Origin: Pocillopora damicornis
Taxonomy: Eukaryota
NCBI RefSeq assembly: GCF_003704095.1
Contig: NW_020846553.1
Coordinates: forward strand, 372,001 to 436,000
Direction of reading: 5' to 3'
Length of the DNA: 64,000 bases
Both the position numbers and the translations under genes were made by a program. The notes under the pieces were generated by a model that saw only the letters and a program-made list of their open reading frames with translations, was not told where the DNA came from and made no database searches. Shown piece by piece: positions 1 to 64,000 of this stretch. Position 1 is the stretch's first letter, and every line of letters begins with the position of its first letter.

Positions 1-12
1 TTTCTTTCTCAG

Positions 13-3000
13 AAAACATTGGTATAAAAAATGCCAAACTGTTTGAAGGAGATATGATTTTAAGCACAGCTCAGCGGTTAGCTGCCATGAAAGGATTAGA
101 TGTAGATAGAGCGAGGGGAAACGCAAGAGGCTCAGTCATGAATATGCAATGGCCAGGAGGGGTAATGATCTATGATATTGCAACGAAGATAGGTGAGGAC
201 AAATGGAGTAAGGACAGATATGAAAAACGTTTAAAATAGGGTTACTTATATTGCCGTTCTACAAGTCTCCTAATTTGATTGATTGAAATAAGACTTGGAA
301 GGAGATTGCCTTGGTTATTTCCAAGTATCCTCCGATCCGATTTTTCTTCTCTAGAAACCCTTGAAGGTAACTCCAAGAGGTCTAAGTTTAAAATTTCAAC
401 TCAGTTCGATCGCAAATCGCTGTCAAAGCTCCAAAGTGCATGCATCAGTGCATGTTTTTCGTATGAGACTTCAAGAAATCATTTGGTAGGATTTTAACGG
501 CCAAATGTTTTATTTCACTCCAAGCCTCGCTTTCTAGGTGCAGACTGATGAGTTTTAATAAGAAATTTTTTCCTAAAAATTCCGAAAAGAAAACGGACAC
601 CCACATAAAAACAACAAAGATATAAGAAACATTGTAATTCTTTTGCTCGGTAAACAGATAGATAGAGATGTCACGAGCGTGGTACAAAGAAAAAACTCTG
701 AAGCCCCCGTGAAGAATCGAACCTCAGACCTTCGGATTCCGCGCTCTGGTGCTCTACTACTGAGCCACAGAGACTCTGTGGTGAGCGAGGCCCACTACGA
801 AGTTTAAATATGACACACGTCCAGGATCAACAATGTTGATAGCGCCATGTTTTGTAAACATGAGTCCGAGATTCGATTTCTCAAGTGGACTTAGATTCTA
901 TTTCTTTGTTCCGCGCTCGTGACAAGACGAATAAACATCTTTCTTTATCAACGAAAGTTGTAATAGAAACGAAGCTTGAAGATGAAAATTCGCTAAATGA
1001 CATCGGGTATTAAGAGGCATTCCTCCTTTGCAGCGAGGGACGCTAAAATGATGTCCATTCTCAACAAAGCCATGAAGCAATGGACCAGTAAGACCTGCAT
1101 ACGATTCCAAAAGCGCCAACGAGAGCATGGGTACGCCTATTTCCACGTAGGCCAAGGGTAAGAGTGAAATTAATTCTCTTACTGATTACACGTGAGGACA
1201 AAACTAATTACTTTCGACCTACAGGTTTCCCTTCGTCAATGAGAACTTAAACCTTGTAATGTTCTTTATCTTACAGTTGTTCCTCTGAGGTGGGTTATCA
1301 GAGGAGACTCCAATACATTTCACTTGGCAATGGCTGTTGGAGCGTGGGAACAGCAGCACACGAGATTGGTGGGTTCATCAAACTTTAATTTTTTTTGCCA
1401 GCGGGAAACTGTGTGCTTGAACAGCCCGCTTCTTTTGGCACGCAACCACTCTTATACCGCTGGGTTCACCCACCAGCTGAGCTGCAGCGGGGCATCCGCC
1501 TAACGGCTGGTTATGCAGAAAATGAGCGTGATTTAAACACAGCACAATACACATTTAAGTATACTACAACAAAATTAACAGTTTGACGATATGCAGTCTT
1601 TTCATTTGTATAAGAAAAAGCCGGATTCACTACCCTATACAATATATATATATATATATATATGCATTCTGTAAACCAGCTATTCTTTCACTTGCTTCTA
1701 GGGCACGCTCTAGGATTTTACCACGAGCAATCTCGTCCAGATCGAGACAACTACGTAACCATATACAAACAAAATATAATGCAAGGTAGGGAATTATCAT
1801 ATGACGCATATCTGAAAATAGAGTTTACTCAGGCGTCTTTTCCAACGAGAAATTAACCCCTTTTAATTTCTCTAAATTTCCTTTTTTCCTCTTTTATTTA
1901 AGCCTACCTGACTAACGTGATATTTCATATTCACAAACAGTTCTAAAGTTATAATGCAATTCTTGAAAACAATACAATAATGAACTATTAATACAAATCG
2001 TAATAAAAAGGCATCATTCAATTACACACACTGCTACATTAAGACTTATAACTCGAGTGTATCCTCACTTGGGGCAATGATGTCACATCGAGACGAAAAA
2101 GATGAGTTCAGTTGTTAAGCACTAAATTATTTTTAATTTCGTTATCTTATCGCGCTAGGCATGGCCTACAACTTCAATAAGTACGGAAGAGATACCATTG
2201 ACTCACTGGGTACACCGTATGATTACGCAAGTGTGATGCATTATGACTCATATGCATTCAGTGCCAATAGAAGACCAACGATCTTGCCCAATAAGCAAGG
2301 GGTAACAAATTGATTCATTAACATTAGAGGAAATTTAACTTTGTCTCGATAGCGCAATAAACTTGGTTGAAAGTTTTATAGGGTTCCCTTGCAATTGTAG
2401 AATACCCTGAATATTCGGTAGGATCACTTGTGCCACCTTAGTCTTGATCTTACCATTACCTTAACTTAAGGGGTCTATTTTTGAACGATAAACTTCAAAG
2501 AATGATCAATTTTACTGACAGGTGACTATTGGTCAACGTAACGGAATAAGTAGCATGGATGCAAAGCAGATGAACCTTCTGTACAAATGCCAGGGGGCTA
2601 GCGGAAACGGCGGAAATGGTGGAGCCGGCGAGACTGGCGGTGGAAACAGCGGTGAGTTTTACGCTTGTTTCTCTGCCATTGAAGACAAAGCAAAACAAAA
2701 AAACAAACTATTTCCTGAAGAACAACTGAGCTATCTAAATTGAAAGCAATGTAGCAGCATTGTTGTAGAATAGCGAGCTTGCCAACATACGATTCTTGTC
2801 ATTTTAGTTTAACATCTGATTTGGATCAGGAATAGTTATTGCGGCTGGGTTGAGGAGAAGAGTTTCACTTTCCGTGAATATTAGAGATAAATTTCAGAAA
2901 GGGTGGAAAAGAGTAATTTGATTGTACACTAGCTATTGTATATTGCAGTTCCTAAATCTTGATTGGTTTACAGGTCATGGTATTATCGTACCTTTGGAGC

Positions 3001-3955
3001 ACAAACACAGAAATTACGTAGCATTTTTTGCCGCATCCTACCGTCTCATTTGTGGCGCACAGGCAGTGGAATAGTTTTCAATAAAATTATGTTGGTTTTA
3101 GTAAGTTTATGTTTGCATCCCTTCCTATTCTACTTAAGGTTGTCAGGATGGTCACAAAAACTGTCGATACTGGGCATCAATCGGAGAATGCCAAAAGAAC
3201 CCAAACTATATGCTAAAGACTTGCTGCAAGAGTTGCAAAGGTAGCCATGTGTAATCTTAATGCTAAATTGGTGATTCAAACCTCTTATTTCACATATTTG
3301 ATTACCATATGAATTTTACAGAAACTCAGCAAACCTGTACATGGTTTGAGAACACAGAACATTGGAAAACTAAAAGGGGAACACCAAGTTCTCTTAAATT
3401 TGAAAAATAGAACATGAGAACATTTCTCGCAATTTCAGTGTTATATTTTCAATTCACGGAGCACGCACCTGGTAGTCCTTATATTTTTGTCTCGTCGGTC
3501 GGATGTTTCATATCGCTGAATACGAACCCAGCTGTAATTTTTATTAGTCCAATTGAGCCATTACCATTAAGAAGGGAACTTTGATCCTTCTTCAAGCTTT
3601 TAGTAATGAGTAAGAATATTTGATGAACACAACTCAAAGTACATAAATCGCACCTCCTCATTTACGTGCAAGTTTTATGTTCTGTGTTGCTATGATTTGT
3701 TTTTTGCTTTGTTCAGTTTGTTCCTTTGTATGTTTGTTCTCTTACTCGATATCATAATAGATAATGCTTTGAAAGCAGAGGTCTTCCCCAGGAATTTATC
3801 AAACTTATGTTTTTTAATCACCTTATTAATTTACAGCTGTAACAGGGTGTAACGATACGGACAAGAATTGCGCTTACTGGGCATCCATCGGTGAGTGCAA
3901 GAAGAACGCTAATTGGATGTTGAGCCACTGCAAGAAAAGCTGCCGCAACTGCTGA
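13..3955 (+). CDS. Astacin-family (M12A) zinc metalloprotease with Gly-rich linker and two C-terminal ShKT-type domains; 5'-partial (astacin 1)
   Basis: Phase-consistent GT-AG exons 13-192, 1034-1157, 1277-1368, 1702-1785, 2159-2301, 2522-2651, 3139-3240, 3837-3955 (TGA). Prodomain motif LFEGDMIL, zinc motif [19 protein letters not shown], Met-turn SVMHY, ShKT domain [35 protein letters not shown]. Confidence 0.95.
670..923. mobile_element. tRNA-derived interspersed repeat with inverted ends (SINE/MITE-like)
   Basis: Ends gtcacgagcgtggtacaaagaaa and tttctttgttccgcgctcgtgac are reverse complements. The minus strand of ~712-768 reads gtggctcagtagtagagc...ggttcgattc, resembling Pol III A and B boxes. 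Confidence 0.7.
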
Positions 3956-4408
3956 AAATGTAGCATTTATAGTGACGTTTGAGCAGCTGAAGTAAACACG
4001 ACCGGTTAAAAAAGAGTTGAAAAGTGCTTTATAAGTGTGTACTTTTTTAAAGGTGCAACATCTATGAAAATTCATCTGTTTGAGGTATAGTGTAGAAACT
4101 GCACGTCAAGTTGTAGAGCGATACTGGACGCAAAAAGAACTGACGACAGGAAAAAAAGCTGGCAGTGGTGTGGGGGGCGGGTGGGTTGTAGGATAAGGCT
4201 CTTGTCATTGACATAATTTGATACTTCTCAACAAATCCTACTTTACATCTAAGACAAAGAGTCTATTCAAGACAGGATGAACTATTTATTGGTATTCTTC
4301 TGTGTAGAATGTCTACATATATATTCCCTCTAACGAATACCTCAATGAACTACTCTTTGAACATGCAAATAACTCAGTTAATTTTTTTTTTCTTTTTATG
4401 CAGTGTAG

Positions 4409-7400
4409 CTAACATTTCTTGCAACTTTTCTTGCACTGTTCCGTCATGAACTTCTCATTCTTTCCGCATTCCCCCAGCTTGGCCCACAGTCCACACTTTA
4501 CATGGTTGTCGCCGCAAGCTTTAAGAAGAAAAATAGCATAAATAGAAATAAGTTTTTATCATCTTATATCTTTCATTTCTTCAGTGATACACTCGGCTGC
4601 ACCTCGTGTTTTGCTCTTTATCTTCTTACCATATTTTAGTACACTTCATCTGAGATTTAGAACTGAACAGAAGCACGGCGACATGGAATCTATCTTTTAA
4701 CGATAAACTGCAAAGTTTGCATAACCTGATCAAGGCGACAACTTAAAACTACGTAAAAGTGGCCCAGAGAAAACAACTTTTTACGGTGGAAAATTTTTAT
4801 CATTAGGGAGATTTCTTTCCGATTTTAATTCCAGCTAAGCTTGATTCTTGCAACGAATATGTGCAGTTTGCCAACTCTCCCTGAGTTAGATAGTGTTTGA
4901 TTCATGCATTTAAAAACTCCAAAGCCATAAGTATTTGCATATATGTGAATAATGCCTAGACCTAACCGAATCCTATTGACCTGTCGCTCCAACGTGGACA
5001 GGATTGCTCGCGATCGCGTGGTTAGTATAAGATTACGGATGAACACTTCACGCTCTTTTGATATGCAAACGCGGCCCTCGCTCTTTACCGACGAAAAGAG
5101 CATTTCGTCACTTTGAAACAATGCTAATTGCTCCAATTGTATCTCCATTGTCTCTAAACGGACGCAAAGCGAAATTTTACAACTCCCGTTTGGGAATTTG
5201 TCAATTCAGATCTAAAGCGACCGAAGTTGGCGGTGAGCGTTTGCAACCTCATTCCTAGGTCACTGCGCCCGCAAAGCATCATGGGTACCCCACTTTTCTC
5301 GGGCGACGCTTTTCAATGGGCGCGATTCCGTAATGTGTAGTTTTGTGCGTAGTGGCCAAACCTTTGCATACAAATGGAGGTGCAATTTTCAAGATCTTGC
5401 CGTCTTCTGCATATAGGTGGTTCGGTTATCATGTTGACTAATTTCTCGTCTATACCTCAAGATACACATCTCACTCAAAATAGTAAAAGCGTTCAGTAAT
5501 TTGATAAATAGAAAACTATCGTTACTGATATTAAGCGGCTGTAGGAAATAAACGTGTCAACTAACCACAAACATGGCAGCTCCTAAGACAGTGATCCAAC
5601 ATCCATTTCTTGTTTTTAACACATTCCCCTTTCTGGGCCCATTGGGGACATTTAGAGTACTTGTCTTCGCAAGCTGGAAGAAATCGTTTTTAGAAATATT
5701 ACTTCTTTACATTAATTTCGGTATGATTTCTCTCAGAAAAAATCTTAGTATCATATTTTAAAGATCATTTACTTACCACATATTCCGCAGCTCAGAGCAC
5801 AATTCACCGACATGAATGACGGATTTTTTGAACATTCCCCCAAATTTTTCCAGGCGGGACATTGCGTTTCGTCGTTGTCCTTACACATGGGTGGTGGCCT
5901 GTTGCCTAAACAAAATAATGAGAGAGGGAAACTTTTCGATAGTCGATATGGAAACGCTTATCTCTTGGAAATATACAACTCCGGGAACTGAGTGATATTC
6001 GTTTTGATGAAAACCCCGTTTAGAACCTACTCTATCGTCTCATGAACGCATCTACGCTTAAAAAGCCCGCAGCTATCCCTAGAAATTGGTGATTATTGTT
6101 ATCATGATGATACGATAAATTTTAAGGTTCCATGGTAAGATGGACCAAAACAATTTGCTAATAAGTGCACGGTAACAATTGGAGTGCTCTTATTTTCGTT
6201 CCTTTCAATTAGCATTGCAAACTCAATCTTTCAGCCAACAGCATTCTCAATCAAATATTCTACATACACGGAAGGATCAATAATCCGTTGCTGCCGAACT
6301 TCTCCACCATCGTGATCCAAAACAAACACTCCGATATGTAAAAATTGAAAGCAAAATTAATTTGACTTAGTTTGAGCTTACCTGCATGAGGTTGCGCCGG
6401 CAACGGGCCTTTAGGTGGATCTGATATGGGGGTAAAGTTGAAAATATTAAATCTCGATTTTGCTTTTCAGAGCCGAGCTACATTATAAAGCCTTTACATA
6501 CTAGCAGAATTCAAGATGTTTACCGGTTTAATTGCCCTCTGAGAACTTTGTGCATGTGAAAAGAATATTTTTTGGAGTGTACTGATGAGAAGCGATCAGT
6601 GGATCATATCCTAATTCAAGTATCTATTCAATCAAATCGATATGAAAAGAAAGATACTTGATGTACTTACGGCAAACTCTGCAACTCTTTTGGCAATGTG
6701 AACGCATGTAGTCAGAGTTTTTAGAACAACCGTTTGGCTGTGTTGCCCATGCTGGGCACATAAAGTTGTCGTCTTTACACTCTGGAAATGAATCGTAAGA
6801 AATGATTCCGAAGAAATTTATTGAGATACTTGATCAATTTATGGTGAGAGTTGGGATTAAAGAGGGCTTGACGCTTGACCTATTCTGGACTCCAAATAAC
6901 TTTTGAAAAAAAAAATACTGATAGGTACCCATTTACTGGAGAAATCATTTGAAAAGAAAGGAATAAAATCAGGTCAAAGTTGCTGTTGTACTTCTTCCAT
7001 TGATGAGGGTTATGTGGGGCTAAACATGAGACTAATCACAATGAAATTTATGTCAACTTGATATACAGAAAAAAGAACTGTGCCGACGGAACTCAGACTA
7101 ACCGCAATCTAAACCATTACAGTTATTAGTTTAGACTGCATTTCATTGCAAACATTAAATATTAAAATTGCCATATACCTTCTTAGTTTAGCTAACTTAA
7201 GATAGAATGTCTATCTTACCACATGTATCACAGCTTCTTGCACAATGTTTGCTCATAAACTGAACATTTTTCTCGCAATGTTTGGCAGCCTTCCACTTTG
7301 AACACGACACATAGTCGTCTTGACATGCTGTGGAAAAACAATGAATTTTACAAAGGCAAAAGGTAAAAAAAATAAAAATAAAAAGGCCTCGAGTCAATAA

Positions 7401-10400
7401 CCACACTTCTTGAACTCCAAACTTAACTGACCCAAGTGGTTTTCATGGAAGTTCCTACGTGGATTTCTTTCATGGCACGAAGTACAAAAACATACTGTAC
7501 GAACAACTTCTCATTTTGAAGTGTTTTGAAAAATGTCATGACAGACCACGGCTCTGTTCTCCGAGCCGAACGATATTTGAGTGTTCTGTTTAACTACGTC
7601 TAAGGATCTATTCTGTAAAGCTATGCCAAGACTATCCATAAGATGGGATAATCTTCTCGTATGCCGTTGGAACGTAAATAAATTTTCTGGCTTAACAATT
7701 TTTTTTGGAACAAATGTTGGCTACAAAAGGTAAATACTGTTACTCACAACAAAGACCAGGATCGATGTACACGTCGTCAATGGCAATGTCAGAGTATCCA
7801 GTGCCTCCAACTCGGGCGATGATTTTGAGCTAACGGAATAAACCAAAAAAACTCATAAAGCAATCAAGCAAATGATATAAACTGTGATTTATTGCTCTAT
7901 AGAGCATATAGGTAAGAGCATTCTCCAGGCGCGATAGATAACCCCTTCACTGAACATTGCTTTATTGACTTCAACGTATTACCTTAATAAATACGAAAGA
8001 AAGAATTGTTGATTGCATAAAAATTTTTTAAAACTGATGGGCTATACACTTTTAATTAATTGGTATGACTGCCTAAAAAAACTGCCACATTCTAGTTGTG
8101 ACTCCTTTACTCGTATCTTTTGACTGTATTACCTTGTACTTTGTTCCCTCTGGAATATTGAGGCTGACCTTGGCTCCAATCCAATGAAGACCTTGATCGC
8201 CTGTCTTTGTGAAAATGTTCTTAGCTCGCTTACCAAACTCTTGCAATTTGACTATAAGCGAACCCATTGTTTTACCATACATGGTGTAAAAGAACTTCAT
8301 GCACTGGCCTCCTTTTGGAGCTGACAGCCATGGCTGGCTCTCAAGAATAGCCTGGTTACCTGGCTGGGCCGGAGCGGATGACTCCATGTACAGATAGTAG
8401 CCTAAAAACAAATGAGCTGACTTATTTAGATGAACACATGAGGCAAGATTTCTTTATTCATCAATTTTATAGCAGTTCACTAGGCCTAAAAATTGAGGAA
8501 GGTCGACGATCAGGATTAATCAGGATTGATCGATTTGTTGATTGATATCGATTGCTATTTGCCAATCAATGGCTCTCGCAGGCCAATCGGTAGTTAGCTA
8601 AACACCCTGATAGAGAGGTCAGATCACAAGTATGCTCTTAATGCCATGTATTGCTCCGGATTTATATCCATTGATTCTGACTATTAATGCCTAATTATTG
8701 ATTTCATGTATTGGCCAGGCATAGAATTTTAATAATTAATACCGCCAAAAAACTTTCATTTTCACGCTTAACTATTATTTTCATTGAAAATAATCTCCAA
8801 AATTAGAGAACTCAAAGAATTAGTAAAGGAGGTTACAATGATTTAGGACTACGGCTTCAATGGAGTTTCGATAAACTCAGTTTGGTCCAAAACTAAACGG
8901 TCGCGCAGCCAACAGTTTCAATCGGCCACCGATTTCTTAGAGTAAAGCAGCTCGCACTCTTATCGTACCTTACTTAAATGGCATTTTTAAACCAAAGTTT
9001 ATCAGTTAATTTCAATGTAACTTCTCCAAACCTTTTCCGGTTGTGTGGTCACGGCTGGGCCCAGTTTCCTTTGTCCCGGTGAAATATTTATTCCGCATCC
9101 ATTTAATTTGTCCCTTGTTAACCCACATACCCAATAACTTGCCATCAAAATCAGTGTCTTGATATCCTAAGGAATGATTTCAAAATGAAATTAGTCATGC
9201 TTGGAAAATGAAAGTAAGTTGATACTCTTGAGTCCAAACGAATGAAAACCCTAGCTAAAGAAATGGGACATCGATCTAGCGTATAATACCTAAAACGTTG
9301 TTAATGTAAGAACACGGAAAACAATTAAGCCGCCTTCCTTTCTCGCTTTTGAATTTAAAACAGAACGATCGACACATTTAGTATTTCAAAAATGTTTTAA
9401 CATTAAAGGTTTTCAAGTTCCATGATATAGAGGTAGGCTTAGGTAATTTCCAAACTGCTAACTATCAGTTGACCGTGTACAACTGGATATGTCGGGAGAA
9501 CTTAAGATAAGTCCGTGTCCGTAAGTTTCACGGCAGCTTTTGTTTCACATAAAACTATAAATACGTGGACGAACAATCCACATCGCTGTACCACGAATTA
9601 TCCGGGTAAAAATTTTGGGGCTTATTGCCTAATTTTTTCTGACTTTCATTATGACAAAAAGATAAGTGGCCTCATCGAGAAAGTCACAGCTTAAAATTTA
9701 TTCTCACTGAGTTGACATCTCTTCATTGTGCAGACTCCCTCTTCCACTGATTCCCCGGCACAATACTTCCCGCTATGTTTTGGTTCAGGGTTGTCACACT
9801 TTCTGAATCGTTTCCTTTTGCCGTCGTCACATGAAACATCGCATCTCGACCAATCAGACCAACGGCCCCAGTGCCCATTTATTCTAACTACAGATAAGAT
9901 GCGATAAGTAAATAACTTATAAACATCTACAAATTTCATTTGAGTAGATCTGCAATCTCCTCTACTAATTACAAAGGTATTGTAAACGTTCTAAGTAATA
10001 ATGCTTCAAAAGCAAAGCATGTGAGAAAATGTCATGGCTTGCATAAGGTTCATTTTTCTCCGAGACCATCGGAAGGCACAATTCTACTTCGAAAATTTAT
10101 AACAAGGAAACTCCATTAAGTCACTTGGTAATAACATGCTCAATGATGGTGCTAAATTCAAACATGAACAATAGAAGAAGCGGACATGACTTCCTAAAGT
10201 CTGCTTACGCTTCGAAAAAAAAATTCTGAAGAGAGGCGAGCGTTTCGTGTAAGAGCGGCGAAACTTTGGAACCGAACCCGCTTCTTATAAGGGCCTCACT
10301 GTTTTTTTGCATCTAAGTTTTTAAAGAGGTGTCATAGTGTAGACGGTATTAACCGATTTTTTCATTTTTCTAAAGACACTTAGTTCCCTTGGGTTGTTTC

Positions 10401-13400
10401 TAGACGCCTAACTTGTTTAATTTTTAACTTGGGGACCGCAAGTTTGTCAGGTTTAACTGGCTGTTGTCACCTCCCATTGATAAATTGTTACATACACACA
10501 TGCATAACGTTGCAGGGTCATCAAGTCTGATGTGAAGAAGGAAGGGGACGGTGAAACCCTTTTGACCCTGTCTCTGCGGAGTTCGCCACCGGTCACTATC
10601 ATTCCTAATATTGGCAATCCTTAGCTTGAGTCTAAACACAATGACCTAGATCAGTGTTATGATTGGTTAATCAAGTGCAATAAATGATTATTTTATGCAA
10701 GTTCCCAATTATAACGTTACTGATTGCAAGGCAAAAAATTGGCGTGGAATGCAGTCTTAAATTAGTCTGAATTAACAGCCTTTGAGTAACCTCTGCGATT
10801 AATAATTTGTGAGAGATGTTTACCTGGGCACTCGTAGTTTCCACATTTCACTCTTTCCGTCTCGATACCATATACGTTCACATTGCCACCACAGGCCTTA
10901 GGGTTACCTGAATTGTAACAATAACGTTGGCGCTCTTTCATGCAATCTTTATCACAAGGCGTGAATCCCGACCACTGCGTCCAACCGTAGTTTTTTGCTG
11001 CATTGAAAGGAAGGAAATAATGAATTAAAGCTAAAAAAAAAACTCATAACTTATCCTTAGATGTTACGATTCCTGCACATTACTTCCCGTGAATAAATAA
11101 CACGTCTCCATTACGCAAATCTAGGTTTTTCTATGCCTACTCTCGATCAATTTTGCAGTAGTTGGATAAGAAGTGTTGCTTTTAGCTCTCTTCTGTGAGA
11201 GATGCCTTGGTTGTAAAACGCATTTTATACAAAGCGCAATGTAATGGTTTCACAATCACAATATACGGTAGTTATTCACAGCTACAATGTGATAAGTCAA
11301 CGTAACAATTCTGAATTTATGGAGTTTCATAGGACTAGGATAGGACGAAAACAGTCTTGCTCTGAACAAAAATATGAACACTGAATTGACTAGCAACGCT
11401 ACCAAAAATGATTTCAGTTTCAGCGGCACAAATCAATTATGAATATTACATTCCCCTTTGTTGGGATGATTGCTATCCAACATTTTCAACAGGTTACCTT
11501 AATTGTTCACGAGTACTCACGTATACATTTTTGTCATCCGACTGCACGAAGTAGAGCACAAATAACGCGCGAATAGGGTACAAATATCCTGCGATGTTGT
11601 ACGGTCAAATGGACAGTTGGTTATTTTATACTGTTAAAAAACCTGTTTTCTTCTCAATTCGTTTTTCTTTTCACGCTTTGTGACAAATGAGTAGAGAGAT
11701 AGCAGAAAAAAAAAGCAGTCCGATAATAAATAACTTATTTGAAGTTTTGGTGTGTGGTATCGCTGAGCGATACAACGGGTTCGTCGAAATACGGCACAAC
11801 TCGTAAAAATTACTTAGCGATTCTGCACACCAAAACGTCCGATAATATATATATTATATATAGAATAAGAACAAAACATTACGTCCCCGTCCATGGTTAG
11901 ACTCCCAACCTTTATCATAGGGAGTTCGGCGGGCTACTTATCCTATTTCTCGCTCTCTGTTTCCCAGGAGTAAAACTACTCATAAATCTGTGCCTATACG
12001 TCTGCCTCTGTCTATAACATTTATGTTACAGACACAGTCTTGCTCATGAATTACTTACTTTCGCAATCATACAAGGCGTTGAGTTCAACTATATCCTGAG
12101 GACTCATCGTTTTCTGAGGCGTTCCAAAGTCCTTCCATCCGACTGGCTTATCAAACCTGATGATCGTGTCCAGTCCATTCTTCGTAAAAGCTCTCCTGTC
12201 ATAGTGCATGATGGATTGAAAATCGTAATTTTTTCCAATTTTGTCTATAGTTTTGTAGCTATACTTGTCAAACTGGTCTGAAAATCCTGTAAAATAAAGT
12301 GGCACATTACAATTGTTATGGTTTTCCAAGGTTTCCCAGAGGCACCTTCATAACATCACGAATTTATGATCGGTCAAGACAAAAATTTTCGAAAGCGTTT
12401 ACCTCCTTGAGGTAGCGACATGAACAAGTACTAATCACACTTTATGATTCAAGTACTAATCACACTTTATGATTTCACTTCTTTACGAGGCCGAGGCATA
12501 AGAGAGGGGATTTTTTTAAAGGAGATACTGAAGCTTTTATGTGGGTGTGGTTGCCGATATCGGTGTAAACTCACCGTCGAGGATATTTTCCCATTTGATT
12601 TCAATATATCTGTCTCCGTCATCTCTTGCTTGCTCGTGAAAGAAGCATAAGAGAGAGGATTTTTTTTAAGGAGATACTGAAGCTTTTATGGATATCTAGT
12701 TGCCGATATCGGTGTAAACTCACCGTCGAGAATATTTTCCCATTTGATTTCAATATATTTGTCCCTGTCATCTCTTGCTTGCTCGTGAAAGAATCCTACA
12801 AATAGAGAGAGGCCAAAAGGGTAGATTACAAAGTCAATTGTTAAACTTAGGGAACAAGTTTTCAAAGCAAGGGTCAAATTATGCTATCTTATTTATCTCT
12901 GGCTAAATAGAGAATTCAAAGATTAGGTATTGGTAAAGCGTACTTTCTCTTTCCTTCTAGAGTATCGTCCGTTACGTGATCCGAATAAAGGACTGATTGA
13001 AAGAGAAGGGAACTGCGGGCAGTTTGAATTTTAAGACATCATTTTTCAGAAAACAGTAGCATGAGGCTCTTTTATACGAGCAAATCGAGTAAATACTGTT
13101 ACGATGACAACCAAAGCAACTGACTTTATCCAAGTATTTTACTTTTCACTCACCAAGAGCATGTAGTAATTCGTGTATGATGGTGCCTTCGAAGTCACAT
13201 CCTTGCCCTAGGGAAAGTTTCTGAGCTCCAGCCACAGCATAACTCTTTCCTACTTTAGATGAGCACCTACAAGCAAACGACAGAAGTTCAGATGAAAGCG
13301 TAGTGTGATCGTCCGGTTGACTGTAGTCCTAAGGAGGACGGTTGACGTTAGTTGTGATTGACGTTTCGCCAACCTGAGCGGAAGTCATTAGAGTCAAGGG

Positions 13401-16400
13401 GAATTAAAATTAGGACAACTGCCAACATTATCACATGGTAACATGTGGTAAGCTTACCATTGAAGTAGACATGCAATGAAAGAGTTTGAAAAATGGGAAA
13501 AAAGATTGGAAACCAACAAAACGCTTGTACCCTTCTTGTGGGGCGCAAAATCAAGTAAACACTGAAGCTAAGAAACAGACATTTATTTATTTATTTATCT
13601 GAGTAGTTTTCCTCTCTGTTTTTGTAATAAACACAAAATGAGAACTTCTTAACATAATTTAGTTTCTTATATATGATGTTCATATATTTACAGTCATTCA
13701 AAATTTAGTTCATAACTGAATAACAGTCTAGTAACAATTTTCAACGAAAAAACTTGAAAATGAAGCAGGCATTGAATAATGGGATTAAATGTAATTGTAA
13801 AACAACAATTCGCTCTATTGAAGACACAGACGACAAAAAGGAAACTATACAAGCCTCTTTCAGTTTTATATTGTACCCGAATGATTTTTCATTATCGTCT
13901 TCATCATCATCGTCGTTTTTGTTATAATCAATATAAAATCTCAATTAACTTACCTGCGGATATATAATGACAGCATGTTTTCAAAGCGAACTTTATTTAA
14001 CCTACAATTACATCACAGACACTATAGCACAATAAAGTTATGCTGCGGAAGACTTTACCCGTCATCATTATCGAAGAAGATGTAATTCTTCTGGCCGCGG
14101 TATGGCACAAACCGTATGCACGATACTCTATGAAACATCTGGATAACTTTGTTAAGATTTCCCACGATGTGTCCTGAAAAAGGGAGAATAGGACTATTAC
14201 GGAAAAAAAAAACAGTAAATAACATCTTTATTAAAAGTAACGAGGGCCAGATCTAGAAGTAAAAGTGGATTGGACAGTGTCCAATACAAAGAAGGTGTGT
14301 TACGCTGATCAATATTTTCAAGCACACTTTTGGATCTCTTGCAGATTTTATTAACCCTTCGGAGCCAATTGCTTGTTACGAGTGTGAGTGTTGTTTCAGA
14401 AGATTGGTGTTCATGATGAGAGACTCTGACTCTTCTTCTAAATTGCAAACAGTAGAGATTCATTGTTCTTGGCGAGTGCGTAAACTTTGGTTCTGCGATG
14501 TATCAGAATTGCCAGGTGCTTTTCAGCATTCATCATAACGACGTAGTTGTTTTATGATGCAGCTACATTTCAATTTTTTCGTGAATTTCAATTCTCTTAT
14601 TTGGAAATGCCGTAGTACGGCATTTCCAAATAAGAGAATTGAAATTCAGCACTTACTCATGTACGATGGAATTTTATACGGAATCACCCTTGACGTCCAA
14701 AGTCGTTTGCGAGTTCTGAGAGCATTTCTCTTCGTTCTCGCCTGGCCGGTTTTGCAAGTCTTTCCAGGATGTAGTTCTTCGTAAAGGTCACAATCGAGTA
14801 TCATGTCTCCTTGATCAAAGAAGAAACCTTCCGCTACAAGAAACAAACGAGAAATCAAGGTGGTGTAAATTTTCATACAAGTTTAATTTTTTTTTTAATC
14901 AAAGCTGGCTCCTTGGAGGTGAATAATACTCGACTATTCTCATCCAAGATAACCAATCAGCACGCGGAAAGGCATACCTTCATATAAGTGGTATTTAACA
15001 TCAACGAGTATTTCACTGTGACACAAACGATCAGAAAAAGGGGGAAACTTTTCAAACTTACCTTCATTCGTCGTTTCGATCATTTCTTGTACATTGCCTT
15101 GATACTCTCGTTTTTCTTGAAGTTGCCTTTTCTCTTGGCGCTTTCTCCAGTGGGCAAGATTGACGGCGATTATCCGTCCCATCGCATTATCATAGTCTGT
15201 AGGTTCGCAGAGTAAATAAATTAACCGTAGGTGAAGGTCAATAGCAACTTTTAAGTCCATCTTTATTAAAACAAAAAAGGGTCCCTTCCAAGGGGAGGTT
15301 TTTAATTAGCTTACTCTCCCAGCCCTCCCTCATCCTGGCAAGAATTAGATTTGATCAATGATCACCAAACGAAACAAAGTTCTTTGAACAAGATATCTAC
15401 AAAACGAAGTGGTATTTTCTTACTGCTCGTTGAAGAAAATTCCTTAATAAATTTGTGAGGTGTGAAGCTCAGCTGCAAAATGTGCGTGCATTTCCCATCC
15501 GACGGGTATTCCTGTCTTTTTTTTAGGTATCAATAGTTAGTCGTTTGAAACACAAGAATGTTAGAATTGACGACATACATACATACCGAGCTTTTTTGCG
15601 ATGGTGCAAATATATCCAAGCGTAGGACTGCGCGGTGCGACTGATTCAACATTCAAAGAATTTTTGAAGATTTTTCCCGAGTGTCCACCACACAAACCTA
15701 CAGTTTTTTTTTTTTTTTTCCAGCACAGATATTTCTCAGTCATATCGTTACTAACCTTTGTTTGCTACTTCTGTTATCTCGGGGTCATTCTCTATGGCTT
15801 TGTCGTCTGGGTACCGCCCTGCAAAGCAACATTAAATTTAGCATAATAAAATAAAGAAAATTTAAAAATAATTTTCGCGGCTGGAGACTATTCAGCTCCA
15901 TACGTTTCACATCATGTACATTCGCATACATTTGAATTTCTATCATTCAACGACGCGCGTTTGCATACCATAAAATGGTCTCATATGATCGTTTTTCTGG
16001 TATTTTGTGAAAAAGCAGGTGGATGTGAGAGCAATTCGATTCAGAAAAGGTAAATTTATGTTTAAAAAATCATTTCTTATGAGAAAATAAAGAAAGAATC
16101 ATAACAGAAGGAAATATTGAGTAGAAATTCAAGCCAAGAAAAATATTCTGGAACCATCTTTTAAGTGGGAGTATTTCTCATGGTTTATTCCTTTAGAATC
16201 AACGGATTCAGTGGGGTCTTTAACCGTCTTTCACTGTAGTTAAATACCTGCATTGTATCTTTACGATCCCCGCGAATATTAAAATAGGTAACCAGAATTT
16301 ACATGAATAATGAATATTAAACTTGATTTTTTTTTCAAAGTAGAAAATTTATATTGTTTATTTTTATGAGTAACTTTAAGTCACACCGTTCATCATGTAA

Positions 16401-19400
16401 ACCGCCTGAGAGAAATATTTGTCCTTTTACCATGTTTAGTATACATTATTTGCTTGTTTTGATTACACTGGTGTTCAGCTGTAAACTCATCAAGGTCTCT
16501 GGGTTGAAGATAACACCGCGGAATCAGAGCAAGGCGTCAAGAAATCAGTCACTGGAAAACCATTTTACGGCGTGGATACATAAAAACAGTGCCATAAGCT
16601 TAAATAATCGTCCGACCAAGCGACACTCTTTTGAGCGATTAAATGTGGACGATAACGTTGAATCCAATTATGAGACCTCATACGACAAACAAGATATGGA
16701 CGATTTTGATGTGAACAATGCAGGAGAGAAGCTACAGACAAGCTTCAGACAAGTGATTTTAGATCCAAATGAGGCGAATACTTTACGAGTTCCTCATCCA
16801 TATCCTTTCCAGCCAATTCATGTACGCCGTGACTGGCATCCCCAAATAGAACCGCTGGAGATATTCCCAAATCCCATTCAAGTTCATCATTACAGGAAAG
16901 TTCCAGTTGCAGTTCAGGTGCCGAGATATGAAATTGTTCCAAAACCTTTTTATGTTCCTTTAAGAGCATCGCCAGATTACAGTGTGCTGCACGTAGATGT
17001 TTATCACCCAGGTTGGTTTTGAGATTTTAAGGGCACCATATTTTAATAGTATTATCATTTAACAATATTCGAATCTCCCCATCACTCAAAAACCGATATA
17101 TTCGAGTGGCCAGCTTCCATCTCATCATCGATTGACCTAAAATTTTTAATGAGTTGCTGCGTAGTCAGCGAATTAAGTGTAACTACAGAAAGCAAATGGT
17201 TCATAGCTATATAGCTTCTTGATTTGTAAGTTTCGCAACTATGTCAGAGCCAATTATTTACCTATTTGCATACAGCTTCGCTTGGTTAGATGTTGGTGCC
17301 CAAGCTAACTTATTACTAATGGGAGAAAGACATCTCTCACAGAAGTTCCATTGACTATTTCATTACCACAGCTAATCCTTGCAGAAATGGCGGCCTTTTG
17401 CTATCCAGTCGCTTTGGCTATCATTGCTTGTGTTCAAAGGATTACAAAGGAAGGTTTTGCGATGGTATGTATACTACGCTTAAAGCTTTTTTAATTTATT
17501 GAAGAAAAAAATTTACGACATCAATTTAATTGATTTCTCAATCACAACGTTCCGTTAACATTGGTTTCTAGTTCATGAAAACTCATCAAAGTTATTTTTC
17601 ACGAAAATTTATTAAATATAATACTATTTTTTAAAATTTTTAAAATTTTTTTCCAGTTTATCTGTTTGATATTTTTGTTTGTTCATCGATAGCCAAGTTA
17701 TACTGCTCTTCGAGCCCATGTGAACATGGTGGAAAGTGCGAGGAAATAGAGAACAATTATCAATGTCAGTGTCCAACAGGATACATGGGTTACAACTGCG
17801 AAGGTAGATTATTAGCTTAGAGGCATTTTTACTTTTTTAAAGCAAAGACTTTGGAATGTCTATTTTCATATAAATCTGTGAAGAATAAAGATGTTATTGT
17901 TGGCATTAGTACCTGTTGTAAAGAAATCCCATATCGTTCAGCTACAGAGGTGTTGACAAACGATTGAGCTTAGGTTTCAAACACAACGAGACTCCCATTT
18001 CCATGTTGCTGTTGTTTTATTTTTTTTTCTTGAAATCGTTACCGCGTCCACGTATTATTCTCTATTTAATACTGCTGTATAACATATACATGCGTTGATT
18101 TACTCGGTTTTAGAGAAGAACTTTTGTAGACCAAACCCGTGTAAAAACGACGGACAGTGTGTGGAGACAATTAGCAATTACAAGTGTTACTGCAGATCTG
18201 GATTCACAGGGAAGCATTGCGAAGGTAATCTGTAAATCAACAATTTCATAGGAATGGAATGGGCTTGCATCTTTTAATAAACTTACGACAGAAACATCGA
18301 TGCTGCATTTACCTGACCTTCCTAGTACTCAAATATGTCAAACTTTTGCACTTTTACCACGTTGTGGGGAAGATTATGAAAATGTTACCCTGAAAGCTAA
18401 GATGACATTATTTAGTTGACGTTATGAATTTTAAAGCTATTACTGTTTTCTTACAGACTTAGATTACTGTGATCCAAACCCATGTCAACATGGCGGCACA
18501 TGTCAACAGAGACACGCCTCTCACGAATGCATCTGCAGAGAAGAATTCAAAGGAAAACTGTGCGAAAGTAAGGCGAGTTTACAGATCCCGTCTTATGACT
18601 GCCCAGTCATTTGAATCATTCAACACCAGTTTATTTATACTGACTGGGAGATAATCTTAGTTCAGTTTTGTTTATACATTGTTTTGAAATACTTTTGGCC
18701 CAATTGAAATACGTTGTGTGCGTTTTTTTCCTATTCAATCGGTTTGCCAATTTTTACATTTACACAGAGAAACGAGTGTGTCTTGCTAATCCGTGCAAAA
18801 ACGGCGGCGAATGCGTTGAGGATAACTCCAATTATCCCTGCATATGTCCGATGGGATATAGTCCGCCATATTGCAGAGGTGAGCACGTTTTCTAACGACC
18901 TGATATACAAAGTTATACCCCTTCACTTCTCTGCTTTCAAAATTTCCAAATACATAAAAATATTTAAACGTAGTTCTTGGAGTTTTTCCTAAGTCACGAT
19001 GTGCTCTGTGCTTAGTAAAAATTTCTTATTTCATCTTTATTACTTTTTCTTTTCAGTCCATGTTTGTGACTCCAACCCCTGCCTAAATGACGGTAAATGC
19101 GTTCCGGGGAAAGCAGGAGGGCACTGGAAATACCAGTGCATTTGCTCCCTCCTTTACAAAGGAGAAAATTGTGAAAGTAAGGAAACACTATAAAAAAAAA
19201 AATGAAATGACAATCTTACGAGGAATTCTTTTCAGAATTGTTACAGGCCTCGTGAACCATATCAGCCAAATTAATTCACATCTTTCTACTTTATTAGTTC
19301 CCAATCCTTGTGTAACAAATCCGTGTTTACATGGTGGAAGATGTATTGATACTTTTAGCAAGTACACAAACTTTCCAAAGGACTGGGACATAGGCTTTTT

Positions 19401-22167
19401 ACATTACTACTGCGCATGTCCACCGGATTATACAGGGCAGAAATGTGAAGGTACGTCATCCAGTTCTCACCGTCAACACATGACAAAGTTTAAAATCATA
19501 GAATGCTCATGAAATGCATCAAATGGAAAGGTTATTAATTCGAGATAGATGCAATACACGGAACTGATCCAAGCAATATCTTTTCCATCATAAAAAAAAA
19601 ACAGAAAATTTGTGTCTAAGGTGCGACGTAAATGCAACTTGCCAAAGTGGACAGTGCATCTGTAAGGATGGATTCAGAGGAGATGGCTTCAAATGCACTG
19701 GTGAGTAGTTTTTTTTATATATCCTGGTTAAACTTTATTTTTTCGTTCCTTTCGTCGTTTTGAAATATAATAAAAGCCCTATATATTTCGTGGCTGAGGA
19801 TAACTTTAATTGCTTTCATTTTTTGGTCTTAATTATTTCATTTTGTTCATATTCTGCTCTGGAAGCCATCAAGGATCCATGCGTTCCAAACCCATGTCGA
19901 AATAACGGGACATGTAGCAAGGGACCTGATGAAAGCTTCGACTGCACGTGTCCAGAGGGATTTTTTCCCCCTCTTTGCACAAGTAAGTGACATATCTTTC
20001 CAAATTCGTGGAAATAACAACGGCAGGCTTGAGATAAGTGTTATAAAAACTATCACAGGTCTCCTTTTTGGAAAATAGAAAGTCAAAACTTAAAATTGTT
20101 GTCCGAAGCCAAATCCTGAGAGTGAGTAACACTAGCTATTTTCTTTTCAATTAGTGAAGCTTGGTCGACGGCTCCATCTAAAAGCTTTAAATGCGCAGTG
20201 AATCCTACATGTAAAATAAATAAAAGTACCATCTATCCTAAAATCAAAAATCAGAGATTCTGTCCGAGAAAAGAAAGGATTTCACTGACATCTTGTATGG
20301 GTAGATTCTCGTTAGTCAGTCAAAGTTGTTGCGAAATATAGTGATTATGATTATATTATCATTATTATATTTATCATTACTTTTATCGTCATTGTCATTA
20401 TTATTACCATTATTGTGATTGATTTATCATTATTACTATTATAATCACTATATTCATTATTGTTTAGCTATTATTATTATTATTATCATCGTAAATAATA
20501 AGTTATCGTGGCAGTATTACCTTCAAACTCCATTCGTTCGTCCTCATCCATTTCTTCAAGCCACTCTGTCGAAAAAAAGGCAATAAATAGATAAATCACG
20601 CGTTGTAAGTCGATTTCACATAAAAATTAAATCAACGAAATCAAGGAAAGGTTCGAAGAATTAAATTACTCGATTCTAGGTTTTCTTCATAACCAACCAT
20701 TTTCATAATGGACTTTTTAAGGTTTAAGCTAGAAATATTTTACCATTGGTTTCCTCCAAAACTTTTTCCGTGTTTTCATCCTCGGATAGAGAGCCAATTT
20801 CGGATAGAGAGCCAATTTCTGATAGCAAATGTAGAAAAAAGGAAAAACGCGATCAGAGATGAAATAAGAAAGTACATACCGTAAAGTTAAAGAAAAACTT
20901 AAAGGGCAATGAAAGAGGGCGGGTGGGGAATTGGAAAGATATGAAGAGACGGATGAACCAGGAACAAAAGGATATAAGGAATCTCAACCTGTTTGATGGG
21001 AATGCAAATAAAGGCAAAAATGATTAGAGATGAATTTCTTTAAGTTCTTGTCACTAAATTGGGAAATTCTCAACTCGCAAAATGATGTCTATCATATGAG
21101 TATAGATACTTATGTTGATTATCATATTAATTATACATCATTTTGTCCTATTTTTTTAGTTAACCTAAAACTCCATTTTCACTTTTTCCAGATTTCATAG
21201 GAAGTGATGTTTGTCTCTAGCCGGTTTTCATTTCCTTTACAAACACAACCAAAGACTGAATCATCATGCCGAAAGTTAGAGCGAAACACTGTGTCACGCA
21301 AATTTGTCACAAAACACCAGGTCTATTATCTGAACCTGTAATGAGACTCTAATCAAGTACCCGTGAAAAGATTAATTACAATTGAGAGTTAATTTTCTTA
21401 AAAGAGTCAAATTTTCTGAGACTCGATTCCTTCCTGAGGGAAGATGGGGTCCTCCAGAATTTTTGCTTTCAGTAAATTGCATGCATTTGGCATAAAAGTT
21501 TAACGTTATGCCCCGGAGACTCGTCCTTTGTGTCAAATGTCAATATTTACGTCAGCGAGACGCTCTATGAATCAGCCACATACTTGAGAAGTCATTCGAA
21601 AATGAGTTATTTAATTTGTCATTTATTTTCGTCGTAGTTAGAATTCAAGAACGTAAATTAATTCTAGTTCGGCTAGATTAAACCGGACTTCTATCTTAAT
21701 TATTCATGAATTAGTCAGTTATATTGTCTCTTTTAGTTTCAATGTGTCGTTCAGTTTCAGGTTTTCCTCGAAACGGACACCTTTTCTTTCGCGTAAGGGC
21801 CTTTAAACTAACAAGAGTAAAGCCAGTCTCTCTGCTTAACATCACAGGATGGGATTTGGCATTATGTCGCAGTGATCTGTACTGGTCATGCAGTCATGGT
21901 TTATAAAACCTCTCTATGCGTAACAGAATTAATCTAATCCTGCTTTTAGCGACAGCCGCTCCATCGCAGTGTACTTTCATAACGCAAAGTTCAAACGTGA
22001 ATCAATGAATCTTCGAGACGTGACAAACAACGTTTCTGCCTAAAAAAAAAAGGTGCTGTCAACATACCTGAATATAAATCCTCGATTTCGTTGGCAATAT
22101 TTTTTGCTCTTGCGACGCTAACGGAGTGAAGGAGTATCAAAATAACTGCAAAACTCACGAGGTGCAT
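4409..22167 (-). CDS. Secreted astacin-family zinc metalloprotease: signal peptide - acidic prodomain - astacin - 2x TSP1 - MAM - 4x ShKT (astacin 2)
   Basis: 20 phase-consistent exons: 22068-22167 (MHLVSFAVILILLHSVSVARA), 20744-20818, 20521-20565, 15756-15818, 15062-15196, 14657-14833 (FDQGDMIL, RTKR), 14059-14173, 13154-13266 plus 12724-12795 (HELLHALGFFHEQARDDRD), 12059-12286 (SIMHY), 10824-10997 and 9708-9887 (TSP1, WxxWSxW), 9032-9166, 8133-8401, 7748-7829 (MAM: GPSRDHTTG, YYLYMESS, DIAIDDV), 7220-7327, 6671-6781, 6382-6420, 5777-5905, 4409-4518 (ShKT, TAG). Core 4409-15196 is very secure; linkage of the first four exons is inferred from phase and splice sites. Confidence 0.9.
11744..11837. 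repeat. Short imperfect inverted repeat (MITE-like remnant) in an astacin 2 intron
   Basis: gttttggtgtgtggtatcgctgag pairs with cttagcgattctgcacaccaaaac. Confidence 0.55.
12497..12793. repeat. ~149-bp tandem duplication containing a copy of the astacin 2 FFHEQARDDRD exon
   Basis: 12497-12644 and 12645-12793 align directly. The copy at 12575-12644 keeps the donor but has no adjacent AG acceptor. Confidence 0.9.
13299..13398 (-). mobile_element. Fragment of a Penelope-like/retrozyme-type repeat with a degenerate minimal hammerhead-ribozyme motif
   Basis: Minus strand reads gact-ctaatga-cttccgctcaggttggc-gaaa-cg-tc-aatc. Family assignment is from recalled similarity, not a search. Confidence 0.45.
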
Positions 22168-25100
22168 TTTAACGGACGATTCTAGCTGCAGCAACTAGCC
22201 AGCAGATCATTCAAATGTTTCCCAACTTCAAATTTCCAATTTAAAAGCGCTAGTCTCTCACCAGGATGCCTTGATTCGTTATCGATGCTAAATAAATAAG
22301 CAGCTCATTAGACCATGGCAATATATAACCGTTTTTTTCTCTCCTTTTGTTTATGTCGTATCTAATTTAAATGTGTTGATATGGCGGGCTGGAATTTTGC
22401 GCCACAGTCAGGAGATCGTTAACGGCCAGCACGCAACGGCGAAAAATCATCTTAGAAACAAAAATATGCTCAAATTCACTTTGTTTTTCATTGTTTATTC
22501 ACCAAGACTCATTTTATGAACACTTGAAAAGTATGTCAGATGTGAAAGTGTGTATAATTTGCAAAATCAACGAAGCGGATAAATATTTGTGCTCAGTGTG
22601 AAAGGAAGGCATCAACCGTGACCTGAGCGTCGGTTGGGGACTCTCGAGGTGCCGTTGCAAGTCTGGAGAAGCTTTTTCAACACCGAAGTCAGTGCGGTGA
22701 ATGGCTCAAGAAGAAGAAAACTTAGTGTGCTGTACCCGTCTCATGACATGAAGCTCCGGGACATGTACCTACCTTAATGTTAATGCCTCCAGGACAGAAT
22801 TTATTTGAAATACCCCTCCTTAATAAGTAACTAGTCCTTAAGTATTACTGGTATTCTCGCGACCTTTCAAGTCAACGAAGAAGAGGATTTGTTTTGAAAC
22901 ACCTATAGTGGCGAGCATAAAACCGTTCGCAATGCGGTATATCTAATTTCATGTGCAAATCAAACGGGCTCTTGATTAAACATCCTTAATTGACAGTTGA
23001 GCAAACATTTCACTAGATATTCTAGATAGTTTTAAATTTACCAGTATTATTATATTTTTTATTCAATTTTTAACTAAATAGTAAAAGGAATTGCTGATCC
23101 TATTCAATGCCCTCTCGTATAATCGTTTTTGGACCTGAGTACCGGCCTATTCCTATAATCAAGGGGAGTTATCCGCGTGTTTTTAATTGATCGCGAACTA
23201 GTTACTAATCATTCGGCTACGTAATAGAAATCGAAAGCTTTTCATCGAAAATGCCACCGTTCAGAGTTTTTCCCATGGTCATTCAGCTCTGGCTGAGAAA
23301 CGTAGCTGCGCAAAACATCTTTCCAATATTATACAGGCTTACCACGAAAATAAAGTAACTGTTAAATTACTTTACTTGCAGGCATTTTTACAGATGAGTC
23401 TTCATATTCGGCTTCAATGTAATTTAAAATTCATGTTTTTTTTAGTTGAAATAGGAGCTAAGTTGATTTGGAAGGGATTTTAAGAGATTACCTACAAAAC
23501 CTAGTAAAATGATACTTCGCAGAAATAAAACTTTTACTGATTTGATTAAAAAACCTGAAGTTACCAGGTGGCTAAGAACGATTTACGATGTACGTAACAA
23601 GTGTTTAAAAATAACTAAATTGGTTGATATGATTGAGGAAGGTCCCCTTCCCCCCACTTTAAAGCGGGAACATTTCTATGGAATAGAACAAGCTTTTTTC
23701 GAATAATTGAATATGCTAACTGTTATTAACCTACTTAATTTTTCTATTGATGTATTTCAAATATCAGTTTTGTTTTTGTTTCTACAGCGGTAGATGTTTG
23801 TATCCCTAATCCTTGTAAAAATCAAGGGATTTGCACAAAGGATGGCGTCGATCGATATCATTGCATCTGCCCGGCGGGCTTTTTACCTCCTAATTGTGTA
23901 AACAGTAAGTTATAACAAACTAAACTGTTTTTGAGAGAGTTCTTCTGCTTCTTGACTCCTCGTTGGTTATCTGGAGGAACCAAAAGTTTTCTCGTTGTGT
24001 CACGCTGTACTTTTAACCCTTTACACAATTACTACACACTTACATCAGTGTGCCTAGTCCATTCTGATCTCTATACACTTCATAGGATGCTGACAAAGAC
24101 AACTTATCTAACAATTAAGAGCATTTTTGGTCATTAATCGATCTCTTTTTTCTCTTGGCCTTTAAGTCTTATTCGGGAGTGATAGTGTGAGGAGAAATCA
24201 GATTGAGAGTTGAATCCGACCATAAGTTATCACCGTTACTTACTGAGCAGCTGGGAAATAACTGCTCTCTGCTATGCTTGCTTCTTAGAGACTGTTGATC
24301 CTTGCGTCCCTAATCCATGTCTAAACAGAGCAACTTGTCAGGCGTCACAAGATAAAAAGAGATTTACCTGCAACTGCAGAGGAAGTTTTAAGCCTCCTCT
24401 TTGTGGTAAGTAGAGTAAAATGGTAATGATAATGATGATAATAATCATAATTACGACGATAATTAACGAGTCAAATTAGGGCTCACATTAATTACATACT
24501 AATATACATTGAATCTATATATACAATGAAATGAATTTTCTTTATATATTATATAAATATATATATATATATATATAACGCGATATAGAAAATTCATCTC
24601 CTAAGGGCACAAACAATGCCATGAAGTCTGATTAAATTCTATAGACCTATCAAATTCTAGTAGCAACTGACTCTTTATCTCGATACGAGTAATAAGAACA
24701 GCCTAAACAAAGAGAATATGTTGATATTCTCTTGTTAAAACAGAATTGTTTTAACATCAAAACGGATTTTTATTAAGGAATCCGAAAGCATCTAAGTAAT
24801 TACACTAAAATAGTCATTCGTCTGAGGCTCAGTGGATATTGTTAAATAATCCCCGATGCTATATATATATACATATATTCACACCTCTAATATTCAATTT
24901 ATATACATATTTTTTTTGTTTGTTTTTTTGTTTTTATGTTTTTTTTTGTGTTTTTTTTTCGTGCAGTTATCATTTAAACTTAACAAACGAATAAAGGAGA
25001 ACTACTCCGTACAACTATGGAAACCTCATTCCACTAATTTTATTCCTCATCAACTGAACAGACACATATCTTAAAGAAATGGAGAACATCCTCGGTAATC

Positions 25101-28100
25101 ATGATTTATTATTCAGTGATTACTGATTTTATCAATAATTTTTTTTATTTTTGGCGCTTAGCATGTGACTGTCCAAAAGGAGATCCTTTGTGGGTTCCTC
25201 CCATTCTCGCTCAACAGTGCAAAGAAGATGGAGAGTGTTACTGCCCAAGTTACAACGGTAAAACGCACTCTAAGACAGAGAGAGGCTGCGTAGAGTCAAG
25301 TAAGCAAGACATTTTATCTAACCTACATTATAGTTTTCCAGATGTCTCCCCCTCTAGTAGTTATTTGAAGGATTCCTTATGTTAAAATCACACGCAAATT
25401 TTGCTCCTTAGATGTAAATAGGTCCACATCAGTTTCGATCCTACCAAGCTTAACTATGGCCAGAAGCACATACCTAATGCTCAACTTATGCTCAATGATC
25501 TTGCTTAGAGCCGTTTGCAGCCAATAAAAATCACGAGAAACCCTCATATTTATATACTCCAATTATCTATTATATATATATATTTTTTGAACAAAATCAT
25601 TGCTAATTTTATTTTGCCTTCGCCCACGAAGTTGCGAGGCCTCAGTCCTAATCTAAATTATTCAAAGTCTTCAGTTCTTTGTGCAAAATTAACTTATGGT
25701 ACGGGAGCAGAGAAAAGTAATGTTTTTTCCCTATAGTCTATCAACCGTTTTCGACGGTAAACGTCTTCTCCACGTTCTGTCTCGGGTTCTGCAAGTAAAA
25801 GATAATAAACACAATACAAGGAATTTGACTCACACGTATTATTTTTTTTACCTTGATATCATTTGTTCCGCGAAGCTCAAAAACCTTCTCTATTCTCGGA
25901 ACAGATTAAGTTCTCGGACAAATTTCCCAACATTACCATTGCTCGAGGCAATGTTTTATAACAAAACTAGTCGTTCATGTTGCTCAATCTCATAGGCCAC
26001 TTTTTTTAACTTATCCAGGACAGGATCCCTGCGATAGTAATCCGTGTCAAAATGGCGGTGTGTGTTCTGCTGACCCTGACAATTTGTCCTTCACTTGTCA
26101 ATGTCCTGAGCCATGCACGGGAGATCGCTGTCAAAATTGTAACAGTAAGTCTGTTTTTAGCCCATTAGTTAATGTTAGAATTTGTTTTTGGCTGTTCCTT
26201 TCAGTCGCCATTACGCGGTTTTCCATTCCGTCGATATTCAACTACTGTTATTTAATGTAAACAAACAAACAAACAAACAAAACACTCACAAACAAAAAAA
26301 CAAAACAAAACAAAACAAAGAAGAAGAAAGGCAACAGACTCAAGAATGCTCCCTAAATATTTAACTGCATTTTAGTCCGTGAATTACTAATCCTTTTGTG
26401 TTACTGTGTTTTCGGTTTGGTTTTGTTTTGGTACTATGTTTTCTTTTGTTTGTTTGTTTTTTCTGTTTCGATTGCTTGTTTGGTTTAAAGAATGATTCCT
26501 TCCTTTTATGTCAACAAGTTGACGAGATTTGTACTCCTGGATATTGCAAGAACAGTGGAACCTGTATAGTTGTGGGAACGAAGCCTTTCTGCAAGTGTCC
26601 TCCAAGTTACCTTCCCCCTCTATGCCTGATGCATGTTAACACAACAGGTAAAGGTTTTCTAGATCTTTTACAACTGGTTTGTTTCATTTTATTTGTCTAA
26701 TCATCTTTTTAAAAATGTTTCGCTCCAGAGTTTTCACGTCCTACTGCAGATTTTCTGTAAATCATCTACTCGCCTAATCTGCTGGATCTAGCAAGAGGAA
26801 AGCCAATGGGTCAAATACGGCTTTAAAAGGTTGCCCATTCGTTGCCCACCTTCTCCCCTCTTCCCCTCGCCTTAAACCTTAAATCGTTCAACAGAAAACC
26901 TCGTGTACTACTTATCTTTTCATTGTGAGACAGAAAAATAGATGTAACATAAGTCGTATGACTTAGTATATATTTGTTGCTTAATGTTTTACTGTTTTAT
27001 CAAACTGATCAGATAACCGAAGTCTTTGTCATCCCAACCCATGCCAAAATGGTGGAAAATGCAGGCAAGTGAGACCGAACAGCCTTGAATGTAGCTGCTC
27101 CAAGCAGTACCATGGAAGATACTGTGAGCGTAAGTAAGCAATAAATACTCTACGTTTATGAAGCCAAGAACACTTAAATTTACTGCACAAAGTTTATACT
27201 ACTTAAATTTGTGCAAAAAAAACAAAACAAAAATCTCTCGATCCATTTAATAAAAACATGTTCAATGAACCTAGGTGCATGTGAAGGCTGTTATAGAGAT
27301 AAGAGTTTTTACGAATTTTTGGATATGCAGTGCAATTGAAAAATTGACCAAAAATCTAGTTTTTTTTAAATCTTTAGTGAAGCTGAAAAGTTCAATAACA
27401 CTCGTGATTTAAATGGTATGGTAGAGGATGTTCTAAATGGTTTGATTTGGCTTTTTTATACCCCTCCCCTTACCCAACACCAACCTATTTTTTTGGGTTG
27501 GGGCAGGAGTAGGTTTGTAATTGCTCAGATACTGACATTGATGCTTTACTCTTTTCTTGCTTTAGGTGACAAGTGCATGGATTGTGATGTCCATGCCATA
27601 TGCTACAATGGCCGTTGTAAATGCAGACCGGGCTACAAAGGAAGTGGATTTCATGGAGATTGTAAACCAGGTAAAGTAATACCAAATTATTATTTTTAAA
27701 TGATCCTTTTTGATGTGAAACCCACACCATGAACATCTAGAGTATGAATGGAGTGTTCATCGCGTTCTAACAAATTGGTTACAAGAGAATTCTCTCTAAT
27801 GGGTACTTTGTTTACCTCCAACACAAAGCATTTCAGAAAATAATCTCTGGTGTTCAAGATTTCTAGAGTTTCACTGTAAAATAAGCTGTATTTTTAACCC
27901 TTAGTTATCAACCTGTAAGCGTGTTATTTACAATTAGCTCCCTGTCGTTAAAGACACAACACAATCAAAATGTGCACATATATATATATATCTCTAGATT
28001 CTTCCTACAAATGTTGCCTGAAGACTTTAATCAGTGCAATATCTACAAAAAATCCTACTGAGATTGAAGAACTAATGTGATAGAGTTTAACTCTGATCAT

Positions 28101-28382
28101 ATCAGAAATCATCTCAGAGCATTAATTTAACTTAAGAGCTGCCATAAGTGATGTCCGAGATACAATGAGCGAAAAAAATTTATAAGTAACTGTTAGTGGT
28201 CAAAATTAGCGTTAAGGTTCTTTATCCACTCATTAAAAAAAAGGCATTGTTGCATTTTAAGTTTATTTTATTGTTTTCAGTGTCTTTCTGTAACACCTGT
28301 CCGCTAAACGCCGTCTGTGTTGGCGGAGAATGCGCTTGTATCGCGGGATTTTACTTTATTGATAACACTTGTCAGAAAATAG
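16432..28382 (+). CDS. Secreted multi-EGF-repeat protein with His/Pro/Val-rich N-terminus (EGF-A); final exon and stop not resolved
   Basis: Exon 1 16432-17011 (MFSIHYLLVLITLVFSC signal peptide; ends SVLHVDVYHP). Then 17 phase-1 single-module exons at about 17372-17464, 17693-17803, 18114-18224, 18457-18567, 18768-18878, 19057-19176, 19298-19450, 19605-19700, 19866-19982, 23788-23904, 24290-24405, 25162-25299, 26019-26144, 26519-26647, 27013-27129, 27566-27670, 28281-28382, mostly CxPNPCxNGGxC...CxC...C. Confidence 0.9.
20341..20490. repeat. Degenerate (ATT/ATC)n low-complexity tract
   Basis: Run of attattatcattatt-type triplets. Confidence 0.85.
24540..24578. repeat. (AT)n microsatellite
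   Basis: tatatattatataaatatatatatatatatatata. Confidence 0.85.
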
Positions 28383-29493
28383 GTGAGTCGATGTATGTTT
28401 TTTGTAATTATCTAAATTGATTCAGTCATTTTGTTATATATCTCTCGTTCATTTGCTTATTTATTCATTTTTTCATTTTCCTGCTCTAGTTGGATACTAA
28501 TTCAGTTTGGTAACGTATGCATGACTGAAGCAGTTGCTGAGGACAAGGACTTCGAAAGCACGCACATTAGGTCGAATCAGATCCGAATAGTTATCCAGCC
28601 CAACCCTTTCCTAAAATCCTAATTCTTATTCTGATTCTCACGATTTGAAGGGTGTGACATCCTTCAAAATTTTAGGATTAATGAATCGACTTCTTCCAAT
28701 GTTAATTAGAGATACGTGTAATTTACGTTTTTGATGTTTCCAAAAACAGTTCCTTGCGTGCACTTCGCACTTAGCACACGGCTTTATTGTCTTTATAAAG
28801 CAACATAGCTATTTACAATAAACTAAACATAAAGCTATCACTACTCAAGGTTACGTTACAATTTATAATTTAATTAGATACTTGAAATCAAGTAAATATT
28901 AATTTTATGCCACATGCTGCATACAAAGAAAAAAAAAAGATGCCGCCATGGAAGCCAAACCTGGTCCAAGTTATCGGTAATGTGGCCCGTGTGTATGCCA
29001 TTAGATTAGCTACAAATGATTTTTTTTCTCTCTCTTTTTCTGTTTTTTCTTTGTTTGTTTGTTTCAATGGATTTGCTTATTTTTTGAAATAATATATTAC
29101 AGTTAAGTTTCGTCATCATAACTGCGTCATGTTAGTAATCTCTGAGGTTTCAAACATTCAATAGAATAATTTCCAAAACTGAATACGTTATGAAGCGTCT
29201 CTAACGCCCGCTATCTGCAATTGGAAAGAATGGGACAAAAAAATTGATTAGTATAAAAAGAAGTCAAGCCCCAGTCAGTTGAAAGGAACCAACTTCCTAT
29301 TGGTTCAGAGAAATGGGGTAATGAATTTCGTATGCCCATGTAAACGAAATGAAATAGTAATGATAGGATTATTTTGTCAAGAGCCAGAATATTTTGCCAA
29401 GTAGGAAAACTAAAGTTTTCCCGAAGAAAAAAACACGAGTGCATAAACTCGAGCCATTAAACGATAAAGAAAAAACACTGTATACGATGCAAC

Positions 29494-32400
29494 TCAAAGT
29501 AGCATGGATATTCCAGTGGCATGAATATTGCCTTTACCTTGACAAATGAACCCTGGAATACAAACACAGACTCCCTGGGCACAATGATGATGAACAGGAC
29601 AGATGCCACATTCTTTTTCCTTATCTGCTTATGTAATACAAGACAACAAAATCAGTATTAGCCTGATAAGTTGTCAACAACTGTCGCATATTTAAAAGTA
29701 TCATTGATATTAGATTCTTTACTAAACTCTATCTGAAATAAAGTACTTGAAACTGCAACTCGATCGTTACAGGTAAACTGACCTTTCTCGCAAACGTATC
29801 CAGTTCCAACGTATCCTTCTCTACATCGACAACGTCCATATACACATTCTGCCTCCTCGTGACAATTAGCGCACTTGTCAACTGAGCAAGAGTAATAATT
29901 TTCATGAACAATTGTCTTTGGGCATAGCCTTCAGACATAGGCAGCCTTAAAATTCACATCATTTTTTTCAGCAACCATCAATTGCCATATTTTGGAGAGT
30001 AAAAAAATTGAAGAACTCTCCTCCCTTTAAATCTCGGTTGCACATTTTTCCTTGATCTGAGAGATCAATCGGGACCTATTCATATTTCAAAAAGTGGCTA
30101 TTACCTCCACAATGTGGTCCTGTGTACTGTGGTGTGCAGATACAATCGTATCCATTTGGACGCTCTACACAAGTGCCTCCATGTAGGCAAGTGACATTTA
30201 TACAACGCTTTTCTGTTGGTGTCACTGGGGCTGTAAATGCAAAAGAGACGCAGAATCTCTCACTGTAAGGTATTATTTTTATTTGCCCTACGTTAAATAG
30301 CATAAGGGGAGTGGAATGGACATTCTCTCCTAATCTATAATTGGCAAATGTGACTCAATTAATTAATTAGTGTATAATACCAATTTCATGGCTGGAATGC
30401 AGTTCAATCCGTACGTACATGTGTATTTATATATGGAGATATATTTAATCGACCACTTCCCCAATAGGGCTTTTTAGGGCCTAAACGAACGAGGGAATAA
30501 ATGAGGAAATAAATGGATGAATGAATGTATACACAGTGTTTAAAAATCCCAAAAGACAGTGGGCAGACCAGTTGACTATATACATGCAAGGTGCAGCCAA
30601 GGTGTTAAACTCGGGGCAACTGGAAGAAAATCCAGCGAGCAGTTGTGTAGAGGACTGAAACCCGGGACCACTAGATCACAAGCCAACTGCCCTCGCCACT
30701 CAGCCACATTGCGCACACAAGGCAGTGTAGGCACGTAAGGAAAAAGGAATATTACAACAATTAGGTTTTTTTTATCACCGCTGAGTTAAGGGTATTGTTT
30801 GCAATCCTTAAAAACTCACGTCATCTAAATGTGAGCTACTTCAATTCATTTCGATGGCTAAACATTTACTAAGAGAAATATCTCTGTTGCGACTGGAAGT
30901 TGACTTTTTGTTTAGTTTTTATTTATTTTTTATTTTGTTTGCACGAATTGTGTCCCATTGCATTAGTGACTTTTATGTCACGTGATTTACGCGACCTCGT
31001 GGTCGAAAAATGTAAAAATGAATGGTTCTATTCTGGAAAACAGTCGTTAATTTTTTGGTTGAAACGATTTATACGACAATCTCCCTGCATATTCTGTTTG
31101 GATTAACAACTGAAAGCTTAAATATTAAATGACTAACATACTTGAACAGTCAGGACCTTGGTAACCAGGGGGACAAGTACATTGGTATTGTTTTGTTGCA
31201 ATGTCAACACAGGTAGCACCATTCTTACACGGTTGCTCACATATACAGGAAGTGCCTAGAGGAAAAGATTGAGTATACGTCTGAGTTGATAATGTAGGGT
31301 CACTCTATTGACGCAGCTTCGAAGTGATTTCAATGAGACGTTATTATTTATCAAGAAAGATATGAAATATGACTTGAAACCCTCTTTGCTAGCCGTATAT
31401 ATCTCATTGGTATAAAATAATCGCGTTAACCTAGGCCAAATAACTATTTGTCGTAGCCTGCTAAAAACATGAAGATCATTGCTGTTGGTAACAGTAGGAC
31501 TTACATTCACAGAAAGTTCCGTAATATGGAGGAGGGCATTCACATATGAATCCATATAAAGTATTCACGCATGTTCCTCCGTTCTTGCATGGTTCACTAA
31601 AGCAAAGGCTTTGGCCTGAATTTCAAGAACAAAAGCTTTCAGTAAGTCTTGTTTCTTGTTTGTTTTTTTTTTTAATCTTTATGCATACACGTATATATTT
31701 GTATTTACGATATTTAGACAAGCTGGCCCAGTTCGGCTCCAAGCTAGTTTAAATGGTGACCCGCATAAAAAATTGATAAGGCCAGAATAGTGAGTGAATA
31801 TCCACCAATTCCATCTACACTTCGGTGAATCATTATTTCAGTGTATAACACACAGAAACCCAAAAAAGTCAGTTTATTTCAGTCAGTATACCGAAAAAAT
31901 GGTTGAGAATGAAATTACGCGCGATTTTGTTTCTTCGGATGCTTGGAGGTAAATATTAATTGCTAAACTTGCAATTACATTTAGGATTTACTACGTAGAT
32001 ACCATACTAACAAAATTTTTCTTTCTCATTCTTGCTACTCATCACATACTCGTTTACTTACTATTCAAAATATTGACTGCGCAATCATAATTGCAACTCT
32101 TCGCCTATCAATTTACAATCACTCACGTTCTTAACAAAGCCTACAAATTTTGCAGAGTTCTGCCGAGGAATCTCGCACAATCTATGATGTTATGCACATC
32201 AAAGCTTTACTTTACCAAGTAACCCAAAGTAACGATTGCGCAGACATGATTTTGTTTGCTAAATTTAAAGGATTAAAACTTAACATTCTTGTAACCTACG
32301 GTCAAGAACGCAGCCGCCGTCCGTAAATGTGACTTTAGGAACACCAGAAACAAGTGGACAAAAACATTCCCCAATTGCGTCGCATTCAGAGTCAATTACC

Positions 32401-35400
32401 TCTTTCCCATCTGGTCGTGGTTTGGCCTTAGGGCAGTCGCAGTCTGTAAGAAAGAACATTTATTAAACAATCAAACACAGACTGCTGTCTATATGTCATT
32501 TCTTTTTTTAGTTTTGTTTCGTACAATTGACTTGGTAAAATAGAGAATCCTTAGGGAATCAATGATGGAAGTCATCTCAACCTAGGGTTGAGCCAATATA
32601 GAACCAGGAAGTACAGTCATGGAATTTTCTTATCCGAACCCACTTGAAATCGGATGATAAGAAGTTGTTGTATAGCAAGGTAGCCCTGAGGTAAATCCGA
32701 GCGTTCTGATTGGTTCATACTTTGTTTGGATTTTGCCATACGGACCGTTTCCACGAAAACGGTCATAAGCCCTGTATTTATTTTCTCGAAAGACGGTAAA
32801 TTCAAAATAAACAGGTTTGGTCTGGGTGCCTTATAATAAACTACTAACCTCACTTGTGCGAGCCGTTCAGGCGAGTGTTAGCCCTCGTCCGTTTTTGAAC
32901 GGACCTCGCTGCGCTCGGTCCGTACTGCCATGCGTTCGGGCCAATATTCCCCAGTATGGCCCTAGCGCTCGGTCAGTAGGAAGGTATTATTTTTTATTAA
33001 CTTTGGATCATTATGCAATTCCTAGGCGTGTTGCACGTACTCCGTAGCGTAAGGTGCTCTAATAAATTTTATGATATGCAGTATGCGCCGAAGTGGTCAT
33101 GAAAAGGAAAGTGCTGCATTATTTCTGGTATTACGGTGTTAATTTTCTTGATCATTTCTTTACGCGTGTGCTTGAAGAAATAATGACAAAACCTTACTCA
33201 CTGGCGCAATCCTTTCCAGAGAATTTACCAACGCAGTCGCAAATGTAGTCATCTTTCTCTGGCAAAGACCTACACGTACCACCATTTTTGCAAGGATTTG
33301 GAATACATCGATTAACAGCGGTCTCTGAAAAGAAGCAAGCTAACGTTATACCGAGCTTTGTTAAATCAACAGGAGAAGTCAGCTTAAGAGATATACCTAT
33401 TAATTCACTAACTAATATATAATATCCCAAAATGGAACGCTCGTTGATTTCCAAAAATAAACCCCAACATAAGCAACTAAAACTTTCAGTCACATTTTTC
33501 AATAAGCACCCACGGTTACGAGAAGAAAATGAATTGATTCTATGGATTTAAGCTCCACAAATTGCACACGAGCATTCATACTCTTCTAGGTGGGGTGCCT
33601 GGAGTAAATGACTTTGCAAATAGATAGACGAGAGGTACACTTTAGTTCATAGCATAAATTTCCCGAGTCATTGAATATCATTTCTACTTACCATTACAGT
33701 CAGGTTGAACGTAAGGCGGTTTGCAAATACAGATACGTTCCTCACCCTTTGGGATACATTCTCCTCCATTAAAGCATGGCCGTAACAAACATGGTTCACA
33801 AATATCTGTTGAAAAGTAAATCTCTTTTTAAACCCAATGCCTTCCCTGGATCAATATCAGTATCTGGGCAACTACCCACCTACCCCTCCCTAACCCAACA
33901 ACAGTCAATTGATGACAAGTTAGGGTTAATGTTGGGTTAGGGGAGGGGTAGATGGGCAGTTTCCCAGATATTGATTCCCTTTCCTCTAGAATATATTAAT
34001 TTGCACCTATCCTATTCATACAAATTGAGTAGTTAAGCAATAGAACATTTCCAAAGTGATGGACGAAGGTAAAAGACATCCGGTATTTAATTGCACAGGG
34101 AAAGTAAGCGAACACCAAACAAAGGATCCTTTATATACCAATAAAGAGGTTCGTCATAACTCCCTTATTTTTTTTCGTCGATTTCAATTATATTTTTGTC
34201 TTTATAAAGTTCAGTTGAAGGAATTTTGATTGCCAAGTAAACGTGCTACAACTTAGCCGTATATAATGACCGGGATCAGCGAAGCAGCATCCTATCTAAA
34301 TATTTTTTATTAAAATGACTTCTTGAAATGTCGCGAAACGACTTTTTCACGAAACAAATGTAAACTGCCTCAAAGAGGTACCAACAATTCAAGGAACCAT
34401 GATTAATTTGCCACTTCTCGAGTTTAGACTTGACTTGAATACTTCTTGTCTTATTTCTCTCTTCAAGAAAAATTAAGGTACCTTTGCAATGAAGACCACA
34501 ATATCCTGGGACACATTCACAGTCGTAACTGCCGTCCTGTCGTTCAGAGCACGTTCCCTGATTAAGGCAGGGATTGGGATGACACCTATTTGTTGGCTCT
34601 GCAAGAAATTTAACATAGTTATCGTTATCTATCAAATCATTTACTCGAATCTCACAATTTACAATTGTGACTGGAAAGTTCCATAATGGTGTGAACCGTG
34701 GGTTCTGGGCAATGATTGAAGGATAGTACACGTAATTAAAAATAAACCCATTCTGATTCCATTTTATGAAATGGAAGGAAATTACTGGGTCACCTCAGCT
34801 ATTTTTTTCACTTTCTCCATTTTCCATTTCAAAATGTTTTCGTGTTTGCTTTAGCTTGAGGTATTTTCCAATGTAGAATAAAGCGCGCGAAATATGTAGT
34901 ATGCACTGCCATGACAGAAATAAGCTGACCCAGGCCCTCGCGACTGCCGAACCAAATACACCTTGTCAGTTTACTACATGCGAAGATAGCTTTTTCCACG
35001 CCGCACTTACTTTTACAATAATTTCCGTTTCCAACGTAGCCACGCTTGCAAACACAATGATGGTCAATACATTCAGCCAAACGATGACACAACGAACAAA
35101 CATCAGCTGAAACGATAATTTGAGTGATTTTAGAACAAAAAAAAATTATCAATCATTTTCAAGTCGCTCACAGAATGTTTTTCTTTTATAGACATGATCT
35201 ATTGGATTCATCTCTATCTTCATCTTTTTTTAATTGAAAGAGAATGCTCACTCTTTTTTTTTTAATGGGACCGTGGCGACTTCGAAACTGATATTTAGTC
35301 AAAATGCTCTCCTTGTAACTCGTAAAAAGACTGAAAGAAAAAACAAATGGATAAAAGCAAAGGATAAAAGAAGAATGAAGATGGATTTTTTTTGTTTTTT

Positions 35401-38400
35401 TCAATTTCTCAACTGCAATCACCACGAAATTTTCAGAAATATAACAAAAGGGGATTCTCTAACCAACAAGAATCTCATTATCAAAGGTTTCGAGTTGGCA
35501 ACGCTCTAGAACGGGTCGACATGATTATTACAAGTACCGCAGTGAATGAATTAACTTTCTGTGAACTTACTTTCGCACCTGGATCCCTTAAAACCAGGAG
35601 GACACTGGCAATGGAAGTGCAAGTGTGTCCAAGGGAGCGCTACGTCATAGACAGGTTGCTCCTCGTTTTCCTCTTTGGAAGTGAAGGCATCCACGCAAGT
35701 CCCACCGTTTAGGCAAGGTTGACGAATGCACGGATGAGGAACTTAAGATAGCAGGTGGTAAATAGAGCACTTCATTAAAATATTGTTAGACGAAAAACCT
35801 GAAAATGCTTTGATACGTAGTGATAACAGGCGGTGATAACAGGCGTTGAACAGAGCACTTCACTCAAATGTTGTTAAACGAATAACCTAAAATGCTTTAA
35901 TACAGAGTGCTATCTTTTTCTTATTATCTATACTTACTATGACAAATATGCCCTCGATACCATTCCGGACATGTGCAGCGATAATTCCATCTCTTGTTCC
36001 TGGACCCCGATGAATGGTCTACTACTTTGCAAGTGCCTTTGTGCAGGCATGGATTTGGTCGACACACGTGATCTTAGGAAGAAAGGATGTGTTTCAAATT
36101 AGCATGTTTTTTCCTTTGAGATATAAGGTATAGTATATGATTACTGTAACAGAAAAAATTCTTACCAATGCAGTATTTTCCTACGTATCCATTTGGACAA
36201 AGACAAGGGGCCAAAGGATTTTCTACGCATATCCCTCCATTATGACAAGGATTCATGAAGCAGATATATCTCTCTGAGAAACAAATAATACAAGATCGAT
36301 ACTGATGAATTTCTAAGGCAGGAAAGCAGCAGAGAACCAAGTGATAAAGTTGTTGACTGCAAGCCAAGGTAGACAAATCAAAAGTGCATAATTAAAACAC
36401 ATCGAAGTGTTTCACAGTGGGTAAAAATGGCATTTGACCGCTTTACGGCTTGCACAGATTGAACTGGACATGCACAGCGACCATACGCTTCTTTTAAATA
36501 TCTCTTAAGTCCACGCGGCCGTGAACTCCAATGCCGTCGATACAATAGGCATACAAACGCCTAAAATCCTTTGGAAATTTTATTAACCTCGTTTATATTA
36601 AACGAACTGACCGTTCTGGTTGATGAGATTGCTTCAAAGAATATCTAAAATAAACTAAAAACATGTTTCTTGAGCTGTCCATGTCTGGTAGTTTGCTTCA
36701 ATTTAGGTTTAATCTTTATCCCGTAATGAATAAGCTAAAAAACGCCATTTTGCAATATTTAGCTATCACTTAGCTACAGTTACGCGTTCATAGCGCTCAC
36801 TTACCATGACAGTAAGTTCCATGATATTGCGGTTGACACAGACAGCGTGGGGAACCATTTATGGTTTCACAGCTTGCGCCATGTTGGCAAGGGTTAGGCC
36901 AACAAGCATCAGTATCTATTCCGATAAAACATTGTCTAAATTTGAGAATTTATCATATTCATTCAGCTTTCATAGACTTAAAACTAAGCTTTTCTTCAAC
37001 GGTTTACTTTTCAAAAAGAAGCTTGCCTGAGAATGTTTGATTTCAGCCAAACATAATTTTGTTTGACTCATCCAGAGAAATTTATTGGCGTCCAGCTAAA
37101 ATGGTGTGCGACCTCGTTTGTATCTAATAGAATGCTTTGCACATTAAACGGAAGGAACCGATTGAAATCTTTATAATTGGAATATCTTGCACCCAATCCA
37201 TCATCAATGCGTGCTAACAAAATATGTGGTTACCAACGAATTCAAACATTCTTCTAGTTTGTCCAGACGTGTATCTTCAACTAAATTTCAAATGAAACCC
37301 CCACAAAAATCTACTGTGAATGGTCAAGGTTTTTCCTCTTACCTTTACAGCTATCCCCCTTGTAACCGTCTTGACACACGCATTTATAGCCTTGAAGAGT
37401 CTCAACGCATGTACCTCCATGTTCACAAGGGTTAGGGGAGCAAAAGGCTCTGTCTGAAACAATTGCCATATTGTGAGGAATCAACAAAAACCTCATTTGG
37501 GTTGAAAACAAAACGCAAGAATTTGTATATAACACATTAAACATTGCCATTATTCTCATTAATTAATTGATTCTTACCTTCACAGTCATTGCCTGTGAAA
37601 CCAGCAAGGCATGTGCATTTATAACCATTGCTAATCTCTAAGCACTTTCCTCCATTCTTGCATGGTTCAGAAAAACAGTGCTGTTGTACTTAAGAAAATG
37701 AATAAAATCAGAATCAAGACATTATTAAATAACAAAAAGTTACAGCTTGAAACAATGTTGGTCTAGGTCAGAGTGTTAATCAGCCATTAAACGCAATGTC
37801 AAGTAATATGGTCAATAATATTTTCTTAAGATTCACACCTACACGAGAACTCAAACAGTTATCACGGTACTTGAATTAAGTATTTGCCTGTTTGACTTAG
37901 TGTGTCTTTTGGTGAGTTAACGATACGAAAGTTACTGACTCTCTCCTTGACTGCACGAAAGTGTCAACGATTCACAGTTCTAATTTCACTACGCCAATGT
38001 CCAACTTGTTAGAATTGATTATCTCTAAACATGCCGTCCTTCTTTTTAGGGAAAACCTACTTTCACAAGTGGATCCAACGTACTGAGGTGGGCAAATACA
38101 GCGATAATTTCCTGATTCTTCTCCCGAAAGTACTCCGCCATTTTTGCAAGGATTTTCTGAAAAGATAACAAGCTATACATGATCGCGTTTAAAGAATTTT
38201 TGGAATGGTTAGGTGCATTTGAAACTTTGCAAGACAAAAAGGTTGAATAATCATCCACGAGATTTATTCTATGAACCAGTTGTTTAACAAAACAATGGGA
38301 TATTGAATGAAAGAGATTGCACTTACTCAATCAAAAAGCATACAAAATACATGTTTGAAATACGAGAGCCTGATTCAATCTCATCTGACTCTGAACCGGT

Positions 38401-39038
38401 TTTGTGCGAGATGTATGAAGACAGTACATCTTAAGTTTGCGCTTCGTTCAAAGTACAAACTAAGGGTCTCAACACAAATTTCAATCCTAAAGTAAGTGGT
38501 CCTATTGAGTCCTTTTGTTCTTCTTTAATTTTCCGTCTTTTATCTAAATATTGAATTGTTTTCATGTTCTACACAAAGAGGCGTCAGGCTTTCAATTATT
38601 TCTTTATCTATGAACATTAACCCAAAGTGTTTTGAAATTGGTTTCAAAAATCTAATATGAGAAAACAAACTCACTGTCATGAATATGCACATGTAAAATG
38701 TGTTCAGCAGTTTCCTTCTTGACTGGAACAGCAACCGGGTAATCTTTGATATGCTCGATGTGAATTGGTAACGGAGCTTCGGAGAAGTGTGGTCCTTCGT
38801 AACTAGAAATTAAAGGGTTGAGAAGATTCTTTCGTGTTCCTTTCACCGCTACACCTGTTTCCTTAGACTTCTTGGACAGGTTCGGAGACCTCGAGGATTT
38901 TAGTCTTCTTGGAGTACTGTTTCCAACTTTGTCTGTGCTATGCTTGCGAGATACTTTCTCAGCTGTAAATTTTCCGTAGCTTAAAGAGGGTAAACAAATG
39001 AGACAAAGCACAGCCAACTGTTGGGCCGAACAACGCAT
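29494..39038 (-). CDS. Secreted multi-EGF-repeat protein with His/Pro/Val-rich N-terminus (EGF-B); 3' end uncertain
   Basis: Exon 1 38675-39038 ([22 protein letters not shown]; ends HILHVHIHD). Then exons at about 38061-38156, 37577-37687, 37343-37453, 36805-36914, 36166-36273, 35936-36071, 35571-35741, 35011-35107, 34482-34597, 33693-33805, 33202-33324, 32300-32443, 31505-31615, 31142-31255, 30105-30230, 29783-29882, 29538-29624. Stop at 29494 if the last exon reads through, or near 28888 if it splices. Confidence 0.9.
30450..30708 (-). mobile_element. Degenerate tRNA-derived SINE-like fragment
   Basis: Minus strand of ~30645-30708 reads tgtggctgagtggcgagggc...ggtcccgggtttcagtcct, a decayed tRNA-like head with A/B-box resemblance. 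Extent of the body is approximate. Confidence 0.45.
31790..31960. repeat. Interspersed repeat fragment; related sequence at ~63400-63530
   Basis: gtgaatatccaccaattccatctacacttcggtgaat resembles the reverse complement of atttaccaaagtggaggtggctagtgagggatattta at ~63425-63460. Confidence 0.45.
32670..32980. mobile_element. Probable non-autonomous interspersed repeat (GC/CpG-richer intronic insert)
   Basis: Composition shift in an EGF-B intron, with internal palindromic motifs (gtccgtttttgaacggac; acggacctcgctgcgctcggtccgt). Family not determined. Confidence 0.4.
33848..33978. mobile_element. ~130-bp palindromic MITE
   Basis: Arms tatctgggcaactacccacctacccctccctaacccaaca and tgttgggttaggggaggggtagatgggcagtttcccagata are near-perfect reverse complements. 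Confidence 0.8.
35762..35905. repeat. Imperfect ~55-bp direct duplication flanking a 13-bp tandem repeat
   Basis: agagcacttcattaaaatattgttagacgaa...aaaatgctttgatac versus agagcacttcactcaaatgttgttaaacgaa...aaaatgctttaatac; gtgataacaggcg x2 between them. Confidence 0.75.
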
Positions 39039-39361
39039 TTTGACTCCCTTTTGAAGATTGCCAAATTGAAAGTCCACTGTTTTCGTGAAGTTATTAGTTG
39101 AAAGTCATTTGGTTCATGATTTATTGATGCTAATTCCTTGCTTCAGAACCTCCTTTCATGAAGACAGCAATCGAGTGACCTGTTTCATAAACAATGCGAA
39201 ACAAGACAAGAAAACCTTTTTTGGGACAGTCACCAGTTTAATTTCCCAAACGGCTGGTTCTAAGTATTCCTTTTTTTCCGGGTCAAGTTAGCTTTTTCTT
39301 CCAAGATAAGAAGTTCCACAAATACCCACACAACTAAAATAAAATATTATATATAATAATA

Positions 39362-39571
39362 TGGTAGAATAGATAGTTTAGACTTGTCTCCTTTCCTCTG
39401 CTCGACGGCATTTTGATATTCTTTAGAGAAAATATTGAAGAAAGATTCATTTAAATTCCTTCCAATTTGATGCACTCTCTCGAGGGGGGTAACATTTGTT
39501 GTTTCTTGGTAGAATAGATAGTTTAGACTTGTCTCCTTTCCTCTGCTCGACGGCATTTTGATATTCTTTAG
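39362..39571. repeat. Perfect 65-bp direct repeat upstream of EGF-B
   Basis: tggtagaatagatagtttagacttgtctcctttcctctgctcgacggcattttgatattctttag at 39362-39426 and 39507-39571. Confidence 0.9.
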
Positions 39572-40815
39572 CACGATAATTGTTTCATTTATATACTGAG
39601 AACGGTGAAATAAATTTTAAAGAATAATTTCAGAAGGTTATCTTGATAATCTCAAGTTGATTAAGTGGAAAGAGAAAGATACTTTTAATATACATAGGAG
39701 ACGCTGCCTTTCTAAATCATTTTTAACATGATCCTTTGTTTAAAAAAAATATTTTTTCGATTTTGCCATTTATTCTTTGAGTCTAATAGTTTTCTTAAAT
39801 CATAGCCTAAGGGCTAAAAGGCTTATACACTGGAGGAATATCATAGTCTATTCAAATTGGTAAGAAAACAGTTTTCGCAACAGAGGAATGAAAAAGAGTG
39901 ATGTTCATTAAGAAAAAAAGGCAATTGCATAATTACAACGTATGCACTGGTCTCTCTCTCGTGATCTGACCCGCTGATAAGCGACATTACACTGGTAAGC
40001 CTCTTTACTAATATATCGCCCGCATTTCAAAATGACGTTGCAGACCGGGTTTTGTTTGGTTATAACAGTTCTTGTTGAATGAGGACAGGTGGCGTGCTTT
40101 TGCTGTCGGGCTAGGCGTTATAACGCACCTTTTGGTTAAAATTACCCTGTTAGTGCTTTTATCAACCGCCCAATGACCATCCGTTTTGCATTTTTAGTGA
40201 GCACGGATTTGCTGCAGACTGACATTATTTCTTTTCTGTTCGTTTGGTTACCGTTACGTGTTTTAACAATACCACTAAGTTTCGAATTTACCGTAAGTTA
40301 CTAACATTCACACGCGGCCTCTATATTTGAAGTTAACATATATTTGAGGCCATGTATTTTTATTGAAATCCACGCCGACGATTAGACAGAAGAAAAGATT
40401 CAAAGCCGAATTACAGTATCAACAATCCCACGCAATATAATCTCAAAGATGTCAACAAATAGTTCTTTATTAAAGAAGACTTTATAATTTAGATGACACT
40501 CTTTGTTTGTTTGTTTCTTTTTTTCATTTACACTATTTACTAATTTCGAATTATATTTGACCAAGCTTTTTATCTATATTGTTGTGTGAATAATGAATTG
40601 TGCTATCAAAATAAATCTTTCGGTTAATTCCTTCTTATTTTCTATCACATCAGCTCGGAATTTACTTGATGCAATTTGTGTTGATTCTTCTTTCAGTCCT
40701 TTTTATCCTGAAAATCAATCACGTACAAAGGAAATAGTAAGAATATGAAATAGTAAAACGAAATTTTCAATCAAGAAAAATAGTTTCCTCGAATGCAACT
40801 ATTCTTTTCAACATG

Positions 40816-43800
40816 TTAATAACCATACAGAGCCCTGTAATATGGTCTGTAATTCGACCTGTAATATGGTCTGTAATTCGACCTGTAATATGGTGGGTAA
40901 CGATAGTTTACAGGATAGTCAGAATACTGAGGATAATCCATGGAAGGCGGCCCATAAGATGTCGGAGAGGGTGGAGCAGCAGCAGATGGACTGCTGATTG
41001 GAGGTGGTGGACCGGGTGCCGGTGGAAGAGCAGGTGCGACCGGCGGTGGAGCCGCGGAAGGCTGGGGAACAGGTGGTGGTGCAGATGGTACTGGTGGAGG
41101 AACGGGGGGAGGAGAGGATGGTTGTGGTGGTGGGACAGGGGGAGGTGGGGATGGCTGCGGGAGAGGAACGGGAGGAGGTGGCGATGGTTGCGGTGGAGGA
41201 ACAGGGGGAGGTGGGGATGGTTGCGGTGGAGGAACAGGGGGTGGTGGCGATGGTTGCGGTGGAGGAACAGGGGGAGGTGGGGATGGTTGCGGTGGTAGTG
41301 GAACTGGAGTTGTAGCAGGCGGCTGTGGGGATGGTACCGGAACTGGCGCTGAGGATGATTGTGTCGGGTTAATTGTACTAGGAATTGGAGGAGTAGGTTC
41401 GACTTCCTCTCCTTCTTCTTCCTCCTCCTCCTCCTCTTCCTCTTCATTTTCACCGTTGTGTATTGCGTAAACTGTCACACCTGTACGTCACAGTTAAAAA
41501 CAAAACAAAACAGAACAAACAAACAAAAAAAAAAAAAGAGAGTAGATGTTGTGGCTACGTTTTTCATCGTCAGTGATAACCTTTCATGTGTTGTTAGTGT
41601 TTCAACGTGTCAAGGAGCCCTGTTGTGATGTGTGTGTTATGTATACCTATTCATTTTATGTTTTTATGTCGCAGTCCGTGTAACCTTCCTCCAATCACCT
41701 CCACCACTGCTTAGTAAAAGGGATAGCTGAGTTGTTGAGGGTTAAATGAGTTTGAAAAAGAGCAGAGCAGCCCCGAACAAATATTGGTATCAGCCCCTCC
41801 TTTTCAACGGACATTAAGACGTAAAGCTAGCGGCCTTTGCAATATTCATATTATTAAATGTTAAGCATCTTAAACTTACAATTAGCAGATTGAGTCAGTC
41901 GTGCAGACTATTTAGTATTTCATTTTCCCATCAGTTTTACTTCGTTTGTATGGTGCATAGTACATTGCAGGGAGACCATACTGATGGGAAGACACTGGAG
42001 GGGCTGGAGGCGGCGGTAGTGGTGATGGCACTGGTTGTATTGGAGGAGGTGGTGGGTGTGGAGGCAACGGAGCTGAAAGAACCTTTGGAATTACTCGAAT
42101 TTGTGGAACTTAGTAAAATTTTCATTAAATCCAAAATGATACCGGTATGACGAATCTAGCAATCTAGTGAGCAAAGTAAAGATCTTTCTTGGGTAATTTC
42201 TAAGCTTTTTCACGTTCTAATTTCAAGCCATCACAAATAAAATCTATATCCCAAGCACTTTTTACTTTGGAGGTAGAAGAAATTAAGTAAATCCAAATTT
42301 TTACTTATTACTCTTTGATTAAGGAAGGTGAAAGTTCAGTCTGAAACCATATTTCTTACGTATGCAGGTGTTTCCTTGCATCTGATAGCCCGGTAGACAT
42401 TGACAAGCTCCTTGTAAACACGTTGAATAGACTGGACATATTGTCGGGCAGCGCTTGTGACGAGCTATAAAGCAAATTAAAATCAATGGTGTATTTTTAG
42501 CCTTCTATTCAATCTTAACTGCTTTATCAAATGAAGTCAACGACGTCACTTGCACCTTTCAGACGGTTATATAAACCGGGAAATATATTGGTAAAACTTC
42601 AACTCTTAGTCTGCAACGAGTTGAACCTAATCCCTATTTTCACCATAAAGTGTTCCTACACTGTACCATCTATACAGTATGCGGATTTAGTCTTGAGAAA
42701 CAGGTAAGTTAATTGCAAAAATGGAAGGAAAACGTACTGTAGACTGTTTTGATGGTTAAAATAACTTAAACTGGCGAGTAAATACTGGATCGTGCAGGTT
42801 GTTAGCATTGAATTAAAATTTGACTTTTATCTTGCCTTTTACACATTGATACCCTGTTCCTATGTAACCAGGCACACACTTGCAACGGCCTCTGACGCAC
42901 AAGGCGTGCACATCACACTTGGCACACTTATCAACTGTAAAATGAAGGAGCACAAACATTATAAAGTGCTCAATTTACTATTTTTGATTTTGAAGATGGC
43001 ATTTTGAGCTTAAAACTATCTTAACTGCTGACAGACACGAGATTCTCTCACAATGATACCAGAGATTGTTCTAAGTTTATGTGGCAAAGAGCCACTCTTA
43101 TATGAGTATATCAATTATTTCTGTATGTCATTCTTTGGCAAGTAAGCCCCGGAACTTCGTCCAGTTTCAAAAGGGTTAAACTGCCCCTCTTTTTAAATGT
43201 CCACAAATTAAAGTAAAATTAGCGTTTATTAAATTAACAACTGGAGAAGCTTAGCACCTTCAGAAGACAAAAAAAAGGAGACAAACAGTTTCGGTTTCGT
43301 ACCTTCACAATGGGCCCCTGTATATTGCTCATCGCAGTGACAGTCATATCCTCCGACAACCTGAACACAACTACCGCTGTTTAAGCAGGGATTAGGGTGA
43401 CAGTAGTCCTTGGGCTTGATAGCTGTTACAAAGTCGGTGAGACAAACGTGTGAGATGTACAAGAAAGAAAGCACTACTTTAAAGTCCATTTGATGGGTAA
43501 AAATATGACATCAGACCATAACACCTGTCGAGTTTTAAGAACGAGATTTTATTTAGCTGTTTGCTTCCCATAATACCTGTCAACAACCGGTTAGGTACTT
43601 CATGAAACACTCAATACTTGAGGCTATCATTGGGTCGGAGCCTTTGGGTGTCAAAAACATCTTTGAATACTTTGCATTGTCGTCAACCTGGGACGAGTTT
43701 TTTAATTCAAAAGGGAGAGTGTTTCTGAAACCCAAAGAATGCTTGTCATCACCAGTTTAAAGTATACAAAAAAATTGAACGTTTTTTAAGAGCCCACTCA

Positions 43801-46800
43801 TTAATCTACTCTTTCGAAAACTGCTTTTAAATGTGCTAAAAATAGTCTGCGAAGGCTGCCATCTTAATTAATCCAACAGAAAACATGGTTGAAAGAACTT
43901 AGGCTTCGACAGGATTCAAAGCCGTGCCTTCCTGACTGCAATCGCGCCTGAGTCATTTCAAGCGCATCTTGCTTTAAATTTCTCACAGATGTTTAGCTGC
44001 AAATCGAAATTAAGTGGTGATATAGGTAAAAGGACAAACAAACAAACAAACAAAAAAAACAGTACGTGGTGGTTTTTCACATCTTAGTCCCGTGTAGCCA
44101 GGCTGACAAATACAGGTTGGCGTATTCCCAACAGGTTTGCAGATTCCACCATTCAGACAATAACCGGGTGAGCAAATCGCTGTCGAAAAGAACATAAAAA
44201 ACGAAAAAGATTGATCAGACTCATTTTTAGGAGCTCAAGTAAATCTCTTTAATGTACTTGTTCATTGAGATAGGCTCAATCCTTCTCGCAAGGGTAAAGT
44301 TAGTAGCTTTATATATGTCTGACTGATTCACATCTTGGTCATTTTCACAATTTCGTTTCCTTGCCGACTCATTTTTGTTTGGTTTTTTTTCCAATCCACT
44401 GTATGATAGCCCAAAAGGCCGCTATTTGCTTAAACTTGAAATTGCTGCGTTATCCAAAAACATGTGTTCAAGGTTTTAATTTAGACAAAGGTCGTTTATA
44501 CCCAGTTTTCTAATATGTATATCATATCGTTAAAGTTTAAGACATTTTGACGGGCGTCCAGGCTTTTCCAGCGCTCATGAAGTCAGTTCCCCTTTCTCTT
44601 TTCTTTCCTTCGTTGTTATTTCTTTTTCGTGTGAGACGAGGTGATGGGAAACGAAACATTTTATGCACATGCCTCGGGTGAAGATGAGACATTTACGTCG
44701 TTTGTTGTTATAACTGCTTTTAAAGTGGATAGTTATGGCATAATTTCTCACCCTTTTCACAATTGGTTCCTGTGTATCCCTCTGGACAGCGACACTTGTA
44801 TGCTGTGTTACTATTGATATCCTCACAAGTTCCTCCATTCTGACAGGGGTTGGATAGGCAGGGATTATTTGTTCCTGTGCGAGTTGAAAGAGTTGAGTAT
44901 GATTTTCCACTTACGTAAAAGAAAAATTACACTTGACAGCCATGATAAACAGAAAATGCTTCATTACTTACTTCCTTTAGCGCATCCGTCGTCTCTTAGA
45001 TCCAATCCATCTTCACAGTAGCAATCACCTTCGGCGTCACATTTCTGTGCGAAAAGAGGAGGATTTGCCGAGGGGTTTCCTTTTGGACATCCACATTCTT
45101 AAAACCAAACAAAAATCTTAGAATTCGTAGCATAAAAATGCAGTTTAGTATCGATGGTACTCGTGGAGACAATCAGCAAGTGATCATCACTTAAGATGAT
45201 TTTGGAAAGAATTAGAAGCCTAGTCTCTGGCCGCAGCAAAGTTTTCCTTTACAAAAATTACCTAAGACGTTGCATTCTTTTAGCGCATAGAATTGAGCAG
45301 TATCACATTCTCTCACCTTGACAAGTTGGTCCAGTAAACTTGCCTTTACACTTGCAAACCACCTTTCCGTTTTCACTTTGACAAGTTCCTCCGTTCTGAC
45401 ACGGATCACTTTGGCACCCATCAATAGCTAAAAATATGTATCATAGATTTTTGTGAACCAGTGAAAAAATAACTTAAGTGAACGGATTAATCAAAATCAT
45501 TTCATGCAGGCCATGTTTACCATTTGTCAGGTAAAACGAGAATTTATTGGAGCTTGTTTCGTCGTGACCACAAATGCATAAAAGCTGGCCAGAAGCACAA
45601 TATTAGACAACATATAAAGTGAGGTTCAAAAAGTGAGGAAAGCAAGGATGCAGGTTAATACTGCTGGGCTCGATTGTTCAGCTATACTTTCAAAGGGCAA
45701 GAAGCGTTTCTTGAATCTTAAGAAAGATTTGTTTAGAGAGTTCCCAAAACCACTAAGTTTGCAATTTGAAAGCTAGAGAAAACCACGAACCTTTCGAAAA
45801 CTACAATAGCGATTACATGCAACAATTCAGATGCTGAATTCATACCACATTACTGAGCACCTTTAATCAATTGTCATGTGAACACGTTGATATTATGAAT
45901 TTTTTACTAGATTCCGGAAGATATCTTATTAAAATCATGCTTATCAGTATCTCAGTCTAAGAAAATTTATACGTACTCCAGTTCTTATCATAGACCTTGA
46001 TATACATTTTTGTGATCAGTTTTGTGCATACACCAGTTGAGAAATGATAGAAATCAGGTGACACTTTACGGTTGCACATATCGCTTTTTTGACATACGCG
46101 GGCGTCTCTAAAATATTCAAATGTCACCCACACAAATTGGATTTGGCATGAAAAAAGGTTTACTTACGAAGTTCGCAGTTTGTACCAGTGTATCCATTCT
46201 CGCAAACGCATTTGAAGCCGCCTTCTTGAGTTTGAATACATTTTCCATTATTTTTGCAAGGATTGGGGGTACAGGCATCCTTTTCTAAGGTATGATAAAA
46301 TCAAGACAAAATGGTTGCTTATACATCAAAAAGGACACCCGTTACACAGAAGTGTGATATAAGATATAAATGTGACAAGGAAAAAGAATTCGCATATACA
46401 TGTAAAAGGAAGTATACAGCTACCTTCGCAGTGCTTGCCACTTGTTCCTGGAGGACACTCGCAGTCATATTCTCCAGCACCAAGCTCTTTGCATTTAGCT
46501 TCATTTTTACAAGGATTTGGATGACAAGGATGCGGAATTTCTGAATGAACAGAAAGAGACAAGAAACAAAGGAAGAAAAACAGTTCTGTAAAGTCTTTAC
46601 ATTGCGCTCCTTAGCCTACTAGTAACTCTTCATTTTGGCGTTGCGGCACGTTCCTTCGCCTACGAGGTTCTTAAGAGTGCAGGCTATGCATCCGTCTTAT
46701 GGTTGTTTTCGTCGGCGTTTGAGTGTAATCATTCCTCCAGTAAATAGTAATTTTGTTTAGAAAAATAACGTGCTATTCCTTTGATATCGTGGATATCGTA

Positions 46801-49800
46801 AATGCGAATCCGACATTTATTCATGAAAAATAATGGTAGTGAAATGATTATCCACGAGTATGGTCGCCTAAAAATTGATTTTGTATAAAAATGAGGATGC
46901 TGATTCCAATCCTTTTAAAACAATGATAAAAAAGATGCAAATGACTACGGAGACTTACTTTTGCAGGTAAAGCCATCGCCATAATATCCTTCCACGCAAA
47001 GACAAGTCTGATTTATACATTTTGCGTTTATGTCGCAATGCTTACAGATGTCCACTGAAAAAATTTGAAAAGTAGAGAAACACTTTAGATTCACCAAATT
47101 CAATTTCGATTTCCTTCGACTTAAGTTATCGAATTTTACACTTTGATAGACTAATTCGCTCAGTTATGATTTTTCACTACATATCAATCTGTTTGTGGTG
47201 TGTTTTGTTTTGTTTTATTTGGTTTTGTTTTTTTTCATCTAACGGAGCATTCAACATATTCGGAATTGATCAAATGTTCGGTGCACTCTGACGGGTGAGT
47301 GTAAGCGTTTCTAAGACAGCCATAGGCCTCTACTTTTTATGATTTCTAATGGACGGTTATTGACCTTTGATAGATAAAAGCGTTACGGTACATTTCCCAT
47401 ACGCCTCTATATATAATTAACAATTTAAAACATTTTCTTGTGAATGTGTCTGTTTTTTCGCCGGTGTAGATTCTTGGGTTCCTATGTCGTGTGACTACCT
47501 CCTACCTTCACAGTTTGACCCAGTATAGCCCGAGCGACAAATACATAGGTAATGTAGGTGGCCATGATTCCAATTTTCAGGATACGTGTTGTAACCGCTA
47601 TAAGAGTCGATGCAGATACCGTCATTTAAACACGGTCGGGTATAACATGGATGAGGAACTGAAAAAAGTATTGAAAGAAGAACCGTTTCAAGAAGTGGGT
47701 AAAATTTTCATATCATCCGTGCGTTGCCAAAAACACTATCTGCGACAAAATTAAATACCACACGCTATTTACGTCACTATTTTTAGGGAATTTTTAAGAA
47801 TAAAGTATAGAAAGGACTGCATTTTGCTATAACACCCTTTCCCACTGCACAATAAGAGAATAAAGTGGGATATTGTACTGGGATGGAGGGGTAAAACTGA
47901 TCTGGTGCGAAGAAAAAGTAGGTTATCTTCATATCTAGAATTGTTTAGCAACTGGAAACGTTTAAGTGCAAGAAAAAAATATATATATATATATCTACGT
48001 ACTTTCACACTTATTTCCTTTAAACAGAGGAGGACAAAAACACTTGGAATGTCCAAAAGATACCCTGCAGTGACCACCATGCAAGCAAGGGTTGGGGTGA
48101 CACACATGACCTGTCAATCATGAAAAGGAAAATCATTCCATAACTATTGCATGATGAATGTTAGTATCAATCTCCTAGCATTCTATCCCAAACGCTGCAG
48201 TCTGATTTGCCACCTTACTAAGTATTCTATATCATGATAAATGATAATTAAAGCTGGTAGCCTAACGTTGTGTAGTTTAAAACAGTACAAGATAGAGACG
48301 TGAGCCTGTTTTGTTGTTATGTATGGAAGGACAAGTAGATCTGAATAATAGACTAATTCGATTATTCGCTCTCGATTTCTGTACATGATAACTGATTCGG
48401 ACTTTACCCTCGCCAGCCATCACGCCAGAAAAGTCTCCAGGCTATAAGCTAAGTCTTCCAGAAAAAATAAACAAAAAGGAAGCCTTTTCTTTTCATTAAG
48501 TAAAAGCATAACCGTGGACATATTTCCTCGAGAGGCCAGGTTCAGATTCGGCTTATTGTTTGTTGTTATTATCTGTTTTATAGGGTGAAAACCTACTTTC
48601 ACAGTTGCTTCCGGTGTATCCCAGTCTACAAGTGCAGTTATATCCAAACCCATCCTCGTGGCAGGTTCCGGCATTAAGACAAGGGTTGGTATAGCATTGC
48701 TTTGTTTCTATAAGAACAGAAAGACGTGGGGCATGAAAATGCTTCCTCTACGCCAAAAATCTGTAGAGTCGCTGTACCAAACATTTAAACAGTGAATCAA
48801 AGCAGTTGGTTCGATTAGAGAGGAGCGATAACAATATTTTCATGGATGCTAAATGGTACATATATGCAAACATCTTGATGTCATATTCATACCCTAAAAA
48901 TTTATGGATGAACAAACGTCATGATTATGAATTAATTTAATTACACCTGTGAGGCTATACAATCTAGTTTTAAGGTTTCAAGCCTATTTTACTTTAGAAG
49001 TCCAAAAATAAATTTCAATTCTTTTTTAAAGATCACTTAAAACCCGAAAAGGAATTTTGGCATAAGGTTTTCTGGATTTTAAATGCAGAAAATTTCAAAC
49101 TTTTGCTTAGAATAATGAACTTTGCTATTATAAGCCTTACCTGTGCATAGAGTTCCTTTGAAAGATGGAGGACAAATACAGATGTAATTATCACCAGCAG
49201 TCTGCTGACAAGTTGCGCCATTTTTGCAAGGATTTGGATCACACTTGTTTATGGCTGAGAAGAGAAGTCAATCAGAAAATTTATACCCCAGGCCCACTCA
49301 AACAGATGTGCAATTTATAACCTCCATACCGCGAATTAGCTTGAAATTTATATTAGACAATTTTAAGTTAGTCTGTCTGATCTATCGACCGCTAATTAGC
49401 TACTTAGTTAGTTAGTCAGTCAGTCTGTCAATTAGTCTGTTAATCAATTAGCTGGTTAGCAACTTGGTAAGCTAGTCAGTCCAATGGCATCATTTAATCA
49501 TTTATTTAGCATGTTAGTTAGTGAACTAGTCACAATCTACGTTTTAGTCTTGTGACTGTAAAAGGATTTAACCGAAAGTACACTATGAGCGAACCACAGC
49601 AGTCATTGTTTCAAAGTGGTACTTACAGTCACAATGTATTCCTTTAAATCCTTCTTGACAGATACAGGAGAACTTTTCTTCAGAATCCGATCTAGTGCAT
49701 ACCCCCGAATTTTTACAAGGGTTTGGGTGACAAGGATTAGGCTCTGTAACATGAATCAAACGACAGGTAACCAGGGTGAAAAACAAAATGGTTCATTGAG

Positions 49801-51694
49801 TCGTTTATCAAGTGACTCATCAAAACTTAAAAGCCGATGACGAACTGAAACCAAGCTCTATCTCCAGCGCAATACTTTTAGTTATACTTGAAGTTTCCCT
49901 TAAGAGCCTCCAATATATTTTTATATCGAGGTGTGATGTTAAGGTTGTGTTAAGAAACTGCCTTTCACATTACGATGGTAAAGAGTAAGATCGACTATTT
50001 CAACAAAGTTTAGCCATTATTTAAGAACACCGCGCTTGACCATCTTCAAACTTTTAGCCACGTTTTTTTTAAAAATGTTACTTTGTCTTAATATAGCGAA
50101 GAATTCCTATGGCTAACAGTGAAAATAACTTCATGCACTGAAAAAAAAAACCCGTGGAGATATTTTGAGGTTTCAATGGTTATCTAGATGTTCGGCTTAA
50201 GTGATACTTCATTTCAGTATCAAGTTGAAGTGTTTTCATACCTTCACATACCACCCCGAGAAATCCATGAGGACAACTGCACTTAAATGCGCCAGAAATC
50301 TCAGTACATGTAGCTCCATTCTTACAAGGGCTTGAAGCGCAGTAATTTCTATCTAGAAGGAGACGGTTGGGAGAAAAACAGGAAAAAAAAGAGAGAAGAT
50401 TTTTAGTTTCTCAAACTGGTGATACTGTATAAGGAAAAACAAATATTTACCTTAAACAGACGTAAAACATTTTACCTTCACAGTTCTTGCCCCGAAATTC
50501 TTTTTGACAAATACAGAAGTATTCATGGGGTAGCTTTACGAAAATCCCTCCATTTTGGCACGGATTTAGGTGGTCTGCAGAAATAAGAAAATTACAATAT
50601 TAATTTTAAGAATTACATCGAAGGAATTTCTGTTTCCGTCCGGCGTAGTAAGTTTGTTTTCCGCTTAATTTGCTGCTAAATGGAACATGGCAGACAGTAA
50701 AGGATTGCTTTTACTAAAATTATTCCACTTAGTTGCGATGTATTCACGTTCGTTATAACTAACTGAAATAATTGCATTTTAACTTCTTGTTCTCTATTCA
50801 CTCTTGAACTACCGCTGTGCTTTTCAACCAAAACTATAACAAAATGCGGGATTTGTTTCAGTAAATGATCTAGAAAGTCATCATTAAAACTTACACCTTG
50901 GGCTGTACGCCTAATTGAATGTGAAAACATTAAATTTAATAGTTGAAACACCTTGAAACTGGTTGTAAGTTCAACAGTAAAGCAAAATGCGAAAAATAAA
51001 TCACTCATCATTCGAGATATTATTTGAGCTCGAAGTCATCAAACACATTATTCAGTATTTATGGTACAAATTTGAAATTTCATCTTCAAGGAGGGATATC
51101 TACGGCCTGGACTTAATCATCTCTACTTAAAAGATGACACCGAAACAGACGAATTTCGCGTGTAGAGGAACCTTCTCCGAACGAGCGAGTTTACCACCTG
51201 TTTACACCCAGTGAGAACTTTCACCTTCACCTCTTTTTCTTTACACAATGTTAAATAATCATTTTATACTTACATTTGGGGCGAAGATGAAGATGGGAGA
51301 CGTGGACATGAGGCGCTACTGGGTATGGTACAGGATATGGCCTTGGGACGTACTGAACGGACACAACAGGGTACGGCTTTGGTACCAGGTGAATGTGATG
51401 ATTTGCGAATGGCGGCGGTATTACATTCAAAGGGTGTGGGAAAAAATATCTTCGACTTCCACTCTCGTCTTTTACTGCCTTCGTTGATGTGGAATTTGCA
51501 ATAATACTGTCCTCTTTAGCAGTAAAGCTGTCGTTATTTGCCCCTCCAACGTTGACTTTGTGGACTTTGCTTTCAACTTCATGGGCTTTGGTCTCCTTGA
51601 GGGTTACACTCTGCCGTTTACCAACAACAAGAAGGCTTGGATTGCAACAAAGGCAGAATAGTTGGTATACAGCTAGAAGTTTAAAGTAAAACAT
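40816..51694 (-). CDS. Secreted multi-EGF-repeat protein with His/Pro/Val-rich N-terminus and poly-Glu/Pro-repeat/Tyr-rich C-terminal tail (EGF-C)
   Basis: Exon 1 ~51274-51694 ([17 protein letters not shown]; ends [12 protein letters not shown]). Module exons at about 50477-50574, 50242-50352, 49627-49743, 49141-49254, 48597-48707, 48003-48110, 47506-47658, 46958-47054, 46424-46540, 46168-46284, 45317-45427, 44972-45097, 44753-44874, 44066-44179, 43303-43422, 42836-42934, 42360-42464. Pro-rich exons 41941-42108 and 40816-41480 (TAA). Confidence 0.9.
40834..40893 (-). repeat. Coding 24-bp tandem repeat (YRSNYRPY) in the EGF-C tail
   Basis: cctgtaatatggtctgtaattcga repeated about 2.5 times. 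Confidence 0.9.
41095..41300 (-). repeat. Coding 33-bp tandem repeat ([11 protein letters not shown]) in the EGF-C tail
   Basis: About six copies of ggaggaacagggggaggtggggatggttgcggt. Confidence 0.9.
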
Positions 51695-54619
51695 ATTACA
51701 TGTTATTTGTTCAGAGACGGCATCAACGAAGACAAATCATTCCATTGTTAAAAATACACTCTCCCGCTCGCCTAAACTAGTAAATTATTGATGGATCAAC
51801 TGGTGCTCTGCTTCAGTGGCAGCGCTTGTAGATTTTCTTCAAATACGAACTATTGGAGAATAATATCATATATCTTGATCTGATAACAAAGACTAATTAT
51901 TCGAATTAATGGAAAAATTCTCTGAAAAGGGAGAGCTGATGAACATGTTCAAGGTAATTAAACTATCAGGATTAAACTAGGAACAAATAAAAAACTAAGC
52001 TGGTTTTTTGTGATACTTCAATCAATGGATTAAACTCACTGGTGCTGCGGCCATCACCAGAAATTAGTGGAAAAGATGTTTCCTTCTTCAATTAGTCATG
52101 TTTGTGAGAATCTAAACCTTAGTTTGGCATTAAGGTTAGCATGTGACTAAAAAAGTGGTTACAGTGATTTAATGTTTAGGTTCCGCCCAAAGACTCTTGC
52201 AAGGGAAAAATATCTCATTAAATCAATTTGAAAACCTCCTGTCATCCACGGTAGTAGTCAGATGAATGGAAACATGGCTAACTTTTGCAATCTTTAATTT
52301 TTACTCAATTGAATAAATTCATTATGAAAGAGTACGTTGCTACAAATCTAACAAATCCAAACATGTAATGCTCATCTTTGCCTCTGACTAAGTTGTGCAG
52401 TTTGCTCTTCCAAATTCGTGTAAAAGGCCGTTATACCTGAATGCACTTACTGAAATAACAGTTAAACATTAGAAAAGGTGAGGTCTTATAATTTACCCTC
52501 GTTATTTGGAAGTCCCTTCGATATACACGGGGTAAGTGGATCTTGACGTGTGGGATAAGTGGGTCAACTTTTACAAAGAAAGTTACTACTAGTGAATAAA
52601 TACGAGACATTTCTAGCCTATTCGTTGGCTAACTCATCATACTGATTCAAGTAGTTTTAAAGGAGTTGCATCGCTTGTTATTTACTGAAAATATCTTAAA
52701 AGACCTAATTTAAGGTACTAGTCAACGCCACCTGCCATAGCAATCAAGGGTGAAGATAAGATTAATTTATTGTCCATTATTTGCAACTGTGTTACTATTC
52801 ACGGATGACAATGCGCTGTCAAACTCTATCGATTATTACCTCACTATGATTGTATTGTCTTTGAAATGTTTTAAAAGCAAGTTTTTAATTGAAATGAAAG
52901 AATTAAATTTAAATTTAAATTCTCCCGAAAGCTAGCAAAATTCCGGTTCCTTCGCATATGATTTTAATCCAATGAAAACCTGAACCTCATTTCGATTAAT
53001 TTTGTTTGCGAACTGAATACCATTCAGAACGTGACCGATGTCAAAACATCTGTGCATATATATGCAGGTGCCTTACGGTGTTTTATCCTCTTTGTTTGTC
53101 CAACACGACCAAAGCGTTTAGGAGGAATATTAGTGCTCAAGACTTTGCTGTTTTTGGTATAACTGACCAGAACACGCTTTTAAATTTATTATTGCGTTCC
53201 CTGAATCGACTTTGAAGACATAATAGGGCTGATGAATTTTGCTTTTTCTGCTCTCATTACTTACAACCGTGGCAGGTATCAAGTCCTTTACTAGCAATAT
53301 TTATTGCTGCCGTATTTTGCTTGGTAAAGCATACTTTAGGCACAGCCAAGAAGAAAAGTAAGTAAGAACTTATTAGGAGAGAACTATGAGGCAAATATTG
53401 AAGCAAGTTTATGCAGATACGATTTTGAATCAACAAAACTCATATTTCAAATCGTATACTTTATTGTTTTACTTTAACAAGGATGTATTTCAGCGCGGCT
53501 ATTTTGAGACATCAATGATGGGATCTTGTTTTGAAGCCTTCAAATTGCCTTGGATCAATGTTTCTTCTATCATGATGCAGTTTCATCACTCGTTTTCTTT
53601 CTTTTTTTTTTTTTCTTTTTTTCGTTTTTTCCAAGATTTTTATTGATGGTAATGTCGCTGCAACCGTTTTCCTAACATTCGCAAGTTAGCAAATTAATTA
53701 CTCGTCGATAACATCCAAAAGAAAAGGAACAGGATCGCTATCTTGCACATGCTAACAACTACCTTTCCTTGTTACATATACAAAATACTTTTATAACACG
53801 ATAAACAAATGGGCTATCCGAATTTTGCAAACTATATTGATCTTTAAAAAGTTAATAAACAACTGATCAAAATTGATTTTCAAAGGTTGAATATCTGCGA
53901 AACATTGTCTCTCAGTCATGGTTCTCTCGATATCAACGATACTACAAATATACCGTCGTCAACGTCACATTAAATTGTGTCTCCTTACATCACTAGATTT
54001 GTAACTACTTTCAGCAGCTTTAAGAGTCTTTACTACATCAAAACTACAGTCTTGATAGGTAGATGTCCCTAAAGGTAGGGGGGATCTTTTCCGTATCATC
54101 TCTTCTGAAGTTAGCGCAATTATTTCTCATCTTTACGTGTGTTTCTCTTCTAGATTCTTAACCAGTGATCTGTAAAGACAAGACAGGATATGACTCAGTG
54201 CGGAAATAAGTCCAAGCTGTATCGTTTGATTGTTACGTCACTGACGTTTTTTGTCCACAGGTTCTTTTTCCTCTACTTCAGACTCCTGTGTAGACCATTC
54301 AAATGTAGAAGGTAAATCCATGAAAAATTCTCTAACTAACCAAATGAAAGTTGAAAGTCTTGAATTCTGGAAGAGTTCTTAAACCTAAAAGTCTTACTTC
54401 CTCTAACAATCTCCTAGATAAAGTTTTTATTTCCAATTGTTGATTCGTAATTTGATGTTGTTTCCTCTTTCGAAGAGGCTTTCCTCTCTTTGTTTATTAA
54501 TATTTAACCTCATGACATATCAATTCCATCTCCTATTTTCTTTCAATACTTCAAATGTTTCACATTTGTTAGTAAATCCAAAGAGGGCATGCACTGACGT
54601 TGTTATCCCACGTACAAAC

Positions 54620-57600
54620 CTACTTTTTCCCAGCTGAAGGAGGCAGGCAGGTTCCTTGAACACACGTGCTCGGTAGAGGGCAGTTGTTGCACTGATTGAC
54701 AGCTAAATCAAGAGTAGAGAAGGATAACAATTGTAAGTAAAGTTAGATGCAAAAATAACAATGAAATTGAAATCTGTGCAATGACCTTACGGAGTAGGCC
54801 GAAATATATAATCTGTCGGTAGAAGATACATACACAACAGGGTCTGAGACCAGACGAGGAGCATCAGGGTAGTATAATACATAGGTAATTAAGGCAGAGT
54901 ATATCACATGATGATCATTGATCTGGACTTATAGATCAACTGCGTTTTACTTCGCTAAGTCGGTGCCTTTTAGATAGAGTATAGAAATTGTTCTTAATTT
55001 CAATAAACAGGAAATTATTCCCATTTATAGAAAATAATTTGTCTTCTTGTATTGATAGTATCTCTTAGTTATTCACTTAAGACCACTGATTTATTCTTAC
55101 AAAATTTTTTTTTTACTGCAAGCACCCTTTCTTTTGATTTTAGCACAACCTTTCTATAGACCTAGTTTCCCCAAAATCATCGTCCTGAGGGCGAGCGACA
55201 TGATGGACGCAAATCCCTTTGCCCGTCGACGCCTGTAGACGCCATAAAAACTCAGAGTAGAATCACTTGCACTATTTCTTGGTGTGTCACTCACCTCTGC
55301 AATTATATCCATTCCCATGGTAGGGTTCAATGCAGACGCAAATGCCATTTTGGCATTGAGCGAATGGACTGCAGCCCTGACACTGAGTATCTTTTTCTGC
55401 GGCAAAAGAAGCAATAAACATTGATGCAACAAACAAGGGAATATCAAATGGTGATGTTCTCTTTCAAAAAACTATTTGTCTGGTAGCCTCAAATTGAGAT
55501 AAAACCTAAAAATGCGTACTATGACGAGTCCTTTTCGCAAGTTCGAGAAAAGCACGATGAAGCAGCTCACACACAATAAGTGTATATTATGTTGTGCGAA
55601 ATAAATCCCAGCAGCAACTCATCGAGGGCCTGGGTCAGGGGTTTTCACGATTAAGCTTGACCGAACTATACTAGCTTCTACTTTGTTCTTCCTTCATACA
55701 TCGAAACAGCTTTCCGGACAAAATTCACCTCTGATTATAAAAATGTACCTCGCTTTGTTCGTGGGTTATTTGTATTAGTAAGGTAGAAATGCCGCGTTTG
55801 TCATTAGATAACAATATATATTTTCTATATATTGGATAATGGAGACGAAAGCATATGACAAGTAAATAGGCATTCTTTTTACCTTTTTCGCATTGGTACC
55901 CATTGCCATAATATCCATGTTTGCATTTACAATGGCCATTAACGCAGATCGCGTCTATGTCACACTTTTCACATTCGTCAACTGCAAACCAGTAACAAAC
56001 AAAGAGACCAAAACAATGAATTAAAAACCCCTTTCCTTTACTAGAAAGACTAAAAGCTTCGAAGAATTTTCAATTTGCCGTACTCACGAAATTATGAGTA
56101 GGCAGAGACGCATTATTTTGTTCTGAAAATTGTGTGAATGATTATGTAAAACTCTGCGACACCTTTTTGGTTATTTTAGACAAATGCTTTAGAGAAGTTT
56201 GTGGAGAAGGCTGTGGCCATAATTTAATTTTTTTTTTAAAGTCCGTCAATGACAAACGCATTCCCTCCACTTTTATGGTTACAGATATGAATGAAATGGT
56301 AACTCTTTAAACAATTTATTGTCTTAAACCTTGCGCTTCGACAAAGGAAGTCTCGCAAAGGTTTTGAGATTAAAAAATATATATTAATGGTTCTTACTTT
56401 CACAATTAGGTCCGCTGTATTGAGTGACGCAGGCACAGTCATATCCACCTCCATTCTCCGTACACGTTCCTCCATTCATGCAAGGATTTGGGTGACAAGC
56501 AGCCTTTAAACCGCCTGGTGTCCCAGGACCCCCGGGAACCACAGGATTACCACCTAAAGCAATTGTTCATTAGCTATCTCTTTAACGTCTTAACAACCAA
56601 GAATAAGATCGATCAGGCCCACTGGTGTGCACTGTATCCTTAAATCTACTGCTGAAATTATTTTGATAACAAAATGTTTTGAAACTTTAAAGAATGCTGT
56701 GTTTAAACAAATGATAGACAGCTGGTAACGATATGCATAAATGAAATGTTATATTAAGAAGAATGAAAGAAAATAAGAAAAAATAGAAGGTGGATACTGA
56801 TTATCGATGGTGACATGCCCCCATCGAATAGTTATGTTTGAGTATCAATCAATCTTTCTTAAAACAATGATTCTATGGGGAGACAATGTCTTCTTTAGCA
56901 ATGTTCCTGAAAATTAATAATAGAAATTTACCTTTAGGCTTTTCGCAAAATTCTCCTTCAAACTCCTCAGGGCAAGTACAGACAGGTTTTCCGTCTACAG
57001 CTGTGCACTGTCCCCCATTTTGACATGGATTTGCATCACACGGGTTGTTCCTCAATCCTAACTCACAGTTTGTGCCTGAGAAGCCCTCTTGGCATAAACA
57101 TTGATAAGAATTATCTTGATCAACACACTGGCCGCCGTTTTGACAAGGATTCGGATCGCATGGATTGGAGCGTGAACCGGGTGCTGAAAGAAAACACCGC
57201 GTAAAAAAAAATAGTATGCAATAAAGCAGAAACTCGTCAGCTCAAGCTTGAGACAAAAAAAACAGTATAAGCAAGTTCGATGTCAGAATAAGATTCAAAT
57301 CACGGGAATCTAGGATCGAGTAAATTGAAATAAACAACAATTATTATTCTAGAATTATACACCCTGACAATTTTCATCCTTTTTTATAGATGTCCAATTT
57401 GAAGGCAGCTATTATTTGTAATAACCAAAATCTCTGTCCTCTCTTGGAAATATCTCAGCCTCATTTATTTTTGTCGCTAGTTGCTTAGACCGCTTACGAA
57501 CTATGCAATGTCAATCAGCATCGTTTCAAGTTGCAATTAGACTTCTAAATCATTCGATCAGTAGACTACCAAATTTCCACAATTCTCTCTGTTATTGCTG

Positions 57601-60600
57601 AATTCTCGGTCATAAAATGTGTGACGTAAACTCACTACCGGTTATGAAAAGGTTTTTCATTGCATTAAATGTGTATTTGAGATATAAAATTGCGTCGATA
57701 CTAGTTCTGTGGAAATAATTATTGGAAAATATCAAGTGAAAAGTTGAAGAATATTCTAAAGGATATTGCTATTAGGCTAAAGAAACAAGCGTGGTAAGGA
57801 ACATGGCAATATCTTGTTACAGGCAAAGTGATAAATTATCAAGATTCAAACGTTGTCCATGTCGTATGTGGAAGCTTCTTTATCTCAGCATTCATTAATT
57901 GTTGTTATATTCACTAGAAGCTCAATCAGGGGTTTCATTCAACATACGCGGCTACAAAAAAACTGAACGGTTGCGTCGAGTTAGCGTATCCGCAGCATAC
58001 TTGCTTACGAGAAGAACGCAAACCCAATTGGATAGTTTGGTTATGACGTCATCTCTGCGTCTGTGTTCCAACAGATCATATGAAGGAATCAATTACTATG
58101 TATGTAAAATTCAGCTTCTTAGGTAAATGGCAAGTGGAAAGATAGGGAAGGTGTAGAATTGGAAGTGGAATGATAAGCCTTTTGCTGGTCCCTTTTAGAG
58201 CAGGCAAGGAGCGCTAGCACAAAGTGCACGTGCTATGACAAGGACTAGGAAAATCTTATCGAGCGCGTGAGGTAGATACTGAAAAATTACAACTCCCACG
58301 TAAAGGAATGAGAACTGAATGATGTAGTGCTTCCTTTCATACTGTCATTTTGACAAAGAGCCAACTATCAAATGCAAATACAAGTTATTTTCATAGTAAC
58401 TTACAAATAGAAGAGACGAGCAAAGGAAACATTCTTACCACGATATCTTAATATGATTTTTTTCTTTATATATCTAAGTAGTTGACCAGATATCCTCATG
58501 TCGTGTGCGTGTCCCTTTTTTCCTAGATCAGGCCCGAACTTTAACTACCTTATCTGCTTAATTGAGAGTACCGGCCAAAAGGATACTATTTTCCTCTTCA
58601 AATATTACACCGCAGTTATAATTGTAAGTGGAAGAAGTAATTTTGAAGAAAGCGTTGCAAAACCACCGAAAATAACTTGCGCATAGTTTTCGTTGGCTAA
58701 TTTATTATTCTCATACCACTTCAAATATTAATCACCACAATGATAAGGAGATGCAAGCTATGTTTTTTTAAAATATTTCATAGTATCTATTTTTTGGAAT
58801 CGTGTTCTATCCTATTTTGCATTCCATAACATGCGTCCATCAGATTGTCTCTAAGTGGTAATGTGGCGGCTGTGTCGTGTTCTCCGTCCAGTATTGTCCA
58901 GTCCTTTTCCTATTTACAAGTCGTGGTCACTTGACCGTACAGTTGTTGCTGTCATCAAGTTAACTCGGTTGCAAAGGCCATGGGAAATGATAGAACACAA
59001 CATTCCCCCCAACGAACTCTCAAGGGTAGTCGGTGGAAGAAAATAGGAGGAAGATCTTCCTTAGCTAGTTGGAAGATCTTATGAACCAGGAGGACCGTAG
59101 CCACCTTGGCTACTTGAAGGGCTACTTGGTATCGGGCTAGAGGCAGGAGCACCAGGAGGGCTGCTTCCTGATATGCTTCCACTTCCTGGTGCTATTTTGG
59201 AAATAAACACGTTTTTAATGGTTCTTCATTGCTCTTGATATATTACGAGGTTAAGCATGAACTTTACTTTAAAAAACAAACAAATAAAACAAAACAAATC
59301 AGAAAAACACAAATGCAAAAGCAGCAAATATAGAACTTTTACCCTTATGCTTTCAGCCTTTTTTACACTTAAACGATTTTCTATTGACCACGAACAGGAG
59401 ACCTTTTTACACCATTTAGTGGGATTCATTTAATGTCTTTAGAAAAATTGATTTCATCTATGCTGATTTCCTTAAAAAAAATTCCATTATCTTTTAATTC
59501 AAAGCAAGACTAATATCCAAGTTGGTTTACTTACGGCCTCCTTTGGGTGTGCATGTTTGTCCATCACCAACCCATCCCTCCATGCAAACACAGTTGCCAT
59601 TATCACAGCGAGCATGCGAGTCACATTTGGCACATTTGTCAACTGTAATGAGCAAAATTATTCATTATAGTGATTCGTGTCTTTACTCTGAAACTCAAAA
59701 GACACTGAATGGCAAAAATTTTTATGCAATTTTTTTGTGTGGGGGTTCCACGGAAAAATGTAATCAGGAGCCAGAAAAATAAACCAACAGAAGTAACGGT
59801 AACTAGCGTGTGTCTCTACTTTTTACTTTGGTGTGATTGGTTAGTACGCACTTTACAGTTTACTTTTCGCTTCCGATAAAAAAGTTTTTGAGGATTCCTG
59901 TGATTCATAACGAGGGGCAGTTATTTAGTTCACACTCGTTCATTTACAGGCGCGTTTGAGAATTAAACTCCCCAACAAGCTGACCGTATAATCTACAAGT
60001 GAAAATCATGTGCTTAAGAAATAAGTAACAAAGACTTGTATGTGTCATGTTTTGAGCATGTATGTGCACTTACTATTGCAGAAATTCCCTTCGTATTGTG
60101 GAGTGCATTCACAAGTTGCCACCCCATTCATTTCTTTACATGTACCAGAGTTTTGGCATGGGTTCGGGGAGCAAGGATTTGCCTCTGTAAATATGATGAT
60201 AATGAATTATGAACAATATGCAGACTTCAATTTATTCTGAAGATGAATAAAATTTTCAAGGAAAATCCCGTGGAAGACGTGAGTAGAAAAAATACAACAA
60301 AATAAAACAGTTTTGATGTTTTTAGGCTTCATGAGAAATAATGTAGGTAATATTATACGACGCTAAATTGAAATGATTTCAACTCCGTTGAGGAAAAATA
60401 TCAAAATTGTAGTCGGAGAGCAATAAACTTGTCAACTCGAATTATTGGCTGTTCAAGGCCAAAAATCTGCACCATTTTAGAAAAAGAAAGGTGAATGTAA
60501 CAGTCAAATGCTAAAAGAATTACATCTAATGATTCATCGTTTATTTTCATGGGACAGCAGTAACAAGTTTAAGAAAATGAACGACACTTTTTGAAAACAT

Positions 60601-63376
60601 GGAAGCGTGATCTAAGATGTTAAAACACTCATCAGAACAAAGAGTGCGACATTGAGGAGAATTATGAAGATGTCTGAAAATGTGAGAGGTTCACTCACTG
60701 GAGTGTTACTCAAGAATCATGTGATGATATTCACTTACTTTCGCAGTCATTTCCTTCAAAATTACTGAGGCAGCTGCACCTGTAACCATTTTCTTCAGGG
60801 ATGCAGGTTCCACCGTTTTTGCAAGGATTTGGAACGCAGTATTGTCGAGCTAGATTAATTACCGAAAAAAACATTGTTTTATCACATAAGCTGCGGTGTT
60901 ATACAGGGATTTCCGGCCTTGAGAGAGACCGTAACAGTACAAGTGAAAAATATCGTATTTTTTTTACGTGTGTTGATATAGCCAATCAGCCGCTGACACG
61001 TCACTCGCCTTTGAGCCACTCGGTCGGGTTGATAAGTGAACGGCAAAGCCTTCACAATTCTCAATACAAATTGTTTGTCGGAGCTTTCTCGAATTATGGC
61101 GGCTAAAACACTAAAAATTCCGTATCGCTGACAGACAGTGAGGTTCAAACTTTCTTAGAAGGAGAAGAAAACCAATATACTAAAAGAAAAACCGAAAGTT
61201 ACGTATTCAGTGGCTATGGTGTTAGCATTTCTGAAAAAATACTTTAAAAGTGCTTTATAGATAGTACTTTATAGCTTATAGAAGAAAATTGAATTCAGTG
61301 CAGAAGTATTGTTTTGTTATCCAAGAAAATTCCTACATTTCATTCCTCGCGGCGACAAGAGCACGTGTAGTTCGTTTTTAGTTTTGAATTGGCCTTGTAC
61401 GTCAAACCCATTTCAGAAAACGATGACTGTAAAGTATGGCGTTGATTTCTTCCACTTACTTTCACAGTGTGGTCCAGTCCATCCCAACGTGCATTCACAG
61501 TCATAAGATGAGTCAGTTGGAAGACAGGCTCCACCATTTTTACAAGGATTAGGATGACAAACATTTTCTATAAGCAAAGTGTATTATTTTTATACCCAAT
61601 AATATAGATTTTAACACAAGTAACTACAAATTGCAAATTATTTATTTAAGGTAGGTACGAACAGTCTCTCCTCTATGACTTTTTGCGTAAAATTGAATCA
61701 TATAAGGATTCAACGGATCCTAATGGAAATTGCAAGCAACAGAGTTATCCTTTTACAACAGGCAAAAAATTCAAACACGCTTACTGTGAAAAGTACACGT
61801 GTGTAGATCTAATCTGTGATTTTAGAATTCAGTCTTGGAGTTTAAATAACGTAGAAAATCTGGATTCTACCTCGAGGATTCGAGCGATTTCGTGGTCGCA
61901 TTCTCCAACAACTGAACTACATAGCACTAGCTACTTATCCCAAATACAACCTATGTTCATTTATAGAAACCACAACTTCTAAGACAGAAACCGAGTTTTC
62001 TTCTCTGATACTTACTCTTGCATGTTTTTCCGTCTCCATGATAACCCTCGCTGCAAACACAATGGCCCAAAATGCATTCTGCGTTTGGACTGCAATATCG
62101 ACAACTATCATCTGCCAATGCAAAAGAAAATTATACCTGAAGATAATTAATTTTGTGAAGGAAAAAATGAATTGGTGTTTTATCAGTTTTTTAATTTATT
62201 TCTTATTTTTTGAAGCCAGTTTCTTCCTGAGGCTTATCAGTTTTAGCGCAACTTGGTGGCTAGCTTGATAATAGGCTAAGTATGATGCCAAAAATTTTGA
62301 TATTGTCTGGCACATACGAGAACCTTCCAACATCTCCAAAAGACATGCAACGACGAATCAATATCGTTTTATTTATCCGTACTGCGCCACTGCAACCGTC
62401 GATGCTGTTCTTTAGTGGGCCTGGAAAGTTCCACATGGTATTCACCGCAAAGCAAAAAAAGTTGCTCTAAACTTAATCTATTGTTTTCTTAATTGTATAG
62501 AACTGAGGAGATATCTCGCCGCGGGACTGGGGCTCACATGCAGGCCTGGTGAAACTGAATAGGATCTGACAGCACCTTCTACATTACATAGCGATAAAAA
62601 GCCGACAACAATAAGGATATCCACCAAAGTTTAAGTGATATAAGCTATTCAAATATTATGAAAGGAATGGTTTATGTTTTACCTTCGCAGTTATGCCCAG
62701 AGAAAGGAGAAACACACTTGCAAATGTATGACATTCCATTCTGTGAATAATCTGCGAAAGAGGGACCGGCGTACATATTTGATTCCCCATTGTTGTGTAG
62801 AAAATATGTATCCACGCAGGTTCCTCCGTGGAGACAAGGGTGTGATAAACAGGCACTCATTACTAGAAATGTAGGCAAAAGCCGAAAGTTAATCAATGTT
62901 GCGGAGCAGCATTAAACATAAGGATGACAGGAATCATGATAGAGTGTCAATGATCAAACTCTGAACGTGGTCAACGTCGTTGCTAAACAGGAATTAATAG
63001 GTTACATTCATTTTCTATAACAAACGTACCTGAAAGTAGTCAAATTAAATCGAAAAACAAGGAAATCAAACAGATAAACAAACTGGTGTCCATTAGGAAC
63101 AGTTACATTTTTTGCAAACTGTCATCGACTTTCAATAGTCGAGTTTCGTGCTTCCTTTATTCCCACATTTTTTCTTCTGAAAAAATTTCCTATAATCCTC
63201 TTTATTTCTGCTTTTTTAAATTTAAATTTTTTGAACGTAATTATTTTAGGTCATCCCAATTCACTTACATTCACATCTGTCTCCATGGTTACCAACTTGA
63301 CAAACGCATCGGTAAGAGGATCCCTCTTCCAAACAAGAACCGCCATTGTGACAAGGATTAGGTTTACAGACGTGAT
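54620..63376 (-). CDS. Multi-EGF-repeat protein, 5'-partial paralog (EGF-D); upstream exons lie beyond the window
   Basis: Exons at about 63269-63376, 62683-62863 (long-loop EGF), 62015-62111, 61460-61567, 60739-60849, 60074-60184, 59535-59642, ~59090-59192 (Ser/Pro/Gly linker), 56932-57183 (two EGFs), 56398-56553, 55883-55982, 55295-55396, 54620-54701. An in-frame TAG lies at 54620, but a gtaggt donor there could extend the CDS to an exon at ~54044-54169. Confidence 0.85.
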
Positions 63377-63399
63377 CTGATGAAATTTACAACTCATAT

Positions 63400-63660
63400 T
63401 ATATCCTCACTCAGAATCTGAGTATTTACCAAAGTGGAGGTGGCTAGTGAGGGATATTTACTAGGAAGCGAAGCGCCACCACTTTCCATCGACTCTGATG
63501 GTAATATTATATTTTTGTAGTATAAACTAAAACAGTGTTATAGTATTGCAGAAGAAAGATGATTTTAACTCATACATTCCTGCAAAGTGTACGTTGCTCT
63601 AAGGTGAATAACAAAGGATATTCGGTGTTTGAGTAGCCTATAAGAGCGCGCCTTCACGCT
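63400..63660. repeat. Interspersed repeat fragment related to 31790-31960
   Basis: Shares the gtggaggtggctagtg/ccaccact motif set; boundaries approximate. Confidence 0.4.
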
Positions 63661-64000
63661 GTCCTCTGTTTTAATATATATCAATGCACGCTTCGCAAAC
63701 ACTCTATGTGAAAAAAAATGAGACCGTTATTTTGATCAAATCGAACTAAAGATAAGTGATTTGCAAACTCATTCTAGTTTTGAAACAAAACCAGAAACTA
63801 AAAAGATGGGACCATTTTACCGGAATAACAGCGATGACTGTAAAGAAAGCACTTAGTAGATTATGTTGTAAATATCCGTACATTTAGCTAACATTTGATT
63901 CTGGTTTAGATTAATGTCAAGACGTGTGTTCTAAGATCATTCAAGTTAAATAATTTGGCACTTAAATTCAGCTTCTGGCTAACTCACTAACACTTGAACA

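Follow-up and report, generated by a model that had tools for sequence, protein, structure and literature searches.

Among the described systems, the closest to the locus studied here are the 'fibropellin-like' (Fp-like) and poly-EGF genes of Nematostella, which bear consecutive numbers and many of which are cnidarian-specific (PMC12549020, in part). In supplement 5 of the same study, 24 of 27 'Fp-like' marker rows refer to cnidocyte states and the remaining three to gland cells, and NvFp-like-8 is detected in 78% of nem.1 cells as compared to 1.3% elsewhere (PMC12549020, in part). Other anemone poly-EGF genes are markers of mucous or digestive gland cells, of sperm and of gastrodermis, and fibrous or adhesive roles have been proposed for the Nematostella proteins by the authors (PMC12549020, in part). 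How cnidocyst tubules and spines assemble from soluble precursors is poorly known in corals and anemones, and the literature covered here, as far as available, proposes no assembly mechanism for cnidocyte poly-EGF proteins.

Spinalin, a Gly/His-rich protein of Hydra nematocyst spines, had no identified anthozoan counterpart in 2016 (PMC5363355, in part); a later preprint names a 'spinalin-like' Nematostella gene. Proparts ending in Lys-Arg are common among cnidocyst proteins, where they are short and acidic, and they are not specific to cnidocysts (PMC3447340, in part). Articulins, finally, are defined by more than three VPV modules within a domain of acid-base dyads (PMC6212826, in part).

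The coral genes described here resemble NvFp-like-2, NvFp-like-4 to -8, NvPolyEGF-5 and NvPolyEGF-18 as cnidarian poly-EGF genes in apparent tandem clusters (PMC12549020, in part), a likeness that is drawn from descriptions rather than from compared sequences and in which the Nematostella clustering is read from consecutive gene identifiers. In addition, they encode an N-terminal module composed of a His/Pro/Val-rich segment and an EGF repeat with only four cysteines, neither of which is mentioned in the available part of the Nematostella descriptions (PMC12549020). The module is real and apparently as yet undescribed, on an otherwise known kind of cnidarian poly-EGF protein.

A tandem cluster of poly-EGF genes

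The window, that is the whole stretch of 64,000 nucleotides analysed here, was scanned for phase-1 Cys-rich exons, which were subsequently joined by script into gene models. This revealed three colinear poly-EGF genes, A, B and C. The original prediction had likewise counted three complete paralogs, and these could indeed be modelled, but the cluster comprises at least six such genes rather than three. Six EGF-repeat genes are arranged in tandem in about 80 kb, with exon 1 of gene D as well as genes F and G located beyond the window:

16432-28500, plus strand: gene A, about 854 aa
39038 to at least 29538, minus strand: gene B, at least 780 aa, last exon not fixed in the model
51694-40816, minus strand: gene C, 1008 aa
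54680..64000, minus strand: EGF exons of gene D; exon 1 outside the window at L003:1941-2239
L003:4468 to L004:9492: gene F, EGF-repeat gene with a KR site in exon 1
L005:1825-9230: gene G, EGF-repeat gene with a KR site in exon 1

Genes A, B and C each encode a hydrophobic N-terminus in a long exon 1, followed by 17 Cys-rich exons, the order of which hardly differs between the three; they comprise EGFs, an insertion EGF, short EGFs and a six-Cys module with the motif CxCPK. Hydropathy, by which alone the signal peptides were assigned, indicates no transmembrane helix past the N-terminus in the three models, and A, B and C are predicted to be secreted tandem-EGF proteins without a membrane anchor. 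Exon 1 of gene A is present in RNA contigs from four out of four runs (four studies) and spliced at position 17011. RNA contigs also contain six GT-AG joints of gene A up to position 19160; the exons of A past this position and all exons of B and C are predicted only. The 3' end of gene A matches P0009, for which the ESM Atlas returned generic EGF clusters. The following parts can be distinguished downstream of the N-terminal module:

17693..28500, plus strand: remainder of gene A, 16 exons with six to eight Cys (EGF, insertion EGF, short EGF and CxCPK module), then a short final exon
19298-19450, 35571-35741, 47506-47658 and 62683-62862: insertion EGF, with an aromatic insertion of 12-21 residues between Cys3 and Cys4
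25162-25299 (plus strand, A), 32300-32443 (minus strand, B) and 44972-45097 (minus strand, C): CxCPK six-Cys module, one per gene, unnamed
40816..41480, minus strand: last exon of gene C, splice predicted

The inserted stretch of the insertion EGF closes with a strand containing His in A, B and C, and similar EGFs are present in gene F. A profile search for the CxCPK module yielded, among 19 of 29 representatives, 15 short frames with the module and four unrelated repeat proteins; none of these 19 was a full-length CxCPK protein, and no copy was found elsewhere in the coral's own genome (a search whose sensitivity is a lower bound). The tail of gene C consists of poly-Glu, seven 11-residue Pro-rich repeats with poly-Pro and, finally, Tyr/Arg/Asn repeats.

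Tandem EGF repeats are shared with the sea urchin fibropellins, with Notch and its ligands and with the EGF-repeat foot proteins of mussels. Fibropellins also possess CUB and avidin-like domains, Notch ligands a DSL domain and a transmembrane helix, and calcium-binding EGFs are typical of these proteins. A true fibropellin or Notch ligand was rejected for the coral genes, since none of the exon models shows a CUB, avidin-like or DSL domain or a transmembrane helix; the start motif of calcium-binding EGFs occurs zero times in A, B and C.

The His/Pro/Val block of exon 1 and its basic sites

The original prediction placed conserved His/Pro/Val peptides at the end of exon 1 in A (plus strand) and in B and C (both minus strand), and this is where they were located; for A, the codon frame of the segment runs from 16789 and not from 16790. 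Exon 1 of gene A is laid out as predicted signal peptide, basic pro-region, acidic spacer and conserved His/Pro/Val block:

16432..17011, plus strand: exon 1 of gene A (ORF, model, RNA contigs, hydropathy); predicted signal about aa 1-24
16612..16623, plus strand: PTKR (aa 61-64), conserved dibasic, candidate convertase site of A
16624..16740, plus strand: acidic spacer (aa 65-103), weakly conserved, 38% identity in nine clusters
16741..17011, plus strand: conserved His/Pro/Val/Tyr block (aa 104-193), starting at the invariant R106|Q107 and containing 16790-17011
16747-16752, plus strand: R106-Q107, kept in 9/9 ortholog clusters
16825..16830, plus strand: RR 132-133, the originally predicted site in A
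38675..39038, minus strand: exon 1 of gene B; RK at 38834-38829, His/Pro/Val segment at 38828-38675
51274..51694, minus strand: exon 1 of gene C; KR|Q at 51619-51611 (residues 26-28), RR at 51454-51449, His/Pro/Val segment at 51448-51274

A profile search for the motif, proposed along with the original prediction and performed here with the four first exons of A, B, C and D, recovered 21 proteins among 2710 candidates. These are A's own cluster, nine more A-type clusters with 45-65% identity, which are not independent, several looking closely related, and three B-type, three C-type and five D-type proteins. Across the nine A-type clusters, identity to A is 23% in the signal peptide, 50% in residues 25-60, 100% in PTKR (61-64), 40% in residues 131-146 around RR and 69% in residues 147-193. 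Residues 104-130 are 68% identical and resemble in this respect residues 147-193, at variance with the earlier view that the region preceding the RR site is not conserved. As predicted, the conserved module does follow a basic site; however, the site assigned to A is not the conserved one: RR 132-133 is missing in 9/9 ortholog clusters and present in all 15 of the listed near-identical sequences. This RR is lineage-specific and unlikely to represent the conserved processing site. PTKR is invariant in 9/9 ortholog clusters and in 9/9 ortholog loci, with the residue after KR being Gln in 8/9 orthologs and His in the A sequence studied here. Since the conserved basic sites (PTKR, R106|Q107) lie upstream, the block extends about 50 bases further 5' than originally predicted.

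KR|Q is also present in C, D and G; in gene D it stands at the end of exon 1 and precedes a 25-residue segment with 20% His. We infer that R106|Q107 of A corresponds to the starts that follow the basic site in each of B, C, D and G, where a basic residue is followed by a polar residue, two hydrophobic ones and then Pro. Sequence P0036 lacks 15 residues, which cover most of the RR site of C. Proprotein convertases prefer KR and RR, and an N-terminal Gln cyclises. We regard cleavage at the basic site as quite likely; this and all further statements of probability are judgements and not computed values. Like minicollagens and cnidarian toxins, the coral proteins combine a signal, a propart and a dibasic site, and the poly-Pro of gene C is also reminiscent of minicollagens, whereas a Gly-X-Y domain is lacking. 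A propart of the cnidocyst type, i.e. 9-17 polar or acidic residues ending in Lys-Arg, was rejected: KR, RK or RR is present, but the pro-regions are long (40-60 mostly basic residues), with zero to two acidic residues among the last 15 (four before R106).

Paralogs B, C and D were compared with one distant ortholog each, giving identities after versus before the basic site of 42/51 versus 33/48 for B, 50/58 versus 35/58 for C and 22/25 versus 25/52 for D. The His patterns of all three are kept in these single orthologs; the two cysteines of D are not. At the DNA level, nine ortholog loci of A were obtained from 66 pattern matches in metagenome contigs. The divergent astacin exon upstream of A also occurs in L015 and L022, the two loci with more than 3 kb of upstream sequence, which supports orthology of the loci. 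For block 104-193, dN/dS (Nei-Gojobori) is 0.12-0.23 in comparisons of A with five of the nine loci, four near-duplicates having been dropped and synonymous sites being near saturation. The acidic spacer gives overlapping values of 0.13-0.49, and the pro-region was not computable. These ratios indicate that the block is under purifying selection.

His accounts for 9.5%, 13.7% and 13.1% of the segments of A, B and C, respectively, an excess over the assumed background of 2.4% with binomial p values of 2e-3, 2e-4 and 1e-4, for segments that were picked after looking and contain 8-14% His. The EGF part of A contains 2.7% His, and the four paralogs A-D reach 8-20%. Val and Ile together make up 20-22% of the segments and Pro 18-25% in A and C, with prolines breaking strands every three to six residues. 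The segments also share residue order beyond composition (A-C, p = 0.0005; A-B, 0.007; B-C, 0.011; local alignment scores against 2000 shuffles, with boundaries chosen by us), and the D segment shares no order with A, B or C (p at least 0.49, 2000 shuffles). Outside the cluster, the own genome yielded no additional copies of the segments of A or C, the sensitivity of this search being a lower bound.

IHIHIQI-type peptides form Zn amyloid through strict alternation of His and aliphatic residues over the strand. On this model, the original prediction proposed that cleavage exposes strands with alternating H-x-H-x-H, common to all three paralogs, which assemble into Zn/Cu- or pH-triggered beta-fibrils. 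The alternation is not a common feature: B contains it once, A and C do not (H-x-H itself is found 0, 2 and 3 times in A, B and C), and membership in the IHIHIQI class was rejected on this ground. Conservation of the His pattern among A orthologs holds in part. Of the seven His of A, H153 and H187 are fixed everywhere, as is H130 when judged from ungapped sequences, whereas H192 is His in 3/9 orthologs and H122 and H136 in 1/9. H152 is invariant in the nine orthologs but varies in near-identical sequences (four H, six N and five D among 15 listed of 246) and is D or N in two of four RNA runs. At most Pro, Val and Tyr positions there is no or hardly any variation, and these residues are at least as invariant as His. 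The His content of four paralogs, the invariant H153 and H187 and the His patterns kept in B, C and D speak for alternating-His fibrils; the absence of H-x-H from A, its non-conserved RR, the variable His positions and the strand-breaking prolines render this reading improbable.

The codon for residue 152 of A (16885-16887) displays a His/Asn/Asp polymorphism, which may mark lineages within the coral group.

Richness in His is shared with spinalin, a secreted structural protein of the cnidocyst. Identity with spinalin was nevertheless rejected, as Gly amounts to 0-4% in the coral segments and these are attached to 17 or more Cys-rich modules. In their Val/Ile/Pro-rich and Gly-poor strands the segments resemble articulins and epiplastins, to which the original prediction had compared them because of VPV motifs. 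This comparison failed: VPV occurs 1, 1, 0 and 0 times in A, B, C and D, i.e. zero to one per segment as opposed to more than three in articulins (PMC6212826, in part), and acid-base dyads 1, 2, 0 and 0 times, i.e. zero to two per segment; moreover, the coral proteins are predicted to be secreted, whereas articulins are membrane-skeletal.

A four-cysteine EGF and a candidate assembly unit

A feature that was absent from the original prediction is encoded by exon 2, where the EGF adjoining the segment lacks exactly Cys1 and Cys3:

17372..17464, plus strand: exon 2 of gene A, EGF with four Cys, splice joints from RNA
38061..38156, minus strand: exon 2 of gene B, EGF without Cys1 and Cys3, splice predicted
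50476..50574, minus strand: exon 2 of gene C, EGF without Cys1 and Cys3, splice predicted

All 48 remaining Cys-rich exons of A, B and C contain six to eight cysteines. EGF domains are normally bonded 1-3, 2-4 and 5-6, Cys1 and Cys3 being partners, and in exon 2 the position of Cys3 is taken by a stretch of residues that are small or hydrophobic. The two cysteines are lost in 9/9 ortholog loci, as recognised by pattern in seven and by reading in L016 and in L015, which is truncated, and in the spliced loci L019 and L020 the last His/Val strand runs directly into the four-Cys EGF. Notch EGFs are the best solved relatives of this EGF, and for the N-terminal 400 aa of one spliced ortholog Pfam recognises EGF families only. 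Genes D, F and G have no long Pro/Val segment and their first EGF carries six cysteines, as far as D can be judged across a gap of the assembly in its first intron; hence segment and stripped EGF are not needed by all members of the family. Their co-occurrence suggests one structural unit, and we consider it probable that segment and four-Cys EGF act as one.

Searches for fold and family returned little. AlphaFold2 gave no confident fold for A104-193, either alone (mean pLDDT 45.6) or with 12 sequences (43.6). Pfam gave no credible match to the exon-1 peptides of the four genes or to the CxCPK module, a PDB sequence search with the block one chance-level match, and the ESM Atlas weakly similar (0.76) arthropod clusters within the range of shuffled proteins. 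No homolog of the block was found among proteins of 339-2000 aa, and the 10 homolog clusters bear no informative name; none of the homolog searches recovered a named or full-length homolog. Among the open full texts that the searches listed, none was found to describe the module; PMC13307990 does not mention EGF, apparent EGF mentions in two papers turned out to be eGFP, and the available parts of PMC12945647 and PMC8590396 hold nothing decisive on it.

The missing fold and the weak language-model look-alikes would suit a low-complexity linker without specific function. However, the block is more conserved than its flanks, is apparently under purifying selection, shares residue order between paralogs and is coupled to the loss of two cysteines. 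In our view the linker is very improbable, being largely refuted by ortholog conservation and dN/dS.

An alternative is that segment and four-Cys EGF form a monomeric domain that binds a partner or sorts the protein to a secretory organelle, without self-assembly. Position-specific conservation in 29/74 columns, including charged and aromatic ones, resembles that of a defined fold or interface, and the segments of A, B and C differ in length as well as in net charge (+1, -4 and +6, respectively). Then again, neither a Pfam family nor a solved structure matches, and the Pro content of A and C, together with the lack of a confident model, is easier to reconcile with an extended chain than with a globule. 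We rate such a domain unlikely, though worth keeping in mind; even if the module were only a partner-binding cap, it would still be an undescribed domain and a marker for the gene family.

The explanation that we tentatively prefer, while placing it somewhat short of probable, is that segment and four-Cys EGF constitute an assembly unit on secreted poly-EGF rods, which is uncovered by cleavage and probably belongs to the cnidocyst. A proprotein convertase would cut after KR63-64 and/or R106 in A, after RK in B, RR in C and KR in D, leaving N-terminal ends of the type basic|polar-hydrophobic-hydrophobic-..-Pro. Loss of the Cys1-Cys3 bond would free the edge of the EGF hairpin, with a hydrophobic strand replacing Cys3, and this freed edge could pair with the last His/Val strand, either its own chain's or that of a chain next to it. 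Pro/Val/Tyr strands would add further beta contacts, and the EGF rods may thereby be linked into a fibre, probably in the cnidocyst. In the weakest step, the few fixed His would tune assembly by pH or Zn/Cu, with no alternating-His fibril being formed. Whether the unit links protein chains at all appears evenly balanced, and a role of His as pH or metal switch seems rather doubtful.

For the cnidocyst as location, the comparison with Nematostella tips the balance slightly in favour. The same unit might instead reside on mucus, adhesive, mesoglea or skeletal-matrix proteins. NvPolyEGF-6 and -7, two neighbouring cnidarian-specific genes, are markers of mucous gland cells, and NvFp-like-5 and -6 were detected in mesoglea extracts as well; on the other hand, most clustered Fp-like genes mark cnidocytes (PMC12549020, in part). 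As for the skeleton, the main text of the proteome study PMC9532382 (in part) does not mention EGF, and 12 of the 13 EGF passages of PMC4890752 all concern other architectures, with no poly-EGF protein among them. The same unit at a site outside cnidocysts is a minor contender.

A more specific form of the assembly unit is a strand-exchange polymer, in which the His/Val strand, freed by removal of the propeptide, completes the stripped EGF of the next chain under control of pH or Zn, in the tubule or spines of the capsule. We consider this form improbable. If true, co-expressed paralogs would knit EGF rods together in the stinging capsules of corals, and the polymer would fill the functional place of spinalin in anthozoans and represent a novel mode of EGF polymerisation. 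The block together with the four-Cys EGF comprises about 120 residues, is expressible and has defined candidate cleavage sites, which makes the question of assembly testable, and the unit could provide a switchable fibre-forming module.

Further observations at the locus

For the exons at 57183-54680 a separate gene, E, is the less likely reading: no first exon was found, and they more probably continue D, but a trial junction joining them to D is out of frame. A Gly/Ser/Pro-rich exon of D (59083-59195, minus strand) may be spliced in internally or provide an alternative end to the gene. Gene G encodes a Met/Pro/His-rich segment after RKR|Q and, in a later exon, a YGCCPDG motif as in papilin-like proteins; Pfam gave no match for this motif, and a Kunitz domain, which would hint at NvFp-like-2, was not found in gene G.

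The cluster is flanked by a gene at 4800-15305 (minus strand), divergent from A, which its motifs suggest to be of the astacin-MAM-thrombospondin type; a second astacin-like gene lies at about 1-2300 (plus strand). Although astacin flanks the coral cluster, the available tables list no astacin beside NV2.5916-5918, 6437-6444 or 6021-6022, and synteny with Nematostella via the astacin gene is not supported. Downstream of the cluster, L007:6270-7592 (minus strand) holds a leucine-rich-repeat-like ORF with a long Glu-rich tail. A direct duplication of about 60 bases, noticed by eye, is located 5' of exon 1 of gene B (39420-39576).

Follow-up and report, generated by a model that had tools for sequence, protein, structure and literature searches.

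A conserved choice between two last exons in a tandemly clustered cnidarian poly-EGF gene

Gene C and its long last exon

The window analysed here, a 64,000-nucleotide stretch of the genome of Pocillopora damicornis, holds a tandem cluster in which each gene consists of a first exon that by eye resembles a signal peptide, followed by EGF-type exons. Neighbouring stretches of the genome supply the beginning of gene D and one further gene, gene E, which brings the tandem to five genes. The features of gene C are as follows; L006 and L010 are coral genomic loci used for comparison.

51274..51694, minus strand: exon 1, with a signal-peptide-like start (by eye), a propeptide running to Arg-Arg at residues 81-82, and a His/Val/Pro/Tyr motif (family comparison).
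42360..50574, minus strand: 17 Cys-rich EGF-type exons, encoding a 643-aa core with 100 Cys (15 RNA joints, gene model, Pfam).
42360..42464, minus strand: last EGF-type exon, with a phase-1 donor usable for either last exon (RNA joints, gene model).
41912..42072, minus strand: short alternative last exon, 53 aa, with a Pro run, a Tyr cluster, Lys-Arg, a short extension and a stop (RNA cover, gene model).
41661..41720, minus strand: conserved element of about 55 nt between the last exons (local score 55 against L006 and L010).
40816..41480, minus strand: coding part of the long alternative last exon, with a phase-1 acceptor and a 221-aa tail including the split codon, then a stop.
41452..41480, minus strand: head of the long exon, short and hydrophobic, recognisable in corals and Nematostella (shuffle-tested alignment).
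41398..41451, minus strand: poly-Glu block, with an 11-Glu run and 15 acidic residues (composition count).
41068..41298, minus strand: seven 33-bp (11-aa) Pro repeats, around which the uncharged spacer of 147 aa (56% Pro) is built; an extended rod is predicted (TRF, AlphaFold).
40819..40959, minus strand: Tyr/Arg tip of 46 aa that include 16 Tyr and 6 Arg, with Tyr as the last residue (composition; dN/dS about 0.03 against L006 and L010).
40451..40815, minus strand: 3' UTR of the long form, with AATAAA from 40471 (RNA cover stops near 40451).

Read with GT/GC-AG introns, 18 core exons and the long tail give an open protein of 1008 aa with 17 EGF-type modules, and exon 1 is 100% identical to pdam_00007743 of P. 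damicornis. RNA contigs splice the EGF exons at no fewer than 15 joints, among the 15 of 19 joints listed. At E <= 0.1, Pfam reported EGF-type families only in the full-length proteins P0001 and P0011, and it has no family for the long tail, the short tail or exon 1. In all 10 of the family proteins compared a dibasic site precedes the His/Val/Pro motif; this exon-1 motif and the long tail are each present as a single copy in the P. damicornis genome. The gene C product is likely secreted. Relatives of the cluster occur in corals, anemones, an octocoral and Hydra, and genes C and D are old paralogues that lie on separate branches of the tree. Gene E closes with a Pro/Ser/Ala-rich stretch and, after it, 70 residues that include 9 Tyr and 15 Arg/Lys, and the design of the tail therefore recurs within the cluster.

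The stretch 41480-40816 (minus strand) is almost certainly a real, spliced, coding last exon of an EGF-type protein. In particular, the minus-strand open reading frame 40816..41487 encodes the acidic run and the C-terminal text that a first-pass annotation had read there, and the exon begins at 41480, directly after an AG and in phase 1, completing the 1008-aa model without an internal stop. RNA contigs from bulk RNA (four runs from four studies) lie on the long exon in all four runs, with a depth of 0 in 40000-40416 and in two intron bins. The join of the last EGF exon to the long exon is present in at least two of the four runs, as contig loose ends (X3 and X15) that match the first 28 letters of the long exon at 27 of 28 positions; the runner-up site in the window for this 28-letter end has 11 mismatches. 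Moreover, the spliced contig L005, which comes from a metagenome collection and is identical to the Orbicella protein P0011 over 104 aa, joins the last EGF exon in frame to the long tail and skips the short exon; it matches four consecutive exons of locus L006 and ends inside the repeats. The loose ends and this spliced coral contig together bear out the earlier supposition that the exon is spliced to gene C.

The long tail is 79% identical to its counterparts in L006 and L010. These are the two of eight loci whose genomic sequence extends beyond the last EGF exon and shows tail exons; among the other six, which fall outside the tail comparison, L005 is spliced and ends in the repeats and five stop before any tail exon. 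Against L006 and L010, respectively, dN/dS was 0.12 and 0.09 for the tail overall and 0.05 and 0.03 for the repeat zone, and it was about 0.03 against both for the tip; these simple Nei-Gojobori ratios are rough, given a low-complexity alignment and a nearly saturated dS against the window. Between L006 and L010 themselves the tip has a dN/dS of 0.49, with few changes. The long exon is under purifying selection. The overall ratios, the phase-1 join and the open model uphold the reading frame first proposed, and splice phase and dN/dS rule out the open reading frames in other frames (Arg/Trp, Gly, His/Leu, Ser/Thr) as the real product. At least eight variants seen in RNA fall in the long exon (seven among 40 of 104 rows, and one from a loose end), of which five are silent and three are Ser/Pro swaps.

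Along the tail, composition changes block by block. The charge is -15 over the first 40 residues, the 147-aa spacer contains no charged residue, and the 46-aa tip has 6 Arg to 2 acidic residues, so that the two ends carry opposite charges, as had been described. TRF finds a 33-bp unit in 7.0 copies with 83% matches (41066-41295), as well as a 24-bp unit in 2.5 copies (40834-40894) inside the tip. SPPPP occurs in five of the seven Pro-repeat units, the exact 11-mer in three; the sixth unit reads SSPPP and the seventh is degenerate, so the earlier count of "about six" 11-aa SPPPP repeats was fair. Gly makes up 2% of the long tail and Cys is absent. AlphaFold, run on a three-row alignment, gives pLDDT 86-92 for tail residues 61-130 and lists neither helix nor strand there; for both tail ends pLDDT is mostly below 50 (pTM 0.17). 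This prediction is compatible with a repeat zone that forms a polyproline-II rod between flexible ends, and hence with the rigid spacer that the first-pass annotation had envisaged. Sequence searches with the end of the tail returned little: the Tyr/Arg end matched none of 310 longer candidate proteins at E <= 10, which is weak evidence, and an HMMER search with the last 71 aa against 1.84 billion representatives gave one match, to an unrelated repeat protein through the Pro-rich part.

The two-way switch in corals and Nematostella

In gene C a single donor can lead to either of two last exons, of which the short exon comes first, after the last EGF exon and upstream of the long exon. Use of the short exon would give a form of 840 aa that ends in about 29 Pro-rich residues, the Tyr cluster, Lys-Arg and the short extension. 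RNA contigs cover the short exon; its joint is absent among the 15 of 19 joints listed, and we infer that the other four are two missing core joints and two tail joints, a count that fits. L006 and L010 have the same order of EGF exon, short exon and long exon as the window, and a Tyr-(x)-Lys-Arg end is found in all eight short tails compared (Orbicella, Montipora, Actinia, Nematostella and other corals).

In Nematostella, isoforms X1 and X2 (XP_048589944/XP_048589945) are identical for 778 aa and then diverge at the same codon as in corals, a split codon that reads Arg in the long X1 and Pro in the short X2. The X1 tail runs from this Arg through a coral-like head, poly-Glu, a Pro/Thr stretch and an 8-residue Pro repeat to a Tyr-rich end, and the X2 tail ends in Tyr-Tyr-Lys-Arg. 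The alignment score of the first 12 head residues with X1 was reached by 1 of 20000 shuffles. The block order of the tail is thus the same, whereas the repeat differs, being an 8-aa unit, more Thr/Ser/Gly-rich, rather than the 11-aa SPPPP unit of gene C; the tip of X1 (113 aa, with 18 Tyr, 10 basic and 7 acidic residues) is kept in composition only, not in sequence. The Glu runs are 11 in the window, 13 in L006, 12 in L010 and 6 in X1, and SPPPP occurs 5, 7, 8 and 0 times, respectively. In all four long tails the spacer measures 118-175 aa and holds 25-33 Ser/Thr. Conservation, on which the first-pass annotation had staked its interpretation, is therefore found both as purifying selection against L006 and L010 and as a common block order in Nematostella.

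The Nematostella protein is orthologous to gene C, with 66% identity over 645 aligned residues and a colinear core, and of its 27 matched bins, 23 find their best match in gene C. In a 12-row tree, which leaves out other fetched proteins (mostly isoforms and fragments), an orthologue clade of 8 rows has a support of 98/100. XP_048589944/XP_048589945 and Orbicella XP_020626730 share with gene C the orthologous, colinear core with its 100 Cys, and the latter, Orbicella X2, has a short tail like that of the gene C short form. An old Nematostella gene model has a first exon that scores higher against gene D (179) than against gene C (149) and then continues as gene C, which suggests that Nematostella may have the same C/D tandem pair. 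Among the proteins returned for Montipora, Actinia, the octocoral and Hydra there was no long tail, which is not evidence of absence. A search of the ESM Atlas with the Nematostella junction region gave EGF/Dumpy clusters only, under 0.9.

Taken together, these comparisons make it very probable that the two-way last-exon switch is ancient and older than the coral/anemone split, which took place roughly 500 million years ago. The Nematostella isoforms and the coral loci L006 and L010 rule out a recent, lineage-specific duplication as the origin of the long exon. The isoforms are known as automatic annotations, under automatic RefSeq names such as "notch homolog" and "fibropellin-1-like"; in the literature searched, which took in few subscription papers, we found no description of the conserved switch itself and no mention of the six identifiers looked for. 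The two alternative last exons conserved to sea anemones were also absent from the first-pass annotation.

Between the two last exons, the element at 41661..41720 reaches its score of 55 where 200 shuffles each attain at most 44 (L006) and 37 (L010). It may be a splice regulator, a 3' UTR element or a small third exon. For the predicted pairing of this element with the short exon, 0 of 200 shuffles did as well in both L006 and L010, against 17 of 200 in the window; its pairing with the long exon is at a similar level, being reached by 12, 2 and 9 of 200 shuffles.

Cellular setting and alternative readings

The available part of PMC12549020 counts several fibropellin-like and poly-EGF proteins among the cnidocyst matrisome and considers that they likely serve in adhesion or as fibres; the role of cnidocyte poly-EGF proteins is only guessed there. 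The 22 marker rows that its supplementary file 7 gives for six clustered fibropellin-like genes (NV2.5916-5918; 6438, 6439, 6441) are all cnidocyte states (early, nem.1, nem.2 and so on), and the other five NvFp-like marker rows comprise three for digestive gland and two for cnidocytes. NvFp-like-2 and -4 to -8 of that study are, like gene C, clustered EGF-repeat genes, five of the six being labelled Cnidaria-specific, but the accessible text mentions neither tails nor processing sites nor a choice of last exons for them. Gene C has the layout of this cnidarian poly-EGF group, in that it is EGF-only, sits in a tandem cluster and has cnidarian orthologues. The tables searched, as far as available, contain no accession or sequence that links XP_048589944/5 to NV2 gene numbers, and flanking genes gave no link either; the mapping of the published cnidocyte poly-EGF markers onto gene C is tentative. 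EGF-like proteins are mentioned in polar capsules in the accessible part of PMC5566210; the available portions of PMC3517583, PMC5566210, PMC8093662, PMC13581030 and bioRxiv 10.64898/2026.06.16.732747 hold nothing on gene C.

We consider that the gene C protein is probably located in nematocysts. To the fuller reading, in which this exon, a conserved alternative ending of a cnidarian poly-EGF nematocyst protein, encodes a stiff Pro arm holding a sticky Tyr/Arg tip, we assign a probability of roughly 0.55. The first-pass annotation had proposed an adhesive or cross-linking tip; a spliced and conserved Tyr/Arg tip is indeed present, but its likely setting is the nematocyst and not adhesion to a substrate.

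The strongest alternative, though an unlikely one, is that gene C encodes a gland-secreted glue or mucus protein (of the pedal disc, or for larval attachment) with a cohesive EGF rod like that of Mfp-2, the long form carrying a DOPA-bearing adhesive tip. Tyr beside Arg is typical of mussel interfacial proteins. The first-pass annotation had likened the tip to mussel mfp-3; protein searches found no mussel-type relative of it. The genome contains 18 tyrosinase-family matches, none of which lies on this contig, and we regard DOPA in the tip as improbable. A 22-EGF "Fibropellin-1" is 1.74-fold up in the pedal disc of Exaiptasia (PMC6626399, in its available part), although DOPA and tyrosinase have 0 occurrences in that paper. 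Similarly, mucous gland cells of the adult are marked by NV2.24285/24286, a poly-EGF pair that is tandem and Cnidaria-specific, yet its two members share one orthogroup, unlike the old paralogues C and D, which resemble the cnidocyte clusters with members in separate orthogroups.

Less probable again is that the long tail is a passive mucin-like extension, hydroxylated or O-glycosylated, with Tyr-rich ends that serve as sorting or packing signals in the secretory pathway and not as structural stickers. The Ser/Thr content of the spacers, the different and more Thr/Ser/Gly-rich repeat of Nematostella and the low prediction confidence at both tail ends would suit such an extension. However, the 11-aa unit is conserved at the protein level between coral families (dN/dS 0.03-0.05), beyond what a generic mucin stalk would need, and the length of the spacer stays at 118-175 aa in all four long tails.

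A protein of the mesoglea or epithelial matrix, or of the skeletal matrix with poly-Glu binding Ca2+ for mineralisation, is quite improbable: 15 acidic residues do lie in one block, and NvFp-like-5 and -6 peptides occur in mesoglea isolates, at higher levels in primary polyps and with nematocysts said to be excluded (available part of PMC12549020), but the candidate Nematostella genes in those tables are cnidocyte markers at the RNA level, and the acidic block is present in Nematostella too, an anemone that has no skeleton, which speaks against a skeletal role.

Proposed mechanism and related systems

If the gene C protein is a nematocyst component with a Pro arm and a sticky tip, a proprotein convertase would remove the N-terminal propeptide at Arg-Arg and trim the short tail at Lys-Arg, and because of this trimming both forms would end in Tyr. 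With Tyr at both ends, the choice of splice would set the distance from the EGF rod to the Tyr sticker, at about 9 nm vs about 46 nm (arms of about 29 vs about 174 residues, at 0.31 nm per polyproline-II residue), and would add or omit the acidic block, whose poly-Glu may bind cations or basic partners. As the capsule matrix condenses, the tips would hold molecules together by Tyr-Tyr and Tyr-Arg contacts, a chemistry known from phase-separating and adhesive proteins. Such Tyr-sticker cohesion of the tips seems to us slightly the better bet. Oxidative cross-links might follow as a later step; covalent dityrosine or DOPA links are possible and so far unsupported. The available parts of two matrisome tables list no peroxidase or tyrosinase, and may simply not list such enzymes, and the literature searched, again with few subscription papers, yielded no account of cross-linking through tyrosine in nematocysts.

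Alternative splicing has been described for other nematocyte genes. In the accessible part of PMC2687796, the Hydra genes nb001 (minicollagen), spinalin/nb054 and nb035 have splice variants that, like those of gene C, differ in their C-termini or in the lengths of proline repeats; their sequences are unrelated to gene C, and the variants are described within Hydra, whereas the switch reported here is common to corals and an anemone. Nematogalectin, on the available evidence, is a further nematocyte gene with splice variants. Minicollagens, which are components of the capsule wall, share with gene C polyproline and a propeptide with a dibasic end, at which cleavage is inferred for gene C; for minicollagen-1, the available part of PMC10014300 reports cleavage of the propeptide before capsule entry. 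They differ, however, in polymerising through Cys-rich domains and in having Gly-X-Y repeats; the tail of gene C has no Cys and no Gly-X-Y run of two or more. The lack of Gly-X-Y and of Cys-rich ends, together with the EGF-only Pfam result, rules out that the tail belongs to the minicollagens. Hydra also has a polyproline capsule protein, CPP-1 (PMC6910907, available part).

The strength of nematocysts is explained mostly by disulfide-linked minicollagen networks in the accessible part of PMC2687796. More speculatively, a switch older than the coral/anemone split may tune nematocyst mechanics by setting the arm length of a poly-EGF cross-linker whose Tyr tips supply a second, non-disulfide chemistry, in an animal convergence on the extensin design, with the two forms going to different capsule types, or to wall vs thread, under the direction of the inter-exon element; this we hold only tentatively. 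Gene C offers a specific handle, in that it has two natural ends that differ in spacer length and acidic block and that, given the trimming proposed above, would both end in Tyr. Since Nematostella has an orthologue, and isoform probes and exon deletion are routine there, both splice tuning and tyrosine chemistry are directly testable.

Despite the automatic names, gene C is not a true fibropellin. The sea-urchin protein has a CUB domain and a C-terminal avidin-like domain besides its EGF repeats, and Pfam (E <= 0.1) lists neither for gene C. Among mussel proteins, Mfp-2 is a cohesive EGF-repeat protein, like gene C in its repeats, and Mfp-3, a small free Tyr/Arg-rich peptide that belongs with Mfp-5 to a DOPA-bearing family, is like the tip in composition. 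Mfp-3 and Mfp-5 are, however, small stand-alone peptides, whereas the tip ends a 1008-aa protein, and the searches found no sequence relative of it among them, which rules out its identity as a mussel foot protein. The modular tail may nonetheless be a design lead for wet adhesives.

Plant extensins have repeated Ser-Pro3-5, the cross-link motifs YxY and VYK among the repeats, hydroxyproline, arabinosylation and isodityrosine. The comparison with them drawn by the first-pass annotation stands for the repeated SPPPP, which gene C combines with Tyr in a likely secreted protein, and fails for the cross-link motifs: the last 45 aa contain two YxY, vs 4.6 in shuffles, and no VYK. Moreover, the Tyr of gene C lie only in the tip, with none in the 147-aa spacer, and an animal EGF array is attached. 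Membership of the extensins and an enrichment of YxY are thereby ruled out, VYK being absent, YxY below chance and Tyr missing from among the repeats; the likeness of the tail to extensins is convergent. Both YxY positions are common to the three corals compared.

A conserved element between the last exons of gene C

Comparison of three loci, namely the window and two other coral genomic loci (L006 and L010) in which an EGF exon is likewise followed by a short and a long last exon, revealed a G/A-rich element of ~55 nt between the two last exons of gene C.

window 41720-41661, minus strand: G/A-rich element, gene C
L006 ~5021-5082: the same element
L010 ~8438-8503: the same element

The element is conserved across all three loci, the sequence flanking it is not, and in each locus (3/3) it is preceded by an AG. 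Its translation yields a similar short peptide at each locus, with an early stop in the L010 version. It may therefore regulate splicing, belong to a 3' UTR or constitute a tiny third last exon.

Tails in other cnidarians and exon structure

The short tails of P0003 (from Montipora) and P0023 (from another coral) end in Tyr-Gly-Lys-Arg, the usual C-terminal amidation signal; those of other species end in Tyr-Lys-Arg. Because the short tail of Actinia X2 (P0005) and the end of the Nematostella X1 long tail (P0031) share a six-residue Tyr/Phe motif, these sequences hint that both last exons may have descended from a single one.

Within gene C, one intron uses a GC donor at window 42836/42835 (minus strand), seen in 4/4 RNA runs. 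The public protein model pdam_00007743 diverges from the RNA-based reading past this position, and does so midway through the EGF array as well. Gene D contains an internal exon rich in Gly, Ser and Pro.

window 59225-59082, minus strand: Gly/Ser/Pro-rich exon between EGF exons, gene D

A shared motif of genes A-D and the surrounding cluster

Each of genes A-D carries a His/Val/Pro-rich motif, which includes Tyr in A-C, immediately ahead of the first EGF.

window 51274-51460, minus strand: motif of gene C
window 16327-17022, plus strand; window 38652-39104, minus strand; L003 (a neighbouring stretch) 1919-2272, minus strand: motifs of the other three genes

Searches of Pfam returned zero matches for the motif in those of genes A-D that were tested. 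The gene C motif is strongly conserved, reaching anemones and an octocoral. The motif might serve as a head that binds metal or oligomerises.

Past the right end of the window lies a fifth, longer member of the cluster, whose last exon comprises a Pro/Ser/Ala-rich part, then a Tyr/Arg/Asn-rich part, and ends close to a Lys/Arg cluster.

L003:4468 to L004:9492 (neighbouring stretches), plus strand: gene E, poly-EGF

A metalloprotease gene with astacin, TSP1 and MAM (window 8073-12347, minus strand) adjoins the poly-EGF cluster.
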